A stretch of 64,000 nt of DNA from an uncultured Chloroflexia bacterium. Lineage in GTDB: Bacteria > Chloroflexota > Anaerolineae > JAAYZQ01. Of the stretch, positions 1 to 64,000 are shown in pieces. Under the pieces are notes generated by a model that did not search any database, had not been told where the DNA came from, and saw only the letters and a program-made list of their open reading frames with translations. Position numbers and translations under genes: made by a program. The stretch spans positions 1,184,001 to 1,248,000 of the forward strand of contig CAVOXA010000010.1 in the NCBI GenBank assembly GCA_963700285.1. Direction: 5' to 3'. Every line of letters begins with the position of its first letter. Positions within the stretch are counted from its first letter, which is position 1.

Positions 1-797
1 TAGACGCCGCCGGTGGCCATGACCTTTAGGGCCAGGTTGCCCGCTTCTGAACCCAGGATAGAGACAAAGGTGTTGAGGGTGGCGATACTCAGATCGCACT
101 CACCATCCATCGCTTTCTGGACGATGACGGGTGTTGGATCTGCGGCCTTGCGCAGCGCCTTTTTCATCTCTGGCGATTCCTCGGCAAAGCGCTGCTTCTT
201 GAGAAAAGCATAGATATTGGGCAGACCCTTGCCTGAGCAGACCCGTTCATAACTTACGTGGCCGAACTTGCCCATCAGGTAGCGCAGCAACCGGATCTCC
301 AGCAGGTTGGTCGGGGCAAAGTCGGCGTGTCCTCCCTCTGAGGGGATTACGTAAAAGTTGCCGCCCCGATCACAAAGGACAGCCTCGCCCAACCCGGTTC
401 CGGGCGCAAGAACCACCTTCGTGCCGATTCCGGGAGACGCGTCGTTGAGGGGAAAAAGGTCTTCCTCCGGCAGATTCGGCACCCCATAGGCCGTTGCCTC
501 CAGGTCATTGAGCAGCTTGACAGAGCCAAGGCCAAGTGACTCCTGCAGGATTGGCTCGCTAATACTCCAGGGCAGGTTGGTAGCATCCGCCCTGCCCTGG
601 ACCACCGGCCCGGCCACACCAAACACGGCTTTGTCTATCGAGGCACCCGCGTCCGCCAGAAACTCGGCAACGACGGATCCCAGATCAGCATAGTCTGCAC
701 TCTTGAAGGTAGCCTGCGCCAGGGGGATGAGCCTATCCTCGGGCGAAAAGAGAGCCAGGTTGGTTTTGGTACCACCGATGTCGCCAGCAAGCAGCAT
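1..797 (-). CDS. glk: Glucokinase (3' end runs off the window)
   Basis: Manual translation from ATG at 797: MLLAGDIGGTKTNLA...GVAGPV...TNLPW...LLNDLEATAYG...APGTGLGEA...SEGGHADFAP...SYERVCSG, the E. coli-type Glk motifs. AAGGAG RBS upstream. Absent from the ORF track because it has no stop in the window. Confidence 0.92.
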   Translation of the reverse strand, partial: MLLAGDIGGTKTNLALFSPEDRLIPLAQATFKSADYADLGSVVAEFLADAGASIDKAVFGVAGPVVQGRADATNLPWSISEPILQESLGLGSVKLLNDLEATAYGVPNLPEEDLFPLNDASPGIGTKVVLAPGTGLGEAVLCDRGGNFYVIPSEGGHADFAPTNLLEIRLLRYLMGKFGHVSYERVCSGKGLPNIYAFLKKQRFAEESPEMKKALRKAADPTPVIVQKAMDGECDLSIATLNTFVSILGSEAGNLALKVMATGGV

Positions 798-857
798 CTC
801 TGCACACTCCTTACTACCTTGTGAGGTACAATCCCTTGAGGCCAGATTATTATGATT

Positions 858-886
858 AGGATAGCACAAAATCGGCTTTTTGTCAA
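858..886 (-). promoter_or_regulatory. Sigma70-type promoter for glk
   Basis: Minus strand TTGACA-17 nt-TATCCT with TG extension. Confidence 0.6.
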
Positions 887-909
887 TTTCTACCTTGGAC
901 CGGCAGGAG

Positions 910-1764
910 CTAGATAGAGCCAGCTCCCCACTCCTGGCTCAAGGTCGGCGCGCTGACCTCGAACACCCTTGCGGCGAAGGCCAGAAGGCGCGCCTCGGCG
1001 CCCCCGTCTCCCACCAATGCCTCGTAGGGCAAGATCGCGCCCTGCCAGCCCTCCGTGTGCCAGCTGGCCCCCTCGGGCAGCGCCTCGCCCAACAGGGCAG
1101 CCCCCTCAAAGGGCCAGGGATTGCTGTAGAAATAGGGAGCGACGTCAGGGCTGCCAGGATAGAAGCCCAGATTGAGCTGGGCAGGGATCTGTTGCACCTC
1201 GCCCTGCTCCTCGTGCTCCTGGACACGAGTTCCAAACCACTCGAAGGCCAGGTCAAAGCCATGGGGCCAGAGTTGGACCGGGCCGATCTCGCCGCTCAAT
1301 GTGGCCCGATGCGCCTTGAAAATCCGATCTGCGTTTACCAGGACCGTAAGGAATCTGCTCGCCTGGGCTGGATCGTATTCGCGCGGATCGTCATTTTCGA
1401 ACTTGGATCGATCAACCTCACCCCGCAGGCCCAGCCTGCCCACAGCACCCAGAACGTCATCGGCCAGCGCAGTCGACGGTCTGCCATCCAGCAGGCTGAA
1501 CGCATCTGCCTCCTGGCCATCGACCAGGAGGAGGATCTTGTGTTCCACCAGATCCATCTTTAGGCAGAGTTCACCACCATCTGGCAGTGTCACCTTGTCG
1601 GTGATCAGACCGTCCGGCAGTACCTTCAAGCTGATGTGCCACCACTTGGGATGGAACTCGCCATGAATTCGCGGCACAACCGAGATGACACGGCTATAGA
1701 GCTGCAGGGTCTCGCGCGTCGGTTCAAAACCCGCCAATGGCGGGAAATCGATTTCATCTAACAT
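910..1764 (-). CDS. DUF5996-like hypothetical protein
   Basis: Motifs TLQLYSRV, WWH, LWPHGFDLA and PYFYSNPWP resemble DUF5996. Start placed at ATG 1764 after GGAG. Confidence 0.65.
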   Translation of the reverse strand: MLDEIDFPPLAGFEPTRETLQLYSRVISVVPRIHGEFHPKWWHISLKVLPDGLITDKVTLPDGGELCLKMDLVEHKILLLVDGQEADAFSLLDGRPSTALADDVLGAVGRLGLRGEVDRSKFENDDPREYDPAQASRFLTVLVNADRIFKAHRATLSGEIGPVQLWPHGFDLAFEWFGTRVQEHEEQGEVQQIPAQLNLGFYPGSPDVAPYFYSNPWPFEGAALLGEALPEGASWHTEGWQGAILPYEALVGDGGAEARLLAFAARVFEVSAPTLSQEWGAGSI

Positions 1765-1890
1765 AACAGAGACTCCATGATGTTTGCGGCTGCCAAAAAA
1801 GTGTCCAGCCGGGAAGAACGGGCTCGGGGGCACAAAGAAGGCAGGAGGCTATAAGCCCGCTGCTTGTCACCTGCTGAGGAACAGATGAGA

Positions 1891-2193
1891 TTAACTGACA
1901 GCGCTCACCGCTGCCAAAAGAGCCTCAAACTCCTCACGGCATTCGCTGCAGCGGTTCAGGTGATCCTGCACCAAGGGCATTGCCTGGGCAGCATCTTTGC
2001 CGGCCAGCGACATATCCACAAACTGGTCCATCTGTTCAAAGCACTCGGCGCAGCCGATCTCATCCGGACGGGTCGTAGCAATTCCCCTGGCCATCTGCTT
2101 GAGCAGGTCCGGATCGAGCCCCGTAACTGAGGCAGCCGGCTCGGCGCCGAGGATCATATTTTTGAGCGACTGCCAGTTCAGCTTCATGCCCAT
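1891..2193 (-). CDS. Small zinc-finger (zf-HC2-like) anti-sigma factor
   Basis: CxEC...HLxxCxxCxEE motif, directly downstream of the ECF sigma gene. Confidence 0.7.
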   Translation of the reverse strand: MGMKLNWQSLKNMILGAEPAASVTGLDPDLLKQMARGIATTRPDEIGCAECFEQMDQFVDMSLAGKDAAQAMPLVQDHLNRCSECREEFEALLAAVSAVS

Positions 2194-2241
2194 TCCCTTC
2201 TCTGTATCTTCTGTATCTGGACGCAGGGGCCGCAGCAGGTC

Positions 2242-2865
2242 TTACCCCGATGTCCCAAAAGCGGACAATACCTCTTTCGGCGTCAAGCCCTCTGCTTCCA
2301 TCTTGCTCTTGAGCCTCTGGCGCGCATCGTGGAGCAGTTTGTAGAGTGCATTCCGGTTCATTCCCATCCGGCGAGCGACCTCCTCCAAGGGCATGCCCTG
2401 GACCCGCACCGCAACCAGGGCATGGCGCTGTTTGTCGGTTAGTTCGGTAGCAATGAATCGCTGCAGGGTCTCCAAAAAGATCCGCTGCGTGGCCTGCTGG
2501 TCCGGCCCGGCCGAGGGATCGATCATCATTTCGGGCACAAAGTCCAGGTCGTGGGCCTCGATGATACCATCCAGGGACACGTCCTGCCAGCGGCGCCGGC
2601 GCAATTCGGTAAAGGCCACGCGCACGACAATCTTTTGCGCCCAGGTGGTGAACTTGCTTTCGCCGCGAAAGGTATCCAGCGCATTCAGGATCTTGAGGAG
2701 GGCATCCTGCACAAAATCCTCGATGAGGCTATCGTCGACGTTTGAGGAGCTGGCCAGGGAATAACGCAATCCGCGCACCAGAAAAGCGCGGAGATCGGCA
2801 AGGGCCGCCGATTGCTCCGGCCCTTGCAGGTCGGCCAGCCATTCTTGATTGGAACGTTCCCGCAT
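2242..2865 (-). CDS. ECF-family RNA polymerase sigma factor
   Basis: Region 2 (EDFVQDALLKI...FRGESKFTTW) and region 4 (LTDKQR...GMPLEEVARRMG...KLLHDARQRL). ATG 2865 has a GGAG RBS. Confidence 0.9.
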   Translation of the reverse strand: MRERSNQEWLADLQGPEQSAALADLRAFLVRGLRYSLASSSNVDDSLIEDFVQDALLKILNALDTFRGESKFTTWAQKIVVRVAFTELRRRRWQDVSLDGIIEAHDLDFVPEMMIDPSAGPDQQATQRIFLETLQRFIATELTDKQRHALVAVRVQGMPLEEVARRMGMNRNALYKLLHDARQRLKSKMEAEGLTPKEVLSAFGTSG

Positions 2866-2895
2866 AGCGCAAGCTCCCTCCAAATAGCTCACCAC

Positions 2896-2924
2896 ATTAT
2901 AGCATCTACTTTGTCACCCGACAA
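2896..2924 (-). promoter_or_regulatory. Sigma70-type promoter for the ECF operon
   Basis: Minus strand TTGTCG-17 nt-TATAAT with TG extension. Confidence 0.5.
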
Positions 2925-3036
2925 TACGGGTGATCGCAGAATTCGGCATGGCACAAGGATGAAACTACAGCAGCCAGTGTTCGTATAGGGGCATGGTAGA
3001 AAAGAAGACTCAGAGAGCAAGAGAGGGGGTACAATT

Positions 3037-3582
3037 GTGGTAGATCGTATCGTTCGTGCCATTCGGCTGGATTGGACCGTATTTCGCGAGATCGCGCAAG
3101 ACCGGGAGGCGATGAAGCAGGCGGCCATCATCGTCGTTGTGGTCAGTTTTCTGGCAGCCCTGGGAGGCGCTGGAACCCAGCTCATAGCCCAAGTTGATGC
3201 AGGCGCCGCCTTCTTTGGCTTTTTCGTCGACTGGATGGTCAACGGCATCCTCATCGGCTGGATCGGCTGGTCGATCCTGACCTACCTGGTCGGGACACTC
3301 CTGTTCAAGGGCCAGTCCGACATTCAGGAGATGATGCGTGTTCTGGGCTTTGCCAGCGCCCCGAGGCTCTTGGGGCTCCTGGGCTTTTTGCCCTGCATTG
3401 GGTGGATCTTTCCTTTTGTAGGCATGATCCTGGCACTGATCGCCGGGGTCATTGCCATCCGCGAGGCCATGGATTTCGATACAGGGAAGGCCATCATCAC
3501 CGTCGTGATCAGTTGGGGGGTGTCCATCTTGACAGCCCTGCTCATCAGAGGCATATTCGACCTGGCATTTGGGCTGCTGTAG
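3037..3582 (+). CDS. YIP1-family membrane protein
   Basis: About five hydrophobic helices; RVLGFASAP and AIREAMDF segments typical of the Yip1 domain. Confidence 0.75.
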   Translation: MVDRIVRAIRLDWTVFREIAQDREAMKQAAIIVVVVSFLAALGGAGTQLIAQVDAGAAFFGFFVDWMVNGILIGWIGWSILTYLVGTLLFKGQSDIQEMMRVLGFASAPRLLGLLGFLPCIGWIFPFVGMILALIAGVIAIREAMDFDTGKAIITVVISWGVSILTALLIRGIFDLAFGLL

Positions 3583-3644
3583 GGCAGGGGGGGCTGGCCT
3601 GTCACCGAGCAATTGAAATCACCAAGAATCCTCACCATCAGGGA

Positions 3645-3864
3645 GTTAGAGATCGTCATAGCCCCGGTTCGCCGAGCAATCTCTATCGTGTCCCCCGCGT
3701 GGTCGCCATGGCCGTGCGAGACGAGGATATAGTCGGCCTCGACCTCATCGGCGCTGACATCCTCCAGAGCATTCCCATTGAGGAAAGGGTCGAGCAACAA
3801 CTCTGTCTCCCACAGAAACGCCAAAGCAGGCATGGCCGTGGTACGTAAGCTCTACAACAGACAT
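3645..3864 (-). pseudogene. Truncated metallo-beta-lactamase-fold hydrolase (UPF0173-like)
   Basis: MSVVELTYHGHACF in one frame continues, after a frameshift, as LLLDPFLNGN...ILVSHGHGDHAGD...AMTISN, then degenerates near the YIP1 3' end. Confidence 0.75.
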
Positions 3865-3923
3865 GGACTCACCTCCAGAGTAGAATTCGGCTGAGAGTGG
3901 ACTATACCATAGTCTAACTTTAC

Positions 3924-3952
3924 TTGACAAGGGGTTGCGTTTGGGATAGGAT
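3924..3952 (+). promoter_or_regulatory. Sigma70-type promoter for the sortase
   Basis: TTGACA-17 nt-TAGGAT. Confidence 0.55.
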
Positions 3953-4029
3953 TGCTCGACGTGCAAAAGATACCACCTGCCCTGTCACGGGGCATGTCTA
4001 TCGTCTTTGTTGGGATACGATTGCTTGAT

Positions 4030-4947
4030 ATGAAAAAGCTGCTTCCAGCCCTCTCGCGGGGCATGCTAGTCTTGGGGTTCGTACTCATCCTAGCTGGTTT
4101 GGGATGGGGCATCTGGACGCGCCTCAACGCACCGCCGCCGCCCGTCATCAGCGACCAGGGAGCCATCGTGCTGGCTATCACCGCGCCTATCCGACCCACG
4201 GATACCGGGCCTGAGCCTGAAGCAGCTCTGCCAACTGCGCCAGAGCCAACCAGGGCAGCCCCCACAAATACCCTGACACCATTTCCAACCCAAACACCGC
4301 CAGATAGTGGGGCGACACCAGCTCTGCTGCCCTCGTTCCCTGATGCCACAAGTACCGCAGATCCGGCGCCAACAGCGACACCGACGGCACAACCACCCGA
4401 GAACACACCCCGGCCTACGGCAACGCCTACGCCGACACCCACCCTGCCGCCCATGGCCGAGGAGCCGCCTTCACGTATCGTAGCGCCAACAATCAAAATG
4501 GATGCAAAAGTCGTGCCCATGGCGTGGGAGATGGTGGATCAGAACGGCACACTGGTGCCTGAATGGGTTGTGCCCAAGAACGCCGCCGGCTGGCACATAA
4601 ACTCGGCGCTGCCCGGACACCAGGAGAACGTGGTCGTCTCAGGACACCATAACATCGATGGCAAGGTTTTTCGCTACGTGGTGGATCTAAACATGGGCGA
4701 CGAGATCACGATATACGCTGGCGAAACCCCCTACACCTATACCGTCACCGAAAAGTATATCCTGAAAGAGGCGGGGATGCCCCTGAACGTGCGCAAGCAA
4801 AACGCCCAGTGGATCATGCCTGGCGGCGAGGAAAAGCTAACGCTGGTCACCTGCTGGCCCTATGAATATCCGGGCAATTCTCACCGCGTGATCGTCGTGG
4901 CCAGGCCAGAAGGCTATACGAACCCCGACGAGCCGACACGTCAATAG
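4030..4947 (+). CDS. Sortase with N-terminal membrane anchor and Pro/Thr linker
   Basis: Catalytic triad context SGHHN, LTLVTC, HRVIVVA. Alternative in-frame start at GTG 3961. Confidence 0.88.
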   Translation: MKKLLPALSRGMLVLGFVLILAGLGWGIWTRLNAPPPPVISDQGAIVLAITAPIRPTDTGPEPEAALPTAPEPTRAAPTNTLTPFPTQTPPDSGATPALLPSFPDATSTADPAPTATPTAQPPENTPRPTATPTPTPTLPPMAEEPPSRIVAPTIKMDAKVVPMAWEMVDQNGTLVPEWVVPKNAAGWHINSALPGHQENVVVSGHHNIDGKVFRYVVDLNMGDEITIYAGETPYTYTVTEKYILKEAGMPLNVRKQNAQWIMPGGEEKLTLVTCWPYEYPGNSHRVIVVARPEGYTNPDEPTRQ

Positions 4948-4992
4948 CGCCACCCTGCTCAAGAGCAGGTCAGGTATCGCCCCTTGTGAGAC

Positions 4993-5232
4993 TCAAAGCT
5001 CATCTTCCTTGACCCACAGTTCCAGGAGGGTCAGGATCAGCCACAGCAGGCCAAAGATGCCGGCACCCCCCAACAAACAGGCGACGGCCGTAACCGCCGC
5101 AGTGCCGCCATAGATCAACCATACCAGACCGCCGCCAATCCCCAGCATGACCAGCAAGCCGCCAATGACAAGCCTGGACTGTGTCTGCCGTCGATGTCGA
5201 TTGGTATTGAACGAACGAGACTGCTTCCTCAT
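4993..5232 (-). CDS. Small two-helix membrane protein
   Basis: Basic N-terminus, two hydrophobic segments and a purine-rich RBS-like region. Confidence 0.65.
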   Translation of the reverse strand: MRKQSRSFNTNRHRRQTQSRLVIGGLLVMLGIGGGLVWLIYGGTAAVTAVACLLGGAGIFGLLWLILTLLELWVKEDEL

Positions 5233-5339
5233 ATCTGAATCCTGCTTTCGCGCGCCCTCCTACCCCAGCTCCGCCCTTCCCTGTAGGATCCAGGACATTG
5301 CTTCCAGGGAGTCACACTCCACGGGGAAGGACTTTTCCA

Positions 5340-5650
5340 GCGCTGCCTGTGGATAACTTGGGAAAACCTGTGGAAAACCCAATGCGTTTGTGGACAATAC
5401 GGTCCGTTTTGAGTCTTTCCCCCTGGCTCTGCAACCAACTGTCCGTTTCCCGTACTTTCCCCAGATCTCATCCACACCCGATGGGGACAGACGGAACCCA
5501 GGGATAGTAGTTGGAAGAGCGGCACCCACAAGGGACAGCAAGCTGGCGCCCAGCACAGGGCATTATCCACATATAAACAAGGCCTACTAGTGCTACTATA
5601 TCTAGATATACTAAAGGGAAAGAATATATGATAGAGGAAAAACCCACAGT
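5340..5650. other. Candidate chromosomal replication origin (oriC)
   Basis: DnaA boxes TGTGGATAA 5348-5356, TGTGGAAAA 5369-5377, TGTGGACAA 5389-5397, TCATCCACA 5468-5476 and TTATCCACA 5563-5571. These are followed by GGCC (5581-5584), TAC-TAG-TGC-TAC-TAT trios and an AT-rich tract. Confidence 0.7.
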
Positions 5651-5702
5651 GCAAAACTATGACATTGAACATCACTGGACCCATGTATAGGCTTTGCCTT
5701 CT

Positions 5703-6743
5703 CTAGTTACCAATTCTGTTGTCCCAGACACGATCTTGATTGGCTTGCATCTTTTCCCGGTAGGCTTTGTCCAGATTAACTCCTGTATAGTTGGCCAACT
5801 TGAGCAGGTAGGCCATGCAATCTGCCAGTTCTGAGGCCAACGCTTTCTGCCTGTCACCAAGAGCGTGCTGGAGAGCTTGTGCTGCGGGCTGACCCGCTGC
5901 TACCCTTGCCTCCTGGGCCCTCCACAGTTTCGCCAGTTCACTGCCCAGTTCCCCCATTTCTTCGCCCAAGCATAGATAGTTAAAATACACGTTGGTGTTG
6001 AACCCTTTTGCCCTGTCCAGTTCGACGTGGAGTTCTTGGTATTCTCGCAATTGTCCTTCCTGGGGTTTCTGACTGGGGGCGGGAGCAGAGACCTCGAACT
6101 CTGGCAAGGAACGTTGAAAGGTCCCTTGCTGTAGCCCGCTGTTTATTCGTTCCAGGATCGATTGAAAATCGCTTGTCCGGGTAATGATGTTGAGCTGGTT
6201 GGTATCAATCGCCAGAACTTGCGAATCGGTGTATTCAAAAAAGAACTGTTCGTAAACCTGTCTCAGCTCGTTGATATAGGCTCGATCCATGTCTCGCTCG
6301 TAGGTCCGGTCACGCTGGGTGATCCTATCCATCAGGACATCGGTATCGGCCTGCAAATAGACGATCAGGTCTGCTGCCGGAATATGATCGGCCAGCGCTT
6401 TGTGAACTTGCTGATAGACCTCCCACTCGTCGCCCTTCAAGTTCAGGCGGGCAAACAACCTGTCCTTGTCAAACATATAGTCCATGACAAGCGCCCCTTG
6501 GTTCAGAAGAGGAGGCACCTGCTGCTGCTGACGGTATCGACTGAGCAGGAAAAACATCTGTGTTTGAAACGCATAGCGATCGCGATCTCGGTAGAAATCG
6601 GCAAGAAAAGGGTTCTCCTCAAAGACTTCCAGCAGGAGACCAGCGTGATAGTGATCTCTCAGCATCCGGGCAAGGGTCGTTTTGCCCACGCCGATGGCGC
6701 CCTCGATGATGATATGCCATGACCTGTTCGTGGTGGTTATCAA
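5703..6743 (-). CDS. Deoxynucleoside kinase fused to a MazG-like NTP pyrophosphohydrolase
   Basis: dNK motifs IIIEGAIGVGKTT, NPFLADFY, FQTQMFFLLSR and RDRTYE; MazG motifs LGEEMGEL and ELADC...LANYTGVNL. TTG 6743 follows GAGGAGG. Confidence 0.85.
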   Translation of the reverse strand: MITTTNRSWHIIIEGAIGVGKTTLARMLRDHYHAGLLLEVFEENPFLADFYRDRDRYAFQTQMFFLLSRYRQQQQVPPLLNQGALVMDYMFDKDRLFARLNLKGDEWEVYQQVHKALADHIPAADLIVYLQADTDVLMDRITQRDRTYERDMDRAYINELRQVYEQFFFEYTDSQVLAIDTNQLNIITRTSDFQSILERINSGLQQGTFQRSLPEFEVSAPAPSQKPQEGQLREYQELHVELDRAKGFNTNVYFNYLCLGEEMGELGSELAKLWRAQEARVAAGQPAAQALQHALGDRQKALASELADCMAYLLKLANYTGVNLDKAYREKMQANQDRVWDNRIGN

Positions 6744-6804
6744 GGGATTTTCCTCCTCGGGCACGTGCTTTCGGGCCCCATCAGCTAGATTGCATGTCTC
6801 TGCA

Positions 6805-8397
6805 TCAGTTCCCGCTTTCCCATCTGGTCTTGATCCGGACTCGATAAACAGAATCTTGCCCTTCCTGCGGAAAGTCAAACCACTCTTCCCATGGTGCGGC
6901 AGGATCTGTGGCATAGATCGGCCTGCGCATGAAATTGCTCGTGATCAGGTCGCGAACCAGGTCATTCGTTGTTACGTCCGCGCCATGCGGTTCGTTCAGT
7001 ACAAGGTCCGGGTATAAATGCCGTACCAGCTCGCGGTACCAGATATAGGCCAGGAGCGGCCCGCTGACCACGGCCACGTCGGGTCGCTGCTCTTCGGCAT
7101 AGACGGCATACCACAGGGCAAAAGTGGGGCCATCGCCCCGGACAACCACCAATCCCTCCGGGCCCACGCCCTCCAGTACCTGCTGGATGTAGGTATGGAC
7201 CGATAGATCGTCGCTCAGATCGGCCTCTTGCCAGTTCAGGGCAAGGGACAGAAAAGGCAGGGCAAGAATCACAATCAGCGCCAGGTTCTGCCATCCTGTT
7301 TGCAGGCGCCGGGTCAGGCTCAGCAGGTAGCGGGCTCCTTCACCCCACCAGAGAGCCAGCAGTAGGAAGGGCGGCAGCAGATAGACGTGGGAGTCCCCGG
7401 TATCATAGAAAAAGGCATAGATGCCAACGATCAGCATCCAGACCAGACAAAAGATGGCAAATCGCCTGTCTCGCTGCCACCAGCTCCATCCGCCAATGAG
7501 GGTGATGGCCAGGCCCCACCATCCGAACTGGCTGCCCAACAGCAGCGCCCAATTTCCGATCCTTCCGGGGATATCCCCAGGATCAAGGCCAAACGCGAAT
7601 ACCTGGTACTGTTCGGCTGTGACTACCCACTTGAATTGGTCCCAGGTCTGGGGATTGCCCCAGTTGACTGGGGGGTAGCTTCTTGCCGCCAATGGCAGAT
7701 AGGCATAGACCGCCAATCCCAAGAAAAAGAAGACAATGGCCGGGAGCAAGGTCCGCGGGCCAAGGATTCTCTTCCCCTCTGTACGAATTCTCCCCCAGAT
7801 CAGAAACAGAGCTGCCGGAAGGGCCAAGGCCAGGGTCAGGTGGTTGCCTAGCCCCAGTCCCACGACAAAGGCCGCCAGCCAGAAGGCCCGGTCGCCGCTG
7901 CCCTCCCGCCAGCGGACCAAAAGCCAGAGAAAAAGGGCCGCAAAGAACGCTAGCAGCGCATAGACCTCGGCGATCACGGCTTGTGACCAAAAAAGGAGGG
8001 AGAAGGCGTAAGTCAGCGCGGTGGCTGCCGATAGGGGCAAGGTGTAGCGGTCATCAGGGAGCAGGTGTTGCGTTGTACGACACAGGAACCCTACGGCGCC
8101 GGCAGCGAAAATCGCTGACAGGAGGTTTACTCGATAGGCGATGGTACCCACCGGCAGGTTGCTGAACAGCCAGGCCAGCAGCGTATAGGTCGGATAGCCG
8201 GTGGGATGTGGCACTCCCAGCGTCCGGGCCGCCGTGATCAGGTCTCCGCTGTCGGTACCGTGGTTCTCGAAAGTGAGCCCTGGGGCCAGGGTGGACAGAT
8301 AGACTGCCAAAGTTATTATCGCTACGCCTACGGCCAGCCACCGGCCCTGGCGGTCGCGGGGGTGAGAAAGCTGTATAGCATTAAGCCGAGTTGCTAT
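6805..8397 (-). CDS. DUF2723-domain membrane protein (TMEM260/GT-C-like putative protein O-glycosyltransferase)
   Basis: DSGDL...LGVPHPTGYPTY, WSQAVIAEVY, GLGNH and NWGNP motifs with many TM helices. The frame is open upstream of the track start (8310); the true start is uncertain (possible ATA at 8397). Confidence 0.8.
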   Translation of the reverse strand: MATRLNAIQLSHPRDRQGRWLAVGVAIITLAVYLSTLAPGLTFENHGTDSGDLITAARTLGVPHPTGYPTYTLLAWLFSNLPVGTIAYRVNLLSAIFAAGAVGFLCRTTQHLLPDDRYTLPLSAATALTYAFSLLFWSQAVIAEVYALLAFFAALFLWLLVRWREGSGDRAFWLAAFVVGLGLGNHLTLALALPAALFLIWGRIRTEGKRILGPRTLLPAIVFFFLGLAVYAYLPLAARSYPPVNWGNPQTWDQFKWVVTAEQYQVFAFGLDPGDIPGRIGNWALLLGSQFGWWGLAITLIGGWSWWQRDRRFAIFCLVWMLIVGIYAFFYDTGDSHVYLLPPFLLLALWWGEGARYLLSLTRRLQTGWQNLALIVILALPFLSLALNWQEADLSDDLSVHTYIQQVLEGVGPEGLVVVRGDGPTFALWYAVYAEEQRPDVAVVSGPLLAYIWYRELVRHLYPDLVLNEPHGADVTTNDLVRDLITSNFMRRPIYATDPAAPWEEWFDFPQEGQDSVYRVRIKTRWESGN

Positions 8398-8457
8398 GGA
8401 TCCCTCCTCATTGATCTGCTGCCGGCGGTCTGCATCCTTGCACTCCCTCCCTGTGAA

Positions 8458-8486
8458 ACTATAGCCGATCCGGGTAGGCTTGTCAA
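8458..8486 (-). promoter_or_regulatory. Sigma70-type promoter for the DUF2723-dNK operon
   Basis: Minus strand TTGACA-17 nt-TATAGT. Confidence 0.65.
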
Positions 8487-8535
8487 ATGCCGGTGGTCTG
8501 ACTCTTGGGGCTGGCTAAACGTGATCTCAATTGCG

Positions 8536-8564
8536 TTGACCGAATCCTACCTATATGGTATACT
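8536..8564 (+). promoter_or_regulatory. Divergent sigma70-type promoter upstream of the 1688-aa gene
   Basis: TTGACC-17 nt-TATACT with TG extension. Confidence 0.6.
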
Positions 8565-8828
8565 TGTAGGCACAGGGGGATGTCATGAACGCTTTCCACG
8601 CCCTCCGCAAGATGTGTTGTACCCCAGCCAGTATGGGACCAGTTCCTGTCGATCTGGTTTCACGGCGAAAGGCTCTTGTCCTTCTCTTTGGTTGTCACTA
8701 CCTCGTTCATGGTCGGAACCTGTTCCCAGCGGCTTTTCATACACGATGGGTTGAAAAGGAGCTGGTTGTGACTTCGGGCCGGTGAGTCCCGTCTTCGGCC
8801 TCTCATACATCTCAAAAGGTAGGTACTG

Positions 8829-11800
8829 ATGAATATTCTAAAGCGGAGAAAATTCGAGATCCCATCCGAGGTCAGCGGCCGCCCTGTCACCAATCGTGGC
8901 GTGCACCTGCAGCCCTTTGGATTTCACGGATTCTGGCTTGATCGAGAGAACGAGGACCACTATTGGACTGATCTCTTGAAAGGGATGGGCATGTCATGGG
9001 TGGTGATGCTCACTGAGGGTGACAGCGTCTTGGAAGAGCGCGGTGGGACCACCCCTCTCAATGCCCTGTTGGACGCAGGCGTCATCCCCATTATCCGTGA
9101 CAAACAAAAGCTACCTCGTCCCTTCTCCAATATAGATGCGGTTAAACGTACTGTTCCGGTCTACAGGCAGTATGGATTGCGCCCGTTCTGGCAACTCTAT
9201 AATGAGCCCTTTGATCCTAGGGAGTGGAGAAATGGGGAGGTCCCACCCTACGACGAAGCCTGGGCGATCATTGCTTCCCGGTGGTCTCAGGGGGCGAGGC
9301 AGGTCGCGGATGCGGGCGCCTATGTCGGCTTTCCCGATGGGCCTGGCTACGATGAGAACCCGTACGAGAAGCTGCGTCCAGCCGGGGGACTGGACGTTTT
9401 TGATGAGGGTATGGCTTTTTATGCGCCCCACACCTACGGCAAGGGCCGGCCCCTGTGGTATCCTTATGATGCGGTTACCCGCCACGCTGCCTTGCTAACC
9501 GATGAGGCATACCTCCGCTTGCTGGATGACTTTGCCGATGAGCCAAATTGGTACGACGCGCCCCTGGAATTCCTCAACGCCCAACGTCGGGGGTGGGCCA
9601 ATCCGGACCGGACAGCCCTCGATGATGATACCTGTTGGCGCGGCTGGGAAAAGATTGTAGCCTGGTCCATCGAGTCCCTGGGTTATGTCCCTCCCCTGGC
9701 CATGACAGAAGGGGGATGGACACCCCGTGACCGGGCAGGGTCCAATCCTGTGGACGCACGCTGGCCCTACTCCACGCCCAAGATGGTGGCCAAAAAGACG
9801 CTGCATATGTATGATACGCCATCGCCTTTTTTCGCCATTTGTCCCTGGCTGGTGGCCAGCGAGGATATGGGCGGTGCTGGCTGGTACGACGATGCCTGGC
9901 ACGGTGGGGCGTTCAGCCAGACCTACGGGCGCAAAAAACCGGTCATCCTCACCCTGGAGCAAGTCCCGCCCAAAGAGGTCGAACCTCGGACAGAGCCCCT
10001 GGTCATCGATGTGGATGGCGATACCCGCGATTGGGACTGGGCCGAGACAGCCTACGGGGCCGGCTACCGGCGGGGCGAGACCTCGCTGCGGCTCATCGAG
10101 GTCCACGAGTACGAGGGGCCTACGACTCTGGATGTCATTGTGGTAGACGTTGATGGTCTGCCCATCGAGGGAGTCGAGTTCTATTACCACTATCCCGGCG
10201 CCTCGTCCATTGGCAGCGGCGAATGGTATGACCGGGGCGTGGCGGCTACCTCCGACCAGGCCGGCCGCATTCACTTTGCAGCATCCGAGAATGGCGGGGA
10301 GTGTGTGCCCGGCACCTGTCAGGGCGCCATCTGGCCGGCAGGGAAGGGGGATGTCCTGGACCATCTGGGCTTCCTGGCCGGCACGCAGAACCGTCACCTC
10401 AATGGTGTGTGGCAGTGGCTGGAGGATGGACCTGAACCCGAACCTGAACCTGAACCCGAACCTGAACCCGAACCTGAACCCGAACCTGAACCTGAACCCG
10501 AACCTGAACCTGAACCCGAACCTGAACCCGAACCTGAACCCGAGCCCGGCCCATACGTCGATCCTCGCATTGAACCCTTCCTCACCCTGGACCTGAGTGG
10601 GGACACCTACAAGTTGGTCGAGGTCCTGTGGTACGATCCCCATGAGTCTGGCGGGAAGCACCTTATCTTCCTCGACGTCGTCGATGAGGATGGGCAGCGG
10701 CTGGCCGGTGAGAAAGTGGTCATATCTTGGCCAGGTGGCCAGGCGCCCGTGACGATTGAGGAGAAACCTGGCGAGCTCTGGGGCGGAAGCTTTGGCATGT
10801 CCGCCACGTTGGGCGCTTACGCTGCCCGTGTCGCTCCAGAAAGTGGTACCTCGGATGCCGTGGCTGGTTTGGGCAGGGGGACGCCTGAGGAGCCGGATGT
10901 CATGCACGCTACCTCTTTTGGCATCACCTTCAAAAAGCTCTCCGAGCCTGAACCGGAGCCGGAGCCGGAGCCAGAGCCTGAACCGGAACCTGAGCCTGAA
11001 CCGGAGCCAGAGCCTGAACCGGAGCCTGAGCCAGAGCCTGAACCTGAACCGGAGCCAGAGCCTGAACCTGAACCGGAGCCTGAACCTGAACCGGAGCCAG
11101 AGCCTGAGCCTGAACCCGAGCCTGGTCCCTATGTCGACCCGCGTATCGAGTCTTTCCTGACGCTGGATCTTGGCGGGGATACGTACAAGTTGGAGGAAGT
11201 CCTGTGGTACGATCCCGACGAGTCGGGCGGTAAGCACCACATCTTTCTCGACGTGGTTAATGGCGAGGGCAATCGTCTGGCCGGGGAAAAGGTGATCGTG
11301 TCGTGGTCAGGTGGCCAGGTTCCCGTGACCATCGAGGAGAAACCTGGCGAGCCCTGGGGCGGCAATTTTGGTATGTTCGCCACGTTGGGCTCCTATGCCG
11401 TTCGCGTTGATCCAGAGACCGGATCGTCGGATGCTGTGAGTGGCCTGGGCTTGGGCACGCCCGAGGAGCCGAATATCAAGCACCATACCTCCTTTGGCAT
11501 CACCTTCAAAAAGCTCTCTGAGCCGGAACCTGAACCTGAGCCGGAACCAGAACCCGAGCCTGAGCCGGAACCAGAACCCGAGCCTGAGCCGGAACCAGAA
11601 CCTGAACCAGAACCTGAACCAGAGCCGGAGCCCGGTCCCGATGTCGACCCGCGTATTGAGCCCTTTCTCACTCTGGATCTCAGCGGGGACACCTACAAGC
11701 TGGTGGAGATTCTGTGGTATGACCCCGCAGAATCAGGGGGGCGACACCATATCTTTTTCGACGTCGTTGACGAGGTAGGGCAGCGGTTGGCCGGGGAAAA

Positions 11801-13895
11801 AGTGATCGTATCCTGGCCAGGCGGCCAGGTCCCCATCATCATCGAGGAAAAGCCCGGTGAGCCGTGGGGGGGCAACTTTGGTATGGCGGCGACGCTGGGT
11901 ACCTACACTGCGCGTGTTGCCCCTGAAAGCGGCTCATCGGATGTTGTCAGTGGGCTGGGCCGGGGGACGCCCGAGGAGCCCAATGTGAACCACGCTACCT
12001 CTTTTGGCATCACCTTCAAAAAGCTCTCCGAGCCAGAACCCGAGCCGGAACCCGAACCGGAACCGGAGCCTGAGCCTGAACCGGAGCCCAATGGCAACAA
12101 CCTTGGCTTCTATGTCGAAGCCACCAACGTCGCCGGCTTGCCGGAGGCCATCCGGGATGTCAAGCCTCCTACCCTGCTGACCCACGCCAACGATCGGGGG
12201 CTGCTGCAGTGGATCCGCCGCGAGCTTTCGCCCGACACCTTTGTCATCGGCCGCCTGCACGTCGACCAGCACGTACAGGATGCGTGGCTGACCAGCGGCG
12301 ACCCCGCGGGCAAAGGGCGCGAGTTCGCGGAAACGATCCTCCGCCTCGATATGGGGCTGGCCCTCGAGCGGGGGGCCAACGGCCGGCTGTTGATCGACGC
12401 CTGGATGAGTCTCAACGAGTGCGTACCTGGGCCTGAATCCAATGCCTACCTGGGGGGCAGCGATGAGGATCGGGCCAAGATCCGGGCCAAAGCCGACGCC
12501 TACGACCGCTTCATGGTCGCCTTCCTGCAGCGCCTCAAGCAGGAGGACGGCGATCTGGATGCCGTGGCCTTTAACTTTGGGGCGGGCAACTTTCAGACGG
12601 CCGCCGGCTATCTGGACTGGTTCCCCCGTACGTTGGCCTCCCATACTTATCTGGGCTTTCACGAATATGGCTGGCGGGCGCTCTCCGCGCATCTGGACCC
12701 CAACACCGCCTCGGCCGCGGGCTTTTACCGGCCCTGCATGGCCGGAATCCGGCAGGCCTACGGCACCCATCAAAAGGCCATCATCACGGAGGCCGGCCTG
12801 GCCCGGTTGTACAAGCATATCGAGTTTCCCCCTGGCGACGTTGGCTGGCTGTACGAGGGCGAGACCATCAGCCAGGACGATTATTGGGCGTCACTGGCCT
12901 GGTACAACAGTATGCTTCTCCGGGACCGCTACGTGTTGGGCTCCTGCCTTTTTAACGTCGGCCACTCGGGCAAGTGGGTGACTTTCCGCCACCTGGGCAA
13001 AGACAACGACGGACAATGGATTACGATCATCGACCGGATCGCCGCCCTTAGCGCGCCGCGTGCCCCGCTCCTGCTGGAGCCGCCCTCGCTGGTGACGTTG
13101 CAGGGCCGTGTCCTCAACCAGGAGGATCGTGATGCCCTGGACAAACAGCAGGTTCCCGGTTCCATGATCCGGCTCATCGGCTCGCCCCATACCTTGGGCG
13201 CCGACCCGCGCGCGGCTGCGTTCGACACTGATGCCGTCAGTTGGACGCGGCGCATCAAAGGCTTCCGGGGCAGCGTCTGGAACTGCTGGCAGAAGTATGT
13301 CGAGCGCGAGGTGGCCGGCATTACCTGGGAGGAGTTCAAGGACGGTGTCGTGAAGCAAAATCCGTCTTTGGGTAACTCTGGAGGCCGGTTCAAGGCCAAG
13401 CGCAGGTACTATCTTCCTGAGAACCGGAAACTGGACGACCCGCAAGGCGAACGACCGGAGATCGAATGGGATCGGCTCCTGACCGGCTTCCGTGGAACTC
13501 GCTGGGATTGCTGGCAAAAATACGTCCGCGGCAAGGTAGTCGGTCTGGACTGGCATGCCTTCAAATCAAAGGTCGTGAGACGGAACCCCCAACTGGCCGG
13601 GGATGGCAACCGTTTTGTTCCCCGAGAACGCTACGTGCTGCCCCGCAATGCCGGCCAGTACGAGTACATGCTCGTGGCCTATGCCAACGCCCGAGGGCGC
13701 TACCGCTTCGAATCGCTATTGCCCGGTCTCTACACTGTCGAGGTTACTTCCCCCGGTTCCCAGTCGCTGCGGCGCCAGATCGAGATCAAGGCTGATACCA
13801 CCCTCGATCTGGAGATTGAGCCGCTGCACCGGCAGCCCCTTCCGAGAGGCCAAGATGAAGGACGAGGTCAAGACAAGGCAGAAACTGATCGCTGA
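8829..13895 (+). CDS. 1688-aa modular protein: two GH-A-like TIM barrels, three ~130-aa repeats, (PE)n linkers and a C-terminal beta-sandwich with two LysM-like inserts
   Basis: YNEP...MTEGGW and LNE...HEYGW...ITEAG resemble clan GH-A acid/base and nucleophile motifs. Three copies of VDPRIE.FLTLDL...GITFKKLS and two copies of W.R...GFRG..W.CWQKYV...NP.L. Function is inferred. Confidence 0.7.
10431..10550 (+). repeat. (Pro-Glu)n coding tract 1
   Basis: Tandem CCT/CCC GAA hexamers. Confidence 0.95.
10944..11125 (+). repeat. (Pro-Glu)n coding tract 2
   Basis: Tandem CCN GAR hexamers. Confidence 0.95.
11520..11636 (+). repeat. (Pro-Glu)n coding tract 3
   Basis: Tandem CCN GAR hexamers. Confidence 0.95.
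12028..12090 (+). repeat. (Pro-Glu)n coding tract 4
   Basis: Tandem CCN GAR hexamers. Confidence 0.95.
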
Positions 13896-14400
13896 ACTGG
13901 CCGCAGCCCGGCAGCAGATTGCCGGGCTGGAGGCCGCAAGATCTGATCTCCAGTCGGTTGATCAGGCGTTGCGTGAAAGCTCGCTACGCTTGCGCGTAGC
14001 GTTGCAAAACTCGAACATCGTCGTCTACAACCAAGACCTGGACCTGCGCCATACCTGGATCTACAATCCCCTCCTGGGCTTCACCCCCGAGGGCATTCTG
14101 GGCAAGACGGACGCGGATCTCCTTCTCCCCAAAGATGCTGCCCCTCTGGAACAGATCAAACTCCATGTCCTGGAAACCGGCGCCGGGATGCGCGAGACGG
14201 TACGTACCATCATCGACGGTGATGCCTCCTTCTACGATCTGACCGTTTGGTTTGATACCTGTGTTCCAGAAAGGGAGCGAGAGCGGGTAAGGTCGGCATT
14301 CGACCAACCCTGAGAACTGCCATCGACGGCTCTGGGCTGTGCGATACGCAGGGCAACATTCTGGATGTCAACGACGCTCTGTGCCAAAAACTGGGGATTC
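13855..14400 (+). pseudogene. Degraded multi-PAS sensor gene fragment
   Basis: [15 protein letters not shown]...ALQNSNIVVYNQDLDLRHTWIYNP...ILGKTDADL (PAS 1). Another frame then gives RTAIDGSGLCDTQGNILDVNDALCQKLG (start of PAS 2), cut off at about 14395. Confidence 0.7.
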
Positions 14401-14765
14401 TTTGGGCAAGACCCGGTTCCCGGTTGAATCTCTTTGCGTTCTTGGCGTCTTTGCGGCGAAAAAAACGCCAGCAAGCAGAACCCACCTTTGACATCCCTTA
14501 TGTTTCGTGGTAAGCTTGTGGACGGAAAGGGGAATTGTCAGGAATCCTCCGAGCGGCGGCTTCCCGCTACTCAAAGGGTCTTTGGACGCAGTCGTCACCC
14601 CCTTCATTGTCGAAAGATCTTCCCCTCTCATACACGAGCACCCCGGCAAAGGGTTGCCGTGGCACACAACAACGAATTTAGAATACAACGAATTGGACTG
14701 CCCGGGAAGTCAATTCGTTCCTTTCTCAATTCGTTGTAGTACCGTGGCACACAACAACAAATTCG
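14393..14765 (+). repeat. Caspase-associated promoter/leader cassette, copy 1
   Basis: Colinear similarity to 20206-20617. Contains TTGACA(14488)-17 nt-TAAGCT(14511), several hairpins and a ~75-bp palindromic unit. Confidence 0.9.
14523..14745 (+). ncRNA. Putative structured 5' leader RNA, family not recognised
   Basis: Hairpins conserved in position with the copy at 20317-20617 despite sequence change; GAAA tetraloop stem. Confidence 0.5.
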
Positions 14766-14798
14766 TGATACTATCGCTAACGAAGGAGAGACACCCTC

Positions 14799-17700
14799 AT
14801 GTCCGATTTCCGGGCCAGCCGGGCCGTCGTCATCGGCATCAACGACTACCAGCATGGCATCCCAAAACTACGTACCGCCGTCAATGACGCCCGGAGGCTG
14901 GCCGAGATCCTGGCGCAGGACTATGGTTATGAAGTCGACCTGCTGGTCGAGGACGTGACCAAGTCCCGGCTCGCGGCGTACTTTGAGGCAGCGCGATCCA
15001 CCGTAGGCAAGGACGACCGCCTGCTGATCTACTTTGCCGGCCACGGCATCGCCCTCGACGGCGACGACGGGCCGGCCGGCTACCTGGTGCCCCAGGACGC
15101 CCGGCCCGAGGATCGCGACACCTTCCTGCCCATGACCGAGCTGCACCGCTGGCTGGAGGCGCTGCCCGCCCGCCACCTGCTGGCCATCCTGGACTGCTGC
15201 TTCGCCGGGGCCTTTCGCTGGGCATCGACGCGGGCCCTGGTGCCGGTCCCGGAGGTGATCCATAAGGAGCGCTACGACCGTTTCATTCGGGATGCGGCCT
15301 GGCAGGTGATCACCTCCGCGGCCTACGACCAGACGGCCTTGGACCAACTGGCCGGGGACGACAAGCGGGGTGTGGCGCAAGAAGGGGGCTTGGCCCATTC
15401 GCCCTTTGCCCGGGCGCTGTTCGAGGCCCTGGCCGGGGCCGGCGACGTGGTGCCCCGGGGAGAGGGCGACGGCGTCATCACCGCCACGGAGTTGTACCTG
15501 TACCTGCGGGATGAGGTCGAGGTCCAGGCCGAGGAGGGGGCCAGCCACGCCCAGACGCCGGGGCTGTGGCCGCTGAACAAGCACGACAAGGGGGAGTATA
15601 TCTTTTTGGTGCCGGGCCACGAGCTGAACCTGCCGCCGGCGCCGGAGCTGACCGGCGACAACAACCCCTATCGCGGCCTGCAGTCCTACGACGAGGAGCA
15701 CTGCCAGCTCTTCTTTGGGCGGGAAGAAGAGATCGAGGATCTGGCCGTGTTGGTGGCGGGGCAGGCCTTCACGGCCGTGCTGGGTGCCTCGGGCACGGGC
15801 AAGTCGAGCCTGGTCAAGGCCGGCCTGCTGCCCCGCTTGGGGGGCTGTGCCGAGGACCGTGAGCCGGCGGAGGGGTTGGAGGGTGCCTGGTTCATTCTAC
15901 CTCCCCTGCGTCCCACGGCTACGCCCCTCCTGGCCCTCCAGCAGGTATTGGGCAAGGTTGCCTCCGCGCCAGATATTGAGGCGTTGCACACGGATCCCAA
16001 TACCCTGGCGGCTCTCGTCGCCTCCTGGCGAAACCGTCACCCTGGAACCTATTTCTTGCTGGTGGTCGACCAGTTGGAGGAGCTGATCACGCTCTGCCGG
16101 GACGACGGCCAGCGGGATCAATTCCTGGCGCTGCTGGCCGCGGCCATGGCACAGCAGCCGGATACCTTTCGCCTGGTTGTTACCCTGCGCACCGACTTTG
16201 AGCTGCAGCTTGCCCAGGACACGGCGCTGGCAGGGCCCTGGGCTCGGGAGGGCGCCCGCTACGTGGTACCGCCCATGGACCACGACGACCTGCGGGCGGT
16301 GATCGAGGGTCCTGCCTCGGTGCGAGTGCTCTACTTTGAGCCCTACGGGCTGGTGGACGATCTGATCAAGGAGGTGATCCAGACGCCTGGCGCGCTGCCC
16401 CTGCTGTCCTTCACCCTGAGCGAGCTCTATATCAAGTACCTGGAGCGCCAGGCTGGAGCCAGGCGGGCCGGCGAGACCGTCGACCGCTCCTTGACCGAAA
16501 CGGATTACCAGGCGTTGGGCGGCGTGCTGGGCTCGCTCCGGAATCGCGCCACCGAGGAGTATGAGGATCTGCCGGACGACGCCCACCGGGAGACGATGCG
16601 GCGGGTGATGCTGCGCATGGTGGCCGTGGAGGGCGGTGAGGTGGCCCGCCGGCGCGTGCCCCGTTCTGAGCTGGTATATCCCGGCGAGGAGGAGAACCAG
16701 CGGGTGGACACGGTCATCCAGCGGCTGGTGGCCGCCCGCCTGCTCGTTGAGGGCAGTGAGGAGGACGGCGCCGCCTACGTGGAGCCGGCTCATGACGCGT
16801 TGGTCCGGGCCTGGGACAAGCTGTTGGCCTGGAAGGCCGGGGCGGAGGAGTACCTGCCCTTGCAGCGGCGGCTGGGCCAGGCGGCGGCCGAGTGGGATCG
16901 GGCCGCGGAGAAGGACCGCAGGGGACTGCTCTGGGACGACGACCCGCGCCTGCCCCAGGTGGAGGACGTCGTCTGGCCGGCGGGCAATGGGCGCCGGGGT
17001 GTCAGGGGCCGGGCCAGATGGCTCAAGCACGTGATCCTGCCCGACGTCGACCACCCGGGCGATACCGCCTGGCTGAACCGGCGGGAGGTGGTCTTTGTCC
17101 AGAAGAGCGTTTCCCGTAGGGCCAGCGTGCTGCGGCGCATCGCCGTGATTACGCTGGCCGTGATGGCCATCCTGGCCATGCTGTCCGTGTTCGCCTTTCG
17201 CCAGCAAGCGATTGCCCAGAGGAACGCCGACGATCTCGCTGTTGCCAACGACAACCTGGAGGTAGAGCGGGACAACGCCCTCCGGCAAAGTCGCATCTCC
17301 CGGGCCAGAGAGCTGGCTGCGCGTGCGCAGCTCTCGCTGGAGGAGTCACCGCCCAGGACGTTGCTGCTGGCTGCTGAGGCCGTGAGCATTACGCAGAGCA
17401 TCGACGGGCTGGCCATGACCGAGCCGGAGCAGGCCCTTTGGGATGCAAACGTCGCCGCCGGAGGCATACCCCTGTACGGCCATGAGGCCGAGGTTGTTGC
17501 CGTTGCGCTGTCCCATGATAATCGCTGGCTGGCCACGGCAAGCTGGGACAACAGTGCGCGTCTGTGGGACATGCGCGATCGGGATGCCGAGTCGGTGGTC
17601 CTGCGCGGCCATGATGACCTGGTCAACGATGTGGCCTTTTCCCATGACGACCGCTGGCTGGCCACGGCCAGCGATGATGGTACTGCTCGCCTTTGGGACA

Positions 17701-19559
17701 TGGCGGATCCAGCGGCTGAGCCCATCGTCCTGCGCGGCCACGAGGATGTGGTCAACGATGTGGCCTTTTCCCATGACGACCGCTGGCTGGCTACGGCCAG
17801 CGACGACGGTACCGCCCGTCTGTGGGACATGGCAGACCCGAGTGCTGAACCCCTTGTCTTGGCCGGCCACGCGGACTGGGTCAACAGCCTGGCTTTCTCG
17901 CCCGACGACCGCTGGCTGGCCACGGCCATCGAAGATGGAACCGCGCGTCTGTGGGATCTGGGGGATCCCGATGCCGAACCGGCCGTGCTCGACAGTTCAA
18001 ACGAATACCTTCTGGACATTGGATTCTCCCCCGATGGCCGCTGGCTCGCGGCCGTAGGCGGAAGCGGGAGCAATGTCGATCTTTGGGACCTGGAAGGGGA
18101 GGAGGCTGTAGCGTTTGCCCTGGAGGGGCACATCGGCGATGCCTATGTTCTGGCCTTCTCAAGCGACAGCCGCTGGCTGGCGACAGCCGGCTCGGCCGGC
18201 GCCGTGCGTCTGTGGGACCTGGAGGATCCAGACGCCGAGTCAATTGTCCTGGCCGTGAGAGATTTGAGCAAAGGGGGCATTGTAGAGGATATTCCGGCGG
18301 TTGCCTTCTCGCCCGACGACAGACAGGTCGCGGCAGGCAGCCAGGATGGCACCGTTCGTCTCTGGGATATGGATGACCCCTTTGCTGACCCGCTGATTCT
18401 GTACGGGCACGAGGGGCGGGTCACCGATCTGGCCTACTCGCACGACGGTGAATGGCTGGTCTCCAGCAGCTACGACGATACTGCGCGCCTGTGGCAGCTA
18501 CAGAACCCTGGGATCGAGCCGCGCGTACTCGACCTGGGTTCCGCTGTCCTGTCGGTGGACTATGCTCCTGACGCGCGCCGGCTCGCCGCCGGCGGCTCGG
18601 ATGGAGCGACACGGCTCTGGGATCCGCAAAGCCTTGGCGTGGAGCCCGTCGTCTTGCCCGGCGACCCAACCGTCGAGGTCATGGTTTTCTCTGCTGATGG
18701 CCGCTTGCTGGCCACAGGCAATCACGACGGTGAAGTGACAGTATGGGAACTGGTGGATCTGGGCAGCGAGCCGCTGGTTCTTGACGCCCACGACGGGAGC
18801 GTTACCGGCATAGATCTTTCAGCCGATGGCCGCTGGCTGGCCACGGGTGGAGAGGACGAGACTGCGTTGCTGTGGGACCTGCAAAACCTCGATGCGGAGC
18901 CGGCTGCCTTCGACACTTTGAGCTTGGAGACGGCCGTGGCTTTTTCGAAGGATTCCCGGTGGCTGGCCATGACCTACGATACCCTGGGTGATGTTCACCT
19001 ATGGGATCTTCAGCGTCTCGATGATGGTCCTACGGTCCTGGAAGGCCACAACGCACTGGTGAAGGACTTGGTCTTCTCTCACGATGGCCAGAGGCTGGCC
19101 ACGGCGAGTTACGACCGTACCACGGAGGTATGGGATCTGCGGGACCTCGAAGCCGAGCCACTCATCCTCAGGGGGCATACGAACTGGGTTCTCGCTGTAG
19201 CTTTTTCCTCCGACGACCACTGGCTGGCGACCGCCGGCCTGGATGGCACGACGCGGCTCTGGGACCTGGATAATCCTGGTGTAGACCCGCTGGTTCTGCG
19301 CGGCCACGCCGATGCGGTCAACGATGTGGCTTTCTCCCCTGACGACCGTTGGCTGGTCACGGCCAGCGAGGATGGTACCGCTCGCCTGTGGACAAGGTCG
19401 ACGGATCTCCTGTTGGAGACGGCCTGCCAGACAGCCGGCCGTAACTTGACCCAAGGGGAGTGGAATCAGTACTTTCCGAATGAGCCCTATCGCAAGACGT
19501 GCCCCGGGCTGCCGGCACATCCCAGCGTGCTGGTTGCTGAGGAGGTCGAGACACCGTAG
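14799..19559 (+). CDS. Caspase-like (C14) protease - nSTAND1-type NTPase - TM - 15 WD40 repeats
   Basis: FAGHG/LDCC dyad; PYRGLQSY...FFGRE; Walker A GASGTGKSS; Walker B LLVVDQLEE; GALPLL; HDALVRAW; TM helix IAVITLAVMAILAMLSVFAF; 15 counted WD40 units. Confidence 0.92.
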   Translation: MSDFRASRAVVIGINDYQHGIPKLRTAVNDARRLAEILAQDYGYEVDLLVEDVTKSRLAAYFEAARSTVGKDDRLLIYFAGHGIALDGDDGPAGYLVPQDARPEDRDTFLPMTELHRWLEALPARHLLAILDCCFAGAFRWASTRALVPVPEVIHKERYDRFIRDAAWQVITSAAYDQTALDQLAGDDKRGVAQEGGLAHSPFARALFEALAGAGDVVPRGEGDGVITATELYLYLRDEVEVQAEEGASHAQTPGLWPLNKHDKGEYIFLVPGHELNLPPAPELTGDNNPYRGLQSYDEEHCQLFFGREEEIEDLAVLVAGQAFTAVLGASGTGKSSLVKAGLLPRLGGCAEDREPAEGLEGAWFILPPLRPTATPLLALQQVLGKVASAPDIEALHTDPNTLAALVASWRNRHPGTYFLLVVDQLEELITLCRDDGQRDQFLALLAAAMAQQPDTFRLVVTLRTDFELQLAQDTALAGPWAREGARYVVPPMDHDDLRAVIEGPASVRVLYFEPYGLVDDLIKEVIQTPGALPLLSFTLSELYIKYLERQAGARRAGETVDRSLTETDYQALGGVLGSLRNRATEEYEDLPDDAHRETMRRVMLRMVAVEGGEVARRRVPRSELVYPGEEENQRVDTVIQRLVAARLLVEGSEEDGAAYVEPAHDALVRAWDKLLAWKAGAEEYLPLQRRLGQAAAEWDRAAEKDRRGLLWDDDPRLPQVEDVVWPAGNGRRGVRGRARWLKHVILPDVDHPGDTAWLNRREVVFVQKSVSRRASVLRRIAVITLAVMAILAMLSVFAFRQQAIAQRNADDLAVANDNLEVERDNALRQSRISRARELAARAQLSLEESPPRTLLLAAEAVSITQSIDGLAMTEPEQALWDANVAAGGIPLYGHEAEVVAVALSHDNRWLATASWDNSARLWDMRDRDAESVVLRGHDDLVNDVAFSHDDRWLATASDDGTARLWDMADPAAEPIVLRGHEDVVNDVAFSHDDRWLATASDDGTARLWDMADPSAEPLVLAGHADWVNSLAFSPDDRWLATAIEDGTARLWDLGDPDAEPAVLDSSNEYLLDIGFSPDGRWLAAVGGSGSNVDLWDLEGEEAVAFALEGHIGDAYVLAFSSDSRWLATAGSAGAVRLWDLEDPDAESIVLAVRDLSKGGIVEDIPAVAFSPDDRQVAAGSQDGTVRLWDMDDPFADPLILYGHEGRVTDLAYSHDGEWLVSSSYDDTARLWQLQNPGIEPRVLDLGSAVLSVDYAPDARRLAAGGSDGATRLWDPQSLGVEPVVLPGDPTVEVMVFSADGRLLATGNHDGEVTVWELVDLGSEPLVLDAHDGSVTGIDLSADGRWLATGGEDETALLWDLQNLDAEPAAFDTLSLETAVAFSKDSRWLAMTYDTLGDVHLWDLQRLDDGPTVLEGHNALVKDLVFSHDGQRLATASYDRTTEVWDLRDLEAEPLILRGHTNWVLAVAFSSDDHWLATAGLDGTTRLWDLDNPGVDPLVLRGHADAVNDVAFSPDDRWLVTASEDGTARLWTRSTDLLLETACQTAGRNLTQGEWNQYFPNEPYRKTCPGLPAHPSVLVAEEVETP

Positions 19560-19708
19560 CGTCCAATTGAACTCCCGAGTAGTCAAAAGTACCTAGGAAA
19601 GTTAGTCATTTCTTCCGATGTGCGGCGGCCTACAACGTGCTACAATTGGAGGAGACGAGGAGGTAGGGGCAAGAGATCGCGTCCTTACCGCCTGTATTCC
19701 CAGGGAAA

Positions 19709-19915
19709 TTGGCCGCGAACCTACGCCAACTCAAGACCACATGGCCCCAGGCCCGCTACCTCGTGCTCTTTGACGACGAGCAGGACCGCCGTCACGTACA
19801 GTCTGCCGGTGCCGACGAGGTCCTGGTTAAGGGCATCCGCGCTGCCACAATCCTGGAAACTATGGAGGATCTTCTGTCTGATGACAGCCCAAGTCCTCCT
19901 AGGGGAAGGAGCTAG
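19709..19915 (+). pseudogene. C-terminal half of a degenerate receiver (REC)-like domain
   Basis: LRQLKTTWPQARYLVL...AGADEVLVKG resembles REC alpha3 to beta5. An in-frame stop lies at 19664 upstream and the N-terminal half is missing. Confidence 0.5.
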
Positions 19916-19916
19916 A

Positions 19917-20156
19917 ATGGAAACCTATCGATTCTATCCACCGCAAGTCCGGCCCGCGCAGGTGCCGTACCACGTGCTGGCTGCCGGGACAGAAAGCTGC
20001 CAGCACGAACTGCTGGACAACGCCTGGTGCGACCGCATCATGGTTCAGGACGGCATTATCTTTATCACCTACTCCTGCCGGCACTGCGGCCGGCAGATCT
20101 GCCAGTCCCTGGACGAAGTGTCGCCGCCTGGGTGGAACGGGCATAGCGCGCACTGA
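19917..20156 (+). CDS. 79-aa putative zinc-ribbon protein
   Basis: AAGGAG RBS; CQH...YSCRHCG motif. Confidence 0.6.
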   Translation: METYRFYPPQVRPAQVPYHVLAAGTESCQHELLDNAWCDRIMVQDGIIFITYSCRHCGRQICQSLDEVSPPGWNGHSAH

Positions 20157-20166
20157 GAAAGGATCT

Positions 20167-20272
20167 CACCGCAAAGGCGCAAAGAACGCAAAGAAGAGCG
20201 AGTTTGGAGGATTCCTGGGGCAAGGCCCACATGTCCTTGATCCCCCTTGGCGTCCTTCGCGCCTTGGCGGTG
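20167..20272. repeat. REP-like imperfect inverted repeat (CGCAAAG.CGC.AAG type)
   Basis: TCACCGCAAAGGCGCAAAGAACGCAAAG ... CTTGGCGTCCTTCGCGCCTTGGCGGTGA. The right arm recurs at 14431-14460. Confidence 0.75.
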
Positions 20273-20617
20273 AATTGGTGCTTGACAGCGCATATGTTTC
20301 GTGGTAAGCTTGTGGGTGGAAAGGGGCTTGTCAGGAACCCACTGAACGTCGAGTTCTCGACGCTCTCAGTGTCATTGGACGCAGCCGTCATCCCCTTCAA
20401 TGTCGAAAGACCTTCCCCTCTCACTCACGAGCACCCTGTCGGATGGTTGCCGTGGGATACAACAACGAATTGAGAATACAACGAATGGACTGCGCGGGAT
20501 GTGGATTCGTTCCTTTCCCGATACGTTGTAGTGCGAGAAGAACAACAACGAATTGAGAATACAACGAATGGACTGTGCGGGAAGACGATTCGTTCCTTTC
20601 CCAATTCGTTGTAGTAC
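20206..20617 (+). repeat. Caspase-associated promoter/leader cassette, copy 2
   Basis: TTGACA(20282)-17 nt-TAAGCT(20305); leader homologous to copy 1; two tandem palindromic units at 20459-20532 and 20542-20615. Confidence 0.9.
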
Positions 20618-20640
20618 CAGCACCATAACAGGAGAACAAC

Positions 20641-22761
20641 ATGAGCGAGGACACAGGGACCGGAGCCAACTTTTATGCCCTGCTCATCGGCATAGACCAC
20701 TACCTCAAGCACACGCTGCCTGGGGGTGGCTACTACCCCAAGCTTGGCGGATGTGTGGCCGACGTCCGGCGGGTCGAGGCCTTTCTAAAGACCAAACTGG
20801 ACCTGCCCGAGGAGAACATCTACAAGCTAACCGCCACCTACGGCACCAGCCCAGAGCCCCCGGAACCAAAGGAGCAGTGGCCCACCTACGAGAACATGGT
20901 CGCTGCCTTCCAGAAGGTGACCGAGGTAGCCGGCGCGGGTGACCAGGTCTACGTCCACTATTCCGGCCACGGCGGCCGGACCAAAACCATCTACCCCCAG
21001 CTCAAGGGCGAGGCGGGCCAGGACGAGTCGCTGGTACCCATGGACATCGGCCGCGAGGGCGCCCGCTACCTGCGCGACCTGGAGCTGGCCCACATCTTCC
21101 AGAGGATGGTCGACAAGGGCATCCTCCTTACCGTAGTTCTGGACAGTTGCCACTCGGGCGGCACCACCCGTGCCCTGGACGTCGTCGTGCGCGGCATCGC
21201 CGGGCTGGATACCACCCCGCGTCCCACCGACAGCCTGGTGGCTTCAGCGGAGGAACTGGCTGACACGTGGCTGGGGAGTACGGCCGGCCAGACCCGCGCC
21301 CTCAAGCCCGGCGGCGGCTGGCTGCCCCAGCCCAAGGGCTACACGCTGCTGGCCGCCTGCCGCTCCCAGGAGTTCGCCCACGAGTACAATGTGGCGCCGG
21401 GCAAGCGGGGCGGAGCGCTCACCTGGTGGACCCTCGAGAGCCTGAAGCAGATCGGCCCCGGCCTCACCTATCGTATGCTCCACAACCAGGTCCTGCCCAA
21501 GATCCATGCCCAGTTCCCCCAACAGACGCCCCAGCTCCAGGGTGTAGAGTCCCGGGCTGTGTTCGGCAGCGAAACTGTGCAGCCGGTGCACTCGGTGAAC
21601 GTCATGGCGGTGGGCGCGGAGGGCGAGCGCGTCCAACTGGCCACCGGCCAGGTCCAGGCGGTGACCAAGGGCTCCCAGTTCGCCGTCTACCCTGGGGGGA
21701 CGGAAGATTTCCGGCAGGTTGAGCAGCGTCTGGCCCTGGTGGAGATCGACGATCTGGGAGCTGCCAGCTCCTGGACCAAGCTCGTGAAGATCTTTGGCCG
21801 GGGCGAAATCGGGCCGGGAGATCAAGCTGTGCTGCTGGATCCCGGCAAGGTCCGCCTTCGCCGCCGGGTGCGGCTGGTGACCCAGGGACAGGAAGAAGTA
21901 CCTCCTTCCATCGACCAGGACGAGGCCCTGGATGCGATCCGCGCTGCACTGGAAAGGGAGGGAAGCGGCTGGGTCAGCCTGGGCATGGAGGGCGAGACCG
22001 TCGACTATCAGGTCGCGGTCAATGCCATGGGCCAGTACGAGATCTGGGACCGGTCCGGGGTGCCCATCCCCAACCTGCGGCCCGCGCTTGACTATCTCGA
22101 CTCAGGTGCCCCCGCGCGCGTCGTCCAGCGCCTGGTGCACCTGACCAAGTTCAACAACCTGCTGCTCCTGGACAACCATGACCCGACCTCGCCCCTGGCC
22201 CGCGCCGTGGAGGTAGAGGTCCTGCAGGCCCAGCCCGACTATGAGCCGGGCGAGCCGCCGGACCCGCAGCCCTTTGACGATCCCGGCAACACGCCCACGG
22301 CATCCACCGGCCAGTGGCTGCTGGCCCGCATCAAGAACCGGTCGTCAGAGACCCTCAACCTTGTAGTCTTTGATCTATCGTCTGACTGGAGCGTGGCCCA
22401 GGTGCACCCCACCTGGACCGACTATGTGAGCCTTGATGCCGGGGCGGAAGAGATCTTTCCCCTGCAGGCCGGGCTGCCCCAGGGATATGAGGCGGGTAGC
22501 GACGTGCTCAAGGTCTTTGCCACGCTGGGACCGGCCAACTTTCGATGGCTGGAGATGCCCGAGCTGGACCAACCACCCCTGCGCAGATCCTCAGTCATGC
22601 GTTCCATTGAGGAGCGCGACCCGCTGGAGGAGATGCTGGCCGCCTTTATCGGGGACAAGCCCCTGCCGCTGACCCGCAGCCTCAACCCGGCCGAGTATCC
22701 CAGCCGCGGCTGGTCCACAGTTCAGATGGAGGTGCACGTAAAAAAAGCGAGCAGGGGCTGA
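20641..22761 (+). CDS. Caspase-like (C14) protease with C-terminal beta-sandwich (DUF4384-like) domain
   Basis: ALLIGIDHY, LGGCVADV, YSGHG, LDSCHSG and LLAAC...E.AHE motifs; AGGAG RBS. Confidence 0.9.
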   Translation: MSEDTGTGANFYALLIGIDHYLKHTLPGGGYYPKLGGCVADVRRVEAFLKTKLDLPEENIYKLTATYGTSPEPPEPKEQWPTYENMVAAFQKVTEVAGAGDQVYVHYSGHGGRTKTIYPQLKGEAGQDESLVPMDIGREGARYLRDLELAHIFQRMVDKGILLTVVLDSCHSGGTTRALDVVVRGIAGLDTTPRPTDSLVASAEELADTWLGSTAGQTRALKPGGGWLPQPKGYTLLAACRSQEFAHEYNVAPGKRGGALTWWTLESLKQIGPGLTYRMLHNQVLPKIHAQFPQQTPQLQGVESRAVFGSETVQPVHSVNVMAVGAEGERVQLATGQVQAVTKGSQFAVYPGGTEDFRQVEQRLALVEIDDLGAASSWTKLVKIFGRGEIGPGDQAVLLDPGKVRLRRRVRLVTQGQEEVPPSIDQDEALDAIRAALEREGSGWVSLGMEGETVDYQVAVNAMGQYEIWDRSGVPIPNLRPALDYLDSGAPARVVQRLVHLTKFNNLLLLDNHDPTSPLARAVEVEVLQAQPDYEPGEPPDPQPFDDPGNTPTASTGQWLLARIKNRSSETLNLVVFDLSSDWSVAQVHPTWTDYVSLDAGAEEIFPLQAGLPQGYEAGSDVLKVFATLGPANFRWLEMPELDQPPLRRSSVMRSIEERDPLEEMLAAFIGDKPLPLTRSLNPAEYPSRGWSTVQMEVHVKKASRG

Positions 22762-22889
22762 CGCCGGCGGATGCGCCGCAGGGAGAAACACCCACTGCGG
22801 TGCCGCAAGAGGGGTTTACACTTGCGGCCGTCGCCGAGCCGGAGCAGTCCCTTTCGGTGAACCAAATAGACACAGCAGGAGGTGAGCCC

Positions 22890-23378
22890 ATGGAACCTGA
22901 TGGACAGAATAGCGAGCGCAAGAGCCTCTGGACGCCTGAGGTGATCATCCAGGCCTTCAAGGAGGCCATCACGGCCCTGCTGGGATTGGCGGTGGTGGGT
23001 TATACCCTCATCCTGGCCGGGAATACCCTGTCCCTGGTGGGGCAGCCCGAAAAGTTATCCGATGCCAAGGACATCCTGATGTTGGTCCTGGGTCTGGCGG
23101 GTGTGGTCGTGGGTTACTACTTTGGTCGTGTGCCGGCCGATGCGCGGGCCAGCCAGGCGCAGCAGCAGGCCAACGATGCCACGGCCCAGAGCGAACAGGT
23201 CCACGCCCAGGCCCAGGCCATCGCCGATGAGGTAGACGAGGTGATGGAGCGGATGGCGAGACCCTCCGTCACAGCACGCGGGGCCGAGTCCTCGGCAACA
23301 GATCTCGCCCTGGCCGAGGACCTGTATCGCATCCGCGATGATCTTCGGTCTCTATCCAAGCTAAGTAGAAGGAGGTAA
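22890..23378 (+). CDS. Two-TM protein with GYYFG motif and C-terminal coiled coil
   Basis: AGGAGG RBS before ATG 22890; two hydrophobic helices, the second ending GVVVGYYFG; Q/A-rich helical tail. Confidence 0.8.
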   Translation: MEPDGQNSERKSLWTPEVIIQAFKEAITALLGLAVVGYTLILAGNTLSLVGQPEKLSDAKDILMLVLGLAGVVVGYYFGRVPADARASQAQQQANDATAQSEQVHAQAQAIADEVDEVMERMARPSVTARGAESSATDLALAEDLYRIRDDLRSLSKLSRRR

Positions 23379-23381
23379 GCT

Positions 23382-24683
23382 GTGAATACAAATGATCTAT
23401 TGACCGCATGGTCCATGATGTCTCTGGAAGAGATCGAAACCCGGCTGGAGTCTGGAATCGATGATGCTGCGGCGGAACAGTTTTTCGGCGCCAAAGAGAT
23501 GGCCGAGATGCAGTCGCTATCCAGAGAGCCTCAGGCGCGAGGGCTGCGCGAGGCTGTGGTGCTCCTGCCAGGAGTGATGGGCTCGCTGCTGAGCAGCATC
23601 CGCGGCGTGACTACCCTGCTGTGGATCAACCCTCTCCTCTTTCTCAGGGGCCAGTCCAGCTACCTCGAACTGAACGATGCCGGTACCCACGACCGTGTCC
23701 CGGCCGTGGATGCCGTGCCCATTGGCCTGGAAAAGATGACCTATACCAAGATCGGCCTGTCCCTGCGCCGCAAGACCGACCTCTTTGAATTCCCCTACGA
23801 CTGGCGCCGGCCCATCGCCTGGAACGCGGCTCTCCTGCACGAGTGCCTGGAGCGCTGGGCAGGCGACAACCCCAACCGGCAGTTCACCCTGGTGGGCCAC
23901 AGCATGGGCGGGCTGGTCTCCCGGGCCTACCTGGCCCGCTATCCCCAGGCCTCCCAGCGGCGGGTCAAGCAGGTCATCATGCACGGCACGCCCCATTTTG
24001 GCGCGGCCGGCGCCGTGGCGAACCTGATCCATGGCAACAGCATGATGTCCCTGGCCGCCAAACTCAACAAAAAGAATGTGACGCGCCAGCTACTGCTGAA
24101 TATGCCCAGCGTCTACGAACTGGTGCCCGCGCCGCGTGACCTGTTCCCCTCTCACCGGCCCTACGCTGCCAATTGGGATCTTTACAACGCGGGCGAATGG
24201 GAACTGGAGGGCCTGCGCCAGGATTACCTGGATGCCGGGGCTGGGTTCCACAGGCTGCTGGCAGAGTCTGACCCTCAAGTCCAGATCACGCAGATTGCCG
24301 GCTGCAACCTGAGTACCATCGTGGACATGCAGCGCAGCTTTGGGCCCGATGGGGAGTCGGTGTACAACTCGCTCGGGAAGGAAGATGGCCCCGATGCCGG
24401 TGATGGCACGGTGCCACTGTGGTCGGCCGTCCTGCCCGGAGCCACCATGTATTACATTGAAGAGGTGCACCGCGACCTGCCCAAGAACAAGCAAATCCTC
24501 CGGGCTACCCTGGACCTGATTCATGGGCAACCGCCTGATCTGGACACCAGCATACCGGGTCGCAGGGCCATCGTGAAGCGCGATGTGGCACCGCCTGAGG
24601 TCGATGCGGAGGGGTTGAAGCAACGCATCGAGACGGGCACCGCCACAGAGAAGGACCTGGAGCAACTCTTCTTCGCCTTCTGA
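23382..24683 (+). CDS. Alpha/beta-hydrolase, LCAT/PGAP1-like lipase or acyltransferase
   Basis: LLPGVMGS oxyanion motif, FPYDWR, GHSMGG nucleophile elbow, GTPHFGA, GDGTVP and a later His. Confidence 0.88.
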   Translation: MNTNDLLTAWSMMSLEEIETRLESGIDDAAAEQFFGAKEMAEMQSLSREPQARGLREAVVLLPGVMGSLLSSIRGVTTLLWINPLLFLRGQSSYLELNDAGTHDRVPAVDAVPIGLEKMTYTKIGLSLRRKTDLFEFPYDWRRPIAWNAALLHECLERWAGDNPNRQFTLVGHSMGGLVSRAYLARYPQASQRRVKQVIMHGTPHFGAAGAVANLIHGNSMMSLAAKLNKKNVTRQLLLNMPSVYELVPAPRDLFPSHRPYAANWDLYNAGEWELEGLRQDYLDAGAGFHRLLAESDPQVQITQIAGCNLSTIVDMQRSFGPDGESVYNSLGKEDGPDAGDGTVPLWSAVLPGATMYYIEEVHRDLPKNKQILRATLDLIHGQPPDLDTSIPGRRAIVKRDVAPPEVDAEGLKQRIETGTATEKDLEQLFFAF

Positions 24684-24728
24684 TCTACTTCAGTCCCAAC
24701 TGCCCAGATGGATCCGCTCACTGGAGCT

Positions 24729-24757
24729 TTGACACGCTGTCCATATTGTGGTATTCT
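24729..24757 (+). promoter_or_regulatory. Sigma70-type promoter for cydAB
   Basis: TTGACA-17 nt-TATTCT with TG extension. Confidence 0.65.
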
Positions 24758-24766
24758 TGGGTAGCT

Positions 24767-24784
24767 TTGTGTCCCAATTCACAA
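24767..24784. promoter_or_regulatory. Rex-like operator (also fits a CRP/FNR-type palindrome)
   Basis: TTGTGTCCCAATTCACAA versus Rex consensus TTGTGAA-N4-TTCACAA, just downstream of the -10. Rex control of cydAB is established in Gram-positive bacteria. Confidence 0.65.
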
Positions 24785-24815
24785 GGCAGAGGCATGATCC
24801 AAGGAGGGTTCAGCT

Positions 24816-26195
24816 ATGGATGCATTGGCTCTGGCACGGTTGCAGTTCGCCGTCACCACCGTGTACCACTTTTTCTTTGTTCCCCTCACTTTGGGCCTTT
24901 CCATCCTCGTGGCCCTCATGGAAACCGTCTACGTCCGCACCGGCGACGACGTCTACAAACAGATGACCAAGTTCTGGGGCAAGCTGTTTCTCATCAACTT
25001 TGCCATGGGCGTAGTGACCGGCCTTGTGCAGGAGTTCCAGTTTGGCATGAATTGGTCCGAGTACTCGCGCTTTGTGGGCGACATCTTTGGCGTGCCCCTG
25101 GCCATCGAGGCCCTGCTGGCCTTCTTCCTGGAATCCACCTTTCTGGGCATCTGGATCTTTGGTTGGGACATGCTGCCCAAAGGGCTGCACCTGCTAGTCA
25201 TGTGGATGGTTGCCATCGGGTCCACCCTCTCGGCTTTCTGGATCCTGGTCGCCAACTCGTGGATGCAGCATCCGGTAGGCTATGTGCTGCGCAACGGTCG
25301 AGCTGAAATGACCGACTTTTGGGCGCTGATCACCAATCCCCACGTATGGTACCAGTTCCCCCACGTCTTGTTTGCCGGGATGGCAACGGCAGGCTTTTTT
25401 GTCCTGGGCATCAGCGCCTACCACCTGCGCAAGGGGGGCAGCGGCAACGAGGTGTTCCGTAGATCCTTCAACTGGGCCGTGGTCTATGCCCTGGTTGCTT
25501 CGGTGATGGTCGGCCTGGTAGGACACTCCCAGATGCAGTCCCTGCAAGACACACAGCCTATGAAGCTGGCTGCCGCCGAGGCACTGTGGGAGACGGAACA
25601 GCCGGCCGCCCTATCATTGCTTACCATCGGTACCCTGTCTGGTCGTGAAGAGATCTTTTCCATCCGGCTCCCGATGGTCATGAGCTTACTGACTTGTAAC
25701 AACCTGACCTGCGAGGTTCAGGGCATCTACAACCTTCAGGCCGAGTACGAGCAGATCTATGGCCCGGGGGATTACGTACCACCTATTCCCCTCACCTATT
25801 GGTCCTTTCGCGGCATGCTGACGGCCGGAATGCTGATGATCGCGGTTTCTCTCCTGGCCTTGTATCTGGTGCTCAGGCGAAAGGTGGAAAAGGCCCGCTG
25901 GTTCCTGTACTTGCTACCTCTGGCCATATTCCTGCCCTACCTGGCCAACACCTCGGGCTGGCTGATGGCCGAAGTGGGCCGCCAGCCCTGGATCGTTTTC
26001 GGTGTAATGCGCACGGAGGAGGGGGTGTCGCTGGTGGTCTCTGCTGGGGCGGTACTGTTGTCCCTGGCCGTATTTATCCTGGTCTACGCCGCGTTGCTCG
26101 TGGCCGATATCTACCTTCTGGCCAAATTCGCGCGCAAGGGACCAACGCAAGAAGATTTCCCGGCCCCGGCCATGGCCCACGGAGGGGAGGCGTAG
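24816..26195 (+). CDS. cydA: Cytochrome bd ubiquinol oxidase subunit I
   Basis: LARLQFA...HFFF, EFQFGMNW, FFLESTF, QPMKLAAAE and EVGRQPW motifs. Confidence 0.97.
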   Translation: MDALALARLQFAVTTVYHFFFVPLTLGLSILVALMETVYVRTGDDVYKQMTKFWGKLFLINFAMGVVTGLVQEFQFGMNWSEYSRFVGDIFGVPLAIEALLAFFLESTFLGIWIFGWDMLPKGLHLLVMWMVAIGSTLSAFWILVANSWMQHPVGYVLRNGRAEMTDFWALITNPHVWYQFPHVLFAGMATAGFFVLGISAYHLRKGGSGNEVFRRSFNWAVVYALVASVMVGLVGHSQMQSLQDTQPMKLAAAEALWETEQPAALSLLTIGTLSGREEIFSIRLPMVMSLLTCNNLTCEVQGIYNLQAEYEQIYGPGDYVPPIPLTYWSFRGMLTAGMLMIAVSLLALYLVLRRKVEKARWFLYLLPLAIFLPYLANTSGWLMAEVGRQPWIVFGVMRTEEGVSLVVSAGAVLLSLAVFILVYAALLVADIYLLAKFARKGPTQEDFPAPAMAHGGEA

Positions 26196-26196
26196 G

Positions 26197-27211
26197 ATGG
26201 ATCTCAACACCGTTTGGTTCGCGCTGGTTGCAGTCCTGGTTATCGGCTTTTTCCTGCTGGAAGGCTTTGACTATGGTGTCGGCATCCTCCTGCCCTTCTT
26301 GGGCAAGGATGATCAGGACCGCCGGGTGATCATCAACACCATTGGACCTTACTGGGACGGCAATGAGGTCTGGCTGATCACTGCCGGTGGGGCTATCTTT
26401 GCCGCCTTTCCAGAGTGGTATGCCACCATGTTCAGTGGCTTCTACCTGGCCCTGCTGCTGATGCTCGTGGCCCTGATTGTGCGAGGCGTGGCTTTCGAGT
26501 TCCGCAGCAAGGACCGGCGGCCACAGTGGCGCGGCCTTTGGGACTGGATGATTTTTTTCGGGAGCTTTGTGCCCGCATTGCTGTGGGGTGTGGCTTTTGC
26601 CAACCTGATCCGGGGCGTGCCCATCAATGCCGATATGCAGTACGTGGGCACCTTTTGGGATCTGCTCAACCCCTATGCCCTGGTAGGCGGGCTGGCGACC
26701 TTGTCGGCCTTTACACTGCACGGTGCGGTATTTTTGAGCCTCAAGACCAAAGACGAACTCGAAGAGCGGGCGCACAAGGCGGCGGCGCGAGTCTGGCTGC
26801 CCACGGTCATCATTGTCTTTGCTCTTTGTCATCGCTGGGTACTTTGCTACCGACATGTTCACAAAGCTGGGCGTAAATCCCGGTCCGGTTCCATTGGGTG
26901 CGGGTGCGGCCTTGCTGGCAGCGGGCTGGTTCATCCGCCAGCGGCGCAATGGATGGGCCTTTTTCATGACGGGGTTGACCATTGCTCTGTCCTCGGCCAC
27001 GGTGGCCATCGGGCTCTATCCCCGGGTCATGGTTTCCAGCCTTAACCCGGCCTGGAGCCTGACCATTTATAACGCCTCATCCAGCCCGTACACGCTGCGT
27101 ATCATGACCATCGTTGCCCTGGTTCTTGTGCCTATCGTGCTTCTCTATCAGGGCTGGAGCTACTGGGTGTTCCGCAGGCGCATTGGTAGGGAAGATACGC
27201 TGGAGTATTGA
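26197..27211 (+). CDS. cydB: Cytochrome bd oxidase subunit II (one frameshift near 26820, probably sequencing error)
   Basis: LEGFDYGVG, GPYWDGNEVW and RGVAFEFR; the C-terminus LTIYNASSSPYTL...YWVFRRR is in the second frame. Confidence 0.93.
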
Positions 27212-27236
27212 GGGAAAGCACGACTCCGCCAGAACC

Positions 27237-27268
27237 AAGACCCCGGGAGATGTCCCCCGAGGTCTTTT
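27237..27268 (+). terminator. Probable intrinsic terminator after cydB
   Basis: AAGACC-CCGGG...CCCGA-GGTCTT stem followed by TT. Confidence 0.55.
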
Positions 27269-27553
27269 GATCTACCCCTTTTTCAACAGTGAATAGATCT
27301 GTGACAATGGCAGCTTTCATGAATGCCATCAGTTCCTCCTCATCGCGTTTCCCGCCGTCTTTCGTTCCTGTCGCGGTGGTCAACCCTACGTTGCTACAAG
27401 CTTTCAGTTTTGAGCGAGCAGACCGCTGTGTGATGCAGACAACTGTCTTTTCGGGCAGGTAAGGTATCATATCGGTGAGCCCATCGTCGTGGGGACCGAA
27501 GGCTGTGCCAACCGTTTTCTTTCCTCGAAGCGGAACCAAGCCCAACCCCATAT

Positions 27554-27581
27554 TTGACAAGCAGCCTGAAATGGATATAAT
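27554..27581 (+). promoter_or_regulatory. Sigma70-type promoter for the Xer-like gene
   Basis: TTGACA-16 nt-TATAAT. Confidence 0.65.
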
Positions 27582-27587
27582 GTTAGA

Positions 27588-28535
27588 TTGGTCGTTGAGA
27601 CAGAGGTAGGGGCGATAAATAGCAACGGTTTATTGGAACAATTCGAAGGGCATCTCGAAAGCACAGCCCTCGCGCCGGCAACAGTGGTGAATTATATGGC
27701 TGATCTCAGGTCCTTCTTGCAATGGAGTCAGACTGCAAGAGGGGCCGGTGTGCTGGTCAATCCGACGCCTGATGGACCCTTTGAGCTAGATGCATCGGAT
27801 ATCCAATCCTATTGTTGCTATCTGCAGCATACAAAGGATCACGTACCAGCTACTGTCAACCGGCGGCTGCAGGCGCTTCGCAAGTTTTACGACTTTGCCA
27901 TTGACCAGGGATGGACCCCCGCCAACCCGGCGAGCGATGTCCGGTTGTTGAGCGAAGTTGTATCTGACCGCAGTCGTGGTTTGACCCCGGACGATGTTAC
28001 CCGTCTGTTGGCCGTTGTGCGGCAGAGCCACGCTCGGCGGGCGGACAGGGATTGGGCGATCTTTCAGGTGCTGTTACATGCCGGATTAAAGCTGGGTGAA
28101 TTGACCCAGTTGCGAATGGCAGACCTGGATCTGGATGCTGTGCCACCCTACCTTTGTGTGGGCAGCAATGCAAGCCAATCCGGCCGCACCATCCCGCTCG
28201 AGGGCGAGGTATGCGATGCCCTGCGAGCCTATTTGCCCAAAAGGCAAGCTGCCCCCGGTGTAGCCTATGTCTTTGTGAATCGGGACGGGAATCCGCTTTC
28301 AACGCGTACCGTGCAACGGCTGCTCCATCAATACGCGCGGGCTGCGGCTTTGGACAACCTCACGACCCAATCTCTGCGCTATGTGTACGCCACAAGGGTC
28401 TATGAAAGAAGCGGTGACCTGAAAACGGTGGCCCTGCTGTTGGGTCATCGTCATCTGGCAACCACGATCCGGTACCTACGCTCCAGCGGAGCGCAACAGA
28501 AGCAATTCGATACGGACAATCTAGACGGAACGTAA
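27588..28535 (+). CDS. XerC/D-like tyrosine recombinase homologue with degenerate active site
   Basis: SAM-like N-domain (TVVNYMADL, ATVNRRLQALRKFY) and LLGH...TT.RY are present, but GLKLGEL and TTQSLRY replace GxRxSEL and PHxLRH. Confidence 0.85.
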   Translation: MVVETEVGAINSNGLLEQFEGHLESTALAPATVVNYMADLRSFLQWSQTARGAGVLVNPTPDGPFELDASDIQSYCCYLQHTKDHVPATVNRRLQALRKFYDFAIDQGWTPANPASDVRLLSEVVSDRSRGLTPDDVTRLLAVVRQSHARRADRDWAIFQVLLHAGLKLGELTQLRMADLDLDAVPPYLCVGSNASQSGRTIPLEGEVCDALRAYLPKRQAAPGVAYVFVNRDGNPLSTRTVQRLLHQYARAAALDNLTTQSLRYVYATRVYERSGDLKTVALLLGHRHLATTIRYLRSSGAQQKQFDTDNLDGT

Positions 28536-28537
28536 CC

Positions 28538-34981
<6,444 letters not shown>

Positions 34982-35055
34982 ACAGGATTGGATATTAGGA
35001 ACCAGAGACTGGAGACTTGGAATTACCCACTCCCCAGTGTACAATAGCAACCACC

Positions 35056-36147
35056 ATGGCCTTGCTCGAAGTCACATCCGTCTCAAAAGCATACTCCGGC
35101 ACCGCTGTCCTGCACGACGTGTCCTTTCACGCGGACGAGGGCGAGATCGTCAGTCTGCTTGGCCCCAGCGGCTGTGGCAAGACGACGCTGTTGCGCATCG
35201 TCGCCGGGCTGGAAACTGCCGACAGCGGACAGGTCACCTTTGATGGCCGGGTGATGGACGGTGTGCCGGTCCACCACCGGGACTTTGGCCTGATGTTCCA
35301 GGACTATGCCCTCTTCCCCCACCAGGATGTGGTGGCCAATGTGGCCTTTGGCTTGCGGATGCAGGGCCTGCCCCGGGCACAAGTCGAGGCCCGTGTAGTC
35401 GAGATGCTGGATCTGGTTGGTCTGGCAGGCTACGAAGGCCGCCGCGTTTACGACCTTTCCGGTGGAGAGCAGCAGCGAGTGGCCCTGGCCCGCAGCCTGG
35501 CACCCGGGCCGCGCCTGTTGATGCTTGACGAACCGTTGGGATCCCTCGATCGTGCCCTGCGTGAGGAGCTGATGAACGAGTTGCGCAGTATCCTCAAAGG
35601 CGTGGGCCTGACGGCTGTCTATGTTACCCATGACCAACAGGAGGCCTTTGCCGTTGCCGACCGGGTGATTATCATGCACCAAGGGCGCATCGTCCAGCAG
35701 GGCACCCCCCAGGCCGTCTACCGCCAACCGGCCTCGCCCTGGGTGGCCCGGTTCTTGGGTCTGGGCAACTTGATCCCTGGTTGCGTTGCCGCCCTCGATC
35801 CACCCCGGATAGACACCGTCCTGGGCCCTCTTGCGCTTTGGGAAGCGCAGAACCTGGAGGTCGGCCGGGATGTGACCGTGCTTGTCCGCCCTCAGGCAGC
35901 CCACGTCGCGGAGGCAGACGCCGGTGAGGATGACATCATCCTTGAGGGCCAGGTACACGATTGCTCCTTCCGGGGAGGTTACTGCCGGTTGGTCGTAGAG
36001 CACGAGTCTGGTCTGACCCTGGCTTTTGATCTGCACTCCGACGTGACGCCCCTGCCCCAGCCCGGAGAGATGATCGCCCTGGCCCTGCGTTCAGAGGCCA
36101 TGAGTCTATTGCCGGAAGAGAGGGCCTCGGGAGGAGTTCTGCCGTGA
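35056..36147 (+). CDS. ABC transporter ATP-binding protein (ThiQ/PotA-like) with TOBE domain
   Basis: GPSGCGKT, FQDYALFPH, LSGGEQQR, LDEP and VTHDQ motifs. Confidence 0.92.
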   Translation: MALLEVTSVSKAYSGTAVLHDVSFHADEGEIVSLLGPSGCGKTTLLRIVAGLETADSGQVTFDGRVMDGVPVHHRDFGLMFQDYALFPHQDVVANVAFGLRMQGLPRAQVEARVVEMLDLVGLAGYEGRRVYDLSGGEQQRVALARSLAPGPRLLMLDEPLGSLDRALREELMNELRSILKGVGLTAVYVTHDQQEAFAVADRVIIMHQGRIVQQGTPQAVYRQPASPWVARFLGLGNLIPGCVAALDPPRIDTVLGPLALWEAQNLEVGRDVTVLVRPQAAHVAEADAGEDDIILEGQVHDCSFRGGYCRLVVEHESGLTLAFDLHSDVTPLPQPGEMIALALRSEAMSLLPEERASGGVLP

Positions 36148-36704
36148 AGGGCCCATTGCCAGCAGGCTCTGGCGACGATCCCATCACAGTGGAGGTGGTC
36201 CGCGATGGTCGCCTGCAGACACGGATCCACTGGGAATGGCACGGAGACCACATTCGCATCCGTGCTCCCCGCCGCATATCACAGCGTGACCTGGACCGCA
36301 ACGTGGCCCAGATTCTGGAGGAGGTCAAGCGCCGCCGCTCCCAGGTCCGCTCCCGGGCGGACGCCGACCTGGAGGCAATGGCGAGGCGCATCAACAGGTC
36401 GTATTTTGATGGCCAGATCGACTGGCACTCTGTCCGGTGGGTGGGCAACATGCGCAAGAGGTTGGGCAGTTGTAGCACCGGCGGCCCCACCGATGGCGAC
36501 ATCCGCATCAGCGACCGCATCAAGGGCTGGCCCCCATGGGTTATAGAGTACGTCGTCGCCCACGAGATGGTCCACCGCAAGCACCCCAACCATAGCAAAG
36601 AGTTCTGGACCTACTTGAGCCGCTACCCCAAGGCCGAGCGGGCTCGGGGCTTTATTCAAGGCGCGGCCTTCCAATTGGAGAAAGATCCTGAGGATTGGCT
36701 GTGA
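36144..36704 (+). CDS. YgjP/DUF45-like zinc metalloprotease-domain protein
   Basis: RLGSCS, YVVAHEMVH and NHSKEFW motifs. Confidence 0.85.
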   Translation: MKGPLPAGSGDDPITVEVVRDGRLQTRIHWEWHGDHIRIRAPRRISQRDLDRNVAQILEEVKRRRSQVRSRADADLEAMARRINRSYFDGQIDWHSVRWVGNMRKRLGSCSTGGPTDGDIRISDRIKGWPPWVIEYVVAHEMVHRKHPNHSKEFWTYLSRYPKAERARGFIQGAAFQLEKDPEDWL

Positions 36705-36788
36705 TCGCCCTGGCGCTCAGGGCCATTGCTGATGAGGGTCAGGCGAGTCCATAGAATCCTGCCAACGAGAGTTAGGCTCTTTCGCGGA

Positions 36789-39221
36789 TCATCGGGTTGG
36801 CGGGACTTGATAGATCAAGTATCGCTCGGGGATCCAGCCCAATCGTCCCCTGGGATCGATGACCTGGATCCAGGAGTAGCCATCGGCCTCGACCGGCCCG
36901 CCGGCAACGGCCAGCACTGTGCCATCACGCCATGCAGTAATCTTGGTTCCGCCCAAGCCTGGCTCGAGATACATCCACACGCCTTGTCCTCCCGTGCCGC
37001 CGACCCAGGCCGGGGCCGGCGTGGCGGTGGGCGTGGCTGTGGCTGTAGGCGTGGCCGTAAAGGTGGGGGTGGGGCTGTTGGTGTGTGTGGGCGTGGCGGT
37101 AGGGGTGACTGAGGGTGTTGGGCTTGGGGTCCAGGTAGACGTGAAGGTTGGGGTGGGAGTGGCGGTCTCTGTCACTCCCGGCAGTGGCGTCGCGGTGTGG
37201 GTAGGGCTTGGCGTGGCGGTCGGGGTGGCAGAGGGAGTAGGCGGTGCCAGTGCGTGTAGGTGCGTAGTCGGGATCACGGATAGTTGCAGCTCGACGGTCC
37301 TGCCCAGGCGGCTGGCCAATCCCTCCTGTAGCTCGACGACCTCCCGGTATGAGATGGCCCACGGTGAGCGCAGCCACAAATGCAGGCGGACAGTCTCGTC
37401 ATCGCTGTCCAACTGTTGCCAATTATCCAGCTCCACGCGGCCCAGGCGTTCCACGCCATCAAGGTTCATGGTCGTCACCTCCGCCTGAATCGCTTGGCTT
37501 AGTTCTTCATGAAAAATGGATCCACGTACTACCTGGCTGGAGAGGAGGGCCAGGGGGATCGTTACGGCTACCAGCAACAAGATCGTTCCAAGCATTCCTC
37601 CCCGAAAGATCATGGCCCGGGCCTGCCGGCCGGGAATGGGCCGGAAGCCCAGCCACAAGAAGACCATACCTCCTGCTGCGGCGATGGCCACCAGGTTGGT
37701 TAGGAATAGCAGCATCGCTCCGCTGGCAATCTTTTCCCCGCCGACGGTGGCCTGCCATAATGCTTCGCTGCCGATGCGGATCCCGGTGATCTGTACCAGC
37801 CACAGCCCCAGGCCGATGCCCACAGTTGCCAGGGGAGGCACCAAGGCCGCGGCGATAGCCACTCCCGGCAGCGAGGCCGATACTTCTTTGCGACACAGGG
37901 CGTACGCACCCGCGGCCCCTGAGGCCAGGGCCACGCCCAGGTCCAGCAAGTTGGGCTGTATGCGGCCCAGAATCTCGCTGGAAAGGTTGGCCCTCGGTAC
38001 CAGCATCCCATACAGAATGCCTGCCAGAAGGCCGATAACGATGGCCAGCAGCATCCCCTGCAGGGTCGCGGTAGCTGATCTCTTTAACATGCGCAGGTCT
38101 CCCCGCACCACCCCCAGGCTCAGCCCAAAGATAGTGGCCATCAGCGGGGCAACGAGCATCGCACCGATGATCACCGCCGGGCTGTTCAGCAGCAGGCCAA
38201 AGGAAGCGATGGCTGACGAAAGCGCCATCATTACAAAGAAATCGGCATCAGGCTGCGCTCCATCCCGGAGCGCCTTGTAGATCCCCGTCTGCTCGTGAAG
38301 GTCCAGCTTGGGCAGGATGTCAAAGATCCGCCACCCTGCCCGGCGCAGCCATTTGCCCATGCGCAAGCGGGGGGTTCGTCGCCTGACGATGATGGCTGGC
38401 GCGGGGCTGCGGGCCGCCACTGTTTGAGGAATATTGCCAAAAAGTACCCTGTCCACATAGCTTTCATGGCTGGCCCCAACCATCACCAGATCGTAGCCTT
38501 TGGCTGCCTCAGTCAGGATTCCCTTGATGGGCGTGGAAGATTGGACTACTTTGCCCTGGACCCGGGGCTCATCAATCCAAGGCTCCAGGATGTCCTCCAG
38601 TCGCTGCCTGCTCAGCGATAGGGCAACTTCCCCCTGGACATCGCGGGCCACGTTTATCGCCGTGACCTGTACCTGGGGGGAGAGGCAGAGAGCCAGGTCG
38701 ATGGCCATCGCCGCGTTGGGGCCGCCGCCCACCGGTACCAGGACGCGTTCAAAGGCCCCGGACGAATCCTCCAACGAGTGCTGGCCCCCCTCGGCTCGAA
38801 CCACAGCCACGTCACAAGGCGCATACTGGACAACCGGATCCAAGGTCCGGCCCAGCAGGTATCGCCCCCGCCCCCGGGCCCCGCGCCAGCCCAGCAGGAT
38901 CAGGTCAGGAAGAAGCTCGCGCGCCGCAGCCAGGATCTCGGTACCCGGGTCGCGCCCGGTCCGGACGAGGACATCCAGAGGGATGCCAGCGCATTGCTCT
39001 GGCGGTAAGAATCCCGCGGGTTGTTCTGTTTCGACTGATGTCTCTGGCTTGGCCCCGAGCCAGCTCGGGTGTTGCCCGTTCGTCGTCACGCTCAGGATCG
39101 TCACCCGGCCGCCACGGACCCCGGCCAACGCACAGCCTATCTCCAGCAGTGGGTGCAGTTGGTTCTCCGCACCCACTGCGGCCAGGATATGGTACCCGTT
39201 GTCTGTCTGATCTCGTGCCAT
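36789..39221 (-). CDS. 2xUSP - DUF389 (TIGR00341-like) membrane domain - Pro/Thr linker - SH3b fusion
   Basis: USP motifs (DLILLGW...APCDVAVV; VPVGGGPNA...LFGNIP); DUF389 motifs ([28 protein letters not shown]); C-terminal WIQV...GWIPERYL. Confidence 0.85.
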
Positions 39222-39232
39222 TTAGAGTTTGC

Positions 39233-39658
39233 TCAGAGGATATAGCTCTTGATGCCCGTGTCCTCTTCGATCCGTGCCGTCAGATCCTCCAGATCCGTCA
39301 TGGTGAAAGAGCTGTCGGGGCCCACTGGCCGGCCAAAGGCGATGGCGTCGGCCCCTTCGTCACGGGCAGCAGATTCCAGTGCCTCGATCAGAGGACCGTG
39401 GCGCAAAACACCTTGGGCCTGAACATCTTTGGCGGCTGCTCGTTCGCAGGCCAAGGCCAGGAGGAATTCCCCCATATGCTCCATCTCTGTGATCACCACG
39501 TCAGGGCGCACTCCTCGGGCCGTCAGCCTGAGGAACTCTACGTCCACGATGTAGAGAAAGAGAATGCTGGCCCCAGCTTTTTTGGCCATGGCAATGACCT
39601 CGTCCTGGGTCCTAGTACTTGCCTCGCCACCCCGAGTGGCACACAAGATCTTTTTCAT
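39233..39658 (-). CDS. Universal stress protein
   Basis: MKKILCATRGG...FLYIVD...ADAIAFGRP; 141 aa. Confidence 0.85.
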   Translation of the reverse strand: MKKILCATRGGEASTRTQDEVIAMAKKAGASILFLYIVDVEFLRLTARGVRPDVVITEMEHMGEFLLALACERAAAKDVQAQGVLRHGPLIEALESAARDEGADAIAFGRPVGPDSSFTMTDLEDLTARIEEDTGIKSYIL

Positions 39659-39740
39659 GATACGCTCCCAAACGAGGCACAAGCCTCAAAGATTAGAGCA
39701 CATTCCCCGATATTCCAATCTCCAATCTCCCTGTCCCTGG

Positions 39741-41480
39741 TCAAAAGCGAATGAACAACCAAATCGTACCAATGGTCACGGTGATCAGCATGATTGGTAG
39801 CCCAACCTTCAACCAGCTCATGTAGGATATCTTGTAGCCAGCTCGCTCAGAGATACCAGCAGTAACCAGGTTCGGTGAGGAGCCGATCAGTGTACTGTTG
39901 CCGCCCATGGCCGAGCCGATGGACAATCCGTACCACAGCACGTTGTTGCCAGCGCCGGGTATGGTGAGACTCAGGTAATCGATTACAGGCAACATGGTTG
40001 CTGTGAATGGGATGTTGTCGATCACTCCTGACAACAAGGCCGCCGACCAGACCACGACCAGCGTGGCCAGCGTCAGGTTGCTACCCACCAGGTTGCTGAT
40101 GCCCGTGGCGATAAGGCTGATCAGTCCCACCTCCTGTAGTGCGCCAACAGAGATAAACAGTGCGATGAAAAACACCAACGTCGTCCAATCCACAACCTTG
40201 AGCATCTCTTCGACGTCGGGAGTCACCAAGATGAGCATGGCCACCGCGCCCAAGATGGCCGTCACAGCAGGGTCCAGGCCAATGGCATCGCCGGCGACAA
40301 ACAGCACCAGCATCGCGCCAAAGATGATCCCCGCTTTGCGCAATCGATTCGGCTGGGTGATACGCCCAGCCTCCTTCAGCCGCTCGCGCATGGCCTCAGA
40401 AAGCCGGCTGCCTGCTTCCCTGTACGCCTTGCGATAGCGCAGAACCACATACAGGGTGAGTGCGATCAGGGCGGCCACCACGCCGGGAGTCAGATTGACG
40501 AGGAAATCGTTAAAGCCCAGCCCTGCGTAGGCGCCGATAAGGATGTTCGTTGGCGTACCGATCAGGGTACTAATGCCTCCGACGTTGGAGGCCAGCGCTT
40601 CGGGGATAAGCAATGCCAGGGGATTGAGCCCCACCGTGAGGGCAATCTGGATGGTGATGGGCGCCATGAGCAGCATGGTGGTTACATTGTCCAGCAGCGC
40701 CGAGGCTATGGAGGTTATGGCCATCAAGATGGTGACCAGAAGCCACAGCCTGCCCGCCGACAGGCGGTAGGCCTGGTAGGCCATCCACTGAAAGATGCCG
40801 GTCTCTTCGATCACGGCTATGACGATCATCATGCCCATCACCAAAAAGATTACGTCAAAGTCCACGTACGACAGCGCCTGTTCGAAGGAAAAGATATAGA
40901 AACTGGGGTTGAAAGCGCCGCCAATCAGGCTGATGCCCAGCACCATGGCCACTCCCAGGAGCGCCGCCGTGGTTTTGTGCAGTTTCTCCAGGGCAATGAG
41001 GACCAGGACCAGGACAAAGGAGAAGGTTGCTACCCAAAAGCCAATAGAAAAGGCTCTCTCCATTTGGATGTCGTCCAGGCGGACAGAGCCGCCGATATTG
41101 AGCTGAGCGATCTCTTCCGGTGGAAGGTGTATCTCTGTGGTCTTGTAGTGAGGCCGAGTGATTTCGACGATCACGCTTTGATAGCCAGCCTGAGGCAGGT
41201 CTAGCAAAAAGCTACCATCCTCCTGGCTGGAGGTCTTGGCTGCAGGTTCATGAGCCCCGTTTACCAGGGCCGCTATCTCGGCCTCGTAGACTGCTTCGCC
41301 TAGTGGATCCACCAGCCGGCCAGACACGCTCGCGCCGTCTGGATCAGACTCGACCTTGGCTTCTGCCCGAATCAGGGGGGGGAGATAATCAGTACACAAG
41401 AACAGCCCCAGAACCAGGACCAGAAGGACCAGAATCAGCCGGCGCAAGCCTCTTGCCTGCCTTGCCAATCGCTTGAACAT
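39741..41480 (-). CDS. ArsB/NhaD (IT superfamily) anion transporter with extracellular carboxypeptidase-regulatory-like domain
   Basis: LDNVTT, SNVGG..TLIGTPTN, IDNIP and MGGNSTLIGSSPN motifs; N-terminal VSGRLVD...DGSF beta-sandwich. Confidence 0.87.
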   Translation of the reverse strand: MFKRLARQARGLRRLILVLLVLVLGLFLCTDYLPPLIRAEAKVESDPDGASVSGRLVDPLGEAVYEAEIAALVNGAHEPAAKTSSQEDGSFLLDLPQAGYQSVIVEITRPHYKTTEIHLPPEEIAQLNIGGSVRLDDIQMERAFSIGFWVATFSFVLVLVLIALEKLHKTTAALLGVAMVLGISLIGGAFNPSFYIFSFEQALSYVDFDVIFLVMGMMIVIAVIEETGIFQWMAYQAYRLSAGRLWLLVTILMAITSIASALLDNVTTMLLMAPITIQIALTVGLNPLALLIPEALASNVGGISTLIGTPTNILIGAYAGLGFNDFLVNLTPGVVAALIALTLYVVLRYRKAYREAGSRLSEAMRERLKEAGRITQPNRLRKAGIIFGAMLVLFVAGDAIGLDPAVTAILGAVAMLILVTPDVEEMLKVVDWTTLVFFIALFISVGALQEVGLISLIATGISNLVGSNLTLATLVVVWSAALLSGVIDNIPFTATMLPVIDYLSLTIPGAGNNVLWYGLSIGSAMGGNSTLIGSSPNLVTAGISERAGYKISYMSWLKVGLPIMLITVTIGTIWLFIRF

Positions 41481-42014
41481 CAATACCTCTGCTTTCAGAA
41501 GAACCCAGTGCAAGAGAATACGGACTTTGACGCCCACTTCTGGCTTCCTGGTCGATATTCGATCTCCGCCACTATAGGTCTATGATGAGAACCCCAGCGC
41601 GCAAGATGGCTAGGCCATACAGCTTGCGTTGCTTCATAGAGTGCCTCCTGGCAACTCATTCAGCCTGCGCGGGCCAGTATACCCCAACAGACTGATCTGG
41701 GCAATGCGGCGCTGTCCATTGTATCATAGTTCGACTACCGGTCCAAGCATTGGATCTGACCGCAAATCCATGGTTCTTACCCCATGGCGCCAAGACCGCA
41801 GTTCCGTTTCGGCCGAAAGTGGTGAACTTCTGATCCAGTCCGTCCAATCTACCACTTGCGATTTCTCACGCTTTCTGGTAAAATACAAGGCGAAGCGAGG
41901 ATTTTGGGGGTACCGGCTTACATACACCAGCCAGGTTTTCCTCCAAAATGCCGAGTAAGAATCCAAGACTGTTCGGTGACTTGCGACATCTAGAAAGAGA
42001 TGTGACGACGAGAG

Positions 42015-43973
42015 ATGGAACAGCAATCTGGATGGGCCGGGCAGCGCCCGGCAACTGAGCCGCAGGTAGAAGATCGATCCCCCCAGTCAGTCTCCTGGGC
42101 CCCGTTGCCGCGGCCACCTTCCTGGTACGCCAGACCAAAGAATGGTGTTGCTTGGGAGCTGACCTTTGCCCTGCTGCTCGTAGCGGTCCTCATCAGTGTG
42201 ATAGCTGGTTTGTTCATGTTAGAGTTGTGGTGGGCTGACCGGATAGTGCCTGGCGTCCGTGTCCTGGATGTGGATCTGGGCGGGTTGACCCGTGACCAGG
42301 CAAGGGAGCGCTTGGCAACCAGCTTCTACTATCCGCCTGACCGGATCCCGACCCTCCGCTATGGCAACCTGTCCTGGTCTGTAGATCCGGCGGAGCTGGG
42401 CGTCCAACTGGACGTCAATACAACGGCGGATGCTGCCCTGGCCGTGGGCCATCGTGGCGATCTGACGATGCACTTTCGGGAGCAGATCGAGATCCTGCGC
42501 AACGGACACGATGTGGACCCTGTCCTTTCCGCAGCTCCTGGTGCTGGGGCCATGTTCCTCAGCCGCATTGCCCGGGAGATCAACCATCCGTCTCGGAATG
42601 CGACCCTCCAGATGGACGACGCTCTGAGGGTGGAGGTCATTCCCGCTCAAATGGGGCGTGAAGTCGATGAGGCCACCACGCAGCAGGCCCTGGTCCAGCG
42701 CGTCATCGATATGGAGGGCGGCGATGTGGAGTTGGTCATCCACGAGAGCCAGCCCCTGCTGACAGATCTGATCGCTACCGAGGACAAGGTAAATCTTATC
42801 CTCAGCGAGCCTCTTATCCTGACGGCGCCCGAGTTCGAGCCGTGGACCATCGAGCCGGAGGATCTGGCCGACTGGCTGATCTTTCAGCCCTCGGTCGACC
42901 AAGAGGGGCAGGCTACTCTGGAGGTCAGCCTGGATCTCGGGCCGGCTTTTTCCCTTGTAGAGGAGATTGCCGCCCAGGTAGCGCGCAATCCCAAGGACGC
43001 CCGTTTCCGCTACGATGTGGCCAACGACCGGGTGACCCCCGTCGTCCAGAGTATCGTCGGCCAGACGTTGGATGTTACGACGACCGTGTCCCTGATCGAG
43101 CGTGCTGCCACCAGTGAGCAGCGCGTCGTTCCCCTTCCACTGGTGGCCATTCCACCGTCGATTGCCACCACAGATGTACCCGATGTGGCCAGCTTTGATC
43201 TGATCGGTGAAGGGACAAGCAACTTTGCCGGGTCAACGGCGGCGAGGATTCAAAACATCGGCGTCGGAGCTGCCCAGTTCGATGGGGTGCTCGTCGCCCC
43301 GGGCCAGACTTTTTCCTTCAATCGCTATCTTGGTGAAGTGAGTGCCGAGAAGGGCTATGCGGAGAGCATTATCATCTGGGGCAACGAGACCCGGACAGAC
43401 GTTGGCGGGGGTCTATGCCAGGTATCGTCCACCGCCTTCCGGGCCGCCTTTTGGGCCGGTGTACCCATTACAGAACGTACGCCCCACCTGTTTCGTGTAA
43501 GCTACTACGAGCCGCCCAGGGGTATGGATGCTACTATCTACTCGCCCTACACCGACTTCAAGTGGGTCAATGACACAGAAGAGTTTATCCTCATCCGGAC
43601 TTTTATGGACAACGCCAACAAGAATCTGACCTTCCGTTTCTTTGGCGCGGACTCGGGTCGTACCGTCGAGATGGATGGCCCCCACGAGAGCCGGATCATA
43701 AAACCGCCCCCGCCGCTCAATCGACCCACCTCGACGCTGTTCCAGGGCCAGAAGAGGCAGATCGAGTGGGGCAAAGACGGCATGGACGTGACGGTCTATC
43801 GCACTGTCAAGGAGAACGGCAAGGAGGTGCGGCAGGACGAGTTCTTTAGCCGCTACAAACCCTGGCAGGCGGTTTACCTGGTGGGGACAAAGGAAGTGCC
43901 AACCCCGGTTCCGACTCCGGCGCTACCCCCAGAGCCCACACCAGAGCCCACTGAAGCGTCCACAGGGGGATAG
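42015..43973 (+). CDS. VanW-family protein with peptidoglycan-binding (PG_binding_4/YoaR-like) domains
   Basis: N-terminal TM helix, DLGGLTRDQA, FSFN..LG, GGGLCQVSST and G.DATIY motifs. Confidence 0.9.
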   Translation: MEQQSGWAGQRPATEPQVEDRSPQSVSWAPLPRPPSWYARPKNGVAWELTFALLLVAVLISVIAGLFMLELWWADRIVPGVRVLDVDLGGLTRDQARERLATSFYYPPDRIPTLRYGNLSWSVDPAELGVQLDVNTTADAALAVGHRGDLTMHFREQIEILRNGHDVDPVLSAAPGAGAMFLSRIAREINHPSRNATLQMDDALRVEVIPAQMGREVDEATTQQALVQRVIDMEGGDVELVIHESQPLLTDLIATEDKVNLILSEPLILTAPEFEPWTIEPEDLADWLIFQPSVDQEGQATLEVSLDLGPAFSLVEEIAAQVARNPKDARFRYDVANDRVTPVVQSIVGQTLDVTTTVSLIERAATSEQRVVPLPLVAIPPSIATTDVPDVASFDLIGEGTSNFAGSTAARIQNIGVGAAQFDGVLVAPGQTFSFNRYLGEVSAEKGYAESIIIWGNETRTDVGGGLCQVSSTAFRAAFWAGVPITERTPHLFRVSYYEPPRGMDATIYSPYTDFKWVNDTEEFILIRTFMDNANKNLTFRFFGADSGRTVEMDGPHESRIIKPPPPLNRPTSTLFQGQKRQIEWGKDGMDVTVYRTVKENGKEVRQDEFFSRYKPWQAVYLVGTKEVPTPVPTPALPPEPTPEPTEASTGG

Positions 43974-43990
43974 GATCCCAGAACACAGCC

Positions 43991-44026
43991 AGAGCGCCTT
44001 GCTTGAGATGAGCAAGGCGCTCTTTT
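43991..44026 (+). terminator. Intrinsic terminator after the VanW gene
   Basis: AGAGCGCCTTGCT-7 nt-AGCAAGGCGCTCT followed by TTT. Confidence 0.85.
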
Positions 44027-44137
44027 GTCACCAACAAGGCCATCGATTGTCGCGTGACCCCGATCTCTCGCCCTACCTGTCCCGAGTTTATCCCAGGCCC
44101 GCGAGGGACCTGCGGGGCAAAGTGATGTCAAAGGAGC

Positions 44138-44725
44138 CTATTGCGCGACTTGCAGGCTCCGGCGCCGCACCACGAGACCCGCAGCCAGGAGCGCTGCCCC
44201 GATTAGGAACAAGCCGCCGATGATGATCGGTGTTGGCAGGTCAATGCCCGTGCCGGGGGGCAGGCCTTCGTAGCAGCCGGGGTTGTCCGGGTCAATGGGG
44301 CAGGTCCCGTCCTGATGCAACAGGCGGACGCGGTACTTCCAATTGCCCTCCTCGCTCTCCAGACAATCGCAGCACATCTGGTACACGATCTCAGTCTGCC
44401 CATTGTCCTGCCAATCTACTTCCACTGCCAGGGCGGGACATACGTTCTGCTCGACATCGGCTTCTGCGAGCAGGCATGCATCGTCTTGGCCACAGCAATC
44501 CGTGCAGTCGCTATGCTCCAGGATGATGGGCTGGCAGCCGGTGCCGGCCCGGTTGAGATCTTCCAAGGAACGGTTGATGATCACGTAGAAAGGTGGCGCC
44601 TCGGGGATGCAATCCTTGGACATCTCTGGGTCATCGGGGCATGGACCGCTGGCCTGTACGGTCAATGGTATGAGTAACAGAACAAGCACCAGGACCAACG
44701 CTGAGATCCTCAATGTGGAACGCAT
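44138..44725 (-). CDS. Secreted Cys-rich protein with sortase-type C-terminal signal
   Basis: Signal peptide ending VQA, 13 Cys, then LPPGTG + hydrophobic helix + RRR tail; AAGGAGG RBS. Confidence 0.8.
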   Translation of the reverse strand: MRSTLRISALVLVLVLLLIPLTVQASGPCPDDPEMSKDCIPEAPPFYVIINRSLEDLNRAGTGCQPIILEHSDCTDCCGQDDACLLAEADVEQNVCPALAVEVDWQDNGQTEIVYQMCCDCLESEEGNWKYRVRLLHQDGTCPIDPDNPGCYEGLPPGTGIDLPTPIIIGGLFLIGAALLAAGLVVRRRSLQVAQ

Positions 44726-44776
44726 CGGATTACCTCCTTGTTCGGGATGCCTGGCCCCTGCACAAGGCCGTTCTCC

Positions 44777-46045
44777 CTACTTGCCCGTCTCGTCGAGATC
44801 CGCCAGATAACGCCGGATTTCGGAGCGCATCTCCTCGTCCTCAGCGGTGGCCAGGGCCTGTTCAAGTGCGGCTATGGCCTCCACTGGTTGGTCCAGTACC
44901 CTATAGGCCAAGCCCAGGTAAAAGTGCGCCTGGCTATAGCTGCCATCCAGTGCAACCGCCCGGCTCAAGTGTGCCAGCGCTAGGCGAAATTGACGCGCCT
45001 CCAACTCTACAGCTCCCAGCACTGTGTAGGCCGGTGCTGAGGTATCATCGTAGCGCAGAACCTGCTGGGCCGCTGCCGCGGCCTTGGCCGACTGGCCCGT
45101 CTCATAATAGCCGATAGCCATGTTGACCAGTGTGCTGGGCTGCGGCTCCCCAAAGGCCACAGCCTGGCGGTAGTGGGTCAGCGCTTCGTCGGTCTCATGA
45201 ATGGCCTGCAGGCTCAGTCCAAGGTTGTGCTCGATAGCACTCGTACCCGGCTCCAGTGCCAATGCTTGTCGAAAGGCGGCGATGGCCTTTTCGTGATCCC
45301 CTTGCTCGGCATGGACCAGACCCAGATTGTTGTGTATCTCGGCCCAGTCGGGTGCAAGGGTCCTGGCTGCCTCAAAAGACTGCTCCGCAAGCTCCATCTG
45401 TCCCTGTCCGAAATAGAAGGTACCGAGGGCGAGAGGGGGGTTGGCGTCGTCCGGGGCCAGGTCGCTGGCCCATGTCCAAGCCTGGACTGCGCATGGGCCA
45501 TAGGTCTGCGCCCCCACATCTCCCCTGGCCCACTGGCTGCATAACTGTCCAAGCCCCATGGGTGCAAGCGAAAGCACCCTCCGGACAGGGGATAAGCTCA
45601 GGGCCAGGCTGGCTGCCAAACACAGCAGCAATACAATGGCGCTCAACCCTGCCAGCTTTGCCAGGACTTTCTGGTATCCCTGAGATCGACGCTGGCTGGA
45701 CACTTTTTGGAGGTCGGCGCGACGCAAGAACCTGACTTCACAGCGGCTGAGCGCTTTCAAGGTCACATCACTGGGGCGATTTTCACCCAGCATGTCATCA
45801 CCAAAAGTGCTGCCTGGATTCAGAACTGCCACCTGCTGGCCGGTTCTCCACGAGTCAGCATAAGCGCCTGCCTGGCCTTTTGTGATCAGTCCCCAAAAAA
45901 CGGCACGGGCCCGAAGTGGCAGGATAACCTCGCCTGGGGAGTAGGTGTGGGTGCGTATCTGGCCCGTTAGGTAGGATAAATCAGCTGATTTCAGGCCCCA
46001 AGGGATGGCCAGCCGGTCCAACTGCTGGCGAATGACATCCTGCAT
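44777..46045 (-). CDS. cNMP-binding domain - TM - TPR protein
   Basis: YSPGEVI...LITKGQ...LNPGSTFGD...VTLKALS (degenerate cNMP domain), a TM helix and multiple TPRs (HNNLG, AHFYLG). Start codon uncertain. Confidence 0.8.
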   Translation of the reverse strand: MQDVIRQQLDRLAIPWGLKSADLSYLTGQIRTHTYSPGEVILPLRARAVFWGLITKGQAGAYADSWRTGQQVAVLNPGSTFGDDMLGENRPSDVTLKALSRCEVRFLRRADLQKVSSQRRSQGYQKVLAKLAGLSAIVLLLCLAASLALSLSPVRRVLSLAPMGLGQLCSQWARGDVGAQTYGPCAVQAWTWASDLAPDDANPPLALGTFYFGQGQMELAEQSFEAARTLAPDWAEIHNNLGLVHAEQGDHEKAIAAFRQALALEPGTSAIEHNLGLSLQAIHETDEALTHYRQAVAFGEPQPSTLVNMAIGYYETGQSAKAAAAAQQVLRYDDTSAPAYTVLGAVELEARQFRLALAHLSRAVALDGSYSQAHFYLGLAYRVLDQPVEAIAALEQALATAEDEEMRSEIRRYLADLDETGK

Positions 46046-46408
46046 CACATCCGAACGCAGACCACCTTCCACAACTTGGTCGCCGCTCAAGCCTTGTTTG
46101 TTCACCCAACGTTCTCCTACCGTCGCTCCCGTGACTTGCCAACACCACCAGTTTACCACGTTTCTCCAAGGCTGTCAACATGGACGCGGGAGCCCTCCCA
46201 TCCCACTTGATTTCTGGTGAATACTATTGTTTTCAGTCATAAAGCGCAAAAGTGTTTTGACTGGGCGATCCTCCCTCAGGTTCGCGCTGGCTACTGCCCT
46301 GCTACTGATAGATTTTGCCATGCGGCTGGGCACCAGAACAAGGCAGAAACCTGCGGCAGGGCGCCGCGCGCGACTTTTCTCCAACCCCAGATCCACCAAG
46401 TTGTCTAT

Positions 46409-46437
46409 TTTACAAATATCGGATCTTGGTGTATAAT
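46409..46437 (+). promoter_or_regulatory. Sigma70-type promoter for the GH-A-like paralogue
   Basis: TTTACA-17 nt-TATAAT. Confidence 0.65.
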
Positions 46438-46481
46438 AAATGTACTTATCGGTTGATATGCGCTGAAAAAGGGGGTATGCT

Positions 46482-48690
46482 ATGGTAAAGAGAAAAAAGA
46501 TGGACATTCCAGTAGAAGTGAGCGGTCGACTGGTGACGAACCGGGGAGTACACCTGCAACCCTTTGGACACCATGGAGATTGGCTAAACAACGCCTCCTA
46601 CTGGGTGGACCTACTGGTGAGTATGGGAATGTCCTGGGTTGTGCTTCTCACCGACAGCGATGCTGTGCGGCAGACGCACTATGGCTTGAACCCTCTGAAG
46701 GTACTGCTGGACGCAGGCATCATCCCCATCATCCGCGAACAGCGGGATTTCCCCAGGCCCTTTACTGATCACGATACCTTCCGGTGGACGGTGGATCTGT
46801 ATGGGCAGTATGGCCTCAAACCGTTTTGGATCATCCGCAATGAGCCCTTTGACGATCGAGAATGGGCCAAACATCGCGTGCCGCCCGACGCCTGGGACAT
46901 CATTATGAGCGTCTGGACCCAAGCGGCCAGCTTTATCGCCGCCAATGGCGGCTATGTCGGATTTCCCGATGGTCCCTGCTATGACTTTAACCCCTTTGAA
47001 AGCATAAAGGCCTTTGACTGCCGGTGGATCTTTGATGAGGGTCTTGGCTTCTACACCGGCCATCACTATGGCAAGAACCGGCCCCGTGATTATCCTTACG
47101 ACGCCGTTACTCGCCATGGCGCGCAGTTGACCGAGGAGGCATATCAGCGGATCCTGGACGACTATGCCGGCGATAGTACCTGGCGGGAAGAACCCATTGA
47201 GCTGCTTAACCAGCGGCGCAGCGAGTTGCAATCTGCCACGCTGACGGCCCTTGAGGACGATACCTGCTGGCGAGGCTGGGAAAAGATCGCCCGCTGGTCC
47301 CTGGAAACGCTTGGGTATGCGGCGCCCATGGCCATGACAGAAGGCGGCTGGGTACCGCGAGATCGCCCGGGTACAGGACACAACACGGACATCCGCATGC
47401 CATACACCACGCCCAAGATGGTGGCAAAAAAGACGCTGCAGATCTTTGATACGCCTTCCCCCTTCTTTGCCATCTGTCCCTGGCTGTTGGCCGACGAAGA
47501 CATGGGGGGCAGCGGTTGGCCTTTCGATGCCTGGCACGGCTGGGCTTACAGCGAAAAGTACGGACGCAAAAAGCCGGTCATTACCACCCTCCAGCAAAAC
47601 CCTCCTAAGGAGATCCAACCCCGAACCGAGCCAATGGTCATTGATGTGGATGGTGATACCCGAGACTGGAATTGGGTGGACCAGACTTATGGAACCAGCT
47701 ACCGCCGGGGCAAGACCTCTCTGCGGCTTATCGAAGTCCATGAAAGTGAGGGGCCTGCAACCCTGGATGTGTGGGTGGTGGACGCCGCTGGCCTGCCTGT
47801 CAGTGGGGCCCAATTCTACTACTATCACCCCGACGCACCCACCATTGAGGTGGGAGAGTGGTACAGCCAGGGTGATCTCAAAACCACGGGCCCCGATGGC
47901 AGGCTGCGATTCGCACTACCGGCCAGCAGCATCCCGTGCGCGCCGGGCGGGTGCCAGGGTGCCATTTGGCCCAAGGGCCAGGGCGATGTGCTGGAGAAGC
48001 TGGGAATGCTGGCCGGTACGCGAAACCGTCACTTGAACGGCATGTGGCAGATGGTAGAGCCGGGTACTCCATTCCTGCCCAATCCGGAGCCCGATCCGGA
48101 ACCCACTCCAGTACCGGAACCCACCCCGGATCCGCAACCGCAACCCCAGGAAACAGGTTGGGAGATGTCAGTGGCGTACCAGGCCGGCCCACAGGTCATA
48201 GCTGGAACATTCCCCTACCCTGGCATCGACTTGACGGTTGCCGATCCATGGAACAATGCCAGCATTGTGACCAGTGGATCCAAGCCAGAGCACGGGGAGG
48301 GTGGCTTTGAGGTGCTCGCTCCACACCAGGTTGCCTACACCTTGGCTTTCCTGGGTGAGACCTTTGAAGTGCAGGTCAGAGAGGGAACCACGCTGGTTAC
48401 TTTCGACCGCATAGAGCCGCCTGCGCCCGTACCTGAGCCGGTACCTGTACCTGAGCCTGAGCCTGTACCTGAGCCCGAGCCTGTACCTGGACCTGCACCT
48501 GAGCCGGACCTGACCTGTACCTGTACCTGTACCCGGACCTGCCCCTGAGCCTGAACCCGAGCCTGAACCCGAGCCTGAACCCGAATCTGAAGTGGAAGCT
48601 GATCCCGGCCCACCAGGCGCGCGCTGGACAGCAATTCTTGAAAAGCTTGAGCAGATTGAATCCCTGATTGCCAGGCTGCCTGAAGAGTAG
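46482..48690 (+). CDS. Paralogue of the N-terminal ~530 aa of the 8829 protein; frameshift within the PE/PV tract near 48510
   Basis: Shared [34 protein letters not shown] and NRHLNG. After the slip it continues APEPEP...RWTAILEKLEQIESLIARLPEE with the stop at 48690. Confidence 0.8.
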
Positions 48691-48751
48691 CACTGAACCA
48701 GATACTCGGCTGGCTTCTGCTCTCTGTCTGCGGCATTCCTCTACCCATGAA

Positions 48752-48780
48752 AATCCCCCCTCCAATTCGGAGGGGGGATT
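48752..48780. terminator. Hairpin between convergent genes (probably bidirectional terminator)
   Basis: AATCCCCCCTCC-AATTC-GGAGGGGGGATT; the minus strand continues into a T run. Confidence 0.75.
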
Positions 48781-48891
48781 GTGCCTGTCGGTGCTCGGCT
48801 TCAGGCAGTGCTACCCACAGGGTTGCCCAAGGCCAGATCTCACGGGCGCCGCTGCTCTGCAACAAGCGTTGGCCAGCGACGAACCATGGCC

Positions 48892-49653
48892 CTAGCCCAG
48901 GTCACCCAATTCATACAGGATGGCGGCTGCGGCTACAATGCCCGCGGTCTCGGCCCGCAGGATGCGAGGTCCCAGTGTCACGGGAATGAGACCATAGCGC
49001 CGGCCCTGGGCTACTTCTTCCGGCGTGAACCCACCTTCAGGCCCTACAAAGAGGTTGATGGTCAAGGGTGGCCGGCCTCGTTCCTGTCCGGCAGGGGCAT
49101 CGCGGAGTACTTGATGCAACCCCGGTAAAGATCCTTCCTCCCACGGAATCAGTGAGAGCCCGCTCGAACTCCGCGCTTGATCGCATGCCTGAAGGAAAAA
49201 AGTGGCGGGACGGAGGGCAGGTTTCCGGCCTCGCCGGCACTGTTCAGCGGCTTCCTGAATGATCCATTCCCAGCGACGGTTCTTTTTCTCCACAGCGTCC
49301 AGGTCGCGGACGACGCACCTCTCGGCTACGACCGGGGTGAATTCCACGACCCCGACCTCGGTTCCCTTTTGCAGGCACAACTCGAAGCGGTTGCTCTTGA
49401 GCACTCCCTGGTAGAGGCTGATCTTGGTCCGGGGTTCGGCAGCGGACAGTCGCCGGCGGATCACTTCTCCAGTCACGGCATTCTGTTCCACACGAGTCAG
49501 TCGCGCGTGGATCTCCCATCCCGAGTTATCGAGTACGATCACCTTGTCGCCTGGGCGCATTCGCAGGACGCGGGCGATCTGGTGGGCCTGCGGGCCGCTA
49601 ATTGATACCTCGTTGCCTCTGACCCAGGAAGATGGGATGAAAAAGCGGTGCAT
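48892..49653 (-). CDS. rsmE: 16S rRNA m3U1498 methyltransferase
   Basis: HQIARVLRM, KGTEVGV, EAAEQCRR, VGPEGGF and LGPRILRAETA motifs. Confidence 0.96.
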   Translation of the reverse strand: MHRFFIPSSWVRGNEVSISGPQAHQIARVLRMRPGDKVIVLDNSGWEIHARLTRVEQNAVTGEVIRRRLSAAEPRTKISLYQGVLKSNRFELCLQKGTEVGVVEFTPVVAERCVVRDLDAVEKKNRRWEWIIQEAAEQCRRGRKPALRPATFFLQACDQARSSSGLSLIPWEEGSLPGLHQVLRDAPAGQERGRPPLTINLFVGPEGGFTPEEVAQGRRYGLIPVTLGPRILRAETAGIVAAAAILYELGDLG

Positions 49654-49659
49654 GGGCTC

Positions 49660-50634
49660 CTACCTTCTCTGGGCTACCAGGCATACCCAGTCCTGCTCCT
49701 GAGCCCGGCCAACGATCTGAAGGCCCGCATCCTGAAGGGCATCCCTGACATCCCCTTCCTGGTCATCTATCAGTCCGGCCGCGATCATGCGCCCGCCTGG
49801 GCCAAGCCGTGCCGCCAGAGAGGGAGCCATGCCAATGACCACTCTGGCCAGGATGTTGACCAGTACCAGGTCAAATTGGCCGGCCTCGAGGATGCCTACT
49901 GTGCGGTCCTCGCCGCCTTCCCTCAGCCCCCATCCAGCCGTCGTTCCTCCGGGCAGAGAGCCGTGCTGAAGCGTAACGCCGTGGGCTACTCCGTTCAGCG
50001 CGACGTTCTCACGAGCGACAGATATGGCCACAGGGTCGGCATCCAGAGCTAGCACAGAGCCCGCACCCAGTTTGATGGCGGCGATGGCCAGCACGCCCGA
50101 GCCAGTCCCCACGTCCAGGACTGTACAGCCAGGTGTCAGGCTTGTCTCCAGAGCCTCCAGGCACAGACGGGTCGTAGGGTGGAGGCCGGTACCGAAGGCC
50201 ATCCCCGGTTCCATGTGGATGACGGCCTCACCCGGCGCCGGTGTGTACGCTTCCCAGGCAGGCACAATGACGGTGCGCCGGCCCACGCGCAGCATATGGT
50301 AGTGCTGCTTCCAGGCTTCAACCCAGTCCTCCTCCGCCCGGGGCACGACGACCGGATCGGGGATAGGATAGATCTGTCCCAGATGCCATAGGCCCTCTCT
50401 CAGACATTGCTGTGCCTCCTCCGCAGTGCCATCCAGGGGCAGATACGCCTTGACGATGACCTCTGAGGGCGGTGGGGCGGTCGCCAGATCGGGTTCAAAA
50501 CAATCTACGGGCACTTCGATGACGGCGCCGCCCTGGCCATAGCGGTTGAACAGCTCGGCCACGGCTTCGGCCGCTTCACTATCTGTCGTTACACTGAACT
50601 CAAGCCATTCCAACTCGGCCCCCACACGTGCCAA
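49660..50634 (-). CDS. prmA: Ribosomal protein L11 methyltransferase
   Basis: EEDWVEAWK, EPGMAFGTGLHPTT and LDVGTGSG motifs. Confidence 0.96.
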   Translation of the reverse strand: MARVGAELEWLEFSVTTDSEAAEAVAELFNRYGQGGAVIEVPVDCFEPDLATAPPPSEVIVKAYLPLDGTAEEAQQCLREGLWHLGQIYPIPDPVVVPRAEEDWVEAWKQHYHMLRVGRRTVIVPAWEAYTPAPGEAVIHMEPGMAFGTGLHPTTRLCLEALETSLTPGCTVLDVGTGSGVLAIAAIKLGAGSVLALDADPVAISVARENVALNGVAHGVTLQHGSLPGGTTAGWGLREGGEDRTVGILEAGQFDLVLVNILARVVIGMAPSLAARLGPGGRMIAAGLIDDQEGDVRDALQDAGLQIVGRAQEQDWVCLVAQRR

Positions 50635-50670
50635 ACGTCAGACGAGGCCCGCGGCCTCGTCTGAACCTCC

Positions 50671-51792
50671 CTATATGCCCAATGCCTCTCTGAGCTTACT
50701 GAGCAGGCCCTTCTCCGGTTGGTGAACGACCTCCCTGCCCAGGGTCGCGCCCAACTCCTGGAACAATTCCCGTTGTCGCGGTGTTAGCCGCGAAGGGGTC
50801 CGAACGTGAACGATGATCACCTGGTCTCCGCGACCGTTGCGCCGCAGATAGGGCACGCCTTTGCCCCGCAGCCTGAAGGTCTCGCCTGTCTGCGTACCGG
50901 CCGGAATGGTCAGATCTTCGTCTCCATCCAGCGTGGGTACCGAAACCGCGTCGCCCAGCGCAGCCTGAGCAATATTGATATCCAATTCCAACATGACGTT
51001 GTTTTCGTCACGGCGAAAGGTGGGATGGGGCTGGACGCTCAGCACGACGTAGAGATTGCCCGTTGGGCCGCCACCCGTGCCCGGTTCGCCCTCTCCGGCC
51101 AAACGGATGCGCGTCCCATTGTCAACGCCCGCCGGGATCCTGACCGAGATGGTCCGCTCCACCTGGACAACCTTCTGGCCGTGGCAGCTCGTGCAGGGCG
51201 TGGTTACGATCTCCCGCTCCCCCTGACAGCGGGGACAGGTGGCTACCTGTACAAAAGAACCCAGGATGGTCTGCTGCTGGCGGCGGACCTCGCCGGTACC
51301 ATTGCATTGGGGGCAGCGGATCGGGTGCGTTCCCGGTTCAGCCCCGCTTCCCTGACAATGGGGACAGGTCTCGTGGCGGAGAACGAGAATCTCCTTTTCG
51401 GCGCCAAAGACTGCTTCTTCGAACTCGATGGTGAGATCGTAACGCAGGTCGGTTCCCCGGGTGGGCCCTCGGCGTGACGTCCCTGTCCGCATGCCACCGA
51501 AAAAGCTCTCAAAGATGTCCTCGATGCCGCCAAAGCCGCTGAAATCGCCCTGGCCACCAAAACCGCTCTGGGGGCCGGCATGACCAAAGCGATCATACAT
51601 GGCTCGTTTTTCAGGGTCCGACAGCACCTCATATGCTTCGTTGATCTCCTTGAAGCGTGTCTCGGCGTTGCCGTCCTTGTTCACATCCGGGTGATATTGG
51701 CGGGCCAGGCGACGAAAGGCTTTCTTGATCCCCTCTTGGGTTGCCTGCCGGTCTATCCCCAGTACCTGGTAGTAATCGCGTTTGGCACTCAT
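50671..51792 (-). CDS. dnaJ: Chaperone DnaJ
   Basis: J-domain HPD, G/F region and four CxxCxGxG-type repeats. Confidence 0.98.
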   Translation of the reverse strand: MSAKRDYYQVLGIDRQATQEGIKKAFRRLARQYHPDVNKDGNAETRFKEINEAYEVLSDPEKRAMYDRFGHAGPQSGFGGQGDFSGFGGIEDIFESFFGGMRTGTSRRGPTRGTDLRYDLTIEFEEAVFGAEKEILVLRHETCPHCQGSGAEPGTHPIRCPQCNGTGEVRRQQQTILGSFVQVATCPRCQGEREIVTTPCTSCHGQKVVQVERTISVRIPAGVDNGTRIRLAGEGEPGTGGGPTGNLYVVLSVQPHPTFRRDENNVMLELDINIAQAALGDAVSVPTLDGDEDLTIPAGTQTGETFRLRGKGVPYLRRNGRGDQVIIVHVRTPSRLTPRQRELFQELGATLGREVVHQPEKGLLSKLREALGI

Positions 51793-51797
51793 AGTTT

Positions 51798-51903
51798 AGG
51801 TTCAAAGTTCGAGGTTCGAAGTTCAATGTTCGAAGTTTAATGTTCGACGTTCAAAGTCCGAAAGACCTCGATGATCGAACGTCGAACCCAAAACCTCGAA
51901 CTC
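51798..51903. repeat. Heptamer (GTTCRAN) tandem repeats forming a long imperfect hairpin between dnaK and dnaJ
   Basis: GTTCAAA GTTCGAG GTTCGAA GTTCAAT GTTCGAA... followed by TCGAAC units. Confidence 0.8.
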
Positions 51904-51905
51904 TC

Positions 51906-53798
51906 CTATGCCTCGCTAAACTCCCCCTCGACTACATCCTCATCGTCATCCGCAGGCGCGGCAGTGTCCTCCCCTTCAGGGGGCGGCGAGCCAGGCTGCT
52001 GGTACATCGAAGCGCCCATCTTCTGCACGGACTCTGAGAGTTCCTGGACCGCGCGCTGAATGGCCGCAACGTCCGACCCCTGCAATGCCGAGCGACAGGC
52101 TGTGACTTTTTCATTCACCTCGCCCTTAATGCCGTCGGGCATTTGCTCTCCCTGCTCGCGGATCAGCTTTTCGGCCTGGTAGATAAGCGAGTCGGCGTTG
52201 TTGCGAACCTCCACTTCCTCCCGCCGTTTCTGGTCTTCCTGTCCATAGCGCTCGGATTCTTGCACCATGCGATCGACTTCCTCACTGCTCAACCCGCTGG
52301 ATGCTGTGATGGTGATCGACTGCTCGCGCCCGGTGGCTTTGTCCTGGGCCGAAACGTGCAGGATGCCGTCGGCGTCGATGTCAAAGGTCACCTCGACCTG
52401 GGGAATCCCTCTGGGGGCCGGGGGAATGCCATCCAGGATGAACTTGCCCAGCGTCTTGTTGTTGACTGCCATGGGGCGCTCGCCTTGGAGTACGTGGATC
52501 TCGACGCTGGTCTGGCCATCGGCGGCGGTGGAAAAAATCTGGCTTTTTTTGGTGGGAATTGTAGCGTTGCGCTCGATGAGCGGCGTCGATACGCCTCCCA
52601 GCGTCTCGATGCTCAGGGTCAGGGGCGTCACGTCCAGCAGGAGCACGTCCTTGACTTCCCCCCCCAGGACCCCAGCCTGGATCGCCGCCCCCAGGGCCAC
52701 GACCTCATCGGGGTTGACACCCTTGTGCGGCACCCTGCCAAAGAACTTTTGCACAGCCTCCTGGATGGCCGGCATGCGAGTCATGCCACCTACCAGCAGG
52801 ACCTCGTCAATCTCGTCCGCAGACTTCTTGGCATCACTCAGCGCTTGCCGGCAGGGGCCGAGTGACTTTTCGATCAGATCCTCCACCAACTGTTCCAGTT
52901 TGGCTCGGGTCAAGGTCATCTGCAGGTGCTTGGGGCCGCTGGCGTCGGCGGTGATGAACGGGAGGTTGATCTCGCTCTGCATCGTCGTCGAGAGTTCGAT
53001 TTTGGCCTTTTCGGCAGCCTCTTTGAGGCGTTGCAAGGCCATCCGATCCCCTCGCAGGTCGATCCCCTGCTCTTTGCGGAATTCGTCGGCGACCCAGTTG
53101 ATGACGCGCTGATCAAAGTCATCCCCGCCCAGGAAGGTGTCGCCATTGGTCGAAAGCACCTCGAATACCTCGTCGCCCACGTCGAGGATACTGATGTCAA
53201 AGGTACCGCCACCCAGGTCATACACGGCAACCCTTTGATCGACCCCTTTGCCCAACCCATAGGCCAGGGATGAAGCGGTGGGCTCGTTGATGATGCGCAA
53301 TACATTCAGCCCAGCGATTCTGCCTGCATCCTTGGTTGCCTGGCGCTGGCTGTCGTTAAAATAGGCCGGAACAGTAATGACCGCATCTACCACCGACTGG
53401 CCCAGGTATGCCTCTGCATCCTGCTTGATCTTTTGCAGGATCATGGCCGAGATCTCGGGCGGCGAATAGTCCTTGCCCCCCATCGTCACCCAGGCATCAC
53501 CGTTGGGCTGATTGCTGATGCTGTAGGGCAATATCTCACGTGCCTTGGCGACCTCGGGCTCGCTGTATTTCCGCCCCATCAGCCGCTTGATGGAAGAAAT
53601 GGTGTTCTCGGGGTTGGTGATGGCCTGCCGTCGGGCAACCTGCCCGACCATCCGCTCGCCGGTTTTGGGATTGACCGCTACCACCGAAGGGAACAGGCGC
53701 CCCCCCTCCGAGCTGGAGATGATGGTTGGTTCACCGCCCTCCATGACAGCGCACACAGAGTTGGTTGTACCCAGGTCAATGCCGATGGTTTTTGCCAT
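51906..53798 (-). CDS. dnaK: Chaperone DnaK
   Basis: [26 protein letters not shown] and NPDEVVA motifs. Confidence 0.99.
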
Positions 53799-53932
53799 GA
53801 TTCTACTCCTTGGTTCTGTCCCAGACCCTCAGGGTCTTTGGTTGTAGTGCGTAGCCTTGCTAGCACTGAACGTTTTTGGTGTTTCCGTATCGCCGGCCTT
53901 TACCAGAGGTCCCAAGGGTCCTCCGGTACGGA

Positions 53933-54622
53933 CTAGGCCTGCTCCTCATTCTCAGGTTCGGGGTCGGGCGGTATTCCTGCCGAGACGCGAACCACGCTGG
54001 GGCGCAACACACGGTCTCCCATCCGGTAGCCTTTTTGCAGTTCGGCGATAACCTGTCCTGCCGGCACGGTTTCTGAGGGCTCGTGTGTGAGAGCCTCGTG
54101 CAAGAAGGGATCGAATTCCTGGCCTACCGCCTCGATGACCGTCACACCAGATTGCGCCAGCAGCCGCTCCAGGTTGCGCCGGATCAACACGATCCCCTCG
54201 ATCCAGGGTAGGTCCGAAAGGTTCTCAGGCATCGTCTCCAGTGCTCGCTGGAAATCATCGACGATAGGCAGTACCCTGGCCAGTGCATCGCCCTTGGCGT
54301 TGGCATAGGTCTGTTCTTGCTCGCGCTGGAACCGCTTGCGGGCATTGGAAAGTTCAGCCCTGGCGCGCTGCCAACCATCCAGGTATTCGGCCTCTTTGGC
54401 TTTGGTTTCGGCCAGCTCCTGACGGAGGGCAGTCAGCTCATCAGTTTCCGTCTCCCTGCTGGGCGATTCCTCCCCTTCTCCAACTGGTTGCTCGCTCTGA
54501 TCCTCTTGAAGCCCCTGTCTCGAGGCATCCCCCCAGCCAGCGGAGGGGTCCGTCGAAGGCATCGATCCCCCTTGGTCCTGCTCTTCTATCGTTTCGGCTG
54601 CTTTTTGCTTTTTGTTAGACAT
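53933..54622 (-). CDS. grpE: Nucleotide exchange factor GrpE
   Basis: RARAELSNARKR, FDPFLHEA and GY...RVLRPS.V.V motifs; overlaps the hrcA stop. Confidence 0.95.
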   Translation of the reverse strand: MSNKKQKAAETIEEQDQGGSMPSTDPSAGWGDASRQGLQEDQSEQPVGEGEESPSRETETDELTALRQELAETKAKEAEYLDGWQRARAELSNARKRFQREQEQTYANAKGDALARVLPIVDDFQRALETMPENLSDLPWIEGIVLIRRNLERLLAQSGVTVIEAVGQEFDPFLHEALTHEPSETVPAGQVIAELQKGYRMGDRVLRPSVVRVSAGIPPDPEPENEEQA

Positions 54623-55670
54623 GTTGTTCCTCGTTCGCTCGCGGTTCTTCGATCCCGCCATATAGTTCGCGGAACAGGTCGCTCATCAGCCTGGCCACGT
54701 AGCGCACCGTCGAGATGGCCCGGCTGTAGGGCATTCGCATCGGCCCCATCACTCCCAGCGCGCCAATGGCCTCGCCGCTGACGCCATAGGGAGAAACTAC
54801 CAGGCTGCATTCGCTCAGCTCATTCCAACGCCCCTCGCCACCAATGACCACCTGGACACCGCCAACCTCCAGCATGTCGGTAAGCAGATCCTCCATGAGG
54901 GTTCGATCTTCAAACAGGTGGACGATGCTCCTGGCGCTCTCGGGCACGGAGAACTCGGGCTGGTACAAGATGTTGCTCAGCCCATCCCGGTATAGGTGGA
55001 GACCGGCCTGATTATCCACCCGTGTCATTACCTGCACTACGACATCCAGAACCTGCTGCTCAAAGGCTCCCAATTGCCCGCGGCAGGCCTTCACCCGTTG
55101 GACAGATGCTCCCACACACAGGTCATTCAACCGGTTGGCGATCTGGCTCAGCGAGTCCTGCTGGACCGGCTCATCCAGAGACAGCATCTGCTGGCGCACG
55201 ATGCCACCCTCCAGCACGGCGATGAGCATGCCCATGGTGTCATGGATGGAAATCAACTGCAAGTGCCTGAGACGGCAACCTTCGGTCTTGAGGCTGGTCA
55301 CAACGGAGGCAGATTGGGCTGTGCGGGCCAGCACCGAGGCCGCTAGCCTCATCCACTGTTCCAGGTCGACCCCCACCTGGTGAAACTGGTGGCGGATGGT
55401 CCTTTGCTCGTCCGGCGACAGTTGCGACTCCTGCATAAGGCGTTCCACAAAGTAGCGGTAGCCCCGCTCCGTGGGTACGCGCCCCGCCGAGGTGTGTGGC
55501 TGAATCAAATAGCCCGATTCTTCCAGGACAACCATCTCGTTGCGGATAGTAGCCGAGCTGACTCCCAAGCCATAGCTCTCAATGGTCTTGGAGCCAATGG
55601 GCTGCGCGGCCGAGACATACTCCCGGATCACGAGAGCCAGGATCAATTGTTGACGCGGCGTAATCTCCAT
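54615..55670 (-). CDS. hrcA: Heat-inducible transcription repressor
   Basis: VSSATIRNEM, QPHTSAGRVPT and GPMRMPY motifs. Confidence 0.97.
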   Translation of the reverse strand: MEITPRQQLILALVIREYVSAAQPIGSKTIESYGLGVSSATIRNEMVVLEESGYLIQPHTSAGRVPTERGYRYFVERLMQESQLSPDEQRTIRHQFHQVGVDLEQWMRLAASVLARTAQSASVVTSLKTEGCRLRHLQLISIHDTMGMLIAVLEGGIVRQQMLSLDEPVQQDSLSQIANRLNDLCVGASVQRVKACRGQLGAFEQQVLDVVVQVMTRVDNQAGLHLYRDGLSNILYQPEFSVPESARSIVHLFEDRTLMEDLLTDMLEVGGVQVVIGGEGRWNELSECSLVVSPYGVSGEAIGALGVMGPMRMPYSRAISTVRYVARLMSDLFRELYGGIEEPRANEEQHV

Positions 55671-55724
55671 CTTTTCCCCAAATCATCCATACCGGCACAA
55701 ACACTGACCTATTTGAATAGATCG

Positions 55725-55751
55725 TTAGCACTCAAGGGCAGAGAGTGCTAA
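55725..55751. promoter_or_regulatory. CIRCE element
   Basis: Perfect TTAGCACTC-N9-GAGTGCTAA. Confidence 0.97.
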
Positions 55752-55766
55752 CGATCTCCTTTTCAG

Positions 55767-55795
55767 ATAATACCACGAACCACACTTGCTGTCAA
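55767..55795 (-). promoter_or_regulatory. Sigma70-type promoter of the hrcA-dnaK operon
   Basis: Minus strand TTGACA-17 nt-TATTAT with TG extension. Confidence 0.8.
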
Positions 55796-55945
55796 GAAGT
55801 GGAGCGCACAAGTCTGGGAGAATTGCATTTGACTGAAGACAGGCGTCTCTCCCGGTGGCGTCCCGGGCAGGCAGGCACGCCTTCTGGATCGTGGACCGGG
55901 TGAACCACCCTCAAGACAAGGGCTGGAGATCCTTCGGATAGGTGC

Positions 55946-57355
55946 TCAGTATGCGTGGCGATCGCCAAAGATGGCAAAAAAGGTGCGGAGCATGATCCGG
56001 AAGTCAAGCCAGAGAGACCAGTTCTCGATGTACCATAGGTCGTACTTTGTTCGTTCGGCGATAGAAGTATCACCGCGCAGACCGTTCACCTGGGCCCAGC
56101 CGGTCATTCCTGCCTTTTCCCGGTGGCGGTCCATGTAGCGGGGGATGCTGTGCCGGAATTGCTCGACGTATACCGGGCGCTCCGGGCGTGGCCCAACCAG
56201 GCTCATTTCACCCAAAAAAACGTTGATGAACTGGGGCAGCTCGTCGATGGAGAGCCTTCGGATCAAGCTGCCCAGGCGAGTAACCCGTGGGTCACCCTCC
56301 GTCGTCCAGCCTGGCCCGTCCTTCTCGGCGTCCGTTCGCATGGATCGAAACTTGAGGCACCAGAATGGCCGGGCATCCAGTCCCATCCGCTCTTGAGCGT
56401 AAAACACCGAACCGGGTGAATCGAGCTTGATGGCAGCGGCAACCAGCATCAAGATGGGTGAGAGCAACACCAGCGCCAGGGCGCTGCCCACCAGGTCGAC
56501 CACTCTCTTCAGGGTCAGCTTCCAGCCCCGAAGGGCCACGTCGCGCACGCTGAGCAGGGGCAAGCCTCCCAGGTCGCCGATGCTCAGCTCGGTGGCAATG
56601 ATCTGGAACAGATCGGGAAAGATCTTGACGCCAACCTGTCCTTGCTCGCAGCGCGAGATGATGGCCAGCGCCTCCTGGTGCGTCAGTTCTGAACGGCCAA
56701 TGATCACTTCTTCAACTTGGTGCTCTGTGATAAGATCGGGCAGATCGTCTACCCCGCCTAGTATCGGAATTCCCATGATCTGCTGGCCATGCGCGGCTTC
56801 TCCGTCTACAAATCCGACAACACGGTAGCCCAGTTGAGGTGACTGTCTGACCTTTTGCAGGATCATCCGGCCCACATCGCCTGTGCCGACGATAAGGAGC
56901 CGGTCGGCCCATACACCCCGCTTCCGGAGCCAATTGCGCAGCCAGGCCAGCGCGGAACGGCCAACGGCTACCAGCAGGACCGTCAGCACCCAGGCATAGA
57001 TGACCATCACCCGGGGAAAATCTACCTGTAACCTGCTGTTTTTGAATAGAAAGGTGGTAGCGGCGATGGTGACGATGGTGCCAATGGAGGTGGCGGCAAA
57101 AATCCGGTAGAATTCATCCAGGCGGAGCATGCTGCGCTTGACATCGTACAGCCGCGAGAAAAAATAGACCGTCAGCATCGTGACCACCTGTACGACCATC
57201 ATCAGCAGGTAATCGCGATAGGGGCCGATGTTGACCGGTGGGGGCACGGCCACCAGACGGCGCAGCCCATAGGCCAAGTAGAAAGCCATAGCGACCATCG
57301 CCATGTCATTGACCACCAACAGCATGGTGTATAGCGCATCGGTCTTGCGTCTCAT
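55946..57355 (-). CDS. Undecaprenyl-phosphate sugar phosphotransferase (WcaJ-like)
   Basis: N-terminal TMs, Rossmann-like LIVGTG, KFRSM, DELPQF.NV..GEMSLVGPRP and GWAQVNG motifs. Confidence 0.93.
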   Translation of the reverse strand: MRRKTDALYTMLLVVNDMAMVAMAFYLAYGLRRLVAVPPPVNIGPYRDYLLMMVVQVVTMLTVYFFSRLYDVKRSMLRLDEFYRIFAATSIGTIVTIAATTFLFKNSRLQVDFPRVMVIYAWVLTVLLVAVGRSALAWLRNWLRKRGVWADRLLIVGTGDVGRMILQKVRQSPQLGYRVVGFVDGEAAHGQQIMGIPILGGVDDLPDLITEHQVEEVIIGRSELTHQEALAIISRCEQGQVGVKIFPDLFQIIATELSIGDLGGLPLLSVRDVALRGWKLTLKRVVDLVGSALALVLLSPILMLVAAAIKLDSPGSVFYAQERMGLDARPFWCLKFRSMRTDAEKDGPGWTTEGDPRVTRLGSLIRRLSIDELPQFINVFLGEMSLVGPRPERPVYVEQFRHSIPRYMDRHREKAGMTGWAQVNGLRGDTSIAERTKYDLWYIENWSLWLDFRIMLRTFFAIFGDRHAY

Positions 57356-58305
57356 GGTCCCGACTCCTTGCTCTGGACCGGTACCGCGGAAGCGACCCCC
57401 CGCTGCTCGGCCGGCCGCAAGCGGTCTTGCAGCACCGCCCGGCCGCCCATCAGAGCGACCGCGGCATAGATAAGCCAATTCAGCAGGAAAAAGGTCTGGT
57501 CCTTAAAGTGTTTGTCGTGGAACAAGCGCATCGTCTCATAGAACTGTACATTGGCAAAATGGCTCCGCTGTTTGCTCGACTGGCCCTTATAGTGGAGCAC
57601 CGTCACCGCTGCGTTGTACCACACCTGCCAGTTCCGCTGCTTGACGCGGTAGCAGAGGTCCAGGTCTTCGGCGTACATAAAGTACTGCTCATCCAGCAAG
57701 CCAACCTGTTCCAGCACCTCCCCCCGCATGAGCATAAAGGCGCCTACCACCGAATCTACTTCCGTGGTGACGTCGGGTGGCAGATAGGTGAGGTTATAGC
57801 GCCCAAAGCGCTTGCTGCCGGGGAAGAGCCGGCTCAAGCCGGACATGCGGTAGGCGGCTACTTGTGGCGTCGGAAAACTGCGCCGGCATGCCTTGTCCAG
57901 GCTGCCATCCACCCGGACCAATCGCGGACCGGCCACACCGGCCTGGGGATGCGCCTCCATAAAGGCCAGCATGTCCGCCAGCGCCGAGGGCGGCAGAACC
58001 GTGTCCGGGTTCAACAGCATGGCATAGCAGGGCCGGTCGGGACCGGCGGCGCCTTCATCGTCGGAGAAACCAAAGGCCCTCAGCCCCAGGTTGTTGCCGG
58101 CGGCGTAGCCGCTGTTCTCTGTGCGGATGAGCCGCACCTGGGGGTACTCGGCCGCGACCATGTCGGCGCTGCCATCGTCAGAATCGTTGTCGACGACGCA
58201 GACCGAAAAAGCAAACTCTCCCCGGCTATCATACACCGAGGCCAGGCAGTCCCGCAACAGGTCGCGGACGTTATAGTTTACGATGACGATCCCCAGATCG
58301 AGCAT
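57352..58305 (-). CDS. GT2 glycosyltransferase (WbbL-like)
   Basis: IVIVNYN, VVDNDSDDGS, LLNPD, GAFMLMR and YAEDLD motifs. Confidence 0.92.
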   Translation of the reverse strand: MLDLGIVIVNYNVRDLLRDCLASVYDSRGEFAFSVCVVDNDSDDGSADMVAAEYPQVRLIRTENSGYAAGNNLGLRAFGFSDDEGAAGPDRPCYAMLLNPDTVLPPSALADMLAFMEAHPQAGVAGPRLVRVDGSLDKACRRSFPTPQVAAYRMSGLSRLFPGSKRFGRYNLTYLPPDVTTEVDSVVGAFMLMRGEVLEQVGLLDEQYFMYAEDLDLCYRVKQRNWQVWYNAAVTVLHYKGQSSKQRSHFANVQFYETMRLFHDKHFKDQTFFLLNWLIYAAVALMGGRAVLQDRLRPAEQRGVASAVPVQSKESGP

Positions 58306-58309
58306 AAGT

Positions 58310-59467
58310 CTATGCCAGGATACTCCGAGCAATCACCACCCGCTGGATCTCGCTGGTGCCCTCATAGATTTCGGTGATCTTGGCGTCGCGGAAATGGCGC
58401 TCCACCGGGTATTCTTTGCTGTAGCCATTGCCGCCATAGATCTGGACCGCCTTGGTCGTGACCCACATGGCCGTCTCCGCGGCGTAGAGCTTGGCCATGG
58501 CCGCCGGCAGCGTGTAGCGCGCCCCGGTCGCCTTGGCCTCCTCCTTGGCCAGGGCCGCCTGGTAGGTCAACAACCGAGCGGCTTCCAGTCGCGTCTTCAT
58601 GTCGGCCAGCATCCACTGAATGCCCTGAAACTGGGCGATGGGCTGTCCAAACTGCTCCCGCTCTTTGGCATAGTCGCGGGCCGCCTCGTAGGCCGCCTCG
58701 GCGATGCCCACCGCCTGGGCCGCGATGCCGATCCGGCCCGCATCTAGAATGGCCAGGCCGATCTTGAAGCCCGCGCCCTCGTCGCCCAACCGGTGCCAGG
58801 CGGGCAGGCGGTAGTTCTCGAAAACCAACTCTGACGTATGAGACGCCCGGATACCCAGTTTGGGTTCCACTTTTCCGGGGGAAAAGCCCGGAAAGGTCGT
58901 GTCCACGACAAAGGCCGAGATGCCCCGGTGACCCAGGCCCCGGTCCGTCATGGCAAACAGAATCACATAATCCGCATTGGGGCCGCTGGTCACCCACGCC
59001 TTCAGGCCGTTGATCACGTACTCGTCCGCCGCCGGGTCGTATTCGGCGGTGCAGCGCATGTTCGCCGGGTCGGAGCCAGCCTGGGCCTCGGTCAGCGAAT
59101 AGGCGCCCAGCTTCTCGCCACTGGCCAGGGGGCGCAGAAACGCCTCCTTCTGGCGCTCGGTACCAAAGACATAGAGCCCGTGGCAGACCAGCGAGTTGTT
59201 GACCGACATGATGACCCCATGGGAGGCACAGGCTTTGGAGATTTCGATCATGGACAGCACGTAGCTGAGGGTGTCCAGACCCGTGCCATCGTACTCTTCT
59301 GGGATCTCGATGCCCATGAAGCCCAGATCACCCATCTTTTGGACCGTCTCGACAGGAAAGCGGCCCTCCTCGTCGATCTCGGCGGCGATGGGCGCGATCT
59401 CTTTCTGGGCAAAATCCCGCGCCATGTCCTGGATCATCCTGTGTTCTTCGGTCAGCTTTAGGTCCAT
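58310..59467 (-). CDS. Acyl-CoA dehydrogenase (short-chain type)
   Basis: LTEAQAGSD, KLGIRAS, GRIGIAAQ, REQFG and IYEGTSEIQR motifs. Confidence 0.96.
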   Translation of the reverse strand: MDLKLTEEHRMIQDMARDFAQKEIAPIAAEIDEEGRFPVETVQKMGDLGFMGIEIPEEYDGTGLDTLSYVLSMIEISKACASHGVIMSVNNSLVCHGLYVFGTERQKEAFLRPLASGEKLGAYSLTEAQAGSDPANMRCTAEYDPAADEYVINGLKAWVTSGPNADYVILFAMTDRGLGHRGISAFVVDTTFPGFSPGKVEPKLGIRASHTSELVFENYRLPAWHRLGDEGAGFKIGLAILDAGRIGIAAQAVGIAEAAYEAARDYAKEREQFGQPIAQFQGIQWMLADMKTRLEAARLLTYQAALAKEEAKATGARYTLPAAMAKLYAAETAMWVTTKAVQIYGGNGYSKEYPVERHFRDAKITEIYEGTSEIQRVVIARSILA

Positions 59468-59645
59468 TCAGGCCTCCTCAGTGCCCATTCCGCTAGATTA
59501 TACTACAGAAGCGCTTCCAGGAAAAGCGCAGTGGTTTGGCAGGACTGGCAGTCCTACAGTGGAGATTCCCAGTCCCCAAGCAGCGCTTCAGACGCTTCAG
59601 GGGATTGGTGCACCAACTTTTCATCTTTCCGAGATCCGCGTCCCA

Positions 59646-59691
59646 TGAAGCGTCAGGGGAAGCGGATGTGAGGCGCCCCTTGGTATATACT
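59646..59691 (+). promoter_or_regulatory. SARP-type heptamer direct repeats plus -10, copy 1
   Basis: TGAAGCG / GGAAGCG / TGAGGCG at 12 and 11 bp spacing, 10 nt upstream of TATACT. Confidence 0.55.
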
Positions 59692-59738
59692 ACCCTCAGA
59701 ACAAGGGTACGGCTATCACAGGAAAGGAGAATTGTCAG

Positions 59739-60308
59739 ATGTCTGAGGAACAAAAGACTGCGGCGAAAGAGGAACAGGCGGTTGGTCTGGTATCCGGGGA
59801 GCCGGTTCAGGTGCCCAAGCGGCGGAGGGCAGAGCCTCCCATCCGGACGGGCGAGATGTCCAAGGCTGGCTCTCAACTTTTCACGGTGCGCATGTGGCCA
59901 GAACCTCTGGATGATGGCCAGGTTGAGTGGCGGGGCAAGGTCGATCATGTGGCCAGTGGCGAGGGTTATGCCTTCCGTGACTGGGCCAGGTTGGCAACCT
60001 GCATCGAAAAGATGCTGCAAGGGGTCTTTCGGCGCCAGGGAAAAGCCATCACAGCCAGCGGCTTCCACCGCCCAATTATACTACAGAACTGTTCCAGGGA
60101 AAAGCATCGTAGACTGCCCGGACGAGCAAGTGCCCGCCTGGTGCCTGAGGGGACGGACAGGCGCCGAGCGAACCGCTATCTATCGCATGGGGCGAGGTTG
60201 CGACTGGCTTTCCCCTATTCAGCGCTTCAGAAGCTTCGTTTGGTTGGCACTCCAACATCATCTTTCCGAGATCCGCTCTCGATGAAGCGCTTCGCGAAAC
60301 GGATGTGA
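59739..60308 (+). CDS. Small hypothetical protein, copy 1 (C-terminus extended by read-through into the duplicate)
   Basis: Core FTVRMW.E...WRGKVDHVASGE..AFRDW; AAGGAG RBS. Confidence 0.75.
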   Translation: MSEEQKTAAKEEQAVGLVSGEPVQVPKRRRAEPPIRTGEMSKAGSQLFTVRMWPEPLDDGQVEWRGKVDHVASGEGYAFRDWARLATCIEKMLQGVFRRQGKAITASGFHRPIILQNCSREKHRRLPGRASARLVPEGTDRRRANRYLSHGARLRLAFPYSALQKLRLVGTPTSSFRDPLSMKRFAKRM

Positions 60309-60328
60309 AGCGGCCACTGGTGTATACT
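60283..60328 (+). promoter_or_regulatory. SARP-type heptamer direct repeats plus -10, copy 2
   Basis: TGAAGCG / CGAAACG / TGAAGCG with the same geometry to TATACT. Confidence 0.55.
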
Positions 60329-60381
60329 GTCCTCAGAACGGTGGCAAAACCAACACAGGAAAGAACAAAGGAGGGCGTCAG

Positions 60382-60696
60382 ATGTCTGAGGAGCAAAAGG
60401 CCGTGGCGAAAGAGGAACAAACGGTTGGCCTGGTATCCGGAACACCGGTCCAGGTACGCAAACGGCGGGCAGCGGAGCCGCCCATCCGGACGGGAGGGGC
60501 GACCAAAAGTGGCTCACAGCTCTTTACGGTGCGCATGTGGCCGGAGCCGATGGACGATGGCCAGGTCGAATGGCGGGGCAAGGTCGATCACGTGGCCAGC
60601 GGCGAGGGCTATGCCTTCCGCGACTGGGCCTGGCTGACAACCTGCATCGAAAAGATGCTGCTGGGGGGCTGGCGCAGGGGAGTCGGTGTGGGCTAA
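60382..60696 (+). CDS. Small hypothetical protein, copy 2 (104 aa)
   Basis: Close paralogue of copy 1; AAGGAGG RBS. Confidence 0.8.
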   Translation: MSEEQKAVAKEEQTVGLVSGTPVQVRKRRAAEPPIRTGGATKSGSQLFTVRMWPEPMDDGQVEWRGKVDHVASGEGYAFRDWAWLTTCIEKMLLGGWRRGVGVG

Positions 60697-60791
60697 CGTG
60701 CCTTCATTGCGATGAGTGCAGCGGAAATGGAACGGGTATTCGAGGCAGCTGGCAGGAGCCAGCTGCTTCGAATACGTATGTCAACCTAAAT

Positions 60792-60820
60792 TTGCCCCCC
60801 AGCTCTGAATGTGATATAAT
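60792..60820 (+). promoter_or_regulatory. Sigma70-type promoter for the SARP gene
   Basis: TTGCCC-17 nt-TATAAT with TG extension. Confidence 0.6.
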
Positions 60821-60992
60821 AGTTCGCGACCGGACCATGGAATCCTGCCCTGCATCGTAGTCCTTCCCCAAAGCTCTCACCAGGGCAGCCGTCAACCGAC
60901 GCAGTAGCGGGCCGGATCGGGCCCTCTGGCGGAGTGTCGTCGTAGCCCGTAGCACGCCTTCCCTATGCTCACGCAGCACAAGGAGGTCGAAG

Positions 60993-62280
60993 TTGGCGCC
61001 TGTCTTGCACATTCGCCTGCTGGGGGATTGCTCTCTCTGTTATGATGGTGCGCCGGCCGTAACGGAGGTCAATACCCCCCGTCTGCAATCCTTACTCGCC
61101 TATCTCCTCCTGCACCGCGCCGCCCCCCAATCGCGCTCCCACGTTGCCTTCCAGTTCTGGCCCGACTCGACCGAGGCCCAGGCCCACAGCAACCTGCGCA
61201 CGCTGCTGCACCGCCTGCGCCAGGCGCTGCCCGATGCGGACCAGTTCCTATCGGTCGAGGGGCAGACGGTGCAGTGGCGGCAGGATGCGCCCTATACCCT
61301 GGATGTGGCCGGTTTTGAGCAGGCGGTGAGCCGAGCAGAACGGACCGGGGAAGAAGCGGCTCGAAGAGCCGCCTTGGAGCGGGCTATCGAGCTGTATGGC
61401 GGCGAGCTGCTGCCCAGTTGTTACGACGATTGGATCCTGCCCCAGCGGGAGCGGCTGCACCAGGCCTACATCCGGGCCATGGAGCAGTTGATCCGACTGC
61501 TGGAAGAGGAGCGCGAGTACGATCAGGCGCTGCGCTACGCCCAGCGCCTGCTGCGAGACGACCCGCTGCACGAGGCGGGCTACCGGCGGCTGATGCGGCT
61601 GCGGGCCCTGAGCGGCGACCGCGCCGGGGCGCTGCGCGTCTACCACGACTGCGAGTCACATCCTCCAGCGCGAGCTGGGCGTGGAGCCCAGTGCGGCCAC
61701 GCAGCGGGCCTACGAAGAGTTGTTGCAGGCCGAATCCCGGCCCGTAGCTGCCAGCGGGCCCATGCCTGGTGTGTCACCCCTTGTCGGGCGCGAAGAGGAG
61801 TGGACTCGCCTGCAGACTGCCTGGTGGCGGTCGGCCCGTGGGCCGCGCTTCGTTTTACTGCAAGGCGAAGCCGGCATTGGCAAAACGCGACTGGTGGAGG
61901 AGTTGCTCCATTGGGCGAAACGGCAGGGGATCGAGTGCGCCTACGCCCGTAGCTACGCCGCCGAGGGCGAACTGGCCTACGCCCCGGTGACCGCCCTGCT
62001 GCAGGCCCGTCCCCTGCCGCCCCTGGAGGACGTCTGGCTCAGTGAAGTGGCCCGCTTGCTGCCCGAGGTGCTGGCCGAACGGCCGGGCCTGCCGCCGCCA
62101 CAGCCCATGACCGAAGCCTGGCAGCGCCAGCGGCTCTTTCAGGCCCTGGCCCGGGCGGTGCTGGGCAACGGCTCGCCGCCAGAGCCCCTGTTGCTGGCTA
62201 TAGAGGACCTGCAGTGGTGTGACCGCGAGAGCCTGGATTGGCTGCACTACCTGCTGCGATTCGATCCGCGGCGCGCATTA
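60993..62280 (+). pseudogene. SARP-family regulator (wHTH-BTAD-AAA), first copy, truncated after Walker B and frameshifted near 61655
   Basis: LHIRLLG, LLAYLLL, FWPDS, DPLHE.GYRRLM, GEAGIGKT and EDLQWCD motifs. Confidence 0.75.
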
Positions 62281-64000
62281 CCCAGGCCCACAGCAACCTG
62301 CGCACGCTGCTGCACCGCCTGCGCCAGGCGCTGCCCGATGCGGACCAGTTCATATCGGTCGAGGGACAGACGCTGCAGTGGCGCCAGGAGGCGCCCTACA
62401 CCCTGGATGTGGCCGCTTTTGAGCAGGCAGTGAGCCGAGCAGAACGGACCGGGGAAGAAGCGGCTCGAAGAGCCGCCTTGGAGCGGGCATCGAGCTGTAT
62501 GCGCGGCGAGCTGCTGCCCAGTTGTTACGACGATTGGATCCTGCCCGAGCGGGAGCGGCTGCACCAGGCCTACGTCCGGGCCATGGAGCAGTTGATCCAA
62601 CTGCTGGAAGAGGAACGCGAGTACGATCAGGCGCTGCGCTACGCCCAACGCCTGCTGCGAGACGACCCATTGCACGAGGCGGGCTACCGGCGGCTGATGC
62701 GCCTTCGGGCCTTGAGCGGCGACCGGGCCGGGGCGCTGCGCGTCTACCATGACTGTGTCACCGTCCTCCAGCGCGAACTGGGCGTGGAGCCTAGTCCAGC
62801 CACCCAGCGGGCCTACGAGCGGGTGCTGCGTGTCGAGCCTGGCCCCGAATCCGAAACAAGGACAACCCCTATGGTCTCGCCGCTGGTGGGGCGGGAAGAC
62901 GGAGTGGGCCGGGTTGCGGAGCGCCTGGCGGCGGTCGGCTCGCGGGCCGCGCTTTGCGCTGGTGCTGGGCGAGGCAGGCATCGGCAAGACGCGGCTGGTG
63001 GAGGAACTGCTGCATTGGGCACAGCGGCGGGGGATCGAGTGCGCCTACGCCCGCTGCTACGCCGCCGAGGGCGAGCTGGCCTACGCCCCGGTGTCCGTCC
63101 TGCTGAGGGCCCGGCCCCTGCCAGCCCTGGACGACGTCTGGCTCAGCGAGGTGGCCCGCCTGCTGCCCGAGGTGCTGGGCGAGCGGCCGGACCTGCCCGC
63201 TCCCCAGCCCATGACCGAGAGATGGCAGCGCCTGCGGTTGTTCGAGGCCCTGGCCAGGGCTGTGCTGAGAGAGGGACAGCCAACCCTGCTGGTCATCGAC
63301 GACCTGCACTGGTGTGATCCGGAAACGCTGGACTGGCTGCATTTCTTGTTGCGCTTTGATGTGCGAGCACGGTTGCTGGTGGTGGGCACCTGCCGGCCGG
63401 AGGAGCTGGACGAGGACTGCCCCTTTGCCGCCGCGCTGCCCGTGCTGCACCGTGACGTGCGGCTGACCGAGATCAAAGTGGGCCCGCTGAATAATGAAGA
63501 GACGGCGGCCCTGGCCTCCAACGTGGCCCGGGAGGAACTGGATCCGGCGGCAGCGGGAAATCTCTACCGAGAGACGGAAGGCAACCCCCTCTTCGTCGTC
63601 GAAACGGTGCGGGCGGCTCTGCGCAGTGAAGGGCGGGGGCTGATCCTTGGAGATGGCGAACTGGAGGACGGGCAGCCAGCACTTCGCGAGCGAGGTCTTG
63701 CCCCCACGGGTGCAGGCGGTGCTGGCCACGCGCCTGGCGCAGCTCTCGCCTCCGGCCCGCGAGCTGGCTGGGCTGGCGGCCATCATCGGCCGGGCTTTTA
63801 CCGTCCCCGTGCTGCAGGCGGCGGGCAACGGGGACGAGGATGCCCTGGTGCGCGGGCTGGACGAACTGTGGCAGCGGCGCATCGTGCGCGAGCGGGGCGT
63901 CGACGCCTACGACTTTTCCCACGACAAGCTGCGGGAGGCGGCCTACGACGCCTTGAGCCCGGCCCGGCGCAGATTGCTCCACCGCCAGGTGGCCCGGGTC
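62281..64000 (+). CDS. SARP-family BTAD-AAA regulator, second copy (lacks the first ~60 codons, frameshifted, runs off the window)
   Basis: Restarts at CCCAGGCCCACAGCAACCTG (= 61177); GEAGIGKT, DDLHWCD, TEGNPLF and YDFSHDKLRE motifs. Confidence 0.75.

Follow-up and report, generated by a model that had tools for sequence, protein, structure and literature searches.

In E. coli, the replication origin oriC lies between gidA and mioC, roughly 40 kb from dnaA, and in Caulobacter the origin Cori lies at hemE; neither of them is linked to dnaA. E. coli also carries datA and DARS, clusters of about five DnaA boxes that are likewise found away from dnaA. The origin of B. subtilis is bipartite and is made up of incAB and incC. 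Origins away from dnaA, although uncommon, are already established (Ori-Finder 2022), and the basal unwinding system (BUS) known from B. subtilis is reported in Pelliciari (2021) to be broadly conserved. In Table S1 of that study, where it is printed as the complement, the B. subtilis BUS reads AATAGGTGT / TTAGGTGT / CCGG / GATGATAATGAAGATGAT with a spacer of 12 (Pelliciari 2021), which agrees with the string given for it in an earlier note on the DNA described here. The search rule given for such a unit asks for three or more NAN trios no farther than 16 bp from a DnaA box that has at most two mismatches, and the rule for tandem boxes is a pair with the better box upstream (Pelliciari 2021). 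In the B. subtilis experiments described by Richardson (2019), the orientation of the proximal box toward the trios is obligatory, and distal boxes are described as acting in either orientation at 132-462 bp, possibly by a DNA loop (Richardson 2019, Pelliciari 2021).

Here we describe a locus that is very probably the single chromosomal oriC of an Anaerolineae genome (Chloroflexota), with the form of a compact, canonical BUS that lies far from dnaA. It occupies positions 5340-5650 of the window, which is the whole 64-kb stretch of DNA analysed (G000:C10:1184001-1248000). The genome assembly, G000, comprises 7,051,438 bp in 22 contigs and is 89% complete with 6.5% contamination; the host class was taken as Anaerolineae, and a second genome of the same genus, G001, was used for comparison. 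Since unlinked origins are known and the BUS is conserved, the candidate is a further case of an established kind.

Anatomy of the candidate origin

The candidate sits in a 470-bp intergenic region (window 5233-5702). DnaA boxes were searched for as TTATCCACA with at most one mismatch on both strands of the 64-kb window, and five of them fall within 5348-5571 (224 bp), two being perfect and three having one mismatch. Three are on the minus strand and face left, and two are on the plus strand and face right. The features of the locus and its two flanking genes are as follows.

4993..5232, minus strand: gene for a 79-aa small membrane protein with two hydrophobic stretches (left flank); kept in the family
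5348..5356, minus strand: distal DnaA box 1, perfect TTATCCACA; invariant in 12/12 aligned family origins
5369..5377, minus strand: distal DnaA box 2, TTTTCCACA, one mismatch, 21 bp from box 1; kept in the family alignment
5389..5397, minus strand: distal DnaA box 3, TTGTCCACA, one mismatch, 20 bp from box 2; kept in the family alignment
5468..5476, plus strand: middle DnaA box, TCATCCACA, one mismatch, after AGATCT; ATCCACA nearly invariant in the family alignment
5522..5530, plus strand: putative low-affinity box, GCACCCACA, three mismatches; CCACAAG block kept in most alignment rows
5563..5571, plus strand: proximal DnaA box, perfect TTATCCACA, facing the trios
5572..5579, plus strand: degenerate second tandem box, the 8-mer TATAAACA; TATCCACA or AATCCACA in other genera
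5580..5583, no strand: G+C-rich spacer AGGC of 4 bp; 4 bp in 12/12 family origins
5584..5598, minus strand: five in-phase DnaA-trios, GAT GAT CAC GAT GAT (bottom strand, 3'->5')
5593..5642, no strand: AT-rich tract, 74% AT, predicted DNA unwinding element; 50-bp maximum of the 64-kb window
5703..6914, minus strand: gene for a 403-aa deoxynucleoside kinase (dNK; right flank); dNK 136.6 bits

All parts of the anatomy that the earlier note had described, namely at least five opposed boxes, tandem boxes, a spacer, trios and an AT-rich tract, are present in the sequence. On the top strand, the trios read CTA CTA GTG CTA CTA (5584-5598), so that trio 3 is CAC, and the 8-mer and the 4 bp together give a spacer of 12 between the perfect proximal box and the first trio. 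Set against the BUS search rule, the locus has a perfect box, this spacer of 12, and an unbroken series of five trios that all have A at the centre, four being GAT. Set against the rule for tandem boxes and their orientation, TTATCCACA is followed by TATAAACA, both on the plus strand and reading into the trios. The AT content of the tract, 74% in a genome of 61% G+C, is reached by just 109 genome segments, or 1.2e-4 of 50-bp windows. A box cluster beyond chance and an adjoining AT-rich tract, two of the marks of an oriC, are found together at 5340-5650.

Several other observations were made in and around the intergenic region. A purine-rich AAGGGA-like motif lies at window 5610-5625, some 15-25 nt past trio 5, and is also seen at this position in several other family origins (L007-L009, L017). 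The AT-rich tracts of relatives (L009-L011, L014, L019, L026) repeatedly contain GATC or AGATC(T) words, which that of the window lacks; in the window, AGATCT occurs a single time, at 5463-5468, right before the middle box. An Rfam scan of 4900-5800 returned no family above threshold, and a sub-threshold ribozyme match (22.5 bits against a cut-off of 37) was taken as chance. A 151-aa ORF that runs over the origin on the minus strand (5229-5684) was rejected as a gene, because the alignment of G000 with G001 contains a 1-nt indel there and because conservation within the ORF tracks the boxes, not codons.

The two flanking genes are those that had been named in the earlier note, a small membrane gene and a dNK gene, with the reservation that the MazG part ascribed to the latter matches below threshold. 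This dNK has a C-terminal domain of about 140 extra aa, whose match to MazG is below the cut-off (Pfam 20.2 bits, E 7e-4); its matches to MazG and dCTP pyrophosphatase in the PDB are also sub-threshold (E 0.003-0.016). Relatives of the Anaerolineaceae type have dNK as a separate protein of some 216 aa. The small membrane protein is found by tblastn at 55-61% identity in 4/7 other family loci. Neither flanking gene is on the Ori-Finder indicator-gene list. Farther to the right, a 1688-aa ORF on the plus strand (window 8829-13895) contains long acidic proline-rich repeats, with five stretches matching the Trypan_PARP profile, and a C-terminal CarboxypepD_reg-like domain; its product is probably a large surface protein.

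Uniqueness of the box cluster in the genome

Over the whole 64-kb window, 13 boxes were counted, against 6.25 +/- 2.77 in shuffled sequence, and 4/100 shuffles reached 13. Over the 7,051,438 bp of the assembly there are 787 boxes with at most one mismatch, 12 of them perfect, and the 5340-5650 locus is the sole 300-bp span with at least four. When 787 sites were placed at random, a 300-bp span with at least five boxes arose in 0/20,000 trials and one with at least four in 0.49%. The signal is a clustering of boxes, not a window-wide enrichment. One may argue from the window-wide count, which is not significantly above that of the shuffles, that the locus is a chance cluster of box-like words in intergenic DNA, but the random placements, none of which gave five boxes in 300 bp, and the invariance of the box positions across genera, amid spacers that vary, already refute this explanation, and we give it practically no credence.

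The assembly was also scanned for a box with at most two mismatches followed, after a spacer of 2-16 bp, by at least four GAT among six trios. Across the 7.05 Mb, this box-plus-trio scan returned the candidate locus alone; its lone runner-up has a 2-mismatch box, three GAT, and 28% AT. The only other 3-box span in the genome, at C22:195200, was discarded as a coding ELW..DG repeat. Coding repeats of the form ELW(R/K)S(D/N)GT at G000:C22:195200-195510 produce DnaA-box-like words (TGTGGAGAA, TGTGGAAAA), and these ELW-type repeats on C22 are a source of false box clusters in G000.

Conservation in the family

A plain DNA search with the 470-bp region found matches in 8/22 other genomes of the same family, including G001 (81% identity over 390 bp), and in 0/18 genomes of other families of the class; it is the triple of distal boxes that is matched across genera. 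One plan is seen in all nine oriented loci (9/9): three distal boxes 20-21 bp apart, a spacing also found in relatives, are followed by the middle box, and this in turn by tandem boxes, a spacer of 4 bp, the trios and an AT-rich tract. One family origin, for example, reads TTGTCCACA AATCCACA CCCT CTACTACTACTACTA. In an alignment of 12 family sequences, the boxes and the first trio make up the invariant columns, and the DNA between them varies. GAT is present in 12/12 of these origins at trio 1, in 9/12 at trio 4 and in 10/12 at trio 5, after which the trio register stops. The second tandem box is decayed in this genus (TATAAACA in G000 and TATAGACA in G001); elsewhere it is TATCCACA or AATCCACA.

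Gene neighborhoods are also shared to a large extent. At the seven other family loci, the adjoining genes include dNK in 6/7, a sortase gene in 6/7, and the small membrane gene in 4/7. A full box/trio unit also adjoins dNK in G019 and G012, two more genomes of the family, whereas G015 has a six-box cluster beside dNK and G011 has no boxes at dNK.

Location of dnaA, dnaN and parB

As the earlier note had stated, the window contains neither dnaA nor dnaN. The dnaA gene was found on another contig, at C1:627198-628658 (Bac_DnaA 236.5 bits, plus Bac_DnaA_C and DnaA_N), where it has a DUF4350/ABC-auxiliary gene upstream and a convergent valS downstream, and dnaN is not adjacent to it. The dnaN gene lies on the same contig as the candidate, at C10:1463262-1463621, about 274-275 kb away. 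On C1, which is 1.85 Mb long, dnaA has 627 kb or more of sequence on either side, and if C1 and C10 abut, oriC and dnaA would be separated by about 1.59 Mb or more, assuming a single chromosome and correct assembly. The candidate therefore does not occupy the classical place of an origin, the intergenic DNA flanking dnaA. There is a single 2-mismatch box in the 450 bp upstream of dnaA, four 1-mismatch boxes are scattered over the 18 kb around the gene, and no box with at most one mismatch was found in the 3.4-kb dnaN locus. The assembly scan gave no box cluster or box/trio unit in the regions of dnaA or dnaN.

The best parS-like site, with a perfect 14-nt palindromic core, is at C10:1464165, which is 275 kb away from the origin and, relative to dnaN, about 0.5 kb upstream; it is one of only two 16-mers with at most two mismatches. 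parB is at C10:1774462, 585 kb from the candidate. That dnaN, parB and the parS-like site share contig C10 with the candidate was counted in favor of its being oriC.

Occurrence across the class

To survey the class, the pattern TCCACAWATCCACNNNNNCTA was searched with at most one mismatch in 201 genomes, which gave 52 matches in 50/201 genomes, mostly one per genome; a reversed control pattern gave 7 matches. Among 30 loci taken from this survey, 21 have at least four boxes in 400 bp. In 9 of the 30, all of them among the 21 box-rich loci, the unit lies just downstream of dnaA, the classical origin position. The other 12/21 box-rich loci have no dnaA within 1.5 kb; two of these come from this family and ten from elsewhere, and the contexts of the ten comprise Clp1-type P-loop genes (three loci), transketolase, TsaD, NUDIX and others. 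The dnaA-unlinked state (12/21 origin-like loci) is less unusual in the class than the earlier note implied.

The association with dNK extends beyond the family. Among the best 80 dNK loci, 31 have a cluster of at least four boxes within 300 bp downstream of dNK, and none has dnaA or dnaN within 2.5 kb. Box-cluster counts were used here instead of a stricter BUS regular expression, which matched 7/80 dNK loci and missed one with a clear BUS (L093). In MAGs labelled Anaerolineaceae or Pelolinea, the cluster has up to 10 boxes and is found roughly 1 kb beyond dNK, with a 334-aa ORF in between; it ends in TTTTCCACA TATCCACA GTCC CTACTATTAATACTA. The 334-aa and 342-aa ORFs that flank this Pelolinea-type origin have no Pfam family and gave no tblastn match in 37 loci (L008-L014, L096-L125).

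A wider proposal can be put forward tentatively, and we regard it as rather unlikely: the Anaerolineae origin may be a portable module of about 300 bp that has exactly five trios in addition to its three phased distal boxes, its middle box and its tandem proximal boxes, and that was repeatedly uncoupled from dnaA and stayed beside dNK in at least two families, which would suggest a selected coupling between origin firing and dNTP salvage. If this proposal were true, origin predictions for Anaerolineae that are based on indicator genes would be systematically misplaced.

Strand bias at the candidate and its homologs

The raw cumulative GC skew on C10 has a broad minimum at 1.13-1.41 Mb, which includes the lowest point at 1.24 Mb, and this signal is weak. 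Gene-orientation bias in G000 is weak as well. For this reason, contigs C1 and C14 of G000 served to train a strand discriminant based on 5-mers. The discriminant is about 93% consistent between contigs: in cross-validation, 68/73 windows of C1 were positive with the model trained on C14 only, and 92.7% of C14 windows were negative with the model trained on C1 only. C1 keeps one sign through dnaA except for one 25-kb blip, and thus there is no strand-bias switch at dnaA. The earlier note had held that a skew switch together with a full box/trio set at dnaA would speak against an origin in the window; the search for this combination did not find it. Along C10, the discriminant changes from segment to segment.

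C10 0-550 kb: mean discriminant -36
C10 550-975 kb: mean discriminant +24
C10 975-1200 kb: mean discriminant -28
C10 1200-1425 kb: mean discriminant -3
C10 1425-1550 kb: mean discriminant +51

The candidate, at 1189 kb of C10, lies where the discriminant goes from negative to near zero or positive, but its cumulative score has the global minimum elsewhere, at about 550 kb. The sharp switch at about 552 kb has no box cluster, and at this point C10:540001-552426 maps to C20 of G001 and C10:552719-560000 to C12 of G001. With a synteny breakpoint and no box cluster, this switch is best read as a rearrangement or misjoin. The change between plus and minus near 975 kb is in DNA collinear with G001, and synteny offers no explanation for it. 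Some 95 kb around the candidate are collinear between G000 and G001, and C10:1340-1423 kb is inverted relative to G001, to which part of the noise in the right arm is due. Either true rearrangements close to the origin or misjoins in the assembly could account for the changes between segments of C10, and rearrangements make the strand-bias signal of this contig ambiguous.

The homologous origin of G001 is at 161.3-161.7 kb of its contig C9. On this contig, the G000-trained discriminant is negative in every window centred at 12-162 kb (-21 to -86), and from 175 kb on it is positive or near zero. In non-overlapping 25-kb windows, the mean is -51 for the six on the left and +15 for the nine on the right (Mann-Whitney p = 0.0013).

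A second comparison comes from G097, a genome of the same class that was found by the class pattern search and is a single contig of 2,756,837 bp. Its box/trio site is at 1,924,618, and its dnaA is 675 kb away, at 2,599,402. The site consists of degenerate distal boxes, then TTATCCAGA TATCCACA GCCC CTACTACTGCTACTA, and then an AT-rich tract; beside it is a 993-aa gene which, from a reading of a reverse-strand stretch by eye, may be helicase-like. GC skew was sampled in forty 20-kb stretches of this genome. It is negative in 19/21 samples between 560 and 1935 kb and positive in 13/19 of the remaining samples (Mann-Whitney p = 0.0002), those from 0-300 kb being noisy. The sign changes at the box/trio site, from -3.7% in the 1915-1935 kb sample to +0.4% in the 1950-1970 kb sample, and the opposite switch is near 530 kb, which leaves arcs of 1.39 and 1.36 Mb. 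No sign change was seen at dnaA in the sampled skew. The earlier note had looked to GC skew for a check on its reading, and the outcome is divided: on contig C10 of the genome itself the skew minimum is broad and the strand bias a mosaic, whereas the homologous sites in G001 and G097 lie at a switch.

These results bear on two further explanations of the locus. It might be a DnaA titration or regulatory site of the datA or DARS kind, or a DnaA-controlled promoter of the small membrane gene, with the true origin elsewhere. The small membrane gene starts 115-165 bp downstream of the three distal boxes, the AT-rich tract contains two promoter-like hexamers where 0.6 are expected, and the strand-bias signal of C10 is not decisive. 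A titration site, however, needs neither five in-register trios at a fixed 4 bp nor an AT-rich tract, and both are kept across genera. In addition, the assembled 7.05 Mb contain no other box cluster or box/trio unit, and the homologous sites lie at a switch of strand bias in G001 and of GC skew in G097. We therefore consider a titration site or promoter improbable. The earlier note had left the choice between a dnaA-distal origin and a titration site, and the sole box cluster and box-plus-trio unit of the assembly, its trios and AT-rich tract, and its homologs at these switches all support the former.

Alternatively, the genome could have another origin besides this locus, or the locus could serve a second large replicon as its origin, while the main origin is unassembled or on another contig. 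We find this very improbable. dnaN, parB and the only parS-like site are all on C10 together with the candidate, the class survey gave mostly one match per genome (52 in 50/201), and G097 has a single site, which is at its skew switch; against these stand the state of the assembly (89% complete, 22 contigs, 6.5% contamination), the location of dnaA on a different contig, and the mosaic of strand-bias segments on C10. With an assembly of this kind, a second origin in unassembled DNA is possible.

Proposed initiation mechanism and helicase loading

If the locus is a dnaA-distal oriC, its mode of action may be outlined by analogy with incC of B. subtilis. Binding of DnaA-ATP to the proximal tandem boxes would be followed by growth of a filament over the GAT trios on the bottom strand, and this filament would stretch the duplex so that it opens into the AT-rich tract. 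The distal boxes, which have the opposite orientation, may raise the local DnaA concentration as proposed for B. subtilis, possibly via a DNA loop.

Helicase loading would probably depend on a DnaD/DnaB_2-like protein and a tandem DnaI/DnaC-like AAA+ protein, both encoded near dnaB. The dnaB gene is at C14:765308 (locus L002, G000:C14:765308-770140), and about 2-3 kb downstream of it are genes for a 288-aa DnaB_2 (DnaD-like) protein and for another of 495 aa that contains two IstB/DnaC/DnaI-like AAA+ domains; a search of the 89%-complete assembly found no DciA. ORFs of about 500 aa with two IstB/DnaC/DnaI-like domains were also seen in 4/5 relatives searched (G011, G015, G035, G041). The tandem AAA+ gene near dnaB fits the domesticated dna[CI] reported for Chloroflexi in Brezellec (2016).

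Implications and comparison with known origins

The candidate leaves the accepted view of initiation unchanged. It very probably locates the replication origin of an uncultured Anaerolineae lineage with a large genome, and it indicates that the geometry of the B. subtilis-type unwinding module has been kept almost base-for-base in Chloroflexota. For genome annotation in Anaerolineae, dnaA would be a poor guide to the origin, and the signature of tandem boxes and five trios, often neighboring dNK, a better one; this bears on origin prediction, replichore-aware genome analysis, and peak-to-trough growth-rate estimates from metagenomes. A limited literature search found no paper on origin position in Anaerolineae and none joining the BUS or DnaA-trios with Chloroflexi. 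Origins predicted in DoriC for two members of the phylum can be compared with the present one. In Table S1 of Pelliciari (2021), the entry for Anaerolinea thermophila UNI-1 has a 2-mismatch box, a spacer of 16, and a trio score of 7, and that for Caldilinea aerophila has three trios and a score of 10, as against 25 for B. subtilis. Both are poor BUS candidates, whereas the unit described here and those of the Anaerolineaceae-labelled MAGs are canonical. The poor scores of these entries, when related MAGs carry canonical units, suggest that the DoriC predictions for A. thermophila and C. aerophila may miss the real site.

Among known systems, the candidate is closest to the incC/BUS region of B. 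subtilis. In both, a perfect 9-mer is followed by an 8-mer as second box and, after a G+C-rich gap of 4 bp, by in-register GAT trios, with a spacer of 12, and they also have in common an AT-rich tract, proximal boxes that face the trios, and extra distal boxes, here about 170-215 bp upstream. There are differences in detail: five trios are present in the candidate, compared with six GAT-like trios followed by an A-run in B. subtilis, and the second box of the candidate is more degenerate. The candidate is also not divided as incAB and incC are, but is a single compact region of about 300 bp, and it does not lie between dnaA and dnaN.

The candidate differs from datA and DARS in having trios and an unwinding tract, in being the sole cluster of its genome, and in having homologs at skew switches; a datA-like site would be a cluster that accompanies a separate oriC and has no unwinding module, which is not what was found here. 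In the separation of origin and initiator gene on the chromosome, it resembles E. coli oriC and Caulobacter Cori, although its neighbors, a small membrane gene and a dNK gene, are unlike theirs. This separation, at least 0.6 Mb in G000 and 675 kb in G097, is far above the E. coli figure.

Follow-up and report, generated by a model that had tools for sequence, protein, structure and literature searches.

Protease–effector modules form a main logic of bacterial immunity, and several described systems resemble the locus reported here. Published killing modules combine a caspase with an alpha/beta-hydrolase (Kaur 2020, PMC7159879; Evans et al., 10.1101/2025.11.14.688446), including LcCaspase, which cuts LcHydrolase between R and G and kills (Evans et al., 10.1101/2025.11.14.688446). 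EACC1, Pepco and gasdermin are released on loss of an inhibitory piece (Evans et al.; 10.1101/2021.06.07.447441), SAVED-CHAT acting on PCaspase constitutes a two-step cascade (Steens et al., 10.1101/2023.06.23.546230), and a survey of ten effector families includes none that is all-helical with two transmembrane segments (2TM). The plant type II metacaspases AtMC9 and AtMC4 are specific for Arg/Lys, and proteolysis plays an important part in activating them in some cases. On the sensor side, the supplement of Kaur 2021 (PMC8195603, Figure 2 source data 1) contains the domain string CASPASE+nSTAND1+TM+BetaPropeller 72 times, about twice for each entry, with a Chloroflexi entry among them, and the accessible part of PMC13581612 describes bacterial Apaf-1 orthologues with an N-terminal caspase (caspase–STAND–WD40).

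The window, a 64,000-nucleotide stretch from an uncultured Chloroflexia bacterium, encodes two caspases, a small 2TM protein with a GYYFG motif and a lipase. We propose, with a probability of roughly 45% as judged from sequence, that this locus carries out regulated cell death through a cascade of Arg-specific proteases. Such a self-destruct cascade appears likely because caspase 2, the 2TM protein and the lipase carry conserved Arg-Gly motifs, the predicted cut sites.

Organization of the locus

All four open reading frames were confirmed on the + strand at 14799..24683, and the four genes are real, with intact catalytic motifs. The gap between caspase 1 and caspase 2 measures 1,081 nt and contains two small ORFs. 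The first (19709..19915, +) is a stub resembling a response-regulator receiver gene, a reading made by eye and without a Pfam match; a similar but frameshifted gene occupies the syntenic place in the sister genome G263, and the stub is probably not part of the system. The second (19917..20156, +) encodes a Cys-rich, Zn-ribbon-like protein of 79 aa that is kept in G263 (E 6e-47) and had no match in Pfam and PHROG searches.

Each caspase gene is preceded by a copy of a promoter-like element, copy 1 at 14488..14763 (+) and copy 2 at 20282..20615 (+), the latter followed by two tandem copies of a 74-bp palindrome. The copies share 81% identity over 276 nt, and the upstream ~180 nt of the element occur only twice in the 7.05-Mb genome; G263 has a single copy at the same place, 88% identical to copy 1. 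Copy 1 contains an exact sigma-70 -35 box, a 17-nt spacer and a weak extended -10 box (boxes identified by eye in the alignment and absent from the scanner's list), then a ~150-nt leader and a dispersed ~74-bp palindrome. Because the inter-caspase gap holds extra ORFs and a second promoter-like copy, the four genes are probably split between two transcription units rather than forming one operon. The original prediction of four co-oriented genes stands for strand and coordinates.

In G263, caspase 1 is absent, which, together with the small ORFs ahead of caspase 2, fits a recent insertion. The same genome has lost ~2.5 kb, from the start of caspase 2 to the middle of the 2TM gene, in a single event at a 5-nt shared word that took the protease and the TM hairpin together; the lipase is kept at 91%. 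The G263 genome has no PF00656 match, and CHAT proteases are present.

The two caspases and their genomic contexts

Caspase 1 (14799..19559, +; 1586 aa) was predicted to comprise a C14 caspase with intact His/Cys, an nSTAND NTPase, a TM helix and 15 WD40 repeats, an architecture that motifs and profile matches bear out. The catalytic pair is His82/Cys134, with Walker A at 329 and Walker B at 422, and nSTAND1 (PF20703) spans residues 290-705 with 341 bits against a cut-off of 27.1. Evidence for the C14 metacaspase-type domain comprises NF047832 (E 6.5e-24, below the family cut-off), the PADLOC 'caspase' model (E 1.8e-13) and the His/Cys motifs, with no Pfam C14 among the matches listed (25 of 54 families). 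A single hydrophobic helix (781-799) is followed by exactly 15 WD40 repeats. Because this single TM follows the STAND, an inside-out topology is suggested, and with one TM and no signal peptide the propeller very probably faces outside; every one of the 13 array proteins examined has the TM after the STAND, which supports the predicted extracytoplasmic WD40 domain.

Caspase 2 (20641..22761, +) is a stand-alone protein of 706 aa, a type-II-metacaspase-like zymogen with two to three C-terminal domains. It is intact, as predicted (PF00656, E 7.5e-17; catalytic His110/Cys170), and matches the PADLOC caspase model over residues 10-654 (E 4e-38); its homologues number 1,723 at E<=1e-20 among 7,993 scored. 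The S1-type residues D41 and D168, invariant in 107 homologues, are spaced like Asp95/Asp211 of TbMCA2 (PMC4357240; mapped by spacing, not superposition), and caspase 1 carries the acidic S1-type residues D30 and D132, read from sequence with equivalence to TbMCA2 again by spacing. Judging from these Arg-type pocket residues, both caspases are in all probability Arg-specific. Caspase 2 itself contains conserved arginines: R184 and R219 in 107/107 homologues, R177 in 102/107, R679 in 98/107 and R654 in 78/107, with R219, R654 and R679 in loops of pLDDT<50 in the predicted structure (pLDDT 85).

Close caspase 1 orthologues retain 63-69% identity in the caspase and STAND portions and mostly 24-41% in the propeller, and across tandem arrays the caspase and STAND are constant and the propellers variable. 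These orthologues share tandem sensor arrays with stand-alone caspase-2-family genes (~700 aa) in seven of eight other genomes and have such neighbours in G333 as well, which supports the predicted pairing of the two caspases; the eight genomes are not independent because six share one family. No 2TM or lipase match was found in the stretches fetched around the orthologues in the eight genomes, and genome-wide only G244 has a 2TM gene, 2.3 Mb away. Upstream of caspase 1, outside the originally predicted interval, lies a gene for a glycan-hydrolase-like protein (8829..13895, +; 1688 aa) with GH5-like and LysM-like leads, PE-rich linkers, a C-terminal CarboxypepD_reg domain and no hydrophobic N-terminal helix. 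Directly ahead of the caspase arrays, homologous pieces occur in G194, G259, G219 and G200, and weakly in G097, and these array-upstream homologues are fused to GH5, SH3_3 or N-acetylmuramidase domains. The 1688-aa protein is probably an accessory of caspase 1 arrays.

A second context joins caspase 2 to the 2TM gene, which it directly precedes in five clusters: L063 (Syntrophaceae), L066 (Trueperaceae), L090, L103 and L109/L110. The gene order in L063 is patatin, caspase 2, 2TM, TPR-CHAT, and in L066, from another phylum, LCAT lipase, caspase-TPR, caspase 2, 2TM, WD40 NTPase, CHAT-nSTAND1-WD40. The close relative L090 keeps caspase 2–2TM–lipase with 81% DNA identity across the three genes. 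No other genome was found to contain the complete set of four. Caspase 2 is common to both the caspase 1 arrays and the 2TM loci. Sensor arrays and effector genes form separate modules with caspase 2 as the hub between them, and all four genes together represent the combination of a single lineage, not a unit that travels as a whole. A fixed four-gene system, as first envisaged, is not supported: the arrays have neither 2TM gene nor lipase, and lipase orthologues are mostly caspase-free.

Possibly, the site is simply variable and its genes are independent tenants: a self-contained caspase 1 behind a copied promoter, a separate caspase 2 and 2TM pair, and a resident lipase of lipid metabolism. 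Between the same flanks, G263 lacks caspase 1 and has ~25 kb of different genes plus an IS-like element, two small ORFs keep the caspases apart, and lipase orthologues have unremarkable gene neighbourhoods and are retained where the genome has no PF00656 match. We nevertheless consider independent tenancy unlikely, given that caspase 1 orthologues adjoin caspase-2-family genes in most of the other genomes, that homologues of the 1688-aa upstream gene accompany the caspase arrays too, that all four functional classes recur in L066, and that caspase 2–2TM–lipase is retained in close relatives.

The 2TM protein and the lipase as candidate effectors

The 2TM gene (22890..23378, +) likely starts at ATG 22890, the start of most homologues, giving 162 aa, with GTG 22800 as the alternative; its stop is at 23378. 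As predicted, two hydrophobic stretches are present, the second ending at GYYFG, with moderate Kyte-Doolittle hydrophobicity (1.75-1.87). A TM hairpin is followed by a long helix, a flexible linker with R130-G131 and a short C-terminal helix; the structural model is all-helical, and in it the linker is a low-confidence loop that connects helices 81-123 and 135-161. Conservation peaks at the end of TM2 and in the motif GYYFGRVPAD. The family comprises 764 clusters at 50% identity and has no curated family match, with none in Pfam, NCBIfam, PADLOC or Foldseek. In the linker, Arg occupies column 130 in 40 of 53 non-redundant homologues and RG occurs in 27/53, against a shuffle mean of 10.1 (sd 2.7, max 19); a more distant set gave 64/119 against 27.5 (sd 4.3, max 42).

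In 33 of 74 locus clusters, a clan CD protease (C14/CHAT/C11) or a partner domain of one is either fused to the 2TM gene or encoded on its strand no more than 1.5 kb away. Where at least 1 kb was available on both sides, 16/31 loci have a C14/CHAT/C11 neighbour, compared with an own-genome background of ~2%, and 15/31 have no clan CD neighbour; two of five genomes with neighbour-less 2TM loci had no PF00656 match genome-wide (incomplete MAGs; PF00656 only). The 2TM domain is also fused to the C-terminus of clostripain (L075) and of CHAT (L079). From these contexts and the linker enrichment, cleavage of the linker by a clan CD protease is probable. The 2TM protein is a candidate protease-activated membrane effector of an unnamed family, and it represents the new and testable part of the locus. 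The chances appear about even that the cleaved protein, its C-terminal helix gone, would permeabilize the membrane.

Alternatively, the 2TM protein may be a membrane anchor, decoy substrate or PCi-like inhibitor, with killing left to broad caspase 2 proteolysis or to the lipase. PCaspase cleaves many proteins plus its own inhibitor PCi, and 2TM domains on the C-terminus of clostripain and CHAT would suit an anchor freed by self-cleavage. Also in favour of this alternative are the extra, adaptor-sized N-terminal helical domain in 59-63 of ~142 distant members and the failure of Foldseek to match the model to known pores at E<=0.001. Conservation at the end of TM2 and in GYYFGRVPAD, however, exceeds the needs of a plain anchor, and the joint loss of hairpin and protease in G263 is consistent with elimination of a toxic partner, but also with loss of an anchor or inhibitor. 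We judge this alternative improbable relative to an effector role.

The label 'holin-like' reflects no more than a weak resemblance, with PHROG holin matches at E 0.005-0.04 in two of five 2TM members, and a phage holin was rejected on these values and the absence of relatives in viral contigs. It is quite unlikely, too, that the locus serves envelope remodelling or programmed lysis rather than anti-phage defence, with a holin-like 2TM channel freeing signal-less glycan hydrolases such as the 1688-aa protein. The arrays with glycan genes have no 2TM gene, glycan genes were not seen at 2TM loci elsewhere, no 2TM relative was found in viral contigs, and the variability of propellers within tandem arrays suggests an arms race. 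In favour of this reading are the GH5, SH3_3 and N-acetylmuramidase domains upstream of arrays, the missing hydrophobic N-terminal helix of the 1688-aa protein and the weak holin and spanin matches.

The lipase (23382..24683, +) is an LCAT/PLA2G15-like alpha/beta-hydrolase of 433 aa that starts, as predicted, at the fourth base after the 2TM stop. It matches LCAT (E 6e-12) and PGAP1 (E 4e-8), and Ser174/Asp341/His363 are invariant in 16/16 aligned sequences. A ~55-aa N-terminal extension ends in R53-G54, and a short C-terminal extension is present. RG is enriched in the N-terminal linker (33/49; shuffle mean 8.4, max 16) and not in the C-terminal linker (5/49 vs 5.4); in a distant set Arg is at the site in only 2/16, and RG also occurs in the lipase of G692, which has no adjoining caspase. 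The lipase is linked to a caspase here, in G263 (as a remnant) and in L090. No C14 or 2TM neighbour was found at 24 other close-orthologue loci in the class or at three family loci (two at contig starts), the search for CHAT covering those three and seven upstream genes, and four of five lipase-bearing genomes tested have no PF00656 match. Of the synteny proposed as a check for caspase, 2TM protein and lipase, caspase 2 with 2TM recurs across phyla, and the lipase is mostly without a caspase. The lipase is the weakest member of the locus, and its role as a substrate in this genome, judged from its linker, is possible but somewhat doubtful.

Proposed cascade and comparison with known systems

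In the proposed cascade, an outside ligand would be sensed by the membrane-spanning caspase–nSTAND1–WD40 protein, leading to oligomerization; caspase 1 would then cleave the stand-alone caspase 2 at its conserved arginines, and caspase 2 in turn would cleave the 2TM protein between R130 and G131, and possibly the lipase between R53 and G54, causing membrane damage. Candidate triggers are phages or predators at the envelope. Activation of caspase 2 by caspase 1 is slightly favoured, and we infer the order caspase 1, caspase 2, effectors. The original view of a conflict or cell-death locus centred on proteases is supported, and the conserved Arg-Gly motifs fit Arg-type caspases. It is more speculative, and on balance rather unlikely, that the GYYFG 2TM proteins are a new class of alpha-helical, protease-gated pores, a helical equivalent of gasdermin, EACC1 and Pepco, released at Arg-Gly and common to C14, CHAT and clostripain proteases; here they would form the output of an initiator-to-executioner cascade that an outward, polymorphic WD40 receptor sets off, which would amount to a bacterial 'extrinsic' death pathway. 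If their pairing in sensor arrays is confirmed, the two caspases would be a bacterial initiator/executioner pair driven by a membrane-spanning STAND. The accessible part of the literature yielded no reported experimental test of a membrane-spanning caspase–STAND receptor; such a receptor therefore bears on whether extracytoplasmic signals trigger bacterial death.

The only match to known defence systems at the locus was one PADLOC caspase model, and in the original note the gene set had not been recognised as a named system. Its sensor architecture and caspase/alpha-beta-hydrolase modules are already published. Caspase 1 matches the domain order of the Kaur 2021 proteins exactly, an architecture that is catalogued and not new; their partner is EACC1 or none in the first 20 of 72 listed, as against a ~700-aa second caspase and a 2TM protein here. 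The accessible sources on Kaur-type proteins did not describe tandem arrays among which stand-alone caspases and glycan-hydrolase genes are scattered. An EACC1-type caspase was rejected (84.6 bits against a cut-off of 140; 89.6 in the genome search), as were an EACC1 gene upstream of the caspase, where the ORF matches PAS_4 only, and the 2TM protein as EACC1 (single TM, alpha+beta), since it is all-helical with two hydrophobic stretches and no EACC1 match.

Compared by description, SAVED-CHAT/PCaspase likewise pairs a clan CD protease fused to a sensor with a C14 protease that stands alone, along with additional small substrates, but the sensor here is a membrane STAND-WD40 protein rather than SAVED; the locus proteins scanned included no SAVED-fused CHAT, CRISPR/CBASS context, cyclase, sigma factor or kinase, and PDB searches on the PCaspase question returned metacaspases and GSU0716 only. 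The best structural match of caspase 2 is the Arabidopsis type II metacaspase 9 (AtMC9, E 6e-16); unlike AtMC9 and AtMC4, it has ~400 more C-terminal residues with two further conserved Arg sites. The lipase, again by description, resembles LcHydrolase in adjoining a caspase, in the conserved R-G of its N-terminal linker and in its lipase-like fold. It differs in being a 433-aa, LCAT-like protein (LcHydrolase is ~33 kDa), in enrichment at one RG site only (LcHydrolase has two R-G sites) and in its inconsistent caspase linkage, most orthologues having no caspase neighbour. A gasdermin system was rejected, since neither Pfam nor PADLOC matched any gene of the locus to gasdermin and Foldseek gave no hit for the 2TM model at E<=0.001. 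Like gasdermin, EACC1 and Pepco, the 2TM protein is small, is encoded next to C14/CHAT proteases and has a terminal piece that could be cleaved off, as a short C-terminal tail is in gasdermin and Pepco. The pores of those three are beta-rich; the 2TM model consists of helices only, a TM hairpin among them, and its family offers a predicted cleavage site between R130 and G131.

Gene content, layout and ancestry of the locus

The four open reading frames named in the original prediction were all recovered intact on the forward strand. Caspase 1 (14799–19559) encodes, in order, a C14 domain (H82/C134), an nSTAND1 domain (341 bits), one transmembrane helix (residues 781–799) and 15 WD40 repeats, and the second, stand-alone caspase (caspase 2; 20641–22761; 706 aa) likewise retains its catalytic pair, H110/C170. 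The GYYFG protein with two transmembrane helices (2TM; 22890–23378) most likely starts at ATG 22890, giving 162 aa (alternative start 22800), and the LCAT/PLA2G15-like lipase (23382–24683) has an intact Ser174/Asp341/His363 triad. The wider proposal, a proteolytic cascade ending in membrane attack, is partly supported: the genes and domains stand as described, and we infer every cleavage and killing step.

Between the two caspase genes lie 1,081 nt, in which a stub of a receiver-like gene is followed by a Cys-rich ORF of 79 aa. The names attached to lipase and caspase-2 homologues are those of Anaerolineae or Chloroflexota, so a host from this group is probable. Shares in sequencing runs never exceeded 0.14. 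Pieces of the region were matched by short-read contigs with 0–2 mismatches, so the sequence at these covered pieces is not an assembly artefact. Pieces of caspase 2, 2TM and the lipase were also matched without mismatch by short contigs from two RNA libraries belonging to two studies; neither transcription nor a ranking of genes can be read from such contigs, and the matches were not counted as expression. On the flanks, an XerC/D-like integrase precedes an rpoC-like region, identified by eye, whose many frameshifts are probably due to indels in long reads (27588–33524), and a PAS-fold ORF stops early (13603–14313). Because the counterpart of the latter in the sister genome (G263) runs to 764 aa, it resembles a sensor kinase cut short at the edge of the caspase-1 insertion. 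Elsewhere in the genome, C14 genes lie at C22:65490–68018, C14:615572–616213, C1:1209889–1210512 and C7:117889–118326, one of them encoding 1205 aa with three caspase-like stretches; these could act in trans on the candidate substrates of the locus.

Each caspase gene is preceded by a promoter-like element of ~280 nt (14488–14763 and 20282–20615), the two copies being 81% identical, and the first ~180 nt of the element occur only twice in the whole genome. This part, a promoter plus a ~150-nt leader, is duplicated in the window (14488–14665 and 20282–20458) and present at L031:13352–13529 in the sister genome; it was not found in four other genomes tested. By eye, each of the three aligned copies begins with an exact −35 box that is followed, across a spacer of 17 nt, by a weak extended −10 box; neither box was listed by the promoter/terminator scanner, which also found terminators no commoner than in shuffles (2 versus 5.8). 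The arrangement is consistent with two transcription units under putatively shared control, one of caspase 1 alone and one of caspase 2, 2TM and the lipase. The leader can form a long stem and could be a regulatory 5′ leader; the element had no Rfam match, and RNAalifold on its three copies gave two-sided changes in 3 of 55 pairs, from sequences too few to judge.

The last ~74 nt of the element are a dispersed, REP-like palindromic intergenic repeat with internal direct repeats, found in the window at 14666–14743, 20459–20532 and 20542–20615. It was rejected as a system-specific operator, since its six other sites in the genome (C1:198045, C1:1028737, C14:606699, C5:275876, C10:1820275 and C22:259870) adjoin unrelated genes.

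The sister genome, from the same genus, is syntenic with the window from the gene for a 1688-aa upstream protein through cydA. It lacks caspase 1, with ~25 kb of other genes at that place, and carries one promoter copy, a fusion of the opening codons of caspase 2 with the second half of the 2TM gene, and an intact lipase (91%). The fusion junction falls at a 5-nt shared word (L031:13733, on G263:C9). Given this remnant fusion and the intact lipase, the order caspase 2–2TM–lipase is ancestral to both genomes, and the layout of the fusion implies that protease and transmembrane hairpin were lost together. The deletion lies directly behind an IS-like transposase remnant, its family read by eye. 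All three genes are retained in a metagenome contig (L090) at 81% DNA identity, and three 2TM/lipase pairs of close homologues, each pair matching in source and in the length of its longest contig, suggest adjacency there too.

Caspase-1 sensor arrays

Residues 1–720 of caspase 1 had matches in nine of 301 genomes of the class, our own included (E ≤ 1e-60, three candidates per genome scored), and six of the other eight genomes belong to one family. Most orthologues in the fetched stretches lie in tandem arrays of caspase- or CHAT-nSTAND1-TM-propeller genes (L195–L208; for example G007:C16:1–44000, G054:C24:1–22300, G219:C20:102000–132000 and G194:C17:2300–21800). These arrays comprise 2–7 genes whose N-terminal halves are constant and whose sensors vary, interspersed with stand-alone caspases of ~700 aa and of two types; close caspase-1 orthologues share 63–69% identity in the caspase and STAND regions and mostly 24–41% in the propeller. 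Caspase-2-family genes occur in the arrays of 7/8 genomes: close orthologues in G054, G007, G219 and G200, and the more distant ~700-aa type in G194, G054, G007, G244, G259 and G219, with none seen in the G097 array stretch. In a genome of another class (G333), a caspase-1 orthologue stands back to back with a gene carrying the middle and C-terminal domains of caspase 2. A phylum-wide search for caspase 2 matched 5 of 401 genomes, probably an undercount because two candidates per genome were scored.

The fetched array stretches of the eight genomes contained no 2TM or lipase gene. A 2TM profile matched seven of the 301 class genomes, among the array genomes only G244, where the gene is 2.3 Mb off, with a CHAT gene 2.2 kb ahead of it; in G259, 31 kb separate a lipase orthologue from caspase 1. 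That the genes are independent tenants of the site is unlikely in our estimate. Upstream of the arrays, pieces homologous to the 1688-aa protein were found in four of the eight genomes and weakly in a fifth, as fusions to GH5, SH3_3 or muramidase domains. A role in envelope remodelling appears quite improbable. The 1688-aa protein itself (8829–13895) is glycan-hydrolase-like with long PE-rich linkers, and its first 530 aa have a paralogue (61% identical) encoded at 46482–48548.

The 2TM family and a shared Arg-Gly signature

The 2TM family is large: one search gave 193 homologues (E ≤ 0.001) and another 764 representative clusters. It had no curated family match. Pfam searches of 96 members gave only sub-threshold T2SSM and pilin matches, read as noise from a transmembrane-plus-helix composition; Foldseek returned nothing at E ≤ 0.001, and matches in the ESM Atlas were limited to unnamed clusters. 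Four homologues out of 120 carry PF28006 among their precomputed annotations, which may be the more recent designation of a part of the family. Neither 2TM nor caspase 2 had a relative among viral contigs.

Neighbourhoods were compared at 99 loci, 19 from genomes and the best 80 of 104 from metagenomes, forming 74 clusters at 90%. In 33 of these, a C14, CHAT or C11 protease or partner domain is fused or lies no more than 1.5 kb away in the same orientation; among clusters whose two flanks each span 1 kb or more the figure is 16/31, against a generous genomic background of 2%, for a query set partly taken from the 2TM loci themselves after Pfam confirmation and with kin that are not independent. 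Caspase 2 lies immediately 5′ of the 2TM gene in five clusters from several phyla. A Trueperaceae locus (L066) has, in a row, an LCAT lipase, a caspase-TPR protein, caspase 2, 2TM, a WD40 NTPase and a CHAT-nSTAND1-WD40 protein, and a Syntrophaceae MAG (L063, 5124–13732) carries an operon of DNase II, patatin, caspase 2, 2TM and TPR-CHAT, compact and with several candidate effectors. Other proteases occur near some remaining loci: S8 (L089, L161), papain (L117) and trypsin (L150). At L068–L070 and L113, with no protease nearby, the 2TM gene faces an Avs1a-like MBL hydrolase gene (NF041809, E 7.5e-57, under cut-off).

About 40% of distant members carry an unnamed N-terminal helical domain of ~90 aa and a long linker (L073, L074, L076, L077, L102, L116 and L118; P0361–P0504); several adjoin CHAT genes, three of the TCAD7-CHAT type. 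This domain was rejected as a homotypic adaptor: in the loci searched it was seen only on 2TM fusions, and it was not seen in our genome.

Caspase 2 has a predicted fold resembling type II metacaspases, and its D41 and D168, kept in 107/107 aligned homologues, are spaced like Asp95/Asp211, the S1 residues of TbMCA2 (PMC4357240, PMC6426788). Arginines are conserved at positions 177, 184, 219, 654 and 679, three of them within loops of pLDDT <50, and caspase 1 has a Thr-Arg just behind its catalytic Cys, kept in nine of ten orthologues among the matches listed. The 2TM model comprises a TM hairpin, a long helix, a loop and a short helix (pLDDT 72), the loop being variable apart from R130 (40/53), followed by Gly or Ser (40/53). 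Arg-Gly in this loop exceeds shuffles both in 53 sequences clustered at 70% identity from 120 matches (27 versus 10.1) and in a second set, of 119 among 144 with motif and tail of adequate length (64/119 versus 27.5). In the lipase, Arg-Gly lies between the N-terminal extension and first strand in 33/49 sequences (shuffle 8.4); it is weak in distant orthologues and also occurs in one lipase without a caspase neighbour. Evans et al. (10.1101/2025.11.14.688446) show that a caspase cuts a hydrolase zymogen at an R-G bond.

The likeliest reading, with a probability of roughly 45%, is an Arg-specific cascade from outside ligand to membrane damage. A ligand outside the cell would trigger a STAND oligomer, which would activate caspase 1 and, through it, the caspase 2 zymogen; caspase 2 would then remove the C-terminal helix of 2TM, and possibly the lipase propeptide, with membrane damage as the predicted outcome. 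The 2TM protein might instead be an anchor or inhibitor, a role we hold to be improbable. A complex prediction for caspase 2 and 2TM scored 0.00 in both runs, with controls that also failed to fold, and was counted neither for nor against any reading.

The lipase is a doubtful member of the locus. It had matches in 47 of the 301 class genomes, and window-derived queries found no C14, nSTAND1 or 2TM match around 24 other close and six distant orthologues, some in short stretches. Six orthologues lie directly behind a P-loop/TPR gene, Pfam-confirmed for one, and this possibly represents a second sensor-lipase pairing. At L046, L048 and L050–L053, the lipase is immediately 3′ of such a STAND-like gene with no protease detected; the STAND-TPR-like genes that precede some orthologues were searched for a CHAT domain, and none was found. 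PF00656 had no match in four of five lipase-bearing genomes tested. Since all five carry CHAT genes, cleavage of the lipase in trans by a CHAT protease is possible, judging from gene content.

Comparison with known systems

Several components have precedents. The Kaur 2021 supplement (PMC8195603) already lists the domain string of caspase 1, with 72 matches, so this architecture was known; it is also mentioned in PMC13581612, and STAND sensors facing the periplasm are predicted in PMC10907252. Caspase and hydrolase are paired in Kaur 2020 (PMC7159879), a two-protease cascade is described by Steens et al. (10.1101/2023.06.23.546230), and protease-released pores by Johnson et al. (10.1101/2021.06.07.447441) and Evans et al.; a ParA preprint names other 2TM effectors. 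The string "2TM" had no match in 12 of the 13 Kaur 2021 supplement files, and our literature search found no description of the GYYFG 2TM family, this gene set or the caspase arrays; related loci may be listed in the tables of Evans et al. The interest of the locus lies in the unnamed 2TM family, for which a cut site is predicted, and in the arrays that pair caspase 1 with caspase 2.

What the first reader, a model, noticed from the sequence alone, without database searches (positions are those of the whole stretch)
15227..24600. Shared x-R|(A/G/S) motifs at domain boundaries of all four caspase-locus proteins
Seen: caspase 1 has STR|AL just after the catalytic Cys (~15230). Caspase 2 has TTR|AL and VVR|GI after its Cys (~21170-21195), QTR|AL (~21295), VMR|SI (~22600) and LTR|SL (~22675). 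The 2TM protein has TAR|GA in its tail (~23280). The lipase has QAR|GL exactly where the hydrolase fold starts (residue 53, ~23540) and VKR|DV before its C-tail. Known: bacterial orthocaspases and metacaspases cut after Arg and self-process in the loop following the catalytic Cys. Inference: these motifs are the wiring code of the cascade.
Basis: partly seen in the sequence, partly recalled or inferred. Interest (0 to 1): 0.75.

Follow-up and report, generated by a model that had tools for sequence, protein, structure and literature searches.

The report
Arginine cut sites in caspase relay
Four neighbouring bacterial genes (a sensor-linked protease, a second protease, a small membrane protein and a lipase-like enzyme) carry arginines that relatives mostly keep, several in otherwise variable loops; these are likely the cut sites of a protease relay of a known kind rather than a new address code, and they point to the unstudied membrane protein as a likely new target.

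Summary
All nine motifs are at the stated coordinates. As a bare pattern, R-[A/G/S] occurs at chance frequency in these proteins. Conservation in relatives supports seven of them. Caspase 1 R145 is Arg in 148/151 sequences. Caspase 2 R177, R184, R219, R654 and R679 are Arg in 114, 119, 119, 95 and 110 of 120. The 2TM protein's R160 is Arg in 101/120, inside a variable linker. The lipase sites are weaker (R53 73/120, R400 68/120).

Caspase 2 has His110/Cys170/Arg219, almost the numbering of Microcystis MaOC1 (His110/Cys169, activating cut at Arg219), and R219 sits in the model's only disordered internal loop. The consensus is (T/A/V)-R|(G/N/D/S/A), the ordinary preference of Arg-specific bacterial caspases, not a routing code.

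A STAND-caspase to MaOC1-like caspase to effector relay is likely but unshown. The lipase link is weak: only 2 of 37 relatives' loci have a caspase or CHAT protease nearby. Verdict: a new variant of known caspase-effector modules, with precise testable sites and an uncharacterised 2TM candidate effector.

The parts
14488..14764 (+). Duplicated leader upstream of caspase 1: TTGACA-17 nt-TAAGCT promoter-like site, about 190 nt of shared sequence and one 84-nt hairpin
   Evidence: 81% identical to 20282-20554; hairpin z -4.9; no Rfam match
14799..19559 (+). Caspase 1, 1586 aa: C14 caspase (His82/Cys134), nSTAND1 (290-705), hydrophobic helix 774-806, WD40 propellers; likely sensor/initiator
   Evidence: Pfam nSTAND1 1.6e-101 and WD40; PF00656 7.9e-20; PADLOC caspase; hydropathy
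15231..15233 (+). Caspase 1 R145 (STR|AL), post-Cys loop, predicted self-processing site
   Evidence: Arg in 148/151; P2 T 82%, P1' D 49%
15366..15368 (+).
   Evidence: Arg in 145/151 with flanking conservation 0.25; top-ranked Arg of the domain
20282..20624 (+). Duplicated leader upstream of caspase 2, with two 83-nt hairpin repeats
20641..22761 (+). Caspase 2, 706 aa: C14 caspase (His110/Cys170) with p20-linker-p10 fold plus a DUF4384-like C-terminal region; MaOC1-like; likely zymogen/executioner
   Evidence: Pfam C14; model pLDDT 87.6; best fold matches AtMC9 and AtMC4; Atlas DUF4384 cluster 0.94, family on 17% of members
21169..21192 (+). Caspase 2 R177 (TTR|AL) and R184 (VVR|GI), post-Cys loop
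   Evidence: Arg in 114 (+5 Lys) and 119 of 120; P1' G 90% and 96%. R177 flanks are also conserved (0.74), and R184 is in an ordered stretch of the model
21295..21297 (+). Caspase 2 R219 (QTR|AL), predicted activating cut, equivalent by numbering to MaOC1 Arg219
   Evidence: Arg in 119/120, invariant in alignment A3; only internal pLDDT<50 segment is 218-224; fragments 23.8 + 53.5 kDa
22600..22677 (+). Caspase 2 R654 (VMR|SI) and R679 (LTR|SL), flanking helix 661-670; predicted double cut
   Evidence: Arg in 95 and 110 (+9 Lys) of 120; ranks 2 and 3 of 41 Arg for conservation above flanks
22890..23378 (+). 2TM protein, 162 aa from ATG 22890 (residue numbers here count from GTG 22800): two TM helices, a tail inferred to be helical, a variable linker and a conserved C-terminal segment; no family assignment; candidate effector
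   Evidence: 196 homologues; no Pfam or NCBIfam hit over cut-off; Atlas clusters unnamed; hydropathy
23277..23279 (+). 2TM R160 (TAR|GA), predicted cut removing the last 32 residues
   Evidence: Arg in 101/120 with flanks 0.37, rank 1 of 12 Arg
23382..24683 (+). LCAT/LPLA2-like alpha/beta hydrolase, 433 aa (predicted triad Ser174/Asp341/His363) with N- and C-terminal helical caps
   Evidence: Pfam LCAT 6.5e-12; triad residues invariant in A1; fold match to lysosomal PLA2 4e-13
23538..23540 (+). Lipase R53 (QAR|GL), between the N-terminal helices and strand 1; moderate support
   Evidence: Arg in 73/120, G54 in 106/120; [TAVM]R[AGS] in linker 64/119 vs 13.8 shuffled; rank only 18 of 29 Arg
24579..24581 (+). 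Lipase R400 (VKR|DV), disordered loop before the C-terminal helices; weak support
   Evidence: Arg in 68/120; pLDDT<50 at 399-405; motif not enriched over shuffles

Best explanation
The conserved arginines in the two caspases and the 2TM protein are likely cut sites for the locus's own Arg-specific caspases, in a predicted relay from a STAND-WD40 sensor caspase to a MaOC1-like second caspase to latent effectors. Shown: the motifs, their conservation, intact His-Cys dyads and invariant acidic residues in both caspases, and the co-oriented gene order. Inferred steps: (1) a ligand bound by the WD40 propellers oligomerises caspase 1, which would self-process at R145/R190; (2) caspase 2 would be switched on by a cut at R219 in its p20-p10 linker, by caspase 1 or by itself, with R177/R184 and R654/R679 as further processing or autoinhibitory sites; (3) the active caspase would clip the 2TM protein at R160, releasing a 32-residue C-terminal piece that likely holds a membrane effector in check; (4) less certainly, it would remove the lipase's N-terminal cap at R53, and perhaps the C-terminal cap at R400, freeing a phospholipase-like enzyme. 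The likely outcome is membrane damage and death or dormancy of the cell. Selectivity would come from an exposed Arg with small neighbours in a flexible loop, not from distinct addresses.
For: Conservation above flanks: caspase 2 R219, R654, R679 and R184 rank 1-4 of 41 Arg; 2TM R160 ranks 1 of 12; caspase 1 R190 and R145 rank 1-2 of 22. Thr recurs at P2 in separate loops (82, 90, 81, 53, 69%). R219 is in the only internal disordered segment of the model. MaOC1 has dyad His110/Cys169 (PMC7935541) and is activated at Arg219, separating a 55 kDa piece (PMC7475262); caspase 2 has His110/Cys170/Arg219 and a 53.5 kDa C-terminal piece, and a Cys-to-Arg spacing of 50 is the mode of the family (58/120). 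Type II metacaspases, the best fold match, are activated by a linker Arg/Lys cut (PMC9626678). All 3 plasmid homologues of caspase 2 have an nSTAND1-WD40 gene nearby; in 2 it is caspase-fused and directly downstream. Same-genus G263 keeps the caspase 2 leader and start fused to the 3' part of 2TM and an intact lipase, so the three genes were joined before a 2.5-kb deletion. Both caspase genes share a duplicated leader. A Lysobacter caspase activates a hydrolase at two R|G sites. 20 of 51 distant lipase loci carry a fused or neighbouring CHAT or C14 protease.
Against: No cleavage was measured. MaOC1 self-processes in E. coli without an activator (PMC5756287), so caspase 2 may not need caspase 1. 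Only 2 of 37 same-class lipase loci and 1 of 7 close metagenome loci have a C14 or CHAT gene in the fetched flank. 22 of 36 lipase-bearing genomes show no C14 caspase, and the N-linker motif does not track C14 presence (9/14 vs 10/22, p 0.32; independent pairs 2.0 vs 2.7). Three distant 2TM homologues sit beside no caspase, yet one keeps TTR|GA. None of the 3 plasmid caspase 2 loci has a 2TM gene. Caspase 2-2TM linkage outside this genus rests only on 4 pairs with equal contig length and source (three of them re-seen, no accessions returned). R177 and R184 lie in conserved or ordered sequence and could be structural. Homologue counts are of related, non-independent sequences.
Confidence: 0.55

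Rival explanations
1. The caspase arginines are ordinary self-processing sites, and caspase 2 is a promiscuous killer protease like PsCaspase or PCaspase. The 2TM protein and the lipase are not its dedicated substrates: the lipase's Arg linkers would serve CHAT proteases elsewhere in the genome, or nothing.
For: Lipase relatives mostly lie among housekeeping genes. 35/36 lipase genomes have CHAT but only 14/36 have C14. The N-linker motif is commoner with two or more CHAT genes (18/25 vs 1/11). PsCaspase cuts 70 proteins after Arg. Plasmid caspase 2 loci lack the 2TM gene.
Against: CHAT is common anyway (55/68 control genomes), and the CHAT trend is post hoc and does not survive pairing on a tree (1.5 vs 0 pairs, p 0.5). 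2TM R160 is kept in a variable linker, and the gene was joined to caspase 2 in the genus.
Confidence: 0.25
2. Several of the arginines are conserved as structural or autoinhibitory contacts (an Arg parked in the acidic S1 pocket, or a salt bridge) and are not cut.
For: R184 is in an ordered strand (block pLDDT 88) and R53 in an ordered coil (block pLDDT 89). In type II metacaspases the linker crosses the S1 pocket. Other non-motif Arg are just as conserved (R113, R497).
Against: R219, R654, R679, R190 and R160 are conserved while their flanks vary, and R219 is disordered. Docking in S1 and being cut are compatible.
Confidence: 0.12
3. The motifs form a true address code in which each caspase recognises its own sequence and so fixes the order of the cascade.
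For: P1' differs by site in a conserved way: G at R177, R184, R654, R160 and R53, but N/D at R219, R679 and R145.
Against: Both classes occur within each caspase. Characterised bacterial caspases need only P1 Arg, with a slight preference for small neighbours. The strict motif fails at R679 and R400.
Confidence: 0.05
4. The motifs are chance occurrences in a GC-rich, Arg-rich proteome.
For: Bare R[AGS] is at expected frequency. Lipase R400 is not enriched.
Against: 79-99% conservation at seven named sites plus R190.
Confidence: 0.03

Closest known systems
MaOC1 orthocaspase of Microcystis aeruginosa PCC 7806 (PMC7935541, PMC7475262, PMC5756287: passages read; the 2015 primary paper was not seen)
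   Same: Dyad His110/Cys169 against His110/Cys170 here; activation at Arg219 with a piece of about 55 kDa against R219 and 53.5 kDa here; cyanobacterial homologues are in the hit list.
   Different: No direct alignment was possible. MaOC1 is followed by a toxin-antitoxin pair; here the neighbours are a STAND-caspase, a 2TM gene and a lipase. The model shows a p10-like half that orthocaspases are said to lack.
Caspase-activated alpha/beta-hydrolase module of Lysobacter capsici (10.1101/2025.11.14.688446: parts 1-4 of 6 read)
   Same: A caspase-linked hydrolase zymogen cut at conserved R|G sites; such proteases are fused to STAND or beta-transducin sensors.
   Different: LcHydrolase is about 33 kDa and loses an internal 4.7 kDa piece (Arg73, Arg117). 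This enzyme is 433 aa, LPLA2/LCAT-like, with candidate sites at both ends of the core. Homology was not tested. There are two caspases here.
SAVED-CHAT to PCaspase cascade of type III-B CRISPR (10.1101/2023.06.23.546230: passages read)
   Same: An initiator protease activating a second caspase-like protease that cuts neighbouring gene products.
   Different: No CRISPR, SAVED or CHAT gene among the locus genes scanned; the presumed initiator is a C14-nSTAND1-WD40 protein.
Type IV Thoeris PsCaspase (10.1101/2024.10.24.620036: passages read)
   Same: [quoted passage not shown]
   Different: Activated by a TIR-made nucleotide; no TIR among the locus proteins scanned.
Plant type II metacaspases AtMC9 and AtMC4 (PMC9626678: passages read)
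   Same: p20-linker-p10 fold (best Foldseek hits); activation by a cut at a linker Arg/Lys.
   Different: Described only from the green lineage and calcium-dependent; caspase 2 has about 400 extra C-terminal residues.
Bacterial Apaf-1-like STAND-WD40 proteins with an N-terminal caspase (PMC13581612, PMC8195603: passages read)
   Same: The caspase-STAND-WD40 architecture of caspase 1.
   Different: Caspase 1 has a hydrophobic helix before the propellers and a second caspase downstream; its ligand is unknown.

Membership tests
C14B Arg/Lys-specific caspase homologues | His-Cys dyad in a caspase fold | tested here: met
   His82 151/151 and Cys134 150/151; His110 and Cys170 119/120; fold
C14B Arg/Lys-specific caspase homologues | Acidic S1 pocket | tested here: met
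   D30 and D132 151/151; D41 118/120 and D168 119/120. That these positions form S1 is recalled from metacaspase structures; PMC5756287 states that the pocket is acidic
C14B Arg/Lys-specific caspase homologues | Measured cleavage after Arg or Lys | not testable with these tools
   needs an enzyme assay
MaOC1-type orthocaspase | Dyad and activation Arg at the same positions, with a C-terminal piece of about 55 kDa | tested here: met
   H110/C170/R219 and 53.5 kDa against H110/C169/R219 and 55 kDa
MaOC1-type orthocaspase | Sequence homology to MaOC1 over its length | not tested
   The MaOC1 sequence was in no call output; the supplement text of PMC7935541 lists only primers and legends
MaOC1-type orthocaspase | No p10 subdomain | tested here: inconclusive
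   The model matches AtMC9 chains at TM 0.60-0.65 of the target, which suggests a p10-like half; the literature label may be the thing in error
Type II metacaspase | p20-linker-p10 with a conserved linker Arg | tested here: met
Type II metacaspase | Green-lineage occurrence and no further C-terminal domains | tested here: not met
   Bacterial protein with about 400 extra residues: works like one, not a member
Lysobacter-type caspase/alpha-beta-hydrolase module | Hydrolase of about 33 kDa with two R|G sites that excise an internal fragment | tested here: not met
   433-aa LCAT-like enzyme with candidate sites at residues 53 and 400
Lysobacter-type caspase/alpha-beta-hydrolase module | Conserved pairing of hydrolase and protease genes | tested here: inconclusive
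   Met here and in G394; 2 of 37 same-class loci, 20 of 51 distant loci
EACC1 or Pepco effectors | Profile match of the small protein, or of the caspase to the EACC1-associated type | tested here: not met
   The 2TM protein has no hit over cut-off; caspase 1 scores 84.6 against a cut-off of 140 on NF047832
Type III-B CRISPR SAVED-CHAT/PCaspase | SAVED-CHAT and cas genes in the locus | tested here: not met
   None among the 7 proteins scanned from 8.8-24.7 kb
Antiphage (Avs-like) system | Phage-triggered protection | not testable with these tools
   PADLOC gives only a generic caspase model

The most novel reading that the evidence does not exclude
A CRISPR-independent two-tier caspase cascade: an Apaf-1-like STAND caspase activates a MaOC1-family executioner, which unleashes two new effectors, a 2TM membrane protein uncapped at R160 and an LPLA2/LCAT-like phospholipase zymogen uncapped at both ends. 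This would supply the natural trigger and substrates of the MaOC1 family and allow substrates to be predicted from conserved Arg islands in linkers.
Probability: 0.25. Interest if true: 0.75.

Novelty: new variant of a known kind. Interest (0 to 1): 0.5.

Why it matters
Caspase-activated effectors, Arg specificity and initiator-executioner chains in bacteria are all published, so the logic is not new. What this adds is a residue-level map for a large family (1,723 caspase 2 homologues) whose likely member MaOC1 has no known natural activator in the passages read. It also adds a recurring STAND-caspase partner and an unnamed 2TM family (196 homologues) with one sharply conserved candidate cut site. 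Each prediction is a single Arg-to-Ala test. Nine literature searches showed no description of this four-gene arrangement or of the 2TM family. The library lacks most subscription journals, and bioRxiv supplements, which may show such neighbourhoods, were closed.

Tried and rejected
(1) Motif frequency alone: at chance.
(2) Joint loss of lipase R53 and R400 looked very strong (59/14/9/38, Fisher 2e-11). An alignment-free version was weak (p 0.025), a control Arg column also correlated (R129, p 3e-5), and independent pairs on a tree were not significant (1.2 vs 0.8 by column; 3.9 vs 0.2 with a looser motif, median p 0.125). Not used as evidence.
(3) The idea that Arg-less lipases (xF|A linkers) sit beside a different protease: none found near G366 or G282.
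(4) G263, with intact lipase motifs and no C14 gene, first read as evidence against wiring; set aside because its caspase 2 was deleted and left a scar.
(5) The genome-contig scan with the single lipase gave only 2 loci. A phylum search with caspase 2 found it in 1 of 401 genomes, the window's own. An A3 search of 16 genomes found only caspase-domain matches in 4.
(6) No accessions to prove gene adjacency.
(7) No complex prediction was obtained, so there is no docking evidence.
(8) Earlier-findings look-ups returned nothing. Rfam gave nothing for the leaders.
Full report
Locus. Four co-oriented genes lie at 14799-24683. Caspase 1 (1586 aa) is C14-nSTAND1-WD40, with a hydrophobic helix at 774-806. 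Caspase 2 (706 aa) is a C14 protease with a DUF4384-like C-terminal region (the Atlas family is on only 17% of that cluster). The 2TM protein has no family; it probably starts at ATG 22890, but I number it from GTG 22800. The hydrolase (433 aa) is LCAT-like and folds like lysosomal phospholipase A2. Named close relatives of the hydrolase are Anaerolineae/Chloroflexota. The genome has 7 C14 domains.

Observation. All nine motifs are at the stated coordinates. Against 2,858 crudely called long ORFs of the genome, bare R[AGS] is at chance in all four proteins. Only a post hoc narrower pattern is enriched, and only in caspase 2 (6 vs 0.93). The pattern therefore proves little, and conservation is the real test.

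Sets used. Each alignment includes the query and leaves out its self-hit: the best 119 others of 1,723 caspase 2 hits, of 196 2TM hits and of 517 lipase hits, and the best 150 of 34,477 caspase 1 domain hits. These are related sequences, not independent events.

Caspases and 2TM. Caspase 2: R177 114 (+5 Lys), R184 119, R219 119, R654 95 and R679 110 (+9 Lys) of 120. Ranked by conservation above flanking columns, R219, R654, R679 and R184 are 1-4 of 41 Arg, and R177 is 11. 2TM: R160 101/120 with flanks at 0.37, rank 1 of 12.

Lipase. R53 is 73/120 and R400 68/120, ranks 18 and 9 of 29. The N-linker is enriched for [TAVM]R[AGS] (64/119 vs 13.8 in 300 shuffles); the C-linker is not (7/120 vs 10.9).

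Motif. P2 is mostly Thr, Ala or Val. P1' is Gly at R177, R184, R654, R160 and R53, but Asn/Asp at R219, R679 and R145. PsCaspase needs only P1 Arg with a slight preference for small neighbours (10.1101/2024.10.24.620036, passages). LcCaspase cuts R|G (10.1101/2025.11.14.688446, parts 1-4 of 6). This is generic specificity, not an address code.

Structure. In the caspase 2 model (pLDDT 87.6) the only internal segment below 50 is 218-224. R177, R654 and R679 fall in the low blocks (67, 58, 65) and R184 in an ordered one (88). R654 and R679 flank helix 661-670, before the last strand. The best fold matches are the type II metacaspases AtMC9 and AtMC4, which are activated by a linker Arg/Lys cut (PMC9626678, passages). 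In the lipase model R53 lies in an ordered coil between four N-terminal helices and strand 1, and R400 in a disordered loop before two C-terminal helices.

MaOC1. The Microcystis orthocaspase has His110/Cys169 (PMC7935541, passages and supplement text). It is activated by autocatalysis at Arg219, separating a 55 kDa piece (PMC7475262, passages), and it self-processes in E. coli without an activator (PMC5756287, passages). The 2015 primary paper was not seen. Caspase 2 has His110/Cys170/Arg219 and pieces of 23.8 and 53.5 kDa; MaOC1's spacings (59 and 50) occur in 10 and 58 of 120 family members. I infer that QTR|AL is the equivalent of an already mapped activation site, but I could not align the two proteins.

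Linkage, for. All 3 plasmid homologues of caspase 2 have an nSTAND1-WD40 gene within the fetched stretch; in 2 it is caspase-fused and next downstream, and one of these keeps STR after its Cys. Both caspase genes here share a duplicated leader of about 280 nt. In same-genus G263 the caspase 2 leader and first codons join straight to the 3' part of 2TM and a 91%-identical lipase, a 2.5-kb deletion, so caspase 2-2TM-lipase predates the split. Four caspase 2/2TM pairs and three 2TM/lipase pairs among the hits share contig length and source (five pairs re-seen), which is indirect. Of 51 distant lipase loci (L010-L060; L061-L082 not tallied), 20 carry a CHAT or C14 protease, often fused (the CHAT profile was built partly from these loci after Pfam had identified them).

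Linkage, against. The lipase occurs in 37 of 401 class genomes, but only 2 of 37 loci from the 36 other genomes have a C14 or CHAT gene in the fetched flank (median 19.9 kb). Most sit among housekeeping genes (one search scanned 53 chosen neighbours). Only 14 of the 36 genomes have any C14. CHAT is in 35 of 36, but also in 55 of 68 controls. The N-linker motif does not follow C14 presence (p 0.32), and no co-variation survived pairing on a tree. Three distant 2TM matches among 400 phylum genomes have no caspase nearby. No 2TM homologue was found on plasmids.

Mechanism and verdict. The most likely reading (0.55) is sensor-driven caspase 1 activation, caspase 2 activation at R219, then uncapping of the 2TM protein at R160 and, less surely, of the lipase at R53. 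All cleavage steps, their order and a defence role are inferred. The main rival (0.25) is self-processing plus promiscuous killing, with the lipase only loosely attached. The logic is known from MaOC1, PCaspase (10.1101/2023.06.23.546230, passages), LcHydrolase and caspase-bearing Apaf-1-like STANDs (PMC13581612 and PMC8195603, passages; PMC8283722, passages). The four-gene combination and the 2TM family were not found in nine searches; closed bioRxiv supplements may bear on this. New variant of a known kind; interest 0.5.

Noticed in passing
window 14488-14764 and 20282-20624; L115:10349-10736: Both caspase genes share an 81%-identical leader with a TTGACA-17-TAAGCT promoter-like site, ending in one or two 83-nt hairpins (z -4.9, -4.2, -0.9). 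The hairpin part is a dispersed repeat (12 matches in G000, 23 in G263, 5 of 41 genomes searched). No Rfam match.
   Followed up: partly
L115:10736/10733 (G263), matching window 20656/23162: A 2.5-kb deletion removes caspase 2 and the 5' part of 2TM in a same-genus genome, leaving the leader and the lipase; a short shared CCAAC at both ends suggests microhomology.
   Followed up: yes
window 23601-23603: Lipase R74|G75 (SSIR|GV) is Arg in 117/120 and always followed by Gly, inside a low-confidence segment (70-82) of the model: a further candidate cut site or a structural turn.
   Followed up: partly
lipase homologues P0014, P0016, P0018, P0021, P0027, P0038, P0045, P0051, P0117, P0120: A set of lipases has a Phe-rich C-linker (for example LFSF-A) in place of R400, and most also lack the N-linker Arg; no alternative protease was found beside the two such genome loci, G366 and G282.
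   Followed up: partly
L113 (G394:C6:6900-23542): A dense protease island: C14 caspase, two CHAT-NB-ARC-TPR genes, this lipase with both motifs, a second alpha/beta hydrolase, a papain-like protease and a TPR-CHAT.
   Followed up: no
L005:5786-11198; L010, L014, L016, L017, L023, L041, L049; L019: A lipase relative sits beside CHAT-nSTAND1; all 7 long distant forms scanned are hydrolase-CHAT fusions, 5 with an M17_N-like middle domain; one relative lies beside a clostripain gene.
   Followed up: partly
window about 17118-17216 (caspase 1 residues 774-806): A strong hydrophobic helix between nSTAND1 and the WD40 propellers may anchor caspase 1 in the membrane or place the sensor outside the cytoplasm.
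   Followed up: no
window 19917-20156: A small Cys/His-rich ORF (about 79 aa from ATG 19917) lies between the caspases; the stretch is also present, 76% identical, upstream of the deleted locus in G263. No Pfam hit.
   Followed up: no
window 8829-13895: A 1688-aa protein with four long Pro-Glu repeats separating repeated domains lies upstream of caspase 1.
   Followed up: no
window 28565-33200: An RNA polymerase beta-prime-like gene (recognised by eye from motifs, recalled) is broken into several frames, which suggests assembly indels in this window; the four locus genes are intact.
   Followed up: no
G000 C7:117886, C22:65487, C1:1209886, C14:615635: Four other caspase domains of the genome also carry a basic residue a few positions after the catalytic Cys (IQK|GI, GRR|AA, AMR|LS, IGR|DL), in line with a general C14 feature.
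   Followed up: no
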